Part shown: in pieces, positions 1-28,944 of the stretch
How the letters are laid out: each line of letters begins with the position of its first letter
How positions within the stretch are numbered: the first letter of the stretch is position 1
Source of the DNA: a virus
Direction: 5' to 3' (one strand)
Virus record (IMG/VR): IMGVR_UViG_3300000928_000178
Location: 1-28,944 of that record
Length of the DNA: 28,944 nt
Position numbers and translations under genes: made by a program
Notes under the pieces: generated by a model
What the model was told of the DNA's origin: nothing
Seen by the model: the letters and a program-made list of their open reading frames with translations, nothing else
The model's database searches: none

Positions 1-22
1 GTTTGGATTTAGCACAACTTGA
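1..22. repeat. Terminal overlap; identical copy at 28923-28944 (circular-closure signature)
   Basis: Direct comparison: GTTTGGATTTAGCACAACTTGA occurs at both ends of the window. An ORF reads in frame across the junction. Confidence 0.95.
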
Positions 23-83
23 TATGAACAAGCCCGAGCACAGAGACATCTATAAAAAGATGAAAGCAGAAGGCAAAGTTTAA
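1..83 (+). CDS. 3' end of the scaffolding-protein gene that starts at 28328 and wraps the contig junction
   Basis: After removing the 22-nt overlap, the frame from 28328 continues as ...LAQLD MNKPEHRDIYKKMKAEGKV and stops at TAA 81-83. Confidence 0.8.
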   Translation, partial: LDLAQLDMNKPEHRDIYKKMKAEGKV

Positions 84-118
84 TTAATAATATAACCATT
101 TATTAGGAGAAATATAAA

Positions 119-982
119 ATGGCACATGAATACGCATCAGGCTTTAGCCTGGCAGACTTAATGGTTCCAACTAAAGCAGCTACAATTTTTGCAGCTCAGG
201 AATCATCTTTATACATGGGCGGAGCACTAGTTCCAATGTTAAATTGCCCAGCAGGATCTACACAAGTTAAAGTTCCTAAATTAGCAAAAATCGCAGATCC
301 ATTAGTAGTTTCATCAGAAGCTGATTCAACTTCAGGCATTGGTGACATTTCTGTTACTGCAATGAGTGATTCATCTGTTCCAATCAACTTAGGTCTATAC
401 GCTTCAAGAAGTGTTGTAAGAGACTTAGGTGGTGTTGACACAAATGAAATTGGTAGAGTTTTAGGTAACTCTATTGCATCAGTATGGGACAAAGCTGTAA
501 CGGCTTCTTTTGTTGGTCTTACAGCACAAGAACTAACAGGTGCAGCTGGCCAAGGCCTTCTTACTGTTGAAGCACTTTTCGAAGCAGTAGGCACAATCCG
601 TGGTGAAGGTGAAACAGGTTCATTGTTTGGTATTATTGGAACTAACCAGTATGCAAACTTAATGAAAGACATTGGCGGAGCATCATTTGCTGGTGGTGAA
701 TTCCAAAACACAGCAATGCGTAATGGATACTTTGGCACAATTGCTGGTGTTCCATTATTTGTATCATCATACATTAATAACACAGACATGGGTATCACAA
801 CTAATCCAGCAGCAGCTATTATGTCAATGGACGCAGTTAAGGGTGCTACACAAGGCGGCGTAAACTTAGAAATAAGCAGACGCCCAGAAGCAGTTGGTTT
901 TGATGTAGTTGCATCATTGGCGGCTGGTGTTGCAGTTACTGACGCAGCACGCGGTGTTCTAATTATTGACAACGCAGCATAA
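119..982 (+). CDS. Major capsid protein (HK97-fold type inferred)
   Basis: A 287-aa ORF between the scaffold-like gene and the head-tail genes. It has a strong RBS, AGGAGAAATATA, the same string that precedes the tail-tube gene. A 9-bp stem-loop follows it. Fold family was not verifiable without a search. Confidence 0.85.
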   Translation: MAHEYASGFSLADLMVPTKAATIFAAQESSLYMGGALVPMLNCPAGSTQVKVPKLAKIADPLVVSSEADSTSGIGDISVTAMSDSSVPINLGLYASRSVVRDLGGVDTNEIGRVLGNSIASVWDKAVTASFVGLTAQELTGAAGQGLLTVEALFEAVGTIRGEGETGSLFGIIGTNQYANLMKDIGGASFAGGEFQNTAMRNGYFGTIAGVPLFVSSYINNTDMGITTNPAAAIMSMDAVKGATQGGVNLEISRRPEAVGFDVVASLAAGVAVTDAARGVLIIDNAA

Positions 983-995
983 GAAGTAAACACTT

Positions 996-1025
996 TACTA
1001 GGGGAGCTAATCCCCTAGTATTCTT
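996..1025 (+). terminator. Stem-loop after the capsid gene (partial terminator or mRNA stabiliser)
   Basis: TACTAGGGG-AGCTAAT-CCCCTAGTA forms a 9-bp perfect stem followed by TTCTT. The U-tract is short, so it is probably leaky. Confidence 0.5.
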
Positions 1026-1042
1026 AACTAGGAGAAAATGAA

Positions 1043-1456
1043 TTGGCTTACGCAAACGCAGAAAACTTAAACTTTTATGCTCCAGAAGTATATGAAGGTG
1101 ACACAGAAGATTGGGACACAGAACTTACATTAGCTGAAACTGATATCAAAAATAAGATTGAAGTTAAGTGGTATGATCAAGTAAAAGGTAACAAAGAATT
1201 TGATGCATCTAAATTAACTGAAGGGCAATGGACTAAGGCTACTGTTTATCAGACACTAGTAGCATATGTGCTACCCAAGATGTCAACCTTTAGAATTGAT
1301 GATACATTCATTGAACAAATTAAGTTCTATCAGGACCGTTTGAAAGATGAATTAAATATGCAATTTGCATTGGGTATAAAGTATGATGACGATGGTGACG
1401 GAAGTGTTACTGATGCAGAAACATACAAATACGCTCAAACTAGGTTATACAGATAA
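1043..1456 (+). CDS. Head completion / head-tail connector protein (positional call)
   Basis: A 137-aa ORF with a TTG start 7 nt after AGGAGA. It lies immediately downstream of the capsid gene, and its stop overlaps the next start (TAATG). Confidence 0.55.
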   Translation: MAYANAENLNFYAPEVYEGDTEDWDTELTLAETDIKNKIEVKWYDQVKGNKEFDASKLTEGQWTKATVYQTLVAYVLPKMSTFRIDDTFIEQIKFYQDRLKDELNMQFALGIKYDDDGDGSVTDAETYKYAQTRLYR

Positions 1457-1887
1457 TGGCTTCTATAAGTAACAGAGAAAGTATCTGTGCAGAAATTGTT
1501 CGTGTGTTTAAAAAGCAACGAACAGTAAAGTTTGGTAGAGTAGTTAGGGACCCTATAGTTCCTACTGAACTACCACGCACTGCATTTCCGGCAGTCTATG
1601 TTGAATCAAGTGATGAAGACATAGAAGATATTGCATTTGGTGGATTAAGAGAAGGTGTTATGGAAGTTGCTTGTGTGGTAGTAATATCAGGCAAGGACAG
1701 AAATACACAACTCAACGTAGCTATAAAGGCTATGGAAGATTCAATCAACGCAGATAGAACGTTGGACAGTAAGGCAAAAGATTGTTCTCTTACGAGAATA
1801 GAACAACTTGAGGCAGGCGACATGAGTCCCTATAGCTCAAGTAAAGTAGTGTTTACAGTATCATATGTATATACTATTTCAACATAA
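1456..1887 (+). CDS. Head-tail joining / tail terminator-like protein (positional call)
   Basis: A 143-aa ORF translationally coupled to the upstream gene, located between the capsid and tail-tube genes. Confidence 0.5.
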   Translation: MASISNRESICAEIVRVFKKQRTVKFGRVVRDPIVPTELPRTAFPAVYVESSDEDIEDIAFGGLREGVMEVACVVVISGKDRNTQLNVAIKAMEDSINADRTLDSKAKDCSLTRIEQLEAGDMSPYSSSKVVFTVSYVYTIST

Positions 1888-1908
1888 TCATTATTAAGGA
1901 GAAATATA

Positions 1909-2325
1909 ATGGCAGCTATAAAAGGTAAAGACGGCGTAATTTCAATCGGCGTATCAGGTTCTGAAGTAGATGTTGCTCAAGTTAAGTCATATTCAATTAC
2001 TGAGTCAACTGAAACAGCAGAAACAACAGTGATGGGTATGGACAGTAAAGCTCATGTTCCAACATTGCTTAGTTGGGAAGGAAGCATGGACGTTGTGTAT
2101 GACACAGCATTACATGACTTTAATTCAGCCAACGGCGCAAATTTTAGAGCAGGTGGAACAGCACACATGGTTTTATATCCAGCAGGTGACGATCCTTCTG
2201 CAACAAGTAACTATAACGGTGATATTATTGTTACCAGTTTAGAAGTTACAGGTGAAACAGCAGATGTTGTTAATGCAACAATTAACTTCACAGGCACTGG
2301 TGATTTAACTAGAACTGCAATCTAA
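1909..2325 (+). CDS. Major tail tube protein
   Basis: A 138-aa ORF with a strong RBS (AAGGAGAAATATA). Its size and position match the small tube proteins of GTA-like siphoviruses. It sits upstream of the chaperone and tape-measure genes and is followed by a stem-loop. Confidence 0.75.
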   Translation: MAAIKGKDGVISIGVSGSEVDVAQVKSYSITESTETAETTVMGMDSKAHVPTLLSWEGSMDVVYDTALHDFNSANGANFRAGGTAHMVLYPAGDDPSATSNYNGDIIVTSLEVTGETADVVNATINFTGTGDLTRTAI

Positions 2326-2328
2326 TGA

Positions 2329-2352
2329 TTAGGCAGGTGCAAGTCTGCCTAA
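2329..2352 (+). promoter_or_regulatory. Stem-loop after the tail-tube gene
   Basis: TTAGGCAG-GTGCAAGT-CTGCCTAA forms an 8-bp stem. No U-tract follows, so it is more likely a processing or stability element than a terminator. Confidence 0.4.
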
Positions 2353-2378
2353 CCAACCCACACTAAAGGAATAAACTT

Positions 2379-2663
2379 ATGTCAAAAAAAGATACTACAA
2401 TTAAAAATCTAAAAGCAGAAATGCAAAAAGACTATGACAAGTTTGTGACTAATTTTACAAGCAATCTAAGACTCAGAACCCCAATAGCCACTGGTGCCGC
2501 AAGGCGGGCGTGGTCTAAAGTAGGTGACTTAAAGATTGGATCAGGGTTAAGTAAGCGAATACTTACTAACGCTGTTGGCTATGCAAGCATCCTAGATGGA
2601 GGCTGGTCAAGACAAGAGCCTAAAGGTATTGTTGACAATGCGTTTAAGCAAACAAAGAAATAA
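2379..2663 (+). CDS. HK97 gp10-like head-tail joining / tail completion protein
   Basis: A 94-aa ORF. TPIATGAARRAW and VGYASILDGGW resemble the P-x-D-T-G-x-L-R and Y-A-x-x-V-E-x-G motifs of the gp10 family. This is recognition from memory, not a search. Confidence 0.5.
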   Translation: MSKKDTTIKNLKAEMQKDYDKFVTNFTSNLRLRTPIATGAARRAWSKVGDLKIGSGLSKRILTNAVGYASILDGGWSRQEPKGIVDNAFKQTKK

Positions 2664-2684
2664 CAACTAACAAGGAGAATAGTT

Positions 2685-3032
2685 ATGAGCGATAAAATTA
2701 ATATAATGGAAAATGCTACAAAGCATTTCAAAGAACAACTATCAGGTGATTTACTACAAATTGAAGTTCCAGAATGGGATGCAACTATTTGGTTCAAACC
2801 AGCATTTACATTTGCACAACAAGAAAAGATTATAACTTTAAGTAATGACGGTAAGATGGTAGAAGCATTAGTAGAAACTCTTATTGTAAGATCACTAGAT
2901 AAAGAAGGTAAAAGAATATTTACACATGCGTCAAAGCCACGCTTAATGAATGAGGTAGATCCTAATATCATTATACGTGTTGTAACTGAGATGAATCAAG
3001 AGATCAAAGATGAAGACTTGGGAAAGCACTAA
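2685..3032 (+). CDS. Tail assembly chaperone (lambda G-like)
   Basis: A 115-aa acidic ORF directly upstream of the tape measure gene. It ends 4 nt after a GGGAAAG slippery heptamer. Confidence 0.8.
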   Translation: MSDKINIMENATKHFKEQLSGDLLQIEVPEWDATIWFKPAFTFAQQEKIITLSNDGKMVEALVETLIVRSLDKEGKRIFTHASKPRLMNEVDPNIIIRVVTEMNQEIKDEDLGKH

Positions 3033-3166
3033 GAGAAAAAGATCTGTATTTTATCTTTTTCTTAGCTGAACAATTAGGCCGCAGTGTTGAGTGGATTATG
3101 CAAAACATGTCAGTAATAGAACTGAAGGGTTGGGCACAATATTACACTATAAAGAATGAAAAATAA
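2685..3166 (+). CDS. Tail assembly chaperone -1 frameshift product (lambda GT-like), shift at 3020-3026
   Basis: The -1 frame has a stop at 3011-3013 and is then open from 3014 to TAA 3164-3166. The only slippery site in that 16-nt window is G GGA AAG. The predicted fusion is about 160 aa and ends ...LAEQLGRSVEWIMQNMSVIELKGWAQYYTIKNEK. Confidence 0.75.
3020..3026 (+). promoter_or_regulatory. Programmed -1 ribosomal frameshift heptamer G GGA AAG
   Basis: An X XXY YYZ heptamer in the zero frame of the chaperone gene, identical to the lambda G/GT slip sequence. Confidence 0.75.
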
Positions 3167-3185
3167 TTGATAAGGAATTAAAACA

Positions 3186-4949
3186 ATGAGTAGCAATTAT
3201 AACATTGATATTACCGCCAAGGACAGCACGAAAGGTGCAATTGGTAGTGTTGGCGGCGGCCTTACTACATTAAACAACAAAGCATCAAAACTTAAAGTAG
3301 CCCTTGGAGCAGCCGCAATTGCGGGTGCAGGTATTATGGCTGGTAAAGCTATACTAGGCGCAATTGATAATATGGATGCACTGGCAAAAAGTGCTAGAGC
3401 AGCCGGTTCAGCAGGTAGCAACGAAGCGTTTCAAGGCTTCCAAGTAATGAAGCAAGCAATGAATGAAGCAGGTATTGATGCTGCTACATTTGATAGAGCT
3501 ATGCTTCAAACGAATTCAAGACTTAAAGCAGGAACAGAAGGGCAGAAATCATTTGCCGCAGTTACTGATAAGTTAGGTGATAGTATTAAGAATTCAAATG
3601 GTGAATTGAAATCAGGTCCTGAATTATTACAGGCAATGATGAATGCACTCAATGAAGGTAAGATCACTACAGAAGATTTTGCAAAGGTTGTTGGTGGACG
3701 TGCAGGTCCTCTTATACAAGAACAGTTTGCAAAAATGCAAGGTTCAGCAGAAGGCTTACAAGCAACACTAGATGATGTTGCGGCAAATACAAACATTGTA
3801 GATGTTGATGCAGCCGCTAACGCAGAATTATTTAATGATACAGTAGGAAGATTAAAAGAAGGTATGGGTCAGTTAATGACTGATGCTATCACACCTCTAC
3901 TACCTGTATTAGTTCAACTAGCAGAAAAGACAATGGCTAACATGCCAGCTATTATTGATGGTGTTACCACAGCCTTTGATGCACTTAAACCAGTATTAAG
4001 TTTAATTGGCACAGTAATAAGTGAAATAGTTTGGCCAATGTTGCAAAATGTATTCAATGTATTAGGCACAGTTGCTGAAGCAATTGCACCATTAGTAGAA
4101 AAATCAATACCATTATTAAAAGAAGGCTTTGAAATAGCCGGTGAAGCAATTAGCACTCTTGTTCAATTCTTTGTTGATTTAGTTGCAAAGATTAAAGCAA
4201 TACCAGAAGAAGTTAAGAAGATGAAAGAAGCTATTGTAGGTAAAATGGGCGACATGGTTTCAGACACAAAGAAAAAACTAAACGGTTGGAAAGATAGTGT
4301 ATTAGGTATCTTTAGCAAAACAGAAGATGAAGCAGTTGGAAACTCTATTATCCCAGACATGGTTGACGCAATCATAGATGAGTTTAGTAGAATGAAAGAT
4401 GTTACTGTTGCAACAACAGAAGACATGAGTGACGGTATTACTGATGAGATGGGTAACGGAATGAAAACTTTTACTGATACATTAACTAATGCGTTTGATG
4501 ATGGTAAGTTAGAAATGAATGACTTTAAAGGTTACTTCAAACAAACAATGTCATCAATGATTAAAGATGCAATCTTTGGTTCAAACAAAATTAGTCAATC
4601 ACTTGGTAGTAGTTTACACGGTGGTGGTGGTGGCAGTAAAGGTAGTGCCGTTGGCAGTTTCTTTAAGACTGTTATTGGTGGGCTATTTGGACGTGCATCA
4701 GGTGGACCAGTATCAAATGGTAGAAGTTATATCGTTGGAGAAAATGGACCCGAGATGTTTACACCAAACAGCAACGGAAACATTGCTAGAAATAATGGTG
4801 GTGCAGGAGGCGGCGGCTTAACAGTTAACTTTAATCTGTCAAGCATTGATTCAAGAAGCGGCACAGAATTTATAATAGAACAAAAGAATCAAATCGTAGG
4901 AATGATTAACCAAGCGTATCAGAAACGCGGCCGACAGGGGATTTATTAA
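3186..4949 (+). CDS. Tail tape measure protein
   Basis: A 587-aa Ala/Gly/Met-rich helical protein that follows the chaperone pair. Its C-terminal Gly-rich region contains the IVGENGPEMF motif typical of tape measures. Confidence 0.9.
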   Translation: MSSNYNIDITAKDSTKGAIGSVGGGLTTLNNKASKLKVALGAAAIAGAGIMAGKAILGAIDNMDALAKSARAAGSAGSNEAFQGFQVMKQAMNEAGIDAATFDRAMLQTNSRLKAGTEGQKSFAAVTDKLGDSIKNSNGELKSGPELLQAMMNALNEGKITTEDFAKVVGGRAGPLIQEQFAKMQGSAEGLQATLDDVAANTNIVDVDAAANAELFNDTVGRLKEGMGQLMTDAITPLLPVLVQLAEKTMANMPAIIDGVTTAFDALKPVLSLIGTVISEIVWPMLQNVFNVLGTVAEAIAPLVEKSIPLLKEGFEIAGEAISTLVQFFVDLVAKIKAIPEEVKKMKEAIVGKMGDMVSDTKKKLNGWKDSVLGIFSKTEDEAVGNSIIPDMVDAIIDEFSRMKDVTVATTEDMSDGITDEMGNGMKTFTDTLTNAFDDGKLEMNDFKGYFKQTMSSMIKDAIFGSNKISQSLGSSLHGGGGGSKGSAVGSFFKTVIGGLFGRASGGPVSNGRSYIVGENGPEMFTPNSNGNIARNNGGAGGGGLTVNFNLSSIDSRSGTEFIIEQKNQIVGMINQAYQKRGRQGIY

Positions 4950-6223
4950 TGATTAACATATTACAATATCCAGACACATCTAATCCACATTATATTGATC
5001 CACTTTACATTGGTGATAACAACAGTGGATTTCAGAAGAGAATAAAAGATTTAAAAGACGGAAACTACATAGCCTTAGCTAATACATTTTCAAGTAGTGT
5101 TGACACTATAATGGAAAACGTTAGTAGATTTAAATATTATTTAAAAAACAACTCACGTTCAGGTAACATAGCAATATATGATATATGGTATAAACCAATG
5201 ATTAGAGGCACAGTAAACAGTTCAGGTGTTATTACTAGTGCTACAATGATTACACCAGGAAATGAACAGTTTAGACAACGCACAGGTGCTAACAGTTATT
5301 CAGGTTCAGCACGTATTAAAGCCAACGGAAGATTTTGGAAAGAAGGCAATAATTCAACTGTATCAATTGCTACTTCAAATGCAAATATTACAATATCTAC
5401 TAACAGTAGTGGTTATGTAACAGGTGCTAGTGGAAGTGGTGGTAGTGGTTACGGAGGTGCAGGCTATGTCATGTTTGAAATAGAACAAGATGCAGCAGAT
5501 ACATATCCAGCAACACCAACGGCATTAGAAGCACAGGACATATGGGACACAGCTGATCAATGGACAGAAGGTGGCGATGCTACTCCAACTAAATATTGGC
5601 CAAGTGTTGTTACACCACAAAGTGCAGAGATTTCATACAAAATGCCATCGACGATAACAAGAAGTCAAAGTGGTAAAAAATATATTCAAAGTGCAGGTTA
5701 TGTAAAGTGGGGACTAGAAGTAACTTATCCACCAATGACAGCTAACCAGTTTAAAGAGTATCACGGTATTGTTCAAGCGGCACGTGGACAAGCAATTCCA
5801 ATGTTATTTAAGTTAGTGCAAAATGGAAACAGCATATTATTTAAAAACTTAAACAGTGGTAATAGTGCAAATGCATTAATACTAAAAGATCCAATTGATG
5901 TTAGTGTAAACGCATTAGTAATACTATTAGAAGGCTTAACAACTGGTGATACACTAAATGAAGGTGATACAATCTTTGGCGCAAATGGTGATGCCAACGG
6001 ACAAATAAATACTATTATAAGCACAGCAAATGCAAACGTATACGGAGAAGCAAAAGTAAGACTTGCATATCCAGTTAAAACTGATCAGCCAGCAGGTAGT
6101 TTTTGGAATACAAGTCCAGATGAAGTTGTTGTTACATTAAACGACAGTGAGTTTGAATATAGTGTATCAACAAACGGTTTATACAATGTAAGCGTTAGAT
6201 TTGAATTGGATGAATGGAAATAA
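4949..6223 (+). CDS. Distal tail protein-like (GTA g12 / lambda M position) with an N-terminal extension of about 210 aa
   Basis: ATGA overlap with the tape measure stop. The C-terminal half (ITRSQSGKKY...WGLEVTYPPMTANQFKEYHGIVQAARGQAIPMLF) matches the pattern I recall for DUF2460-type distal tail proteins. Confidence 0.55.
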   Translation: MINILQYPDTSNPHYIDPLYIGDNNSGFQKRIKDLKDGNYIALANTFSSSVDTIMENVSRFKYYLKNNSRSGNIAIYDIWYKPMIRGTVNSSGVITSATMITPGNEQFRQRTGANSYSGSARIKANGRFWKEGNNSTVSIATSNANITISTNSSGYVTGASGSGGSGYGGAGYVMFEIEQDAADTYPATPTALEAQDIWDTADQWTEGGDATPTKYWPSVVTPQSAEISYKMPSTITRSQSGKKYIQSAGYVKWGLEVTYPPMTANQFKEYHGIVQAARGQAIPMLFKLVQNGNSILFKNLNSGNSANALILKDPIDVSVNALVILLEGLTTGDTLNEGDTIFGANGDANGQINTIISTANANVYGEAKVRLAYPVKTDQPAGSFWNTSPDEVVVTLNDSEFEYSVSTNGLYNVSVRFELDEWK

Positions 6224-6226
6224 AGC

Positions 6227-6841
6227 ATGGCAAATAGAGGAATTACTGGTAACCTATTAAATGAATTAGGTGAACAAATTGTTACATACTTTGATTGCGT
6301 CAGTATTGCAACTAAGCAAAATGGTTCTACTGTTGTATATTATGTAACAAACGCACCACAAGACGTAACTGTTGACGGTAATTTATATGTAGCGTTTGGT
6401 AACTTTCTAAATGTTGGGGTCATTGAAGAAGATACCCAAATGGAAATTCCACAAATGGCTATACAAATATCAGGCATTGCACCATACGAAACTGATGCTT
6501 CACCATATGATGAATCATTTATGCAGACTATGTTAAAAGACACAACTGAATACATAGACCAGACAGTAAAAAGATATAGAGTTTACTTTGATTTAAACTG
6601 GGTAGACAAAGGAAGTGTATTGCTATTTGAGGGACGAATGAGTAATGCAAGCATTACATATGACATAGAAGGTGTTAGTAGTGTGTTGTTAGAAGCAAGT
6701 TCACACTGGATAGACTTTACTAGACGTAATGGACGCTATACAAATCAAAACTCACAACAATCGCGTTACTCAGGCGATGTAGGATTTGAATATTCAAAAC
6801 TACTATTCAAAGACATTAAATGGCAGGAACCTCCAGCATGA
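6227..6841 (+). CDS. Tail-tip protein (lambda L / GTA g13-like)
   Basis: A 204-aa ORF, second gene after the tape measure. The N-terminal pattern YFDCVSIA...VTVDGNLYVAFGNF resembles DUF2163-type proteins. Confidence 0.55.
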   Translation: MANRGITGNLLNELGEQIVTYFDCVSIATKQNGSTVVYYVTNAPQDVTVDGNLYVAFGNFLNVGVIEEDTQMEIPQMAIQISGIAPYETDASPYDESFMQTMLKDTTEYIDQTVKRYRVYFDLNWVDKGSVLLFEGRMSNASITYDIEGVSSVLLEASSHWIDFTRRNGRYTNQNSQQSRYSGDVGFEYSKLLFKDIKWQEPPA

Positions 6842-7269
6842 TATTAGAACAAAAAAGAGACTTAGCTTTATTTTTGGCTGGGCTTAAACACAAAAAACAT
6901 ACCTGGGGCACGTTTGATTGCAACACATGGTGGTGCGAATGGATTGATAGATTAACTGGTTCAGATGTATCTAGTGAAGTTATAGGACATTATCATAATG
7001 AAAAGACTGCAATGAAATTTGCAAGAACTCACAATGCAATTGAATATGTTTTGCGTATGGGATACACACAACTAGATGTTAATGCACCAGAATCAATTCC
7101 TGTTACAGGTGATGTGTGGATTCAAAACCATAGAACACATTATAGTATATTAATGATTTTTAATGGATTAGCTTGGAGCATTAGCAGTGAGCATGGACTA
7201 ATTAGTAGTCACCCAGAGTTATTTTCAACTGATAAAACTGTTGAGACAACTAGGTTTAGGAGAGCATAA
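6838..7269 (+). CDS. Tail-associated NlpC/P60-like peptidase (lambda K / GTA g14 position)
   Basis: I prefer the ATG at 6838 (ATGA overlap with the upstream stop) over the track start at 6820. TWGTFDCNTWW supplies a candidate catalytic Cys and HRTHYSILM a candidate His. The position matches lambda K. Confidence 0.5.
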   Translation: MILEQKRDLALFLAGLKHKKHTWGTFDCNTWWCEWIDRLTGSDVSSEVIGHYHNEKTAMKFARTHNAIEYVLRMGYTQLDVNAPESIPVTGDVWIQNHRTHYSILMIFNGLAWSISSEHGLISSHPELFSTDKTVETTRFRRA

Positions 7270-8738
7270 TGCCAGTAGTAATTCCAATACTCATTAAAGC
7301 AGTTGTTACAGCCGTTATTGTTAAAGCAGTTGACGTAGTAGTTGACGTGATAGTTGAAAAAGTTTTTGGTTCAGATGAAATTGAAACTAGAGATGCATCA
7401 CAAAGCGAAGCACAAGCGGCTGCCAGAGCTAGAGCACTATTAATTAATAAAAGTTCAAACAACTCAGGCATTCCACTTGTATACGGAAAGTATAGAATGG
7501 GTGGAACTAGAGTTTACTTAGAAACATCAAACGGCAACGGTGATATAGCAGATTCAGATGCAGGCAATGAATACTTTAATATGGTGTTAACTTTATGCGA
7601 AGGCGAAATGGGTAACATCAGAGAATTGTATTTTGGTGATATTCTTGTATGGAGTGGTAATGGCAACGACAGTGGTAGTGGTTATCAATTAAGTGGCTAT
7701 ACAGGTGGTAATGAATATTCAGATGCTGATAAAACTGTTAGATATCATAATGGATCAGCTAACCAGGGTGTTGACAGCATGATGCAAACAAGTGTAGGAA
7801 GCAGTAGATGGGGCAGCAATCACAGACTTAGAGGCATAGCATATTTGGCTATTAAACTAAAAGCAAATGCAGACGCTTATGCTGGTGGTGTTCCAGTTAT
7901 TACCGCAGTATTAGAAGGTAAGAATATTCCAAACGTATCAACTATAACCAGTGGACAAACAAGCACACCCACACAAACAGAAAGTGCAAATCAAAACCCT
8001 GCAGATGTTATATATGATTATCTTACAAACACAACATACGGCAAAGGACTAGATCACGACACTAGTGGAAACTATGTTGCAGGACTAGACATTGACATAG
8101 CTAGTTTTAAACAAGCACGTTTAGATTGTGCAAGTGCGTGGAATGGAGCAGGTATAGTATACAACGGCCCATTATCAACAGAACAAAGGATATTTGAAAA
8201 TATACAAAGACTAACTAGAGCATGTAACGGAATGTTAATATGGACAGGCGGAAAGTATAGACTAATAATACAAAATGCCAATGAAACAAGTCAATATAGC
8301 TTTGATGAAGATAACATTATTGGACAAATGAGTGTTCAAAAAGCAAAGAAAGCCAGTAGAGTAAATAAAGTTACTGCAGGATTTACTGACAGTAGTTTAA
8401 ATTATGTTGATAATATTGTAGTTACTAAAGATGCAACTGCATTAGCTGAAGACAACGGCACAGTATTAGAAGTATCAAGTGACCATCAGTTAACTACTAA
8501 TTCAGCATTTGTTACAAGATTAAATCAATACAGAATTGATAAGACTAGAAATCAAATGACAATTTCATTTTCATCAACACATGCAAGTCTAGTAGTAGAA
8601 TGTGGCAACATTGTTAGTGTATCACAAGAAGCATTAAACTGGACTAATAAAAAGTTTAGAGTTGTGTCAATAGAAATAAATGAAAAAGACGAAGTCAAGT
8701 TTGGTGCTATCGAATACGTTCCAAGCATACAAATATAA
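7269..8738 (+). CDS. Tail tip / hub protein, lambda J / GTA g15 N-terminal-like
   Basis: A hydrophobic N-terminus is followed by GIPLVYGKYRMGGTRVY and LTLCEGEMGNIRELYFGD, the hallmark motifs of host-specificity-J/g15-type proteins. At 489 aa it covers only the N-terminal part of typical family members. Confidence 0.7.
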   Translation: MPVVIPILIKAVVTAVIVKAVDVVVDVIVEKVFGSDEIETRDASQSEAQAAARARALLINKSSNNSGIPLVYGKYRMGGTRVYLETSNGNGDIADSDAGNEYFNMVLTLCEGEMGNIRELYFGDILVWSGNGNDSGSGYQLSGYTGGNEYSDADKTVRYHNGSANQGVDSMMQTSVGSSRWGSNHRLRGIAYLAIKLKANADAYAGGVPVITAVLEGKNIPNVSTITSGQTSTPTQTESANQNPADVIYDYLTNTTYGKGLDHDTSGNYVAGLDIDIASFKQARLDCASAWNGAGIVYNGPLSTEQRIFENIQRLTRACNGMLIWTGGKYRLIIQNANETSQYSFDEDNIIGQMSVQKAKKASRVNKVTAGFTDSSLNYVDNIVVTKDATALAEDNGTVLEVSSDHQLTTNSAFVTRLNQYRIDKTRNQMTISFSSTHASLVVECGNIVSVSQEALNWTNKKFRVVSIEINEKDEVKFGAIEYVPSIQI

Positions 8739-8750
8739 GGATAAGTAAAT

Positions 8751-8960
8751 ATGAGTAAGATTAGATTTGATGGAGCTGAAACTCCAGTAATGTTACCAAC
8801 CAAAGAAGATGTTGTAACACAAGCACCAGTTGGTATCTTAAAAGATATTATAATAGATCAAGCCACTGTTGCAACTGGACATTTGCTACAATATAATGCA
8901 AGTGCAACACCAGACCCAGTATGGGAAAATAGTAATGTTATAGATGGTGGAAATTACTAA
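8751..8960 (+). CDS. Small hypothetical virion protein carrying a fibre-type motif
   Basis: A 69-aa ORF with an AAGGA RBS. GHLLQYNASATPDPVWEN resembles the GQVLxWDGxxWxP motif that is repeated in the giant fibre protein. Confidence 0.5.
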   Translation: MSKIRFDGAETPVMLPTKEDVVTQAPVGILKDIIIDQATVATGHLLQYNASATPDPVWENSNVIDGGNY

Positions 8961-9036
8961 CAACATGTAGTCAAGTTAGGTGTCTTAGACGCTCAACAAG
9001 GGCTATATATAGCGTCAAAATAACAAGGATAACCAA

Positions 9037-9528
9037 ATGCCCCAAACCCAACAAAACACAAAAATTCTACGCCTTAAAAGCAGTTTTAACAGAGCACTAA
9101 CATTAGACAAATACAAGCAGTTAGTTCACTTTGTAATAGTAAAAAAATTAAAAGCACACTGTCCAGGAGACTATGTTTGTTACAGATTCTATACAAATTG
9201 TGTAGGTGTTGCAACAAGTGAACCAGATATAAATGAATGGCTCTCACTTCACGACTTAGGTAGTAGACCAGTAATTACTAAAAAACTTAATACTTCAGGC
9301 AAAGTGTTAGCACAAGCAAAACAAAATGGATTTACCAGTCTTGGGTTTGCTGACGGTATAATGCAAAGCAGTGAAAATTTACAAGATGAAATTATGCGTT
9401 TATTAGACAGCGGTCAAACACTTACAAATATTGCTAACAATTTAGGTTGCACAACTGCAAACATATATTACCACAGAAAGAGATACAAAGAACGTATGAA
9501 CAAGCAATTAGAGGTTGACAAAACCTAG
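9037..9528 (+). CDS. DNA-binding protein with a C-terminal Hin/resolvase-type helix-turn-helix
   Basis: A 163-aa ORF. EIMRLLDSGQTLTNIANNLGCTTANIYYHRKRY looks like an HTH_7-type motif. I see no serine-recombinase catalytic domain in the N-terminal part. Confidence 0.6.
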   Translation: MPQTQQNTKILRLKSSFNRALTLDKYKQLVHFVIVKKLKAHCPGDYVCYRFYTNCVGVATSEPDINEWLSLHDLGSRPVITKKLNTSGKVLAQAKQNGFTSLGFADGIMQSSENLQDEIMRLLDSGQTLTNIANNLGCTTANIYYHRKRYKERMNKQLEVDKT

Positions 9529-9544
9529 TTTATACTGTATAAAT
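9515..9544 (+). promoter_or_regulatory. Promoter P0 (sigma70-like)
   Basis: TTGACA (9515-9520), 17 nt, then TATAAA (9538-9543), or 18 nt to ATAAAT with a TG extension. It shares the GGTTGACAA...ACTGTATA context with P4 and P5. The -35 lies inside the 3' end of the HTH gene. The perfect palindrome TTTATAC-T-GTATAAA (9529-9543) overlaps the -10. Confidence 0.6.
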
Positions 9545-9549
9545 ATATA

Positions 9550-9753
9550 TAGTAAGTTAAAAAATAATCAATGATTACTCAGACATTCTCCAAATAATGT
9601 TCAATTTTAGCTTACAGTTGTATAAGGGTGATACTAGGATTCATTGCCTAGCTCCAACAAAATGTAACTGGAAACAGTGCCATATATATTAAAGCAGAAC
9701 TGCCCAATACTTTATACAATGATTCTAAAAAGGCGTCGAAAGGCGTCTTTTTT
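9550..9753 (+). ncRNA. Candidate small RNA or attenuated leader (P0 to terminator)
   Basis: An interval of about 200 nt bracketed by promoter P0 and an intrinsic terminator. It has no ORF of 60 aa or more. The only notable ORF is 31 aa (9597-9692) with no Shine-Dalgarno. An internal hairpin is CTAGG-ATTCATTG-CCTAG (9634-9651). Confidence 0.35.
9727..9753 (+). terminator. Intrinsic terminator with a GAAA tetraloop
   Basis: AAAAAGGCGUC-GAAA-GGCGUCUUUUUU. The 6-bp core has 4 Watson-Crick and 2 G-U pairs, is extended by A-U pairs, and is followed by a T6 tract. The same bases also read as a direct repeat AGGCGTC-GAA-AGGCGTC. Confidence 0.55.
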
Positions 9754-9754
9754 C

Positions 9755-9783
9755 TTGACAAATGCACCATTTTGTGCTATAAT
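9755..9783 (+). promoter_or_regulatory. Promoter P1 (perfect sigma70 consensus, extended -10)
   Basis: TTGACA (9755-9760), 17 nt, TGcTATAAT (TATAAT at 9778-9783). The spacer contains AAATG-CAC-CATTT. Confidence 0.8.
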
Positions 9784-9835
9784 GATAAATACATTAAGTA
9801 AAAGAATAAACTTTTACAATCTATAGGAGAAGACA

Positions 9836-10216
9836 GTGAGATATTATATTCTAAATTACACAAACGAAACTAGTGCTACGCACGGTAATGACTATTACCA
9901 TGTAAACATATGTAATGAAAACTTAGAAGAGTTTTGGACATATGTATATCCCTTTCAAAAAAACGGCAAGAAAATACACAATGCACAAACTTGGCTTAAT
10001 ATACTACAATGCAAAGAAGGTGTTGTAATAAGTAACCTAAAGTTATTGCCTAATAAGAAACATCTTATTAATGCCGACAGTATAAGACAAGCAAAACCGG
10101 AACAGTTATTTCCTACAAAGCAAGAAATGTATGATCATATAGGTGATTTAATTCACAAACGTGATGTTGAAAAACTTGAAAAACATTTTGATAATGATAT
10201 GTTTGATATAAGTTGA
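9836..10216 (+). CDS. Early hypothetical protein
   Basis: A 126-aa ORF with a GTG start 5 nt after AGGAGA, downstream of P1. I recognise no motif. Its TGA stop lies inside the -35 hexamer of P2. Confidence 0.7.
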   Translation: MRYYILNYTNETSATHGNDYYHVNICNENLEEFWTYVYPFQKNGKKIHNAQTWLNILQCKEGVVISNLKLLPNKKHLINADSIRQAKPEQLFPTKQEMYDHIGDLIHKRDVEKLEKHFDNDMFDIS

Positions 10217-10241
10217 CAAAAACAAATAACTATATTATAAT
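10213..10241 (+). promoter_or_regulatory. Promoter P2 (perfect sigma70 hexamers)
   Basis: TTGACA (10213-10218), 17 nt, TATAAT (10236-10241). Confidence 0.8.
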
Positions 10242-10247
10242 ACTAAC

Positions 10248-10620
10248 ATTGGCTAATACAAAACTAACACAGAACCCTTACATACCCTCCTTGACAACAC
10301 AGCATTGAAGGCTAGAGAAACACTAGTTTAGAAACTTGCTTGAGGGGTTGCGTTTTCCAACTAATGAAAACTGACTAGACATATGAATGCAACTGTAGGC
10401 AGAAAGCATTCTTAAAAATCACTGGTGTATGGTAAGCAGGAACGAGCCAAATGTCTTATAGTCTCTAAAAACACCCTAGGCTGTAGTAGCCTACTTATGA
10501 CTGAAGAGATCTAATAAGTTATATTATATAATAACAAATAAACCACATATAAATGTTTAATGTTCCACTTAAGAAGAGAAAAAAAATAAACAGAAAAAAC
10601 TCTTTAGAGTTTTGATGTTT
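10248..10620 (+). ncRNA. Candidate structured leader / ncRNA downstream of P2
   Basis: About 420 nt lie between P2 and the next start codon (10666), and the longest + strand ORF there is 20 codons. The 5' 270 nt look more GC-rich than the flanks and contain hairpins GAATGC-15 nt-GCATTC (10385-10411) and TAGGCT-GTAGT-AGCCTA (10477-10493). A possible helix pairs AACCCTT (10273-10279) with AGGGGTT (10343-10349). A weak hairpin plus T-run sits at 10596-10621. Confidence 0.3.
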
Positions 10621-10665
10621 TCTGTTGCCTGAAAGGGAACAGATTATAAAGGAGTAAATACTAAT

Positions 10666-10902
10666 ATGGTAATAGAAATATACAGCTATGAAGATGGCAT
10701 GAGATATGTAGACCAAAAGGAATATAAGGATTATTCTGAATGGGAAAAAGATTGGATGATAATGAAGTTTCGTGATGTTTGGACAGGACATAAAATCTAT
10801 GATATGAGCATGAAGGAATTCAGTAAACTATCACAAAAACAAAGAAACAACATGAACTGCAAAGCAGTATTTGACAGAGAAGCGTTTATACGCAAACACT
10901 AA
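10666..10902 (+). CDS. Early hypothetical protein
   Basis: A 78-aa ORF with an AAGGAG RBS. No motif recognised. Confidence 0.7.
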   Translation: MVIEIYSYEDGMRYVDQKEYKDYSEWEKDWMIMKFRDVWTGHKIYDMSMKEFSKLSQKQRNNMNCKAVFDREAFIRKH

Positions 10903-10913
10903 AGGAGAAAAAT

Positions 10914-11231
10914 ATGAATACAGATAGACTAAAACATTTTCGTAAATGGTGGAGAGTTAACCACCACAAAATACCAGCACATACTTGGTTGGTAAAACAT
11001 TCAAAACGAACTATGCACAATTACAATATAGCACCAGAACAATTTGATCATTGTAGAACTGTAATGAAAAGATGGAATTTAAGTGAATACAAACGCTTAA
11101 ATGCCAAAGATGCAGAGTTCTTATGGCGCTTAACACACCCTACTATTAACCAAAGACGTGAAAGATTACTAGCAACAGCTATGTTTTTTGAAGAACAACG
11201 CAAAGGTGTAGACAGAAAGTTTAGTAAATGA
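10914..11231 (+). CDS. Early hypothetical protein (basic)
   Basis: A 105-aa ORF with an AAGGAGA RBS, rich in Lys, Arg, His and Trp. No motif recognised. Confidence 0.7.
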   Translation: MNTDRLKHFRKWWRVNHHKIPAHTWLVKHSKRTMHNYNIAPEQFDHCRTVMKRWNLSEYKRLNAKDAEFLWRLTHPTINQRRERLLATAMFFEEQRKGVDRKFSK

Positions 11232-11413
11232 ATGATGCAGACCTACTGTTAGATAGAGTTCATAAAAAACTTAAGGCTTGGCAAAACATATACGAAGTCT
11301 TAGGGCAAGAATTTGAATATAGACGTCCTACAGAAGAAGAAATGGATCGTTATATAATACTTTATGTGGCACAAAGCTATAAAAAACCACCAAAAAAACC
11401 AAAAAAAGATTAA
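11228..11413 (+). CDS. Early hypothetical protein with a KKPPKKPKKD tail
   Basis: A 61-aa ORF with an ATGA overlap on the upstream gene. Confidence 0.6.
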   Translation: MNDADLLLDRVHKKLKAWQNIYEVLGQEFEYRRPTEEEMDRYIILYVAQSYKKPPKKPKKD

Positions 11414-11433
11414 ATTAATTTAAAATAAATTAT

Positions 11434-11462
11434 AACCCATTGAAATATATGGGTTTCTTTTT
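11434..11462 (+). terminator. Intrinsic terminator
   Basis: AACCCAT-TGAAATAT-ATGGGTT forms a 7-bp stem followed by TCTTTTT. Confidence 0.7.
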
Positions 11463-11473
11463 GTAGAAAAAGG

Positions 11474-11502
11474 TTGACAAAAGCAAGACATCTTGCTATA
11501 AT
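11474..11502 (+). promoter_or_regulatory. Promoter P3 (perfect consensus, extended -10) with a spacer palindrome
   Basis: TTGACA (11474-11479), 17 nt, TGcTATAAT (TATAAT at 11497-11502). The palindrome AGCAAGA-CA-TCTTGCT lies at 11482-11497. Confidence 0.8.
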
Positions 11503-11546
11503 ATATATATAACAATTAAGTTATAACAACAAACGGAGCGTAAATT

Positions 11547-12107
11547 ATGAGTAAGAAATTAAACGGTAAAGCAAAAGCAAAAGCAAGAGCAAAAGCATTT
11601 AAGGCAAAACAAGCGTCTAAGGCAACTAAGGCAACTGTTAAGAGTCTATTACACCCAAATACAGATCTTGTAGGGTTTTATTGGGGTTACAAAGCAAATG
11701 ATAATGTTAACGGCTTTGAATTTTCAAATATGACACTTGATGCAATGGGTATGTCTAGAGTAGATGCAATTCAAATGGGTGCACATTTTAAAGAATGTGC
11801 TGATAAACAAGTAAGCGTCTTAAAAACAAATAGGACTATGCAAGTGTATAATCAATCCAGAGAAGAGTTTGTTGCTGAAGAAAAAGCAAGAATGATTTGG
11901 GCAAGTAAAGAGTTAGCTAAGATGACTAAAGGTCCATTTCAGTTTAACAAAGATCTTATTCAAAATCTTATAATTTGGACCTGTGCTATTTCAACTTGTG
12001 TTGCAGCTGGTGTTTTAGAACAAGATGAATGGAATGGTGATAAGTTTAGTCATATTCAATGTGCTGATCCAAGTATTAGAGCAGCAATGTTTGGGGAAAC
12101 AGCGTAA
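11547..12107 (+). CDS. Early protein with a Lys/Ala-rich histone-H1-like N-terminus
   Basis: A 186-aa ORF. Its N-terminus is KAKAKARAKAFKAKQASKATKATVK and it ends in ...GETA. I do not recognise the C-terminal domain. Confidence 0.7.
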   Translation: MSKKLNGKAKAKARAKAFKAKQASKATKATVKSLLHPNTDLVGFYWGYKANDNVNGFEFSNMTLDAMGMSRVDAIQMGAHFKECADKQVSVLKTNRTMQVYNQSREEFVAEEKARMIWASKELAKMTKGPFQFNKDLIQNLIIWTCAISTCVAAGVLEQDEWNGDKFSHIQCADPSIRAAMFGETA

Positions 12108-12173
12108 TAAAAAGGTTGACAAGTAAGACATCTTACTGTATACTATAAGTATAGACAATAAAGTTTATAACAA
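12099..12173 (+). repeat. Promoter cassette copy B (near-identical to 12843-12917)
   Basis: The 75 nt ACAGCGTAATAAAAAGGTTGACAA.TAAGACATCTTA.TGTATACTATAAGTATAGACAATAAAGTTTAT.ACA differ from copy C at 3 positions. Confidence 0.9.
12116..12144 (+). promoter_or_regulatory. Promoter P4 with a spacer palindrome
   Basis: TTGACA (12116-12121), 17 nt, TGTATACT (TATACT at 12139-12144). The palindrome AGTAAGA-CA-TCTTACT lies at 12122-12137. A second inverted repeat, TATAC-TATAA-GTATA, lies at 12139-12153. Confidence 0.75.
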
Positions 12174-12191
12174 CAAAACGGAGAAATACAA

Positions 12192-12851
12192 ATGACAAAA
12201 CTAACAACACCACAAAACGCACTAACGCATGTTAAAGCATACATTTTTGAAATCATTCAACATCAAGAACGGGCTATGATGTGGATGAGTCCAGATTACA
12301 AAGCAGAATGTGAAAAATATGTTGGTGATGCGTCATCAAAAAGTTTACAAATAGCAAGTTTTGTTGATGAGTGTATACGTGATGCTAAAACTTTTGTAGA
12401 AGTAAAAAACATTCTTAAAGATATGTATAGCAAAGGACCAAATGCACCAGAGCGTTGTTATACACAAAGGATCTTTCCACTTATTGAAAAGTTTTACAAT
12501 GCAATGAAAAAGGTAGTTCCTAACCTTGAATACAAATCTCATGCTGGAACTGAATGCAGAGGCTGGTGGCGTGTGTTTGGTGAGATTTCAGGACATGATT
12601 CATATTTCTGTAGCTATGATCTTGGGCGTGATATTGGAATGGCAATTGATTTTAGAAATGCAGGTGCTATTACACAACAACAATACAACAACCACGTAAC
12701 AAAACGGACACTTAATATGCTAGGTTCTAAACGCTTCCAAACAAATGGACAGCCAGATGCAAAGTTAGTCTTAGGTTATCTTAAACCTGAATACCAAACT
12801 AATGAATATTTTGATATGCGTTTTGTTAATTGTGTAGAGGAGACAGCGTAA
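12192..12851 (+). CDS. Early hypothetical protein
   Basis: A 219-aa ORF with a GGAGA RBS, downstream of P4. It ends in ...EETA. No motif recognised. Confidence 0.75.
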   Translation: MTKLTTPQNALTHVKAYIFEIIQHQERAMMWMSPDYKAECEKYVGDASSKSLQIASFVDECIRDAKTFVEVKNILKDMYSKGPNAPERCYTQRIFPLIEKFYNAMKKVVPNLEYKSHAGTECRGWWRVFGEISGHDSYFCSYDLGRDIGMAIDFRNAGAITQQQYNNHVTKRTLNMLGSKRFQTNGQPDAKLVLGYLKPEYQTNEYFDMRFVNCVEETA

Positions 12852-12917
12852 TAAAAAGGTTGACAACTAAGACATCTTAGTGTATACTATAAGTATAGAC
12901 AATAAAGTTTATGACAC
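12843..12917 (+). repeat. Promoter cassette copy C (near-identical to 12099-12173)
   Basis: See copy B. The offset between the copies is 744 nt. Confidence 0.9.
12860..12888 (+). promoter_or_regulatory. Promoter P5 with a spacer palindrome
   Basis: TTGACA (12860-12865), 17 nt, TGTATACT (TATACT at 12883-12888). The palindrome ACTAAGA-CA-TCTTAGT lies at 12866-12881. Confidence 0.75.
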
Positions 12918-12931
12918 AAATGGAGAATACA

Positions 12932-13087
12932 ATGAATACATTAACCAAAAAAGAATTAATCCAAGCACTTACGTCAATTGTTGAACTTACACAAGAAGAC
13001 ATTGACGATTTGTGGGACAATCACAGTGAAAAAGAAGTTGCAGAAGTGTTATTATCGTATACCAAACTTAATGAGGAGACAGCGTAA
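12932..13087 (+). CDS. Small early protein (51 aa), absent from the ORF track
   Basis: ATG at 12932, preceded by a GGAGA RBS and downstream of P5. Translation: MNTLTKKELIQALTSIVELTQEDIDDLWDNHSEKEVAEVLLSYTKLNEETA. Its stop overlaps the next start (TAATG). Confidence 0.65.
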   Translation: MNTLTKKELIQALTSIVELTQEDIDDLWDNHSEKEVAEVLLSYTKLNEETA

Positions 13088-13434
13088 TGACAATTGATAA
13101 ATTCAAAGCAAATCAACAAGAAGAATTAATGATACAAAAATTAGCAGGCAAGGCAGCAGTGGTTGACTTCCTAGAACCTTTAAATGAACTACAAGATCTT
13201 GTTACAAAACTAGGTCAAAAACAAATGAGCAAGTTGAATGTAAGCAAAGAAGAAAAGACTGTTTTGGCTGCTTATAGAGAAGAACTTAATACACAGGTTA
13301 AAAACTTGCAACACATGGTGTATACAGTAGCAGATCAACTTGATGTTGATACAGCATCTTTAAGCACTCATTTAGATAACCTTACAAGAAAATTTGAATT
13401 TAAACTTTATATTATTAAAAAGGAGACAGCGTAA
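13087..13434 (+). CDS. Early hypothetical protein (coiled-coil-like)
   Basis: A 115-aa ORF, translationally coupled on both sides. It ends in ...KETA. Confidence 0.7.
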   Translation: MTIDKFKANQQEELMIQKLAGKAAVVDFLEPLNELQDLVTKLGQKQMSKLNVSKEEKTVLAAYREELNTQVKNLQHMVYTVADQLDVDTASLSTHLDNLTRKFEFKLYIIKKETA

Positions 13435-13664
13435 TGGCTAAAACAACTAAAAAAACTAAAACAACTGAAGCACCTAAGGAAGATGCAGTAAGTATAAGTA
13501 TTCAAGATATTGTGCTATCAGCAAATATCATTGACCTTGCTACACAACGTGGTGCATTTAAGGCCGGAGAAGCAAGTCAAGTAGGCGCATGCTTTGACAG
13601 ACTTGTGGCTTTTATCAAAGCAAATACACCAGAAGAAGAGGCACCAACAGAAGAAACAGCCTAA
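13434..13664 (+). CDS. Early hypothetical protein
   Basis: A 76-aa ORF with a basic, Thr/Lys-rich N-terminus and an acidic C-terminus ending in ...EETA. Confidence 0.7.
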   Translation: MAKTTKKTKTTEAPKEDAVSISIQDIVLSANIIDLATQRGAFKAGEASQVGACFDRLVAFIKANTPEEEAPTEETA

Positions 13665-13709
13665 AAGAATTGCGAGAGCAATAGTTTACTAGAGTTAGTA
13701 AACACTAAA

Positions 13710-13755
13710 CCCACAATAGACTTTTATGCTAAGAGTTCTCTATTGTGGGTTTTTT
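13710..13755 (+). terminator. Intrinsic terminator closing the early region
   Basis: CCCACAATAGA-18 nt-TCTATTGTGGG forms an 11-bp perfect stem followed by T6. Two more hairpins precede it: ATTGC-GAGA-GCAAT (13669-13682) and GTTTACT-AGAGTT-AGTAAAC (13684-13703). Confidence 0.8.
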
Positions 13756-13984
13756 CTTGACTGCCAAATCTTGCGTTATAAGAGACTTCGTAATTTAGAC
13801 TGCTATACACCTTAATGCCGCTTTATCTTACAAAAAAGGGCTAAATACTAAGGCTTATTAGACAGTGGGGGTTCTGCTCTAATACGCTGGCTCAGGAGTG
13901 TTACATTCCTTGTTGACTTCTGAGCTATTTCTTACGGTTTCAATTTGGATAAATAACATTGTAAAACAACAAGGAAATCATACC

Positions 13985-14107
13985 ATGAATGAATTAGACA
14001 AATTATTTAAAGCCCTAACAACCCTAACAAATCTTGCCATTATATATCTGTTTATCAGATGGAGTTATGAAGGGTTAGATTTCATATTAAGGAGTATATT
14101 AAGCTAA
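13985..14107 (+). CDS. Small membrane protein (40 aa)
   Basis: I prefer the ATG at 13985, 9 nt after AAGGA, over the GTG at 13898 in the track. It has one hydrophobic helix (LTTLTNLAIIYLFIRW). Its stop overlaps the next start (TAATG). Confidence 0.4.
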   Translation: MNELDKLFKALTTLTNLAIIYLFIRWSYEGLDFILRSILS

Positions 14108-14439
14108 TGCCAGCAGCAGAATACAATATAACAATATCACAAAATGCAGACTTTATCAGAAGCTTTCAACTAAAGGAAGCAAATGTAGTAGTAGATATTA
14201 CAAATAAAACCTTTGCAGGAAAGATTAAAAAGAACTATAATGAAACATCCGGCACAGACTTTACGGCAACAATAGACAATGCTGCAACAGGTCTGTGGAC
14301 AATGAAACTATCAGACACAGAAACAGCCGCACTTAAACCTGGTGATCAAGTGTATGACATTGTAATGACGGATACAGTAAGTGGAGAGAAAACAAGATTA
14401 CTACAAGGTAAAGCATTTGTTAGTCCAGGAGTAAGTTAA
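14107..14439 (+). CDS. Small beta-sandwich-type virion protein preceding the fibre gene (function uncertain)
   Basis: A 110-aa ORF. The pattern ...GLWTMKLSDTETAALKPGDQVYDIVMTD...LLQGKAFVSPGV resembles Ig-like adaptor domains I recall from phage baseplate and fibre modules. This is a weak assignment. Confidence 0.45.
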   Translation: MPAAEYNITISQNADFIRSFQLKEANVVVDITNKTFAGKIKKNYNETSGTDFTATIDNAATGLWTMKLSDTETAALKPGDQVYDIVMTDTVSGEKTRLLQGKAFVSPGVS

Positions 14440-17400
14440 ATGAGCACATATACAATATTGCCTAAAGATGATAGCAACTTAGGCGTAACGGTTATCAGTG
14501 ATGACCAGAGTCAAGTAATAGTAGTTGACTCAGCAACACAACAAGTAACAGTAACAGAGAATGTAATTAGCGTAAGCGTTACACCTGGTCTTATTGGCAG
14601 TTTAACTGTTGATAGTGTTAATGGTAAAACAGGCTTAGTTGTTTTAAACGCTGATGACATTAGTGAAACAGCAGACCCTGCCGGAAACAAATATTACACA
14701 GCCGCAAGAGATACTGCACAATTCAATATTGATTTAGCATTAAAGACCACAGACGATTTAACTGAAGGTTCAACTAACGAATACTACACAGACGCTAAAG
14801 CCAGAGCCGCACTAACAGGTGCAGGCGATATTAACTACAATCAAACTACAGGTGTTATATCATTTGATAGTTCAAGTTTAGTTACAAGTGTAAACGGACA
14901 AGATGGTGCCGTTGTATTAAGCACAACAAACATTGCAGAAGGAACTAACGCATACTGGACACAGGTTCGATTTGACAACGCATTAAGCAGTTCGTCTACA
15001 GATGAATTACTTGAAGGAAGCACAAACCTTTATTACACACCAGGCAGAGTTCAACAGGTTATTACTGCAAACACAGAACAATTTATTAAAGCTGATTCAA
15101 CAGAAACACTCACAAACAAATCAGGCAACAACTCAATGTTTGCTAATGATTCAGATTACCTTACTAGTATTAATGGAAGAATTGGCCCATCAGCTACAAT
15201 GGACACAGATGATTTACAAGAGCCAGCAGTTGGTGCCACAAACAAATACTTTACAGAGGCAAGATCAAGAGCGTCAATTAGTGTAACAGACACTGGTGGA
15301 GATGGAAGTTTAAGTTATAACAACACTACAGGTGTTCTTACTTTTACAGGCCCAGCACCAAGTGATGTTAGAGTATTAGTAAGTGCCGTTGATGCAGGTG
15401 GAGATGGAAGCTTTGGTTACAATCAAAGCACAGGTGAATTTACATACACAGGACCAACACCCACTGAAGTTCGTTCACACTTTACAGTAAATGATTTAGG
15501 CGGTGACGGAAGCATCACGTATGATAATACTACAGGTGTAATTGATTACACTGGACCAAACCAAGCTGAAGTTAGAGCACACATTACTAAAGTCTTTGTA
15601 GATGCATTAGGCATTCAAGCTACAAGTGTAGACGCAGACAGTGTTGCATTAGGCACAGATACAACAGGTGATTATGTTAAAACAATAGCAGGAACACCAA
15701 ACAAAATTGAAGTAAGCGGAAGTGGAACAGAAGGTAGACCAGTTACATTAACATTACCAAGCACAGTTCAGATTGCACAAGATCTAACTGTAGGCGGAAA
15801 CTTAACTGTAAGCGGTGACTTAACTTACCTAAACACTACAGACTTACAAATACAAGATAATCTATTTGAACTTAACAGTGGCTTAACAGGCACTCCAGTT
15901 AATGATAGTGGAATGCTTATACAAAGAGGCAATCAAACTAATCAAATCTTTATGTGGGACGAAAGTGTAGACAAGTTTACATTGGGTGCGACAGCAAGTG
16001 AAGATGGCGCTAGAGGAAACATCAACGTTACAGTTGGAACATTGGTTGCAGACATTGAAGGTAATTTAACTGGTGATGTTACAGGTAATGTTACAGGTAA
16101 CGTAACAGGCAATACAACAGGAGTTCACACAGGCGCAGTAACCGGAGATGTAACTGGAGATATAACTTCAACTGGCACATCAACATTTACAACAGCTGAT
16201 ATTAACGGTGGAAACATTGATGGCACTATAATTGGTGCAGTAACAACAGCCGCAGGATCATTTACAACAGTAAACGCAAGTGGAGCCATTACAGGTAACT
16301 TAACTGGTAATAGTGCAGGACAACATACAGGTTCTGTAGTGGGAACAAGTGTAAGTGCAAGTGTTGGATTTACAGGTGATGTTCAAGGTGATACAAGCGG
16401 AACACATACAGGTCCTGTAAGTGGTAATGTTTCAGGTAACTTAACAGGTAATGTAACAGGTGACTTAGTAGGTAATACTTCAGGTGGAACACACACTGGA
16501 CCAGTAACCGGAGATGTAACAGGTAACTTAGCAGGTGATTCAACAGGAACACACACTGGTCAAGTTAACGGAACAACTGTTACTGCAAGTGGCGGATTCA
16601 CAGGCACATTAGTAGGTAATGTTACAGGCAATGTTCAAGGTAATGTCCAAGGTGATTTAACTGGTGATGTTACAGGTAAAATAACTTCAACAGGCACAGG
16701 CTCACAAAAGAGTGTATTCACAGAAGTTGATATTAATGGTGGCACAATAGACGGCACACCAATTGGCGGCAATGTAGCAAGCACAGGTGAATTTACAACT
16801 GTATCAACCACAGGTTCAATCACTGCCAACACAGGCTTTGTTGGAGACTTAACAGGTGATGTTACAGGTAATACAACAGGACATCATTTTGGTGATGTGA
16901 CAGGAAACTTATCTGGATCAGTTACTGGTAATGTTCAAGGTAACACAGAAGGTGATTTAACAGGTGATGTTTATGCAGGCAACGGCACAAGTAAAATACT
17001 TGAAAATGGCACCAATGGAACTGATGCAGTATTTACAGGTAATGTAACTGGAAATGTTACAGGAACTGTTTCAACCTTATCAAATCACGACACAGGCGAT
17101 TTAGCAGAAGGTTCAAATCAATATTATACAGATGCCAAAGTATTAACTAAGATTAACAACACAAGCATTGATGGTTTAAGTGATGTTGACACCAGCACAA
17201 CTGCACCAACAACTGCACAAGTATTAGAATGGGATGGAACTAATTGGGTCCCAGGTGATTCAGGTATTGGTGATGTTACACAAACAGGAACACAAACACT
17301 ATCAAACAAAACATTATTAGGTCAAAAGGTTGATTATATTGGGCCAATAAATGTTGGTGACCCAGTTACAATAAATAAAATTAGATCTAATGCAGGTAGC

Positions 17401-20400
17401 ACTGGGCAAATTAACCCAAGCAATTATGGCGGGCAATTAGCTGCAACAAACGCCACTGCTACAATTAATTCAGACAGATTTCAGTTTAATAATATTCCAA
17501 GTGGAGGAAACCCAACTTCATATCCAGGATATGGATGGTCAACTCAATTAGCTGCACGAGAAGGTTATACAGGTTCAAATCCATGGCTTGGTAAAGCAAT
17601 TGTTGACATATCATTAACCAGGGAACCAATTAGTGGACTAAGCACTACTGAATTCTTAAGTGCTAAAGCTCTTTATGGAGGTGGCTTTTCAACTAAAACA
17701 ATTAACAAGACTGTAGCTCCCAACACAGGCAGCTACTATAATATCAGACCAAAATCAACTGATGGACATTTAAGTGAGTTAACTTTAACTGGATCATCAG
17801 CATATACTAATGCATTATCTCCACAAAGTGATAGCAATTGGCAATACAACAGATTAAAAAGCACAACCAATGGAATTACATTAGCAAACTTAGATATAGA
17901 TGGTAGTGCAATATCATTTTATGGCAATGAATATAGGCTTCCAAACACAGACGGAACAAGTGGTCAAGTATTATACACAGATGGTAACGGTAATATAAGT
18001 TGGACTGCAGCAGTTGGAACAGTTTCAAGTGTTAACGGAGAAGTTGGCACAGTTGTATTAAACACTGACCATGTTGATGAAGACGCTAACCCTGTAAACA
18101 AATATTTCACAGATGCTAGAGTAGAAAGTAAATTAAACATTACCAACCTAGATGAGATACAAGATGTTGTTTATACATCTGCACCACAGGCTGGTGAAGT
18201 GTTGCTATGGGATAGCACTGTTTTTCCAAACGGCGCATGGAGACCAAACACAGTATCAGGAACAGGAACTGTAACAGGTATTACAGCAGGTGATCATTTA
18301 GCTGTTGGAGGTGGCGGAACATCTATTATTACTACCGCTGGAACATTAAATGTAGAAACAGGTGGCGCAGGTGGAATTGTAACAACAGATGGATTCAACA
18401 GATTACCACCCTTAAACGCAAGTCAATTATTAGATCTGCCTGACTCAGGTGTGCAAAGTATTACAGCTTCAACTGGTTTAACAGGTGGAACAATCACTGG
18501 CACTGGAACAATTGCAGTAGATGTAGGTCAGACAGCAGGCAAGATTGTTCAGATAGATGGCAATGGTAAATTACCAAGTGTAGACGGTTCACAGTTAACA
18601 AACTTACCACCAACTGGTGTGCAAAGTGTTACAGCCGGAACAGGTTTATATACAATAGGTAATCAACCTATTACAAACACTGGAACATTATATGTTGATG
18701 TTGGAACAACCGCAAACAGAATTGTTCAATTAGACTCTAATGCAAAGCTACCAGCAGTAGATGGTTCACAGTTAACAAACTTACCAGCTAGTGCAGCACA
18801 AACACTAACGTTTAGTTCACCAGACTTATCACTATCAGGCGGAGGCGGCACTGTTGACTTATCAACGTTAACACCAAGCTCAATGGCGTGGAGTTCAATT
18901 ACAAGCACACCAACTACTATTAGTGGATACGGAATTACAGACGCATTTGATGGAGCATACAGCTCATTAAGTGGACTACCAACATTGTTCAGTGGTGCAT
19001 ATGCAGACCTAAGTGGAAAACCAACATTATCTACAGTAGCAGGAACAGGTGATTACAGTGATCTATTAAACAAGCCAACATTATTTGATGGAGCATTTAG
19101 TAGTTTAACTGGAACACCAACTACAATTAGTGGATACGGAATTACAGATGGTGTTACATTAACTGGAACAGAAACACTAACAAACAAAACAATACCAGCT
19201 TTTACTGGTAATGAAATCAAATACACAGCCAACAGTGGAAGTGGTAATAACTTCCAGGCACTAAAGATTGTTAATGAATATGATTCGACTTTAACACCAG
19301 ACTATTCAAATTTTAATGGTGCATTCCAAATACAAAACTATACACAAGCTAGTTCAGACTGGATTAATGTTTTACAATTCCAAACACCAAACAAGAAGAA
19401 CATGTTTAGGCTTCACATTGACAACTCAGATTTTGTAGCCAATGATGGAAATATAACTGACAAAAACTTTACAGCTGGTAATTTTTTAACTGGCAAAACA
19501 TATAAAATTGTTAGTGTTGGAACCACAGACTTTACAACTATTGGTTCAGCCAATAACAATGTTAACACATTATTTGTAGCCACAGGTGCAGGTAGTGGAA
19601 CAGGAACAGCTGATGCTTGGGACACTGGTTCACACTATTCAACATTTAGTATGAAAGGTGCAGACAACATTGGCTTTGTAAAAGCAAGTGACGGATTTGT
19701 TATTGGTGTTAAATATAAGATCTTTACTGTTGGAACCACAGACTTTACAGCAGTTGGTTCAGCAGACAACAATGTAGGCACAGAATTTGTTTGTTCTACA
19801 GCAGGTTCAAGTGGAACAGGTATAGCAGTTGATCAAAGACCTTTTAAAGGACAGAAAAACAGATTTAGTTCTTACACTGCTCATCAAAGCCCAAATACAT
19901 GGCCAACTAATTTAGATTTTGACGCTAACACTATCAGCTTCCATAGTGAATATGTATTCCCAACCAGTGACGGTAGCAGTGGACAAATATTAACAACAGA
20001 TGGTGCAGGACAATTAAGTTTTACAAGCCCAAGTGGATCTGGAACTGTAACAAGTGTAGATAGTGGAACAGGATTAACAGGTGGACCAATAACAGGTTCA
20101 GGAACATTAAATGTTGATGTTGGAACAACTGCAAACAAGATAGTTCAATTAGATTCAAATGCAAAACTACCAGCAGTAGACGGAAGTAACTTAACAAACT
20201 TACCAAGTGGCGCTGCTCAAACACTTAGCTTTACGAGTCCTAACTTAACAATAAGTGGAAGTTCAAGCACAGTAGACCTAAGTGCATTAAGCACAACATC
20301 ATTGGCATGGAGTGCCTTAACAGCAACACCAACTACGATTGCAGGCTATGGAATAACAGATGCATTTGATGGCAATTATAATAATTTAACAAACAAACCA

Positions 20401-22803
20401 ACATTGTTTAGTGGTGCATATGCAGACCTAACAGGTAAGCCAACAATACCAACAAACAACAATCAATTAACAAATGGTGCAGGTTACATTAGTAGTGTTC
20501 CAGCACAATCGTTTGCTAGTTTAACAGGTAAACCAACTACAATAAGTGGATATGGAATTACAGATGCATTTGATGGAGCTTATAGTTCATTAAGTGGACT
20601 ACCAACTATTCCAACAAACAACAATCAATTGACAAATGGTGCAGGTTATTTAACTTCTGTTCCAGCTCAATCATTTAGTAGTTTAACAGGTAAGCCAACT
20701 ACTATTAGTGGATATGGAATTACAGATGCATTTGATGGAGCTTATAGTTCATTAAGTGGACTACCAACATTGTATGATAATGCAGCTGTAGACACACACT
20801 TAAACACATCAACTGCAGCAACTAACGAAGTATTAAGTTGGAATGGAACTGATTATGATTGGGTTGCACAAACAGGTGGTGGAGGTGGATCAACCACAAT
20901 CAACAACAATGCTGACAACAGAATTATTACAGGTTCAAATACTGCAAACACGTTAAATGGTCAAGGTGATTTAACTTATGATGGTGATCATTTATTAATA
21001 GAAGGAACTGCAAGTGCACCAGATGATGCTGTTGTTAATATTAAAACAGACAATAGTTTATGGAGCAAACCACAAATTACATTAGAAGACAGCAGCGGTA
21101 AAGCAGTTGCCCTACTTGGACAAAATGATCCAAATTTAGATTTAGATAAACTTGTGTTTATGATGGACCCAGAAGGTAATCATAACAAGACCGGTGCTTA
21201 CACAGGTGATTACGGATTCTACTACACCAAAGACTGGGCAAACCTTGCAGGTGGCGGTGATGTTATAATGCGTAATAGAATATTTGGTGCTGAAGATCAC
21301 TTTACTACAAGTGTATTTGGTGACTATAGTTCAGCAGTAAACGGCGTGTATCAATACAGACCTTTTCAATTAAACACTCAAAAGTTTAAAGTTTTGGTTA
21401 GTGATAGTAGTAATAACATATCTGAAGCATTTAGAGTTGAAGAGGGAGTCGTTAGATTCTTTGAAGAATATATGTTCCCAACATTAGATGGTAGTGCTGG
21501 CCAAGTATTAACCACAAATGGTGTTGGACAATTAAGTTTTGAAACTCCTGGAGTCACACAAACTGGATCAGAAACACTAACAAACAAAACATTAACTTCA
21601 CCAATACTAGGTGGAACAACTACAACTGCAAGTGGCAATCTTGTATTAGATCCTGCCACAAATATATTAGAAGTTAAAGGTTCAGGTTCTACAGACGGTC
21701 AAATTCAACTTAACTGTAGTGCTAACACTCACGGACAAACAATTAAAGCACAACCACACAGTGCAAATGTAACCAACACAATGCTATTACCAACTGGTGC
21801 TAACAGCACATTGGTAAGTGAGGCAACAGTAGATGGCTTAGTAGACACACATTTAAATACATCAACTGCAACAACTAACCAAGTGTTAAGTTGGGATGGA
21901 ACAGACTATGACTGGGTAACAAACAGTGGTGGCGGTAGTTCAACACTAAGTGGATTAACTGATGTTGATATTACAAGTGTTCAGAACAATGATCTACTTA
22001 TGTATAACAGCACTGCAGGTGAATGGCAGAACACTAATTTAGGCGTAAGTGTTACACCAACACTAACTGGTGATTCATCAACTTCATCAGCTTTGACTTA
22101 TGTGTTAACTGTTAGCAACCATGCAACATATGATGACCCTGCATACTTTGTAGAAGTTTACACAGGAACAACTAAAGTTGTTGACAATGATGATGTAATA
22201 GATAACTTAGATGGAACATTATCATTTACAGCACCAGCAGCAGGCACACACGAAATTAGAGTTAGATGTCAAGACTTTGGTGACTTACAATCAGAGATAG
22301 CAACCAAGGCATTAACAACTGCAGCATTTGGTGGCACATACCGTTATTGGCGTGTTGCTAACTTTACCGGTTCACCAACTAACATGGGTATTAAAAATAT
22401 TAGATTCTACAGTGGGACAGGGCAAACTGGCACAGCATATCCAACTAACATGACCAGCGGCACAGCACCAACACCGTTTGTTGCTACTGCAAGTTATTAT
22501 TATGCACCAGCAGGTGAAACATATGCACCTTGGAAAGCATTTGATAGTAACAGCTCACAAACTTGGGTTTGGTATTTGGGACACAGTGGAACACAATTAG
22601 CTTCTGACTGGGTCCAGATTGATCTAGGAAGTGCTACAAGCATTAGCAGTTTAACTGTTGGTGCATGGTATAGTAACCAACCAAGTTCATTTCAAATACT
22701 TGCATCTAGCACTGGAGCGTTTAGTGGTGAAGAAACTACAATTGCAACAGTAACAACTACTGGTAACAGTAGTGATGTTGGTAACATATATAATATAGGA
22801 TAA
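14440..22803 (+). CDS. Giant mosaic tail fibre / receptor-binding protein (2,787 aa)
   Basis: A single uninterrupted ORF containing many phage-fibre motifs: EGSTNxYYT repeats, DINGGxIDGTxIG, GTxTLTNKT, YxFPxxDGSxGQxLxTDGxGxLSF, KLPAxDGSxLTNLP, ISGYGITDAFDG and YxDLxGKPT. It ends in a discoidin-like domain. Confidence 0.85.
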   Translation: MSTYTILPKDDSNLGVTVISDDQSQVIVVDSATQQVTVTENVISVSVTPGLIGSLTVDSVNGKTGLVVLNADDISETADPAGNKYYTAARDTAQFNIDLALKTTDDLTEGSTNEYYTDAKARAALTGAGDINYNQTTGVISFDSSSLVTSVNGQDGAVVLSTTNIAEGTNAYWTQVRFDNALSSSSTDELLEGSTNLYYTPGRVQQVITANTEQFIKADSTETLTNKSGNNSMFANDSDYLTSINGRIGPSATMDTDDLQEPAVGATNKYFTEARSRASISVTDTGGDGSLSYNNTTGVLTFTGPAPSDVRVLVSAVDAGGDGSFGYNQSTGEFTYTGPTPTEVRSHFTVNDLGGDGSITYDNTTGVIDYTGPNQAEVRAHITKVFVDALGIQATSVDADSVALGTDTTGDYVKTIAGTPNKIEVSGSGTEGRPVTLTLPSTVQIAQDLTVGGNLTVSGDLTYLNTTDLQIQDNLFELNSGLTGTPVNDSGMLIQRGNQTNQIFMWDESVDKFTLGATASEDGARGNINVTVGTLVADIEGNLTGDVTGNVTGNVTGNTTGVHTGAVTGDVTGDITSTGTSTFTTADINGGNIDGTIIGAVTTAAGSFTTVNASGAITGNLTGNSAGQHTGSVVGTSVSASVGFTGDVQGDTSGTHTGPVSGNVSGNLTGNVTGDLVGNTSGGTHTGPVTGDVTGNLAGDSTGTHTGQVNGTTVTASGGFTGTLVGNVTGNVQGNVQGDLTGDVTGKITSTGTGSQKSVFTEVDINGGTIDGTPIGGNVASTGEFTTVSTTGSITANTGFVGDLTGDVTGNTTGHHFGDVTGNLSGSVTGNVQGNTEGDLTGDVYAGNGTSKILENGTNGTDAVFTGNVTGNVTGTVSTLSNHDTGDLAEGSNQYYTDAKVLTKINNTSIDGLSDVDTSTTAPTTAQVLEWDGTNWVPGDSGIGDVTQTGTQTLSNKTLLGQKVDYIGPINVGDPVTINKIRSNAGSTGQINPSNYGGQLAATNATATINSDRFQFNNIPSGGNPTSYPGYGWSTQLAAREGYTGSNPWLGKAIVDISLTREPISGLSTTEFLSAKALYGGGFSTKTINKTVAPNTGSYYNIRPKSTDGHLSELTLTGSSAYTNALSPQSDSNWQYNRLKSTTNGITLANLDIDGSAISFYGNEYRLPNTDGTSGQVLYTDGNGNISWTAAVGTVSSVNGEVGTVVLNTDHVDEDANPVNKYFTDARVESKLNITNLDEIQDVVYTSAPQAGEVLLWDSTVFPNGAWRPNTVSGTGTVTGITAGDHLAVGGGGTSIITTAGTLNVETGGAGGIVTTDGFNRLPPLNASQLLDLPDSGVQSITASTGLTGGTITGTGTIAVDVGQTAGKIVQIDGNGKLPSVDGSQLTNLPPTGVQSVTAGTGLYTIGNQPITNTGTLYVDVGTTANRIVQLDSNAKLPAVDGSQLTNLPASAAQTLTFSSPDLSLSGGGGTVDLSTLTPSSMAWSSITSTPTTISGYGITDAFDGAYSSLSGLPTLFSGAYADLSGKPTLSTVAGTGDYSDLLNKPTLFDGAFSSLTGTPTTISGYGITDGVTLTGTETLTNKTIPAFTGNEIKYTANSGSGNNFQALKIVNEYDSTLTPDYSNFNGAFQIQNYTQASSDWINVLQFQTPNKKNMFRLHIDNSDFVANDGNITDKNFTAGNFLTGKTYKIVSVGTTDFTTIGSANNNVNTLFVATGAGSGTGTADAWDTGSHYSTFSMKGADNIGFVKASDGFVIGVKYKIFTVGTTDFTAVGSADNNVGTEFVCSTAGSSGTGIAVDQRPFKGQKNRFSSYTAHQSPNTWPTNLDFDANTISFHSEYVFPTSDGSSGQILTTDGAGQLSFTSPSGSGTVTSVDSGTGLTGGPITGSGTLNVDVGTTANKIVQLDSNAKLPAVDGSNLTNLPSGAAQTLSFTSPNLTISGSSSTVDLSALSTTSLAWSALTATPTTIAGYGITDAFDGNYNNLTNKPTLFSGAYADLTGKPTIPTNNNQLTNGAGYISSVPAQSFASLTGKPTTISGYGITDAFDGAYSSLSGLPTIPTNNNQLTNGAGYLTSVPAQSFSSLTGKPTTISGYGITDAFDGAYSSLSGLPTLYDNAAVDTHLNTSTAATNEVLSWNGTDYDWVAQTGGGGGSTTINNNADNRIITGSNTANTLNGQGDLTYDGDHLLIEGTASAPDDAVVNIKTDNSLWSKPQITLEDSSGKAVALLGQNDPNLDLDKLVFMMDPEGNHNKTGAYTGDYGFYYTKDWANLAGGGDVIMRNRIFGAEDHFTTSVFGDYSSAVNGVYQYRPFQLNTQKFKVLVSDSSNNISEAFRVEEGVVRFFEEYMFPTLDGSAGQVLTTNGVGQLSFETPGVTQTGSETLTNKTLTSPILGGTTTTASGNLVLDPATNILEVKGSGSTDGQIQLNCSANTHGQTIKAQPHSANVTNTMLLPTGANSTLVSEATVDGLVDTHLNTSTATTNQVLSWDGTDYDWVTNSGGGSSTLSGLTDVDITSVQNNDLLMYNSTAGEWQNTNLGVSVTPTLTGDSSTSSALTYVLTVSNHATYDDPAYFVEVYTGTTKVVDNDDVIDNLDGTLSFTAPAAGTHEIRVRCQDFGDLQSEIATKALTTAAFGGTYRYWRVANFTGSPTNMGIKNIRFYSGTGQTGTAYPTNMTSGTAPTPFVATASYYYAPAGETYAPWKAFDSNSSQTWVWYLGHSGTQLASDWVQIDLGSATSISSLTVGAWYSNQPSSFQILASSTGAFSGEETTIATVTTTGNSSDVGNIYNIG
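15283..15588 (+). repeat. Three tandem 102-nt (34-aa) coding repeats GGDGSxxYxxxTGxxxYTGPxxxEVRxH
   Basis: The GGDGS codons start at 15295, 15397 and 15499, spaced exactly 102 nt apart. Confidence 0.9.
16060..17070 (+). repeat. Arrays of 12-nt (tetrapeptide x-x-T/S-G) coding repeats
   Basis: The arrays lie at 16060-16176, 16294-16695, 16831-16980 and 17035-17070, for example GNLTGDVTGNVTGNVTGNTTGVHTGAVTGDVTGD. They are separated by DINGGxIDGTxIG...FTTV spacers. Confidence 0.9.
20440..20763 (+). repeat. Tandem duplication of 2 x 162 nt (54 aa) inside the fibre gene
   Basis: Units 20440-20601 and 20602-20763 differ at 3 of 54 residues. A 62-nt run is identical between them (20545-20606 and 20707-20768). 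Confidence 0.9.
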
Positions 22804-22813
22804 GGAGAACATT

Positions 22814-23029
22814 ATGAGTTTAGCAAGTGAATGTCAGGACGCAATATTTAATTATGTAGATGCTGACACACAAAGAAATGCAGCTTTAACCGGTGAGCAT
22901 AAAGATTATGTAATGTTGGTATTACAACTAATGCGTGATCAATACGCAGTTCAAAAGGCTGAAGGTCTAACAACCTTTACAGTGCCAGAAGGCATAGCAT
23001 TAACATTAACAGAGGAGTGTCCCTGGTGA
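22814..23029 (+). CDS. Hypothetical protein (possible fibre assembly factor, positional only)
   Basis: A 71-aa acidic ORF with a GGAGA RBS, between the giant fibre gene and a second fibre-like gene. Confidence 0.55.
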   Translation: MSLASECQDAIFNYVDADTQRNAALTGEHKDYVMLVLQLMRDQYAVQKAEGLTTFTVPEGIALTLTEECPW

Positions 23030-23616
23030 GTCAGGTAATTAAACCAAAACGCAGACATACTAGTGGAGCACCAACAACAAGTGATTTGGAACCAAATGAA
23101 ATTGCAATCAACACAAATGACTTTACTATATATGTTAGAGATGAATCAAACAATATACTAAGAGTTGGCGGTGTGCAAACACCAATGAATCAAGACTTAG
23201 ATACAGATCAATATGAAATTAAAAGCACAACATCATTGAACAGTAATCTTGGATTACCAGATGGTGTTAAGATGGGATCATATTTAAAATTAGCACACAA
23301 AGCCGATGTCGCTAGTGAATTCGTAATTGATGCACAATACTGTGAAGTAGGCAAAAGATATATGATTTCAAGTGCAGGTAACACTGATTGGGTTGCAATG
23401 GGAGCCGGTGGTAACTTTGGCACAACAATCTTTACATGCACAGCAACAGGAACTGGAACTGGAACATGCTTTGTTGGTGATGATTATTTTGGCGTATTGG
23501 CATATGATCCTAGCACTAAATATGTGGTTGTATATAATGATTATGACAGTGATACAGGTTCAGGCACAGCAAGAAGATTTGGCTGGCAGAGATTATCTAA
23601 AGGCCAGTTCAACTAA
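23026..23616 (+). CDS. Second tail-fibre-like protein
   Basis: I prefer the GTG at 23026 (GTGA overlap with the upstream stop, 8 nt after GAGGAG) over the track start at 23017. The N-terminal RRHTSGAPTTSDLEPNEIAINTNDFTIYVRD matches a common fibre N-terminal motif. The protein carries one copy of the GxxYxIxSxGxTDxxxxGA...GTGTGT motif, which also occurs twice in the giant fibre. Confidence 0.65.
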   Translation: MSQVIKPKRRHTSGAPTTSDLEPNEIAINTNDFTIYVRDESNNILRVGGVQTPMNQDLDTDQYEIKSTTSLNSNLGLPDGVKMGSYLKLAHKADVASEFVIDAQYCEVGKRYMISSAGNTDWVAMGAGGNFGTTIFTCTATGTGTGTCFVGDDYFGVLAYDPSTKYVVVYNDYDSDTGSGTARRFGWQRLSKGQFN

Positions 23617-23631
23617 TAAAGGAGCTCTACC

Positions 23632-23988
23632 ATGAGTAAAAATGAGGACAACACTGAGGACAAACAGGTTAAAGCAGCACCAAAGAAAGGTGCACCACGA
23701 AAAGAAGTTGATGTAGAAATACTTAAGAAACTTTGCGAAGTGCAATGCACAGTCAAAGAAATGGCTTACATATTAGGCGTGAGTGTAGATACATTAAATA
23801 GGAACTATAAGGATGTAATTGCAACAGGCAAGACGCTTGGTAAAGTTACATTAAGAAGAGCACAATGGCGAAACGCAATTGAAAAGAATAATGTTACTAT
23901 GCAGATTTGGCTAGGTAAGAATGTTCTTAATCAAACAGATACACCATTGGACGAAGAAGATGGGCAGATACTGCCTTGGACAGACTAA
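23632..23988 (+). CDS. terS: Terminase small subunit
   Basis: A 118-aa ORF. A basic N-terminus is followed by an HTH (TVKEMAYILGVSVDTLNRNY), then ...LRRAQWRNA...QIWLGKNVLNQTD, a pattern typical of small terminases. It lies upstream of terL. Confidence 0.75.
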   Translation: MSKNEDNTEDKQVKAAPKKGAPRKEVDVEILKKLCEVQCTVKEMAYILGVSVDTLNRNYKDVIATGKTLGKVTLRRAQWRNAIEKNNVTMQIWLGKNVLNQTDTPLDEEDGQILPWTD

Positions 23989-24003
23989 CACAGGAAAGCT
24001 AAA

Positions 24004-24234
24004 ATGAGCAAACAAGAGAATCACAAGTGGGCAGAAGTTACAGAACAAAACGCTAAAGATATTGTTGATATTAAACACAGTATTGACACTATCAAAGACA
24101 ACCACTTAAGACACTTGGAAGCTGACATGTGTAAGCAATCTAAAGCAATTGAGAAAATAGACAACCGCTTGTGGTGGGTGTTGGGAATCTTAGTTGTATC
24201 AACAGTTATAGGGATGATAAAAAATGGCTTATAA
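24004..24234 (+). CDS. Tail-anchored coiled-coil membrane protein (XhlA-like architecture)
   Basis: A 76-aa ORF with an N-terminal helical region and one C-terminal transmembrane helix (LWWVLGILVVSTVIGMI). The resemblance to XhlA-type lysis proteins is in architecture only. Confidence 0.5.
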   Translation: MSKQENHKWAEVTEQNAKDIVDIKHSIDTIKDNHLRHLEADMCKQSKAIEKIDNRLWWVLGILVVSTVIGMIKNGL

Positions 24235-24284
24235 AAAGAAAAAAGGCAAGAAGAAATACGGCAAGTAAACAAAGGGGAAATACT

Positions 24285-24398
24285 ATGAGAAAAAAGATAT
24301 TAGAACATTTAAAGAATAAAAAGGCTTGGGCAGTTGTGGCAATAGCAGTAATTTGTTACTGGCTTTGGACTACATATAATACTGTGGCGGCAGTATAA
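24285..24398 (+). CDS. Small membrane protein (37 aa)
   Basis: I prefer the ATG at 24285, preceded by an AAGGGGA RBS, over the track start at 24171. It has one transmembrane helix (AWAVVAIAVICYWLW). Confidence 0.5.
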   Translation: MRKKILEHLKNKKAWAVVAIAVICYWLWTTYNTVAAV

Positions 24399-24611
24399 AT
24401 GAAACTAACCCCCGAACAATTGGACGCTTGGAGAGTTATACCAAGAATGTTGATACTAACATATATGATATGTTTCTATCTTGTTATAACTTGGTTTATG
24501 GATTTACCAGATCCAAACAATGCTCAAGCAGCATTTACTAGCACAATGATTGGTGCAGGTGCAGCTTGGTTTGGATTGTATGTAAATGGAAAATCAAATG
24601 CCACTAAGTAA
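24399..24611 (+). CDS. Two-TM small membrane protein (holin-like)
   Basis: A 70-aa ORF that starts immediately after the upstream stop. It has two hydrophobic helices and a charged C-terminus. Confidence 0.5.
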   Translation: MKLTPEQLDAWRVIPRMLILTYMICFYLVITWFMDLPDPNNAQAAFTSTMIGAGAAWFGLYVNGKSNATK

Positions 24612-25833
24612 TGTTCAACAAACAATAAGTGACGACTCCGCAAGATTTAAAGTTGTAGTTGCTGGTAGACGTTTTGGTAAGACATACTTGTGTATGCACG
24701 AAATGGCTAAAGCAGCAAGACATCCAAATGCTAAAGTATTTTATGTAGCACCAACATATAAAATGTGTAAACAAATTATATGGGATGATTTAAAAGAGAA
24801 GTTTATACGTTGTAACTGGGTTAAAAAAATAAACGAAAGTGATCTTACGATCACACTAGTTAATGGAAGTAGAATATATTTACGCAGTGCCGATAATCCG
24901 TCAAATTTAAGAGGCGTTTCTATGACAGCGTTAATTATAGACGAGGGTGCAATGATTGATCAACGAATGTGGACTGAAGTATGTAGACCAGCATTAAGTG
25001 ATCAAAAAGGTGGAGCAATGTTTATTACTACACCAGCAGGCAAGAATAGTTGGATATATGAACTATGGCAAGGTGCACATACACAAGATAATTGGAGTGC
25101 ATTTCAGTATACTACACTACAAGGCGGGAATGTAGATGAAGACGAGATAGAAGCAGCCCGCAATGAATTAGATGAAAGAAGTTTTAGGCAAGAGTATGAA
25201 GCAAGTTTTGAAAGTTATGCAGGACAAATATACTACAATTTTGATACAGGCATACATATTGCTCATCAAGATAAAGAACTAAAGAAGAATGAAATACTGC
25301 ACGTTGGATGCGATTTTAACGTATCACCAATTTGTGCTAACATCAGTAGAGTGAACGGGAATGAAATAAGCGTGATAGATGAAATTACTATGCAAGGATC
25401 AAATACATTTGAATTGGCAGAAGAATTGTTAAACAGATATCCTAATAATAAGATATGGGTTTATCCTGATGCTAGTGGAACACAAAGAAAAACAAGTTCA
25501 AATACAAGTGATCATCACATACTACGCAATGCAGGGTTTATATTAAAAGTAAAGAATATCAACCCACCAGTTAAAGATAGAATTGCAGCCGTCAATGCAA
25601 GTTTAAAAAGTGTAGACGGAAGTGTAAAGATACAAATAGATCCAAAGTGTAAGCAATTGATTAAATGTATAAGTGGGCAAACTTACAAAGAAGGCACACA
25701 AATACCAGACAAAAGCAATAACCTAGATCATGCCATGGATGCATTTGGCTACAAAATTCATTGGATTAATCCAATAAGAAGAGATAAACCGGAACACTTG
25801 GACAGAAGTCCACAGTTGTTTGGGCATTATTAA
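24586..25833 (+). CDS. terL: Terminase large subunit
   Basis: Walker A is VVAGRRFGKTY and Walker B is ALIIDEGA. The C-terminal nuclease-like region contains VGCDFN and LDHAMDAFGY. The start could instead be the ATG at 24598. Confidence 0.9.
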   Translation: MENQMPLSNVQQTISDDSARFKVVVAGRRFGKTYLCMHEMAKAARHPNAKVFYVAPTYKMCKQIIWDDLKEKFIRCNWVKKINESDLTITLVNGSRIYLRSADNPSNLRGVSMTALIIDEGAMIDQRMWTEVCRPALSDQKGGAMFITTPAGKNSWIYELWQGAHTQDNWSAFQYTTLQGGNVDEDEIEAARNELDERSFRQEYEASFESYAGQIYYNFDTGIHIAHQDKELKKNEILHVGCDFNVSPICANISRVNGNEISVIDEITMQGSNTFELAEELLNRYPNNKIWVYPDASGTQRKTSSNTSDHHILRNAGFILKVKNINPPVKDRIAAVNASLKSVDGSVKIQIDPKCKQLIKCISGQTYKEGTQIPDKSNNLDHAMDAFGYKIHWINPIRRDKPEHLDRSPQLFGHY

Positions 25834-25910
25834 AAAAGGATAAATAATGGATATAGACTCAACAATTGATCACTGTTGAAAGTGCTACCCTTTAAAAGGA
25901 AAATATAATT

Positions 25911-27389
25911 ATGTTAACATTAGAAAAAATAAAACAAACTCACCCTAGCTACCCAGAAGTAGCCAATCAGGCTAACTATCATTACAAATCATTTGTAGGC
26001 GGTGAATTGTATAAAAGCGGTAGTTACTTAACACAATACCTAGGTGAAAATACTGGTCCAGGAGACCAATATGCAAAGAGGTTAGAATCAACACCTTTAG
26101 ATAATCACGTGCAAACTACTGTAGATATTTACAGAAGTTTCTTGTTTAGAACATTACCAAAGCGAGAACTAGGATTGTTAATGAACAACCCATTAGTTAA
26201 TGCATGGTTGTATGACACGGACCAAGAAGGACAAAGCATGGATAGTTTCTTAAAAACTGCAAATGATTTGGCTGTATCAATGGGTTCGGTATGGATACTA
26301 GTAGACAAGCCAGAATACAAAGTAGAAACAGAAGCTGAAGCAATTCAATTAGGCATCCGTGCTTATGCAGCAGTTTACACTCCACAAAATGTATTAGACT
26401 GGTATTATGAAAGAAACATTGCAGGCAAGATGGAACTTGAATACATCAAAGTAAAAGAATCAGAGAATGATGAATATGTTACATACACATGTTGGCACAA
26501 AGACTCTGTAGAAAAATACAAAGTAAGCAAAGACAATCAAGGTGAAATAGATAAGATAGTTGAACACAACGAATATCCAAATCCATTGGGTTACATTCCT
26601 TTTGTTTTTCATGCTCCATTAAAGTCACCTGTTAAAGGTGTAGGACTTAGTATGATTGCGGATGTGGCAAATCAACAACGCTTCATCTATAATTGTGCAA
26701 GTGAAATTGAACAACATTTAAGAATTAGTTCACATCCTACATTAGTTAAACCAACAAGCACAGATGCAGTTGCAGGTGCTGGTGCAATACTTAACTTAGA
26801 TGAAAGCATTGACCCAGGACTAAAACCATATCTTTTGAGCCCATCATTAAGCACAACAGATAGTATACTTAAAGCAATTGAAAACAGTGTTACTGCAATA
26901 CAACGCATGACACATACAAGTGCAATACAGGCAACAACAGGAACACCAATGAGTGGTGTTGCATTACAAACGGAAAGACAGTTATTAAATGCAAAGCTGG
27001 CGGACATGGCTGACACACTCAAAGAAACAGAATACCAAATGTGGATTACTTGGTTAGATTGGCAAGCATTAAATATGCCAGAAAACTTTAGTTTAGAATA
27101 TCCAGAAACATTTGATATGAGAGATGAACACTTAGAACTAGATTTCCTAATGAAGGCACGAAGTGCTGGTGTTAATAATACTATGTTCCAAGACGAGATC
27201 AGCAGACAAGTGGTTGCACTTACTGTTGATGATGATGAAGTGCAAAATGAAATCTTAGCAGACATGGAAAAGGTAGAGTTTGAACCACACGAAATGACTA
27301 ACCCAGAAACTGGAGCAGTCACAGTTGTAACAACAGAAGAACAACATTTACAACTAAGAGCATTAGGTTACAAACACGAGGGTGAATAA
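25911..27389 (+). CDS. Portal protein
   Basis: A 492-aa ORF directly after terL and before the MuF-like gene. Its size, acidic C-terminus and position are typical. Family was not verifiable without a search. Confidence 0.8.
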   Translation: MLTLEKIKQTHPSYPEVANQANYHYKSFVGGELYKSGSYLTQYLGENTGPGDQYAKRLESTPLDNHVQTTVDIYRSFLFRTLPKRELGLLMNNPLVNAWLYDTDQEGQSMDSFLKTANDLAVSMGSVWILVDKPEYKVETEAEAIQLGIRAYAAVYTPQNVLDWYYERNIAGKMELEYIKVKESENDEYVTYTCWHKDSVEKYKVSKDNQGEIDKIVEHNEYPNPLGYIPFVFHAPLKSPVKGVGLSMIADVANQQRFIYNCASEIEQHLRISSHPTLVKPTSTDAVAGAGAILNLDESIDPGLKPYLLSPSLSTTDSILKAIENSVTAIQRMTHTSAIQATTGTPMSGVALQTERQLLNAKLADMADTLKETEYQMWITWLDWQALNMPENFSLEYPETFDMRDEHLELDFLMKARSAGVNNTMFQDEISRQVVALTVDDDEVQNEILADMEKVEFEPHEMTNPETGAVTVVTTEEQHLQLRALGYKHEGE

Positions 27390-27391
27390 AA

Positions 27392-28255
27392 TTGGCTTTC
27401 AATGTAAAGAAGCACGATAAGATTGTAGACAAAGCCTTGGTTAATATAAAGGCTGATGTGTTTGATATTGTCAAAGCATTGGAAAATGAAGTAGCTGATA
27501 TAGTTGCTCTAAACCAAAGTCCAGAGATGGTAAGACCGCAAATACTTGCAGCAGTTGAAAAACATAGTCAGACTGTTAAGGATGCGGCGCAAACATTAAC
27601 ATCTATTAGCGAAGACTTTATGGCTCAAAATAGTGCACCAGCTAGTGCAGAAGACTTTGTGTCACAAAGACAGTTATTGGATTTAAGTGGTGAAGAACTT
27701 AGTAGTGCAATGTCAGGTTCAGGTGAAGATATTGTAAAAACAGTAGTGCTTGGAAGTGTTGCAGGATTATCAAGTGCAGCATTAATAAATCAAGCAAGAG
27801 GAAGAATTAGCGGAATACAAATGGATTCAACAGATCCAGATGTAAGACGCGAACAGCGTAAATTACGCAAACTAGTAAAGGATGGTGCAAGTGCGGCAGT
27901 TGTCACACAAAGCACAAACAAACTAAAGCGTATGTTACCAGGCAGTGTTAATACAGCAGGTTCAATTGCTGTTAAGTTAAGCACTGGTGTAGATAACGTT
28001 GTAGGTAGCTTTAATGGCACGTATGCAAAAGCACAAGCTACACGAAATGGTGTAGAAATGTTTGAGTATGTAGGTGGTGTTATGGCAACCAGTAGACCCT
28101 TTTGTGTATCAATGGTAGGCAGTATTATGAATGCCGAAGATATACAGAATCTATGGGATGGTAGTAGTTGGACTGGTAAAGAGCCAGGTGATCCATTTGT
28201 TGTAAGAGGTGGATACAATTGCCGACACTATTGGGTGCCTGTAGACGAGGAATAA
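27392..28255 (+). CDS. Head morphogenesis protein (Mu F / SPP1 gp7-like)
   Basis: A 287-aa ORF with a TTG start after GAGGG. The C-terminal ...RPFCVSMVG...VVRGGYNCRHYWVPV resembles the conserved MuF-family C-terminal motif. Confidence 0.7.
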   Translation: MAFNVKKHDKIVDKALVNIKADVFDIVKALENEVADIVALNQSPEMVRPQILAAVEKHSQTVKDAAQTLTSISEDFMAQNSAPASAEDFVSQRQLLDLSGEELSSAMSGSGEDIVKTVVLGSVAGLSSAALINQARGRISGIQMDSTDPDVRREQRKLRKLVKDGASAAVVTQSTNKLKRMLPGSVNTAGSIAVKLSTGVDNVVGSFNGTYAKAQATRNGVEMFEYVGGVMATSRPFCVSMVGSIMNAEDIQNLWDGSSWTGKEPGDPFVVRGGYNCRHYWVPVDEE

Positions 28256-28327
28256 AAAAGGATAAATAAAGATATATAAAGTATGATACTTAGTATCCTA
28301 ACCCTAACTTAATAAAGGAAAATTGAC

Positions 28328-28944
28328 ATGACAATAGAAGAAACTCATGGTATTACTGAAACTGTAGACACTGGGGATACAGCAACAGGCCAAAATATAG
28401 ACTCCCAGGTTGAAGCTAAGATGTTTTCACAAGAAGAAGTGAATGAACTGATTGGCAAGCGTGTTGCCCAAGTTAACAAGAAGTTTGAAAATGTTGACTT
28501 AGATGAATACACCGCACTCAAGAGCTTGAAAGAGCAAGTTGAGGAAGAGACACTGATCAAGAAGGAAGACTTTAATGGTGTTCTCAAGAAGCAGAAAGAA
28601 AAGTCAGATAGTGAAATCACTAGACTTAGAACTGAACTTGAGACTATCAAAATTGATGGAGCATTAATTGATGCGGCATCTAAAGCTAAAAGTGTTGCAC
28701 CTGATCATGTAGCTCAATTACTGAGAAAGAACATTAAACTAGACTCAGAAGGTAATGTAATAGTTACTGACAAAGAAGGTAAACAACGATACACGGATTC
28801 AGCTGATCCAATGAATGTTAACCAACTAGTTGAAGAGTTCCTATCTGGAAACACATACTTCAAAAGTGCCGGCCCTAGTGGTGCAGGCTCTAAAGGTAAC
28901 ACAAATAACGCTAGTCCACAGAGTTTGGATTTAGCACAACTTGA
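28328..28944 (+). CDS. Scaffolding protein (continues to base 83 across the circular junction)
   Basis: ATG at 28328 after AAGGAA. The ORF is still open at the window end and joins in frame to 23-83, giving about 225 aa. It is charged and coiled-coil-like, with FSQEEVNELIGKRVAQVNKKF typical of scaffold proteins. It sits immediately upstream of the capsid gene. Confidence 0.8.
   Translation, partial: MTIEETHGITETVDTGDTATGQNIDSQVEAKMFSQEEVNELIGKRVAQVNKKFENVDLDEYTALKSLKEQVEEETLIKKEDFNGVLKKQKEKSDSEITRLRTELETIKIDGALIDAASKAKSVAPDHVAQLLRKNIKLDSEGNVIVTDKEGKQRYTDSADPMNVNQLVEEFLSGNTYFKSAGPSGAGSKGNTNNASPQSLDLAQL

Follow-up and report, generated by a model that had tools for sequence, protein, structure and literature searches.

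A putative structured small RNA gene with a candidate anti-Shine-Dalgarno motif in uncultured marine phages

The locus and its transcription signals

The window analyzed here, i.e., the whole stretch of 28,944 nucleotides, has terminal repeats and represents a complete virus genome from IMG/VR (28,944 bp). Its plus strand holds all substantial ORFs, which include, elsewhere in the genome, those encoding terminase, portal, capsid protein, tape measure, and tail proteins. The packaging genes are a classical TerL (large terminase) and portal, the tail genes of this 28.9-kb genome are of the long-tailed type; a search for tRNA and tmRNA genes was negative. The portal protein shares 36 to 37% identity with its counterparts in phages HTVC026P, 111P, 112P, and 202P, the closest cultured relatives by this protein, which infect the alphaproteobacterium Pelagibacter, and contigs carrying relatives of the locus described below stem from marine samples, including TARA. 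From this portal identity and the marine origin of the contigs, we infer that the host may be SAR11 or another marine proteobacterium.

The candidate RNA gene lies directly after the last late gene, at the opening of the early region, where six TTGACA-N17 promoters are found between 9.5 and 12.9 kb. Immediately upstream, on the plus strand, is a gene for a 163-amino-acid protein with a LuxR/GerE-type C-terminal helix-turn-helix (HTH) domain (positions 9037 to 9528; Pfam GerE, 2.7e-5). In the PDB, a profile built on this protein family hits the HTH domains of RhlR, SdiA, and NarL, and the domain is thus of the DNA-binding LuxR/NarL type. The protein matched GerE/LuxR HTH domains only, with no match to the Q family or to any PHROG; a tblastn search against 50,697 phage records returned nothing, and the family is absent from representative genomes of 185,579 prokaryote species. 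A promoter-like site upstream of the HTH gene (8869 to 8897) recurs in just 4 of 13 relatives and was dropped as a conserved element.

The first of the early promoters, P0 (9515 to 9543, plus strand), consists of a -35 box TTGACA (9515 to 9520), a 17-nt spacer, and a -10 box TATAAA (9538 to 9543), and transcription from it is predicted to start at about 9549 to 9551. Its -35 box forms Val-Asp codons at the C terminus of the HTH protein, whose stop codon TAG occupies 9526 to 9528. In this phage, the -10 box lacks the conserved final T, and for want of a T at position 6 P0 was absent from the list of a consensus promoter scan; likewise, the terminator described below escaped the corresponding scan because its A/U pairs use up the T-run. 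Among the homologues introduced below, all 34 carry TTGACA, 17 nt, and TATAAA, TATCAT, TATACT, or TATAAT at or just after the HTH stop codon, the -35 box being kept both as Val-Asp or Leu-Asp coding sequence and at positions past the stop codon. The P0 motifs fit a host sigma-70-type RNA polymerase.

Downstream, an intrinsic terminator (9727 to 9753, plus strand) pairs 9727 to 9737 with 9742 to 9752 around a GAAA loop and ends in a U-run (9748 to 9753). Its sequence is AAAAAGGCGUC-GAAA-GGCGUCUUUUU at 9727 to 9752, and the T-run extends to 9753. Since the hairpin contains two G.U pairs, it folds on the plus strand (-12.8 kcal/mol, z -3.2) and not on the minus strand (-3.7 kcal/mol, z +0.4). All 34 members have a stable hairpin with a T-run (-9 to -19 kcal/mol); its sequence varies between lineages while the pairing is held, with covariation at 11 of 11 pairs. 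A hairpin followed by a U-run agrees with an intrinsic terminator, so that one should expect a discrete transcript; this transcript, its ends, and its abundance are predictions from the DNA. The terminator is the first past the late gene block, which lies entirely on the plus strand. It abuts promoter P1 (9755 to 9783, plus strand; TTGACA, 17 nt, TATAAT), which matches the consensus at 12 of 12 positions, precedes the next early gene, and lies outside the RNA. In every relative inspected, a consensus early promoter was found at most about 60 nt past the terminator, abutting it in the window and in most relatives.

The original prediction had described P0 as near consensus with its -35 box inside the last HTH codons, which a direct reading of the DNA bears out, and had placed the terminator and the abutting perfect-consensus promoter where we find them. 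It had also pointed to a perfect palindrome, TTTATAC-T-GTATAAA, over the -10 box of P0 (9529 to 9543). This palindrome exists, but its perfect form is not conserved, relatives carrying imperfect versions such as TTATAGTGTATAA; being specific to this phage, it is unlikely to represent a conserved operator.

A conserved fold downstream of the HTH gene

Relatives of the locus were collected from four sources: IMG/VR searches with the HTH protein and the downstream protein, a DNA pattern built on two conserved blocks, an HTH-family profile applied to IMG/VR, and the same profile applied to metagenomes. These yielded 34 distinct full-length homologues, two divergent members (L125 and L114), and a short form (L077/L124), all of them on contigs from IMG/VR or marine metagenomes. 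The number of related uncultured marine phages that keep the RNA is at least 36. A first covariance model (R1), built from the window and a near-identical relative with a structure taken from the window fold and visible compensatory changes, found the RNA beside the HTH gene in 34 distinct sequences (E 1e-62 to 5e-4). Core models R2 and R3 were also used; R3, built from 32 members, detected L125 and L114 at an E value of 3e-5 and matched neither the chance pattern hits nor phages HTVC026P and DSL-LC06 nor any other part of the window.

All relatives share one order of elements: the HTH gene, a P0-type promoter, 200 to 275 nt with conserved blocks, a terminator hairpin, and an early promoter. 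At every homologous locus with enough sequence, the RNA lies directly 3' of the HTH gene, down to 25% protein identity. A mosaic breakpoint falls exactly at P0 (L008-L011): identity is 93% from 9508 onward and 34% in the HTH protein. The short form has lost helix P1 and the whole P2-P5 domain, and retains only GACAUUCUCCAAAUGUUC and a terminator. Searched by blastn against 50,697 phage records, positions 9000 to 10400 gave nothing, so that no cultured phage in that set matches at the DNA level, and the RNA is missing from two cultured relatives, Pelagibacter phage HTVC026P and phage DSL-LC06. It is likewise absent from representative genomes of 185,579 prokaryote species, as judged by a pattern scan and covariance models; the sole pattern match there, in a Rikenellaceae MAG, was rejected by the covariance models as chance, as were about 20 of 39 viral pattern matches.

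The predicted fold comprises helix P1, hairpin P1b, a four-way junction of helices P2 to P5, and the terminator, all on the plus strand. Domain 1 (9552 to 9615) consists of helix P1 (9552 to 9562 with 9605 to 9615) around a variable hairpin, the sequence UUACUCA, and P1b (9582 to 9601), whose stem pairs 9582 to 9587 with 9596 to 9601 and whose loop, CUCCAAAU, occupies 9588 to 9595. Compensatory changes occur at 8 of the 11 pairs of helix P1, for instance from G-C to A-U in 10 sequences. Domain 2 (9617 to 9720, about 100 nt) is the junction. Its helix P2 (9617 to 9627 with 9710 to 9720) forms in all 34 members and includes an invariant G.U; P3 (9634 to 9638 with 9647 to 9651, closed by a UUCAU loop) covaries at 5 of 5 pairs with up to four pair types (C-G, U-A, U-G, and others); P4 (9667 to 9670 with 9675 to 9678) is variable; and P5 (9694 to 9696 with 9701 to 9703) alternates between GCAG/CUGC and GCC/GGC. 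The junction nucleotides GGGU (9626 to 9629), CUCC (9652 to 9655), and CCC (9703 to 9705) are, like the P2 G.U, invariant in 34 of 34 members, amid stems that covary. A 100-nt junction with invariant nucleotides exceeds the needs of a base-pairing sRNA and hints at binding of a protein, a ligand, or RNA polymerase.

A covariation search among homologous intergenic regions, suggested along with the original prediction, supported the helices and the conservation of the structure. In alignment A7, 95.3% of 1,455 cells were paired, compared with 75.6% in shuffles, and compensatory changes were found at 38 of 50 pairs, these counts coming from alignments fitted to a window-derived model, which favors the structure. 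None of 500 shuffles reached the observed values on any of five measures, and sliding the 3' partners by 1 to 3 columns reduced pairing to 33 to 47%. Three independent results concur with this fold. A MAFFT/RNAalifold run agreed with the fitted alignments in recovering helix P1, P2, and the terminator with covariation, the inner helices being misaligned by MAFFT alone, and in an unbiased scan of all column pairs the annotated helices ranked top among the covarying pairs. The same free scan revealed no pseudoknot. In the divergent member L125, which R1 had missed, P2 is rewritten as GGAUAUGCGG/CUGCAUAUCC and helix P1 as GUAAGCAC/GUGCUUAC. Finally, G.U cells outnumber A.C cells by 132 to 11, which indicates that the plus-strand RNA is the folded and selected molecule; judged from these pair counts, selection is on this RNA and not on the opposite strand or the duplex DNA.

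The only plus-strand ORF wholly inside the unit (9597 to 9692; 31 amino acids) has no Shine-Dalgarno site, in agreement with the earlier view that the interval holds no credible ORF. In relatives, it is reduced to 4 codons (MFKF; L027, L107, and L110), frame-shifted after YKG (L017 and L113), or absent. Frame, length, and presence vary across the 34 members, leaving no conserved reading frame, and the recurring string LQLYKG only reflects conserved nucleotides of helices P1 and P2. When the window and 10 diverse relatives were compared with Rfam 15, no family matched at the gathering score or at an E value of 0.05 or below, and matches at E values up to 10 were at chance level and included no riboswitch.

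Conserved promoter and terminator, covarying helices between them, and strand-specific G.U pairs all speak for the discrete small RNA that the original prediction had listed among its readings. We thus consider it very probable that positions 9549 to 9752 of the plus strand constitute a functional, independently transcribed gene for a structured RNA of about 205 nt.

A candidate seed and competing modes of action

Hairpin P1b carries the motif UUCUCC (9586 to 9591, plus strand), a candidate anti-Shine-Dalgarno seed. Of the 34 members, 29 carry the motif at a site other than the junction and 5 lack an exact UUCUCC, and the CUCC part of the motif has a mean predicted unpaired probability of 0.92 against a background of 0.41. 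Its location differs by lineage: in the group of the window it lies in the P1b loop, in the group of L005, L007, L029, and L055 in the terminator loop, and in L085 near position 146, in the P4 region. A motif that is predicted to be single-stranded and yet moves between loops behaves like a pairing seed, not like a structural element. UUCUCC complements the AGGAGAA Shine-Dalgarno sites that the phage itself uses, such as those of the genes at 119 and 9836; among the phage ORFs, 8 of 41 have GGAGAA and 18 of 41 have GGAG. Loop-borne anti-Shine-Dalgarno motifs are established seeds in alphaproteobacteria, where the cuckoo family and AbcR1/2 are examples, and in RNAIII of S. aureus (PMC4615179, PMC8844928).

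Regarding targets, a 6-nt seed would match any strong Shine-Dalgarno site, including those of the phage itself. No extended conserved target site was found in the phage genome. A 14-bp complementarity between 9610 to 9623 and 10387 to 10400 is kept only in the near-identical L011 and was therefore rejected as a conserved interaction, and elsewhere in the genome no exact complementarity exceeds 11 nt. The predicted duplex between the whole RNA and the next leader did not reach significance, 9 of 200 shuffled controls doing equally well.

The mobility of this unpaired motif, its complementarity to GGAGAA, and the known seeds of anti-Shine-Dalgarno sRNAs lead us to favor a trans-acting regulator. 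The RNA would be made immediately on infection from P0, apparently the first early promoter, and would act in trans as a translational regulator: the loop-exposed UUCUCC may pair with ribosome-binding sites of the GGAGAA type, on mRNAs of the host or the phage, and thereby lower the translation of these mRNAs, while the conserved junction domain may add stability or bind a protein partner. Taken as a whole, a structured RNA gene with trans-acting anti-Shine-Dalgarno action is the explanation that we consider probable. The RNA gene itself is well supported; the mechanism we infer, and that anti-Shine-Dalgarno pairing is the main mode of action is proposed tentatively, as a serious candidate suggested by the motif.

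The main rival to this regulator, which we regard as unlikely, assigns the activity to the junction, which would bind a protein or act as a decoy, sequestering or remodeling a factor of the host or the phage. Conceivable partners would be the neighboring HTH protein, RNA polymerase, a component of the ribosome, an RNA chaperone, or a defense protein. The invariance of the junction nucleotides and the P2 G.U (34 of 34) amid covarying stems would be readily explained in this way, as would the linkage to the HTH gene down to 25% identity and the size of the domain, which is larger than known base-pairing sRNAs need. However, the short form L077/L124 has lost the whole junction and keeps a CUCC hairpin, no partner can be named, and the LuxR/NarL type of the HTH domain is one that binds DNA. 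It is tempting to speculate that the junction might be a sensor or effector module instead of a scaffold, either as a binder of RNA polymerase or a phage factor, or as an aptamer coupled to the anti-Shine-Dalgarno seed, a proposal that we consider decidedly unlikely. In one version, polymerase starting at P0 would resist termination in a timely manner and run round the one-strand genome into the late genes, similarly to put RNA or the Q system; in the other, the aptamer would couple a host metabolite or protein to the seed.

To a cis-acting leader, by contrast with a trans-acting regulator, we give only a slim chance. Such a leader, resembling the lambda pR'-6S-tR' unit, a put or nut site, or a riboswitch, would allow conditional read-through into early and then late genes. 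In lambda, gene Q is followed by the strong constitutive promoter pR', a non-coding 6S transcript of about 200 nt, and the strong terminator tR'. The layout here is alike: the gene of a small DNA-binding regulator overlaps at its end with a strong promoter, which is followed by a terminated transcript of about 200 nt; moreover, one strand carries all genes, and in some lineages the 3' half of the terminator can pair with the CCC of the junction. The lambda leader is not known to have a covariation-supported fold, though, and the lambda late genes after tR' lack a promoter of their own, whereas in the phage a consensus promoter abuts the terminator. As such a promoter lies within about 60 nt past the terminator in every relative inspected, the downstream genes do not need read-through. 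The alternative pairings reach -9 to -11 kcal/mol compared with -14.7 kcal/mol for the terminators, hardly exceed what shuffled sequences give, differ from one lineage to the next, and do not occur in the window, so that no conserved antiterminator emerges, while the terminator stems are kept by covariation, i.e., by purifying selection. The HTH protein matches GerE only and not the Q family, and Rfam holds no matching riboswitch. The attenuating P0 leader of the original prediction is therefore disfavored by the downstream promoter in the relatives inspected and by the lack of a consistently conserved antiterminator pairing.

Very improbable, in our view, is a structured 3' end of the late operon that insulates or stabilizes RNA, or a DNA element such as an origin, operator, or recombination site. 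It is true that the late gene block meets its first terminator here and that the mosaic breakpoint of L008-L011 coincides with P0, but a plain 3' end requires neither its own conserved consensus promoter nor a 200-nt multi-helix fold, and the 132:11 ratio of G.U to A.C together with the compensatory changes points to selection on the plus-strand RNA. A micropeptide gene, finally, has next to no chance, as the ORF at 9597 to 9692, although ATG-initiated in the window and its near-identical relative, lacks a Shine-Dalgarno site, has its start codon inside the P1b stem, and is truncated to 4 codons, frame-shifted, or absent in relatives.

Relation to known RNAs and significance

With cuckoo/CcsR, AbcR1/2, NfeR1, and RNAIII, the phage RNA has in common its own promoter and intrinsic terminator (PMC4615179, PMC8844928), as well as a C/U-rich, anti-Shine-Dalgarno-like loop motif that is conserved amid covarying stems. 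It differs in the motif itself, which is UUCUCC here and CCUCCUCCC, CUCCUCCC, or UCCC in those sRNAs, and in its number, since the phage RNA has one loop copy plus the junction CUCC and the others have 2 to 4 repeated modules. In addition, this RNA is phage-encoded, has a 100-nt four-way junction attached, and shows no sequence or covariance-model similarity to them in Rfam.

Among phage elements, the promoter-early stem-loop (PeSL) cassettes of T4-type phages, which flank small ORFs (Arbiol et al. 2010, PMC2839356), likewise fuse a stem-loop terminator to a strong sigma-70-like early promoter, corresponding to positions 9727 to 9783 here. As in these phages, such cassettes recur along the early region, and the recombination breakpoint at the promoter resembles PeSL-mediated module shuffling. 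The cassette described here holds an RNA gene, however, and belongs to an unrelated lineage; the likeness noted here is one of arrangement. Similarly, the phi29 pRNA (RF00044) is a structured phage RNA of about 170 to 200 nt driven by a strong early promoter that borders the early region, but no Rfam match to it was obtained even at an E value of 10, and the phage has an ordinary large terminase and portal instead of a phi29-type packaging ATPase. The kind of element is already known; what is new is the fold, the lineage, and a possible second function. Judged against Rfam 15, with a catalogue of 10,000 viral structured RNAs (PMC10690425) lying outside this comparison, the searches indicate a new family of structured phage sRNA that is not homologous to any described one.

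The family is well delimited and covariation-backed, measures about 205 nt, and is absent from Rfam; with its clear promoter and terminator and its candidate seed, it could enter Rfam as a new family. To our knowledge, functions have been assigned to few sRNAs from lytic phages, and our literature search found no description of an sRNA from pelagiphage-like marine viruses. No marine bacteria outnumber those of SAR11. Found across marine metagenomes, those of TARA among them, the RNA offers a concrete object for studying how small marine phages reprogram their hosts. If the junction indeed served as a sensor or effector module, it would represent a new class of phage riboregulators in viruses related to those of SAR11.

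P0 as a putative recombination joint

The promoter of the structured non-coding RNA, P0 (9515-9543), overlaps the end of the upstream gene for the 163-amino-acid LuxR/GerE-type HTH protein (9037-9528). In alignment A2, which includes the HTH C-termini, the -35 box of P0 codes for the C-terminal residues LEVD, KVD, or RLD of this protein (9504-9528 in the window), except in the related loci L002 and L003, where the HTH ORF stops before the box. Because the -35 box encodes HTH residues, the protein sequence and P0 are under mutual constraint.

Comparison with four related contigs (L008-L011) placed a mosaic breakpoint exactly at P0, at 9508-9520 in the window (for example, L011:2675-2695). From 9508 onward, these contigs share 93% identity with the window, and their RNA portion is about 99% identical to that of the window. 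Despite this high identity of the downstream DNA, their HTH proteins are merely 34% identical to their counterpart in the window. The conserved GAGGTTGACAA at P0 looks like a recombination joint. Such a putative joint at a promoter is reminiscent of PeSL-mediated module shuffling.

A short form of the RNA and a complementary downstream leader

The related loci L077 and L124 carry a short RNA form of about 85 nt (L077:3023-3107, equivalent to L124:1523-1607), in which the UUACUCA stretch is retained together with the GACAUUCUCCAAAUGUUC hairpin and a terminator, but the P1 helix and the P2-P5 domain are missing. It is preceded only by a weak promoter-like site, TTTATA-17-TATATT, and the HTH protein encoded upstream shows 27% identity to that of the window.

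The P1/P2 joint of the RNA (9610-9623) is complementary over 14 bp, including two G·U pairs, to a segment (10387-10400) in the leader of the non-coding unit that follows. This complementarity was found only in the window and the near-identical L011, and therefore a functional interaction is improbable.

Early promoters and the HTH protein

The 69-amino-acid gene that precedes the HTH gene contains, at 8869-8897, a promoter-like site, TTGCAA-17-TATAAT (10/12). Four of 13 relatives retain this site, namely, those having the same variant of the 69-amino-acid gene, and it could be a source of early HTH protein expression in that subgroup. Elsewhere, a 2,787-amino-acid ORF (14440-22803) occupies 29% of the genome and matched no PHROG family.

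Inverted repeats are contained in the spacers of early promoters, as seen in the next early promoter of the window, P1 (9755-9783; for example, GCACCATTTTGTGC), and in the P1 promoters of relatives. The repeat in L007 and L025, TGACAAA...TTTGTCA, is of a type in which the -35 box is repeated in inverted form. One candidate for binding these early promoter repeats is the late-made LuxR-type HTH protein.

What the first reader, a model, noticed from the sequence alone, without database searches (positions are those of the whole stretch)
10213..10665. Perfect consensus promoter P2 followed by about 420 nt without an ORF (structured leader / ncRNA candidate)
Seen:
- P2 is TTGACA, 17 nt, TATAAT (10213-10241). 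Its -35 contains the stop codon of the upstream gene.
- The next credible start is at 10666. Between them the longest + strand ORF is 20 codons.
- The first 270 nt or so look visibly less AT-rich than the flanks. They hold hairpins at 10385-10411 (6-bp stem, 15-nt loop) and 10477-10493 (6-bp stem, 5-nt loop), plus a possible long-range helix pairing 10273-10279 with 10343-10349.
- An extremely AT-rich tract (10500-10600) follows.
- Then comes a weak hairpin plus T-run (10596-10621), and a hairpin with a UGAAA loop (10622-10642) just before the RBS.

This gap is large for a 29-kb genome that is otherwise packed with overlapping start and stop codons.

Inference: possible roles are a riboswitch or attenuator-type leader, an antitermination or processing RNA, a stand-alone ncRNA, or a replication origin (structured region next to an AT-rich tract).
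Basis: partly seen in the sequence, partly recalled or inferred. Interest (0 to 1): 0.6.

Follow-up and report, generated by a model that had tools for sequence, protein, structure and literature searches.

The report
Conserved structured RNA in phage early leader
A strong bacterial-type promoter in this small marine phage drives a roughly 400-base non-coding RNA whose folded core is kept intact by paired mutations in related phages, and it sits exactly where sister phages carry a tiny DNA polymerase gene; its job is still unknown.

Summary
P2 (10213-10241) is a perfect TTGACA-17-TATAAT promoter, one of five in 3 kb where 0.07 are expected by chance. No conserved ORF lies between it and the p78 start at 10666.

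I found five more copies in marine metagenomes, giving about four distinct lineages. In all of them the hexamers and the 17-nt spacing are kept while the spacer sequence drifts.

A 225-nt core (10272-10496) is 92% identical between phages whose neighbouring gene has diverged to 69%. Ten base pairs show compensatory double changes, against 0-2 in shifted controls. G-U pairs point to the + strand.

No Rfam family, tRNA, protein remnant, iteron or DnaA box matches. Folding energy is not unusual.

Metatranscriptome contigs from four studies cover the unit and run on into p78-p105, so the weak terminator-like hairpin P7 is read through.

The unit is modular and dispensable. Some relatives keep P2 and the 3' leader but carry unrelated cores. 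Sister phages carry at this spot a minimal family-A DNA polymerase gene, and one complete relative has neither.

Best reading: a new accessory structured RNA riding on the 5' end of an early mRNA. A cis-regulatory leader and a replication-priming element remain open.

The parts
10199..10216 (+). Left junction of the cassette: the last codons (..DMFDIS-stop) of the upstream 126-aa ORF
   Evidence: The same 3' coding tail (GATGATATGTTTGA..TAAG) is attached to an unrelated 148-aa ORF in L020. Identity is 90% here against 47% just upstream.
10213..10241 (+). Promoter P2, TTGACA-17-TATAAT
   Evidence: 12 of 12 consensus. Five such sites occur against 0.07 expected. Hexamers and 17-nt spacing are kept in six variants while the spacer diverges, 45-80% identity.
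10247..10271 (+). Predicted transcript start and unstructured CA-rich 5' segment with CUAAYA repeats
   Evidence: The start is inferred from the -10 position. RNA-library contigs begin at 10243 and 10250 in two studies, which is a weak hint. The segment tolerates a 13-nt deletion (L020) and a ~120-nt insertion (L054).
10272..10496 (+). Structured RNA core. Helices: P1 10281-89/10342-50; P2 10301-15/10323-40; P3 10352-57/10366-71; P4 10373-82/10451-63; P5 10385-90/10406-11; P6 10477-83/10487-93
   Evidence: 92-98% identical among variants, against 69% for the adjacent gene. Compensatory changes occur in P1, P3 (2 pairs), P4 and P5. 99.6% of cells are paired. An independent test gave 0 of 20000 random placements reaching the observed compensation. 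Covariance model R1 finds it only in these six loci.
10497..10559 (+). AU-rich variable linker (GC about 0.21)
   Evidence: 71-82% identity, with 9-14-nt indels between variants. No iterons or DnaA boxes.
10560..10576 (+). Invariant 17-mer ATGTTCCACTTAAGAAG, the first element of a 3' leader module shared with other cassette types
   Evidence: Identical in the window, L002, L020, L052, L054, L039 and L042 types, although their cores are unrelated. Its function is unknown.
10596..10613 (+). Hairpin P7 (AAAACUC/GAGUUUU), weakly terminator-like
   Evidence: The stem is kept by different double changes in L020 (GAC/GUC) and L052 (GUAACU/AGUUAC). It has only 2 G-C pairs and was not called by the terminator scan. 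The U-run is lost in L052/L053. RNA contigs bridge it.
10621..10643 (+). Hairpin P8 just upstream of the ribosome-binding site
   Evidence: Five pairs carry compensatory changes in three lineages, and the apical loop varies.
10648..10668 (+). Shine-Dalgarno sequence (AAAGGAG) and ATG of the 78-aa early gene
   Evidence: The motif GTAAATACWAWTATG is conserved in all relatives.

Best explanation
The interval is a transcription unit for a structured non-coding RNA.

Shown:
- P2 is a conserved sigma-70 consensus promoter.
- Downstream lies a 225-nt multi-helix core (10272-10496) kept by purifying selection and compensatory pairing on the + strand.
- An AU-rich variable linker follows, then a second module: an invariant 17-mer, hairpins P7 and P8, and the RBS. 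This second module is shared with other cassette types.
- The stretch occurs in RNA libraries on contigs that continue into p78-p105.
- The core is a discrete, dispensable, swappable module. It sits in the slot where sister phages carry a minimal family-A DNA polymerase gene.

Inferred:
- The core works as an RNA in its own right. It would be an early accessory RNA that binds a host or phage protein or RNA. It either rides on the 5' end of the early mRNA or is cut from it in the AU-rich linker.
- P7 and P8 serve the downstream message through partial attenuation, 5'-end protection after cleavage, and presentation of the RBS.

The molecular target is unknown.
For: - Promoter. Hexamers and spacing are conserved while the spacer drifts.
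- Non-coding: small ORFs are broken in relatives. There is no protein remnant.
- Selection: the core is 92% identical between the window and L020. The adjacent p78 gene is 69% identical, with third codon positions at 53%. Within the cassette the spacer (45%) and linker (71%) are much less conserved, so recent transfer alone does not explain the pattern.
- Structure: 10 pairs have double changes and 99.6% of cells are paired. Slid controls give 0-2. 0 of 500 shuffles reach the covariation score. The window's own MFE structure against L020's substitutions gives 5 compensated pairs, reached by 0 of 20000 random placements.
- Strand: G-U pairs (G-U to A-U, C-G to U-G) would be A-C mismatches on the other strand.
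- RNA: contigs from four metatranscriptome studies span 9784/9793-11222, 10243-11104 and 10250-10473, and they bridge P7 and P8.
- Modularity: L039-41 and L042-49 keep a P2-type promoter and the 3' leader, but carry unrelated cores with their own U-run hairpins. Polymerase-bearing relatives express p78 with overlapping stop and start codons and no leader. The core is therefore not needed for p78 expression.
Against: - Only six sequences in about four lineages are known. Several compensations are shared by descent.
- Folding energy is no better than shuffled sequence, z = +0.2 to -1.2.
- Contigs cannot show strand, ends or relative abundance. Contig depths over the core (3.6-4.3) are only slightly above the flanks (2.1-3.4), so an abundant separate RNA species is not indicated.
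- Contig starts near promoters could also be assembly breaks at repeated promoter cassettes.
- No efficient terminator or mapped processing site delimits a stand-alone RNA.
- No target or partner is identified.
Confidence: 0.45

Rival explanations
1. It is a purely cis-acting regulatory leader. The core would sense a ligand, protein or RNA, in riboswitch, T-box or attenuator style. It would set how much transcription from P1 and P2 passes P7, or how well p78-p105-p61 are translated.
For: - The unit always lies in the same orientation between a promoter and the p78 RBS.
- A conserved aptamer-sized core is followed by a variable linker and then covarying hairpins next to a U-rich tract and the SD.
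- RNA contigs continue into p78.
- Long invariant unpaired stretches, for example 10412-10450, resemble ligand or protein pockets.
Against: - No Rfam riboswitch, T-box or leader family matches, even at E <= 10.
- No convincing mutually exclusive terminator/antiterminator pairing was found.
- P7 is weak, and its U-run is lost in L052/L053.
- The 3' leader with P7 and P8 also serves cassettes with unrelated cores.
- Relatives express p78 with no leader at all.
- The downstream genes are ORFans with no metabolic theme.
Confidence: 0.25
2. It is a replication element. P2 transcription through the structured region into the AT-rich tract would create an R-loop or primer. Host DNA polymerase I would then extend it, in ColE1 RNA II, T7 primary origin or T4 oriF style. 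Alternatively the folded + strand would act as a single-strand initiation signal. Either would let polymerase-less members of the group start replication.
For: - In relatives the same slot holds a minimal family-A DNA polymerase. p484 gives Foldseek E 1e-5 to Klenow and Bst Pol I. p364 of L014, the sister of RNA-bearing L020, is homologous to it, with hhalign probability 95.8% and the same fold hits.
- The complete genomes G000 and G002 lack any such polymerase, and no replication gene is recognisable.
- The closest cultured phages (HTVC111P-type pelagiphages) also lack a polymerase. Their authors suggest they rely on the host replication system (bioRxiv 10.1101/2019.12.14.876532).
- The architecture, a strong promoter, then a structured RNA, then an AT-rich tract, fits transcription-primed origins. 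This last point rests on my own knowledge of ColE1, T7 and T4.
Against: - No iterons or DnaA boxes. GC skew is positive genome-wide with no switch.
- The AT-rich tract is the least conserved part, with indels.
- RNA contigs read through it into p78 like an ordinary mRNA.
- Other cassette types place U-run hairpins ahead of the tract.
- The complete relative G001 has neither the RNA unit nor the polymerase.
- No opposing promoter for an RNA I-like antisense was seen over the 5' part.
Confidence: 0.12
3. It is the target of the upstream P0 RNA. The 14-nt complementarity between 9610-9623 and the P5 loop (10387-10400) would mediate antisense control of the P2 transcript.
For: The duplex exists in the window, L002-type and L054, at -24 to -25 kcal/mol, and most of the target lies in a hairpin loop.
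Against: - These three sequences are identical in both partners, so they are not informative.
- In L052/L053 the P0 segment changed without a matching change in the loop, and the duplex falls to -12 kcal/mol.
- In L020 the loop changed at three positions. The visible P0 part, like that of its sister L014, does not follow.
- The P0 block 9596-9632 is conserved in relatives that lack the core altogether.
Confidence: 0.05
4. It is functionless DNA. It would be a decayed gene or spacer that looks conserved only because the cassette spread recently among phages.
For: The early region is a mosaic with very uneven identity between relatives. Folding energy is unremarkable.
Against: - Conservation inside the cassette is strongly uneven: core 92%, linker 71%, spacer 45%.
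- Substitutions avoid or compensate helices, with 0 of 20000 random placements matching.
- No similarity to any protein of the group.
- The promoter hexamers are preserved in every copy.
Confidence: 0.04

Closest known systems
PeSL (promoter-early stem-loop) mobile regulatory cassettes of T4-type phages (Arbiol et al. 2010, PMC2839356)
   Same: Strong sigma-70-type early promoters sit in a hyperplastic early region. They act as conserved blocks between which non-essential cassettes are exchanged. The P1, P3 and P4 blocks recur on many unrelated contigs.
   Different: P2 has no stem-loop terminator attached to it and no palindromic spacer. The cargo here is a 225-nt structured RNA rather than an ORFan. 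PeSLs explain how the unit moves, not what the RNA does.
Large structured RNAs of unknown function found in phages, prophages and marine metagenomes (GOLLD, ROOL, HEARO, IMES classes; Weinberg et al. 2010, PMC2864571, and my own knowledge)
   Same: Sizeable, multi-helix and supported by covariation. Phage- or metagenome-borne, seen in metatranscriptomes, and with no known biochemical role.
   Different: None of these families matches by covariance model. This RNA is smaller, has a narrow distribution of six loci, and is fused to the 5' leader of an early operon.
ColE1 RNA II primer, T7 primary origin (phi1.1A/B promoters plus an AT-rich tract) and T4 oriF/oriG R-loop origins (my own knowledge)
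   Same: A strong promoter, then a transcribed structured or AT-rich region. The unit sits at the position of the replication (polymerase) module of relatives. The phage has no polymerase of its own.
   Different: There is no RNA I-type antisense partner, and no mapped RNA-DNA hybrid or RNase H site. The AT tract is poorly conserved and the transcript continues as mRNA. One complete relative lacks both the polymerase and the RNA.
Riboswitch or attenuator leaders
   Same: A conserved folded domain lies upstream of a variable linker and hairpins that abut a U-tract and the SD.
   Different: There is no family match, no demonstrable switching helices, and the downstream genes are ORFans. The core can be exchanged for unrelated cores while the hairpins are kept.

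Membership tests
Any Rfam 15 family (riboswitches, T-box, leaders, 6S, tmRNA, GOLLD/ROOL/HEARO/IMES, ribozymes) | Covariance-model score at or above the family's gathering threshold | tested here: not met
   0 matches at gathering on the whole window and on 12 related loci. At E <= 10 on 9500-10700 there were only four chance-level hits, none inside the core.
tRNA / tmRNA | ARAGORN-detectable cloverleaf or tag-peptide structure | tested here: not met
   0 genes in the window.
Sigma-70 promoter | TTGACA and TATAAT hexamers 17 nt apart, conserved in relatives while the spacer varies | tested here: met
   Activity itself was not measured.
Structured functional RNA (generic) | Base pairs maintained by compensatory substitutions beyond chance | tested here: met
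   10 double-change pairs against 0-2 in slid controls. 0 of 500 shuffles reach the covariation score. 0 of 20000 random placements match.
Structured functional RNA (generic) | Thermodynamic stability above shuffled sequence | tested here: not met
   z = -1.21 (whole leader), +0.18 (core) and -0.34 (to P7).
Intrinsic terminator / attenuator (P7) | G+C-rich stem followed directly by a conserved U-run, with transcripts ending there | tested here: inconclusive
   7-bp stem with 2 G-C pairs, not called by the scan. The stem covaries, but the U-run is lost in L052/L053. RNA contigs bridge it in four runs. 3' ends cannot be seen in contigs.
Riboswitch | Aptamer plus expression platform with mutually exclusive helices; linkage to genes of one pathway; a ligand | tested here: inconclusive
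   A conserved aptamer-sized core is present. No alternative-pairing scheme was found. The downstream genes are ORFans. A ligand is not testable here.
Lambda nut (boxA/boxB) or HK022 put antitermination RNAs | A conserved boxB-type loop, or a two-stem put fold, immediately downstream of the early promoter | tested here: not met
   The GAAA-type loop of P8 is replaced by GAA, GUUA or AGA in relatives. The first ~25 nt after P2 are unstructured and tolerate indels.
ColE1-type RNA II primer / R-loop origin | Promoter upstream of the origin, folded primer RNA, antisense RNA I over its 5' end, RNase H and Pol I dependence | tested here: inconclusive
   Promoter and folded RNA are present. No strong opposing promoter lies over the 5' part. 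The hybrid and the enzyme dependence cannot be tested with these tools.
Iteron- or DnaA-type replication origin | Repeated initiator sites or DnaA boxes beside an AT-rich unwinding element; a skew switch | tested here: not met
   No direct-repeat family in the interval. No TTWTNCACA in 9000-12300. GC skew is positive throughout.
PeSL-type mobile regulatory cassette | Strong early promoter joined to a stem-loop terminator, flanking exchangeable cargo in a hyperplastic region | tested here: inconclusive
   The slot and its cargo are clearly exchangeable and promoter-bounded. P1 has an abutting terminator (9726-9752) but P2 does not.

The most novel reading that the evidence does not exclude
The P2 unit is an RNA solution to replication. 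In polymerase-less members of this marine phage group (relatives of HTVC111P-type pelagiphages), the structured P2 transcript plus the AT-rich tract would form a transcription-primed start site that recruits the host's own family-A polymerase. It occupies the genomic slot where sister phages encode a minimal family-A DNA polymerase. The unit would then be a swappable 'RNA instead of polymerase' replication module.
Probability: 0.12. Interest if true: 0.85.

Novelty: new variant of a known kind. Interest (0 to 1): 0.55.

Why it matters
If it is real, this adds a new structured RNA family with no Rfam counterpart. It is carried by uncultured marine phages whose nearest cultured kin infect SAR11, and whose DNA or RNA turns up in about 19 independent seawater studies.

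It shows that the hypervariable early 'host-takeover' slot of such phages can hold RNA cargo as well as protein cargo. The RNA alternates with a previously unrecognised minimal (364-515 aa) family-A DNA polymerase.

That alternation gives a concrete handle on two open questions. One is how polymerase-less pelagiphage-like viruses replicate. The other is what large phage-borne structured RNAs do.

The element is short enough to synthesise, probe and use for pull-downs.

Tried and rejected
- Rfam at gathering and at E <= 10: nothing. ARAGORN: nothing.
- blastn and megablast against 50,697 phage records: no match.
- IMG/VR scan with a 17-mer of the core: besides the known relatives, only two high-GC chance hits.
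- A 20-mer in 596 Gb of prokaryote genomes: one 22-nt chance match inside a Pseudoalteromonas contig.
- Portal protein in genome contigs: no prophage relative, so no host from that route.
- MFE z-scores gave no support for unusual stability.
- GC skew, DnaA boxes and iterons gave no origin signal.
- tblastn of all ORFs of the group against the interval, and blastn of the upstream gene against it: no pseudogene remnant.
- Covariance model R1 found no distant copy in the unrelated cores of L039 or L042, or elsewhere in 149 kb of related loci.
- The P0-to-P5-loop antisense idea was tested by covariation and is not supported.
- A possible P3/P7 alternative pairing (antiterminator) gives only 4-5 A-U-rich pairs by my own reading, so I dropped it.
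- Pfam and PHROGs on neighbouring and alternative-cassette proteins gave no functional names.
- Parts of the laid stretch without RNA-contig cover (HTH gene, p61, p186) are uninformative. The strain in those runs is not homologous to the window there.
Full report
**What the window is.** It is a complete 28,944-bp virus record with direct terminal repeats. It encodes a capsid, portal, large terminase, tape measure, tail-J-like protein and an LtfC-like protein, followed by a 2,787-aa fibre-like ORF. All genes lie on the + strand. Relatives come from TARA, Saanich Inlet, Fram Strait and other seawater assemblies. By portal protein the nearest cultured phages are the Pelagibacter phages HTVC026P, 111P, 112P and 202P, at 36-37% identity. 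The host is therefore probably a marine proteobacterium, possibly SAR11, but this is not shown. No replication gene is recognisable in the genome.

**The observation.**
- P2 is TTGACA-17-TATAAT at 10213-10241, and the upstream gene's TGA lies inside the -35.
- The genome has five such sites, all on the + strand within 9755-12888. Shuffles give 0.07.
- The next SD-preceded start is 10666.
- The + strand ORFs in between (31 codons from TTG, 29 from GTG, 20 from ATG) are all interrupted in one or more relatives.
- No ORF of the phage group has left a detectable remnant here.
- GC is 0.395 for 10248-10500 and 0.21 for 10501-10600.

**Relatives.** Searching with the flanking proteins, and then with p78 homologues, gave five further copies of the unit.
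- The L002/L005/L013 group (94% identical over the interval).
- L020 (87%).
- L052 and L053.
- L054, which carries a ~120-nt insertion just after the promoter.

In all of them the two hexamers and the 17-nt spacing are intact while the spacer sequence drifts. That pattern is expected of a working promoter.

**Selection.** Between the window and L020, identities are as follows.

| Segment | Identity |
|---|---|
| Core 10248-10496 | 92% |
| Promoter spacer | 45% |
| AU-rich linker | 71% |
| p78 gene | 69% (third codon positions 53%) |

Uneven conservation inside a single cassette argues for purifying selection on the core. Recent transfer alone would not produce it.

**Structure.** I took the window's own minimum-free-energy fold, which is independent of the relatives, and compared it with L020. 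Five base pairs carry compensatory double changes there. None of 20,000 random placements of the same 44 substitutions gives as many.

With six sequences, RNAalifold predicts 77 pairs, 10 of them with double changes. On that structure 99.6% of cells pair. Structures slid by 1-3 columns give 0-2 double changes. No shuffle out of 500 reaches the observed covariation score.

The supported helices are listed below.

| Helix | Window coordinates | Comparative evidence |
|---|---|---|
| P1 | 10281-89/10342-50 | C-G to U-A |
| P2 | 10301-15/10323-40 | G-U to A-U |
| P3 | 10352-57/10366-71 | two double changes |
| P4 | 10373-82/10451-63 | A-U to U-A |
| P5 | 10385-90/10406-11 | G-C to A-U |
| P6 | 10477-83/10487-93 | invariant |
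| P7 | 10596-602/10607-13 | different double changes in L020 and L052 |
| P8 | 10621-29/10635-43 | five covarying pairs in three lineages |

Several G-U pairs would be A-C mismatches on the other strand, so the folded strand is the + strand.

Against an exceptional structure, folding energies equal those of shuffled sequence. Also, the sample is small, and some changes are shared by descent between L020 and L052/L053.

**Not a known RNA.** There are no Rfam matches at gathering or at E <= 10, in the window or in 12 related loci. There is no tRNA or tmRNA. Model R1, built from the core, finds only the six known copies in 149 kb of related DNA. Pattern scans of IMG/VR and of 596 Gb of prokaryote genomes returned only chance hits.

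**Expression.** Twenty public runs from 19 studies hold the stretch, and six of them are metatranscriptomes. I laid contigs from four RNA runs onto the window.
- They cover 9793-11222 (one 1,421-nt contig at depth 18), 10243-11104 and 10250-10473. Shorter pieces fill in the rest.
- They bridge P7 and P8 into p78 and p105.
- Their starts at 9784/9793 and 10243/10250 lie just downstream of P1 and P2.

This fits transcripts initiated at P1 and P2 that read through the leader. There are caveats. Contigs show neither strand nor true ends. Graph breaks at repeated promoter cassettes are an alternative explanation for the contig starts. The modest depth differences do not indicate an abundant separate RNA species.

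**Modularity.** The unit is built from separable parts.
- The left junction includes the last codons of the upstream ORF, which are grafted onto unrelated proteins in the window and in L020.
- L039-41 keep the P2 promoter and the first ~30 nt, and also everything from about 10560 onward. Between these they carry an unrelated ~500-nt segment with its own U-run hairpin.
- L042-49 share the same 3' leader behind yet another core.

So the invariant 17-mer ATGTTCCACTTAAGAAG (10560-10576), together with P7, P8 and the RBS, forms a leader module for p78. The window-type core is an independent payload.

**The slot.** In L012, L016, L017, L019 and L006 the space between the early ORFs and p78 is filled by a 484-515-aa protein. 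In L014, the sister of RNA-bearing L020, it holds a 364-aa protein plus two small ORFs. In these phages p78 overlaps the preceding stop codon and there is no leader.

Neither protein has a Pfam or PHROG hit. Several lines nonetheless place both in the family-A DNA polymerase fold.
- The 484-aa protein has polymerase-like motifs (YEVDLSSS, K..AIGFG, WVHDG).
- Its AlphaFold model (pLDDT 76) matches Klenow, Bst Pol I, apicoplast Pol and Pol theta at E 1e-5, probability 1.0.
- The 364-aa family is homologous to it over these motifs, with hhalign probability 95.8% and E 7e-9.
- The 364-aa model (pLDDT 92) hits the same polymerases.

The complete genomes G000 and G002 (both RNA-bearing) and G001 (with neither RNA nor polymerase) lack any such gene. 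The slot is thus the position of a dispensable replication module. The authors of the HTVC111P-type pelagiphage description likewise found no polymerase and suggested reliance on the host.

**How it most likely works.**

*Shown:*
- A conserved promoter.
- A conserved + strand fold.
- Presence in RNA libraries on contigs that extend into p78.
- Dispensability and exchangeability of the core.

*Inferred:*
- Relatives express p78 without any leader, and the 3' leader serves unrelated cores. The core is therefore best read as cargo with its own function as an RNA.
- It would be an early accessory RNA that binds some host or phage factor, either attached to the early mRNA or released from it by cleavage in the AU-rich linker.
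- P7 and P8 would act for the downstream message.

I put this reading at about 0.45. A purely cis-regulatory leader gets about 0.25. A replication-priming element gets about 0.12; it was raised by the polymerase context and lowered by G001, by the poorly conserved AT tract and by the read-through. Antisense control by the P0 RNA gets about 0.05. That complementarity exists in the window, but it is lost without compensation in L052/L053 and L020. Junk conserved by recent transfer gets about 0.04.

**Comparison with known systems.** The way the unit moves resembles the PeSL promoter cassettes of T4-type phages. As an object it resembles the large orphan structured RNAs of phages and metagenomes, but it belongs to none of them. 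The promoter-plus-AT-tract layout recalls ColE1, T7 and T4 transcription-primed origins, yet the defining features of those could not be tested or were not found. I file it as a new variant of a known kind: a phage-borne structured non-coding RNA or leader.

This scan had already noted the neighbouring P0 unit, the palindromic promoter spacers and the lack of replication genes on this same window. I found no record of this RNA on other DNA.

Noticed in passing
L012:6127-7581; L014:1740-2834 (also L016, L017, L019, L006): Two related families of very small family-A DNA-polymerase-like proteins (484-515 aa and about 340-470 aa) with no exonuclease domain. Neither has a Pfam or PHROG hit. The 364-aa family has 97 clusters at 90% identity in marine data. 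Both AlphaFold models hit Klenow and Bst Pol I. They may be a new minimal phage polymerase.
   Followed up: partly
window 9516-9753: P0 (TTGACA-17-TATAAA) is followed by ~200 nt without a credible ORF and then a GAAA-loop hairpin plus T-run abutting P1. It looks like a second ncRNA unit. Its block 9596-9632 is conserved even in distant relatives that lack the P2 core. One RNA run has a contig at 9559-9704.
   Followed up: partly
window 9755-9783, 11474-11502, 12116-12144, 12860-12888: P1, P3, P4 and P5 carry inverted repeats inside the -35/-10 spacer (for example GCAAGA-CA-TCTTGC), and the outer positions covary. P2 has none. The ~50-nt promoter blocks at 11467-11525 and 12105-12172 occur on many unrelated RNA and DNA contigs with different flanks.
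   Followed up: partly
window 12093-13664: Five consecutive early proteins end in ..ETA-stop. The next gene's RBS and start are built into the same junction sequence. The same ending appears in L012 and L017 ORFs.
   Followed up: no
window 10196-10216; L020:1545-1568; L006/L014/L017/L019/L029 ORF ends: Unrelated proteins just upstream of the variable slot share short acidic-aromatic C-terminal tails. The tail is DDMF(D/E)(I/V)S before the P2 cassette, and (S/G)LWE(F/V) before the polymerase or other ORF cassettes. It may be a recombination junction or a functional tail.
   Followed up: no
L002, L039, L052 just after the P2 -10 (the window equivalent is 10249-10252, where ATG has become TTG): An AUG lies 1-3 nt from the predicted P2 start (M-A-N-..). 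It opens a 63-aa ORF in L039, but only 17-27 codons in L002 and L052, and none in the window, L020 or L054. It may be a leaderless ORF in some cassette types.
   Followed up: no
L012:6030-6126 and L006:3376-3474: The ~100-nt conserved non-coding stretch upstream of the polymerase-like gene contains two GGTGTCAC repeats. It may be a regulatory or origin-like element of the polymerase-bearing relatives.
   Followed up: no
L020:1985-2051 and L042:2060-2150: The 67-nt insertion between P8 and the RBS in L020 shares a GGCCRAGCTCAGATYAA block with the L042-type leader. This is another small non-coding module that moves between cassettes.
   Followed up: no
window 10272-10275 with 10562-10565: A possible 4-5-bp long-range pairing, (G/A)GAAC with GUUC(C), would bracket the exchangeable core. 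Both motifs are also present in the L039 type. It is invariant, so it cannot be tested by covariation.
   Followed up: no

Follow-up and report, generated by a model that had tools for sequence, protein, structure and literature searches.

A short dyad in the promoter spacer of early cassettes of unrelated marine phages: a putative operator

Background

Next to nothing is known of how uncultured marine phages control transcription. A clear gap concerns T4-like and jumbo phages other than those of cyanobacteria, since many of them have no AsiA/MotA system like that of T4. The window analysed here, namely the whole 28,944-nt stretch of the IMG/VR record IMGVR_UViG_3300000928_000178, comes from a siphovirus-like phage of about 29 kb with a tape-measure protein, a tail tube and an HTVC111P-like terminase. 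It shows no nucleotide similarity to GenBank phages, and Rfam and tRNA scans of it gave no matches. Three of its promoters hold a palindrome between the -35 and -10 boxes, which raises the question of what an inverted repeat does inside a promoter spacer. A first-pass annotation of the sequence had suggested that the arms of this palindrome covary and that it serves either as an operator for a dimeric regulator or as a hairpin. In this study we examine these suggestions with related promoters from marine viral contigs, and weigh the alternatives by the conservation, the placement and the distribution of the motif.

Results

The features of the region are as follows.

9037 to 9528, + strand: gene of a 163-aa protein that has a GerE/LuxR-type HTH at its C-terminus and is the sole clear candidate for a transcription factor in the window
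9515 to 9543, + strand: P0, a consensus-like promoter without dyad, its -35 lying within the conserved ..LEVDKT end of the HTH gene
9755 to 9783, + strand: P1, a perfect sigma-70 promoter without the AAGA-NN-TCTT dyad
10213 to 10241, + strand: P2, a perfect sigma-70 promoter without dyad
11434 to 11462, + strand: intrinsic terminator, AACCCAT-loop-ATGGGTT (11434-11455) and a T-run, immediately 5' of P3
11474 to 11502, + strand: P3, TTGACA (11474-11479), 17-nt spacer, TATAAT (11497-11502), TGn extended -10
11482 to 11497, unstranded: P3 dyad AGCAAGA-CA-TCTTGCT, core 6 nt past the -35 (register 5)
11508 to 11525, + strand: 5'-UTR hairpin TATAAC-AATTAA-GTTATA, at the predicted P3 transcript start
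11547 to 12107, + strand: 186-aa accessory gene behind P3, missing from the closest relatives
12099 to 12172, + strand: cassette copy 1, with the stop codon of the upstream gene, AAAAAGG, P4 and the 5'-UTR
12116 to 12144, + strand: P4, TTGACA (12116-12121), 17-nt spacer, TATACT (12139-12144)
12122 to 12137, unstranded: P4 dyad AGTAAGA-CA-TCTTACT, register 3, the most frequent form in the family
12192 to 12851, + strand: 219-aa accessory gene behind P4, missing from the closest relatives
12843 to 12916, + strand: cassette copy 2, which holds P5
12860 to 12888, + strand: P5, TTGACA (12860-12865), 17-nt spacer, TATACT (12883-12888)
12866 to 12881, unstranded: P5 dyad ACTAAGA-CA-TCTTAGT, a perfect 7+2+7
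12911 to 13664, + strand: P5 operon of three small genes (58, 115 and 76 aa)
13710 to 13755, + strand: strong intrinsic terminator, CCCACAATAGA...TCTATTGTGGG and T6, which ends the P5 operon and the region of dyad promoters

The coordinates, the 17-nt spacers and the perfect 7+2+7 palindromes of P3, P4 and P5 held when re-checked on the sequence, and so did the description of these promoters as strong sigma-70-type cassettes in an early region bounded by terminators, the boxes TTGACA-17-TATAAT/TATACT matching the sigma-70 consensus at 11-12 of 12 positions. The layout is less uniform than was first described: boxes and spacers agree, but the palindrome of P3 is shifted 2 nt away from the -35, so that its last base is also the first T of the -10. 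Likewise, of the TG reported before each -10, only that of P3 is in register as a TGn extended -10. The motif is optional within the window, where P0-P2 are without it and P3-P5 have it. The orthologous promoter of P5 is kept in most relatives, and the P3 orthologue in the relative L211 has identical arms around the centre AG. The sequence AAGACATCTT occurs exactly three times in the window, every time within a promoter spacer; with one mismatch allowed there are 4 occurrences against 2.7 expected, which is not above chance, and hence the significance comes from the placement of the motif and not from its count.

Regarding the genes served by these promoters, each cassette had been thought to precede one ORFan. 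In fact P5 drives three genes, and the 186-aa and 219-aa proteins are not strict ORFans, having 24 and 18 homologue clusters in marine metagenomes, respectively; no Pfam domain was found in either. The terminator at 11434-11462 gives P3 a terminator-plus-promoter layout like that of PeSL, the promoter-early stem-loop cassettes of T4-type phages (Arbiol et al. 2010, PMC2839356; Comeau et al. 2014, PMC4122927). At P4 and P5 there is no stem-loop directly upstream; the preceding gene ends there with its stop codon 11 nt ahead of the -35. A Shine-Dalgarno GGAG with an ATG follows about 40 nt past the predicted start site in the window cassettes, and likewise in 122 of the 130 family promoters.

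P4 and P5 lie in a repeat of 78 nt (12095-12172 and 12839-12916) with 95% identity. The cassette within it is 74 nt long, not 75 nt as first reported, and its three differences stand, at 12123, 12136 and 12169 of copy 1; the first two form a complementary pair in the P4 and P5 dyads. By our rough estimate, the probability that two of three differences fall on a mirrored pair and are still complementary is about 0.003. The second inverted repeat noticed over the -10, TATAC-TATAA-GTATA, is present at 12139-12153 and 12883-12897, and so is the related TTTATAC-T-GTATAAA at P0 (9529-9543); among related promoters this repeat shows no covariation, its C-G pair being broken in 46% of them.

Conservation, placement and distribution of the motif

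We collected 137 unique related promoters from marine viral contigs, and arm-pair statistics were computed on 92-137 of them. The fixed part of the spacer is AAGA-NN-TCTT only, with the central two bases variable; the family consensus is AGTAAGAC-R-TCTTACT, in which the core half-sites AAGA and TCTT surround two free bases. The proposal that symmetry is maintained by compensatory substitution is true of the complementary pair in P4 and P5, but it does not extend to the family, in which the outer arms often break the symmetry. Perfect arms are found in only 23% of the 137 promoters. Among 92 promoters, the three outer pairs fail to match in 39%, 29% and 25%, respectively. Where position 2 of the left arm is a C, a G faces it in only 6 of 36 cases, and at the pair adjoining the core C-A mismatches (29) are as common as C-G pairs (30). 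Moreover, relatives carry the natural intermediate AGT..AGT. Compensatory change is thus not upheld among homologues, and the inner four pairs never vary and are therefore uninformative on covariation.

A further scan kept the outer context constant and allowed any bases in the core (GGTTGACAAGT-N10-ACTGTATA). Among the 63 unique contexts, AAGA, AAGG or GAGA followed by NN-TCTT was found in 58, with TCTT in 58/58 and a centre of C/T/A at the first and A/G/T at the second position. Deviations within the core are asymmetric: A-to-G appears nine times in the left arm, and the mirror change never in the right arm. For the placement test, Y-AAGA-NN-TCTT-R was searched in 795 kb of family loci with the spacer defined strictly as TTGAC-N17-TAnnnT. 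About 9 occurrences are expected anywhere in these 795 kb (4-12 in simulations), while 153 were observed, 138 of them within promoter spacers. Counted from the -35, the core begins after 3 nt in 104 promoters and otherwise after 2 nt (17 promoters), 5 nt (9, the P3 type), 8 nt (5) or 4 nt (2). When cassettes were selected by their flanks alone, 29 of the 73 unique spacers held the exact motif, 9 held it with one mismatch, and 35 were unrelated. These results support the spacer dyad as a real, selected element.

Well over a hundred promoters carry this motif in the same position, and they come from uncultured marine phages that are unrelated to one another. The motif is common to small siphovirus-like phages and large T4-like myoviruses that share no genes, most carriers of the cassette being T4-like contigs; in such contigs (L049 and L062, for example) there are cassettes that agree fully with window P4 over about 44 nt. 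In 185,579 bacterial genomes the promoter-plus-motif pattern gave only three chance-like, unrelated matches, on which ground a host promoter or host operator was rejected as its source. The motif is likewise absent from GenBank phages; BLAST with the short cassette, run in three variants, returned only weak, mostly coding, chance-like matches. The motif was not found in the Pelagibacter phages HTVC026P and HTVC111P or in the first 50 kb of HTVC008M, where the early promoters have a different spacer signature, TTTATnTGA-TATAAT; a SAR11 host is thus not indicated by these cultured phages. A literature search for the motif matched only primers, and the pelagimyophage paper does not contain it.

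What the spacer dyad may do

That one motif occupies one place in the promoters of unrelated phages makes it most likely a docking site for a paired DNA-binding protein that would switch these promoters off, and not a hairpin. It has dyad symmetry, fixed half-sites and a free centre, and it overlaps the footprint of RNA polymerase; a protein that binds on its own accounts for its five registers better than a fixed contact with the polymerase would. As the first-pass annotation had proposed, an operator is the best-fitting reading of this sequence pattern, with the half-sites fixed, the centre free and the site inside the spacer. The palindrome would accordingly be a dyad operator, carried on PeSL-like cassettes beside variable genes, for a dimeric protein that occludes RNA polymerase; we put the probability of this reading at roughly 0.5. 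The cassette, consisting of promoter, leader of about 40 nt and Shine-Dalgarno sequence, stands in front of variable accessory genes and is common to unrelated marine phages, as PeSL cassettes are to T4-type phages. A dimer on the dyad would cover about -28 to -13 and keep the host RNA polymerase off the promoter, so that P3, P4 and P5 could be shut off or timed separately from the dyad-less P0-P2. The data show how the motif is conserved, placed and distributed, and from this we infer protein binding, repression and the nature of the binder; an activator would not be needed, as the promoters are already of consensus type with 17-nt spacers. Several points count against the operator, among them those on candidate binders given below. 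Cassettes are nearly identical over 40-75 nt, and part of the conservation may come from recent spread and not from selection; a symmetric dimer does not predict A-to-G deviations in the left arm only; and the same palindrome tips an intrinsic terminator in four loci (L076, L160, L167 and L174).

The point on recent spread leads to the alternative that survives best, although we hold it improbable: the palindrome could be a functionless passenger of a promoter unit that spreads within and between phage genomes by PeSL-like recombination. The 95% identity of the P4 and P5 repeat and the stretch of about 44 nt shared by P4 with T4-like contigs are what such spreading would leave, and the cassettes flank genes gained and lost among the relatives, which carry 0 to 3 dyad cassettes each (two in L236, one in L074 and none in L233). 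In addition, other small phages repeat spacers of their own without dyad symmetry, such as GTGTATGTTGATCTCT, present three times in L246, so that uniformity of spacers within a genome arises anyway. A passenger does not explain, however, why variation in the centre, outer arms, -10 hexamer and flanks leaves the eight half-site positions untouched, nor why the motif takes five registers and persists in phage groups without common genes.

Another alternative, which we regard as quite unlikely, dispenses with a regulator: the spacer sequence itself would tune how strong the promoter is, how its DNA is shaped or how readily the host RNA polymerase, perhaps in a form modified by the phage, makes an open complex, much as in the extended consensus of T4 early promoters. 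Conservation of phage early promoters is generally known to exceed what sigma-70 requires, one register holds 76% of the copies, and the motif always comes with near-consensus -35 and -10 boxes, a conserved upstream GG and a conserved start region. Nevertheless, the registers lie up to 5 bp apart, i.e., half a helical turn, the motif is missing from about half of otherwise identical cassettes, and dyad symmetry is pointless for an asymmetric polymerase contact; promoter plus motif occurs in none of the 185,579 bacterial species, the three matches being chance-like.

The hairpin of the first-pass annotation, which would form in read-through RNA or in single-stranded or supercoiled DNA and act as a processing site, a pause site or a cruciform, now appears very improbable. 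The perfect window palindromes and the complementary change between P4 and P5 speak for it, as do RNA folds of -7 to -8.5 kcal/mol (z -2.1 to -3.2), a slight excess of family-wide pairing (86.6% vs 84.5% in shuffles), left-arm-only A-to-G deviations that would preserve G-U pairs on the + strand, and the palindrome on top of the terminator stem in the four loci named above. Against it stand the broken outer pairs, the mismatches beside the core and the rarity of perfect arms in the family; what is conserved amounts to a stem of 4 bp and a loop of 2 nt, too little to fold by itself, the start site of each promoter is downstream of its dyad, and the DNA hairpins of P4 and P5 reach only -2.8 kcal/mol (z about -0.9). 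Equally improbable is a crossover site for a site-specific recombinase or nuclease moving promoter-plus-gene cassettes: serine-recombinase crossover sites are dyads with a 2-bp centre, which the variable centre here resembles, the variable genes are bordered by cassettes and the HTH protein has a weak match to HTH_7, the resolvase HTH (E 0.0065), but no recombinase catalytic domain was found in the window, the half-sites span just 4-7 bp, and the exclusive location in promoter spacers would be left unexplained.

Candidate binding proteins

If a dimeric protein binds the dyad, a phage-encoded factor that differs between phage groups is, in our rough judgment, a tentative first choice, while a host factor is roughly judged unlikely. 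The HTH protein encoded at 9037-9528, which the first-pass annotation had singled out, is by a similarly rough judgment no more likely. Its model is of moderate quality (pLDDT 67) and gives only local matches of the LuxR/GerE type, matching the HTH domains of the RcsB-DNA and NarL-DNA complexes at 0.6-1.0 A; Foldseek with this model returned no match with E below 0.04. The gene is retained in the relatives L233 and L239, whose proteins are 63-65% identical to that of the window, yet neither relative has a dyad promoter between this gene and the terminase gene. The protein is thus a weak candidate, because relatives without the palindrome retain it.

In the T4-like loci, a winged-helix HTH_39 gene always lies behind a dyad-less cassette flanked by dyad-bearing ones. 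HTH_39 is absent from the window, and sister clades with 55-67% identical HTH_39 proteins show neither the spacer dyad nor an alternative one, so that the co-occurrence of HTH_39 and dyad exists at the clade level only. No regulator common to all motif carriers emerged from tblastn with all window proteins or from HMMs of the GerE-HTH and HTH_39 families, and comparison of gene presence with dyad presence among the window relatives gave no consistent partner. Two resemblances to known sites, the met-box of MetJ (AGACGTCT) and the NsrR site, were rejected, since boxes in tandem are required for a met operator and the flanking bases disagree.

Significance

A motif of 10-16 bp marks one class of early promoters in more than 100 environmental phage contigs, beside a second, otherwise identical class without it. 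It provides a testable handle on early-gene shut-off and a sequence tag for early regions, possibly also for linking phages with a common host, and it presents a case where unrelated phages have promoter cassettes, not genes, in common. A farther-reaching idea, to which we give little credence, is that the dyad is the shared operator of a cross-phage network, in which unrelated phages of one uncultured marine host, small siphoviruses as well as large T4-like myoviruses, carry interchangeable cassettes under the same dimeric factor. If so, this factor would come either from the host or, as a repressor, from a subset of the phages; it could time early genes and could also silence the cassette-bearing early promoters of co-infecting competitors, which would place inter-phage interference or host-state sensing within a mobile promoter. 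Even if the dyad were a mere passenger, the cassettes would still represent promoter exchange of the PeSL type outside T4-type phages.

Comparison with known systems

Phage N4 offers the theme of a short inverted repeat essential to an early promoter, its giant virion RNA polymerase using hairpin promoters without sigma-70 boxes. In contrast, the dyad arms here do not covary and the window promoters have consensus sigma-70 boxes. An N4-type promoter was dropped from consideration because the giant ORF of the window (2787 aa) is a repeat-rich fibre with a galactose-binding-like end, and no polymerase domain was found in it.

Dispersed repressor sites of temperate phages, such as the P1 C1 operators, the stoperators of mycobacteriophage L5 and the conserved inverted repeats of phiC31, resemble the dyad as many copies of a short site at or near promoters, with one phage repressor binding them all in each genome. 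The repressors of those temperate phages are known, whereas here there is no integrase or prophage copy, and nothing cassette-like in the 185,579 bacterial genomes. Moreover, the P1 and L5 sites are asymmetric while the dyad is symmetric, and the site here is common to unrelated phages.

Binding sites of NarL are pairs of heptamers in a 7-2-7 arrangement, and the 7+2+7 inverted repeat of the window is alike in geometry to the dimer sites of such GerE/LuxR-type HTH proteins (NarL, RcsB box). The RcsB half-sites are TTAGGAA/TCTAAGA (PMC5829831), which the window half-site TAAGA resembles; by analogy this may serve as a lead, and the modelled GerE-type HTH superposes on the HTH-DNA complexes of RcsB and NarL. 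However, the half-sites of the RcsB box are spaced wider than those of the dyad, and the window protein has no receiver domain.

The early promoters of T4 (reviewed in PMC2988021) are conserved well past the -35 and -10 hexamers, as are those described here. Their consensus contains no dyad and is read by the (modified) polymerase itself, whereas the present motif is symmetric, shiftable within the spacer and optional.

The PeSL cassettes differ in that their stem-loop is a terminator upstream of the -35 while the dyad lies inside the spacer, and in their carriers, T4-type myoviruses, to which the window phage does not belong although the same cassette occurs in T4-like contigs. The two PeSL papers (PMC2839356, PMC4122927) mention no spacer dyad, and neither contains the word 'spacer' or 'palindrome'. 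Both kinds of cassette have a near-consensus sigma-70 early promoter, repeated and with a Shine-Dalgarno sequence and start codon, and both lie at the borders of small variable genes, the gain and loss of cassette plus gene being seen among the relatives here. A terminator hairpin just 5' of the promoter is present at P3 and in 28 of the 130 family promoters, but not at P4 and P5. The likeness to PeSL drawn in the first-pass annotation is therefore apt, the same cassette being found in many T4-like contigs and beside variable genes.

Spacer dyads in the window and their setting

Between positions 9515 and 12888 on the + strand lie six strong sigma-70-type promoters (P0 to P5), and the perfect 7+2+7 palindromes that the first-pass annotation described in the spacers of P3, P4 and P5, between the -35 and -10 boxes, are present exactly as described. 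The 10-mer AAGACATCTT has three copies in the window, all of them in these three spacers. P4 and P5 are inside a duplicated cassette, that is, a repeated unit of promoter, leader and Shine-Dalgarno sequence, and the copy at 12099-12172 mismatches the other only at 12123, 12136 and 12169. The first two of these positions are a complementary arm pair of the dyad, and since we estimate the probability of this difference pattern by chance at about 0.003, the compensatory change is real within the window genome. Intrinsic terminators at 11434-11455 and 13710-13755 flank the region holding P3, P4 and P5, which fits an early transcription unit.

All long ORFs are on the + strand, and a 4.7-kb stretch full of promoters and small genes is found directly 3' of the gene for a helix-turn-helix (HTH) protein. 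The main coding features are as follows.

1-8960, + strand, tail genes (tail tube, tape measure, hub and Phage-tail_3 protein)
9037-9528, + strand, 163-aa protein with a GerE-type HTH
14440-22803, + strand, 2787-aa ORF (fibre) with many 12-nt-periodic and longer internal repeats and a weak galactose-binding-like C-terminal domain

The 2787-aa ORF is a receptor-binding fibre, very large for a 29-kb genome, and it follows the promoter region and precedes the large terminase and the portal. The related contig L230 carries, in this order, the window's last gene, one further gene and the window's first gene, so the window is a near-complete, circularly permuted genome of about 29 kb. The closest cultured relatives are the Pelagibacter phages HTVC026P and HTVC111P, with amino acid identities of 45% for the terminase and 37% for the portal, and GenBank phages gave zero nucleotide matches to the window. 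The window phage is outside the T4-type phages.

Several other features of this region were recorded. In the stretch 9515-9752, P0 and the stop of the HTH gene overlap, with the -35 box GGTTGACAA coding the conserved C-terminal ..EVDK; about 190 ORF-free nt and a terminator at 9727-9752 come next, making a second small-RNA candidate. The candidate phage non-coding RNA at 10242-10665 is an ORF-free stretch of about 425 nt directly 3' of the perfect promoter P2. Roughly the first 45 nt (ACTAACAtTGGCTAAtACAA...CACAGAACCCTTACA) are kept at the orthologous promoter in L230, L236, L003 and L211, with just the CAGAACCCTTA portion retained in L087 and L242; it is unmatched in Rfam even at E<=1, and its fold z-score is just -1.2. 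The P1 spacer (9761-9777) contains a separate inverted repeat, GCAC-N6-GTGC, which reads ACAC..GTGT or GCACT..AGTGC in L236, L074, L003 and L087; it may be an operator of a second type, or may merely result from the TGTGn extended -10. The predicted transcripts of P3, P4 and P5 begin with hairpins (11508-11525, 12150-12169 and 12894-12913; TATAAC-AATTAA-GTTATA and TATAGAC-AATAAA-GTTTATA) that are kept in the window's family and may be mRNA-stabilising stem-loops. Finally, the gene junction GGAGACAGCGTAA(TG) recurs at 12839-12853, 13075-13089 and 13423-13437 as well as in L067 and L046, giving several unrelated small proteins their ..ETA ends together with the next gene's ribosome-binding site and start codon.

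The dyad in other marine viral contigs

A first pattern scan of IMG/VR with TTGACA-N2-6-AAGACATCTT found at least 120 loci. Among the matches listed, a gap of 3, which is the spacing of P4 and P5, was commonest (86/135), and about 75 fitted the promoter form AAAGG-TTGACA-A..AAGACATCTT...G-TATAMT, with several frequently on one contig. Two more scans were run to remove the bias of this query. Selection on flanks only (AAGGTTGACA-N17-TATAnT-N4-GTATA) yielded 73 unique spacers, with the exact AAGA-NN-TCTT in 29, one mismatch in 9 and unrelated sequence in 35, while selection on outer context only (GGTTGACAAGT-N10-ACTGTATA) yielded AAGA/AAGG/GAGA-NN-TCTT in 58 of 63 unique contexts, with TCTT invariant and the two central bases free to vary. 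Moreover, Y-AAGA-NN-TCTT-R occurs 153 times in the 92 family loci (795 kb) against 4-12 expected anywhere, and 138 of these occurrences are in strict promoter spacers; thus the dyad is real, selected and tied to promoter spacers. It is a cis-element widespread in promoters of uncultured marine phages and apparently undescribed so far, and this spread is the chief gain over the first observation, making the motif a well-defined and testable putative regulatory signal.

Relatives of the window are just a handful among these loci (L003, L074, L078, L087, L130, L211 and the metagenome contigs L236, L242 and L244). Most remaining carriers encode UvsX, UvsY, gp32, ClpP, IF-3 and similar proteins on contigs of up to 238 kb, and these carriers are T4-like or jumbo myoviruses. 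In a third group, of small phages, the motif is shifted onto the -10 (L248). The promoter-plus-motif combination was not found in 185,579 bacterial and archaeal species (one genome each), with just three chance-like matches, nor in GenBank phages, HTVC026P, HTVC111P or the first 50 kb of HTVC008M; hence the carriers are apparently virulent phages whose marine host is uncultured or unsampled.

Cluster representatives of the dyad-bearing myovirus contigs carry host-like translation and proteolysis genes, namely ribosomal protein S21, initiation factor IF-3, ClpP and ClpS, identified by eye rather than by domain search. The 76-aa acidic protein of the P5 operon (13434-13664), with homologues in the family loci L201 (64% identity), L149 and L175 and also in the window relative L087, is the only window gene found in loci outside the window's own phage family. 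In the sister T4-like clade L383-L394, promoters have a conserved TACCAAAATAGG immediately 5' of TTGACT, and the spacer of one syntenic promoter contains a GC-rich near-palindrome, TTTGCGCCTAGGCGTGC; this has the appearance of a distinct promoter signature used by related phages. The small marine phage L246 has three promoters (3032, 3922 and 5060) sharing their own non-palindromic spacer GTGTATGTTGATCTCT, one of them preceding a homologue of the window's 219-aa gene, and spacer signatures peculiar to one phage seem to be common among such genomes.

Arm pairing and the nature of the dyad

The proposal that symmetry is kept by compensatory substitution is not borne out as a general rule. Among 137 unique promoters, the pair adjoining the core is T-A in 43, T-G in 31, C-G in 30 and C-A in 29, indistinguishable from independence (p ~0.09); at the next pair outward G-C is commonest (69) and a left C is paired with G in 6/36; perfect 7-bp arms are found in 31 promoters (23%). 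Among the 92 promoters in common register, the three outer pairs are non-standard in 39%, 29% and 25%, and overall pairing is 86.6% vs 84.5% in shuffles, a small excess, of a size that sequence kinship can give without structure. Within the window's family, 4 of 9 P5 orthologues have perfect arms, and L074 and L211 have AGT..AGT, a form intermediate between the AGT..ACT consensus and the ACT..AGT of the window. The second inverted repeat, over the -10, likewise fails to covary: 46% of promoters have lost its C-G pair, since GTATA on the downstream side keeps its sequence independently of the -10.

The probability that the dyad is a hairpin is not zero, as the core deviates only by A-to-G changes in the left arm, by which G-U pairs on the + strand would be kept, and an identical palindrome tips an evident intrinsic terminator at four related loci. 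Nevertheless, the window copies fold weakly (-7 to -8.5 kcal/mol as RNA and -2.8 to -4.5 kcal/mol as DNA, where P4 and P5 are no better than shuffles), the conserved part, a 4-bp stem closed by a 2-nt loop, cannot fold by itself, and the dyad is upstream of its own start site. The terminator palindrome, AGTAAGA-NN-TCTTACT with a variable loop dinucleotide, tips a 14-bp stem GAGGGCTAGTAAGAnnTCTTACTAGTCCTC followed by T7 within a conserved structured intergenic region, at these places.

L076, ~7340-7385
L160, ~6625-6670
L167, ~9015-9060
L174, ~220-265

Register shifts of the dyad and the existence of dyad-less cassettes fit poorly with a fixed polymerase contact.

The dyad has the look of a site bound by a dimeric protein, which would compete with RNA polymerase. 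It has two fixed half-sites and a free centre, spans about -28 to -13 of already-consensus promoters, tolerates spacer shifts of -1, +1, +2 and +5 bp, and is present or lacking in otherwise identical cassettes within the same genomes. Of the first-pass interpretation, the operator-like character and the usefulness of the PeSL analogy are retained, the covarying helix is given up, and the link to the HTH protein is doubtful.

Candidate binding proteins

The GerE-type HTH protein is the window's only clear regulator, and dyads of such a kind are bound by GerE-type dimers. The RcsB half-site TCTAAGA (PMC5829831) resembles the TAAGA of the phage dyad. The protein is modelled with an N-terminal alpha/beta domain, a disordered linker and a three-helix HTH, of which the last superposes, locally only, on RcsB-DNA and NarL-DNA complexes; a Foldseek search with the model gave no E-value <0.04. 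Its family has 26 homologues, including those of L233 and L239, in which no dyad promoter was found anywhere from the HTH gene to the terminase, so the protein must serve some other purpose, perhaps late activation.

In T4-like loci, an 89-aa winged-helix HTH_39 gene (L199, 2352-2618, and about 50 further loci, L323-L368) is always behind a dyad-less cassette flanked by two dyad-bearing ones, and the spacer of this dyad-less cassette varies freely between lineages, a layout attractive for a regulator escaping its own control. Dyad promoters are within 4 kb in 50/50 loci whose copies are >=75% identical, and 29/30 loci with more distant copies are without them in that range. Since no alternative spacer dyad was found in the sister clades and no HTH_39 homologue in the window, the link is clade-level co-occurrence only. 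No DNA-binding protein common to all carriers was found in the available sequence, so that a host factor, or different phage factors, are possible binders.

Comparison with PeSL cassettes

The promoter-early stem-loop (PeSL) cassettes of T4-type phages are likewise repeated consensus early promoters, with leader and Shine-Dalgarno sequence, bordering variable genes. The window's relatives have 0 to 3 dyad cassettes each. In the closest of them the 186-aa gene behind P3 and the 219-aa gene behind P4 are missing, and homologues of these genes are found in other small marine phages, where they follow repeated promoters peculiar to those phages. In PeSLs the stem-loop is a terminator placed upstream (PMC2839356, PMC4122927), and P3 and 22% of family promoters have a terminator in that position too. 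The one central difference is that the PeSL stem-loop is upstream of the promoter whereas the dyad is inside the spacer; moreover, PeSL carriers are T4-type and the window phage is not. For these two reasons the cassette is not classed as PeSL, and it may be described as one that would work like a PeSL-type mobile promoter unit plus an operator-like dyad.
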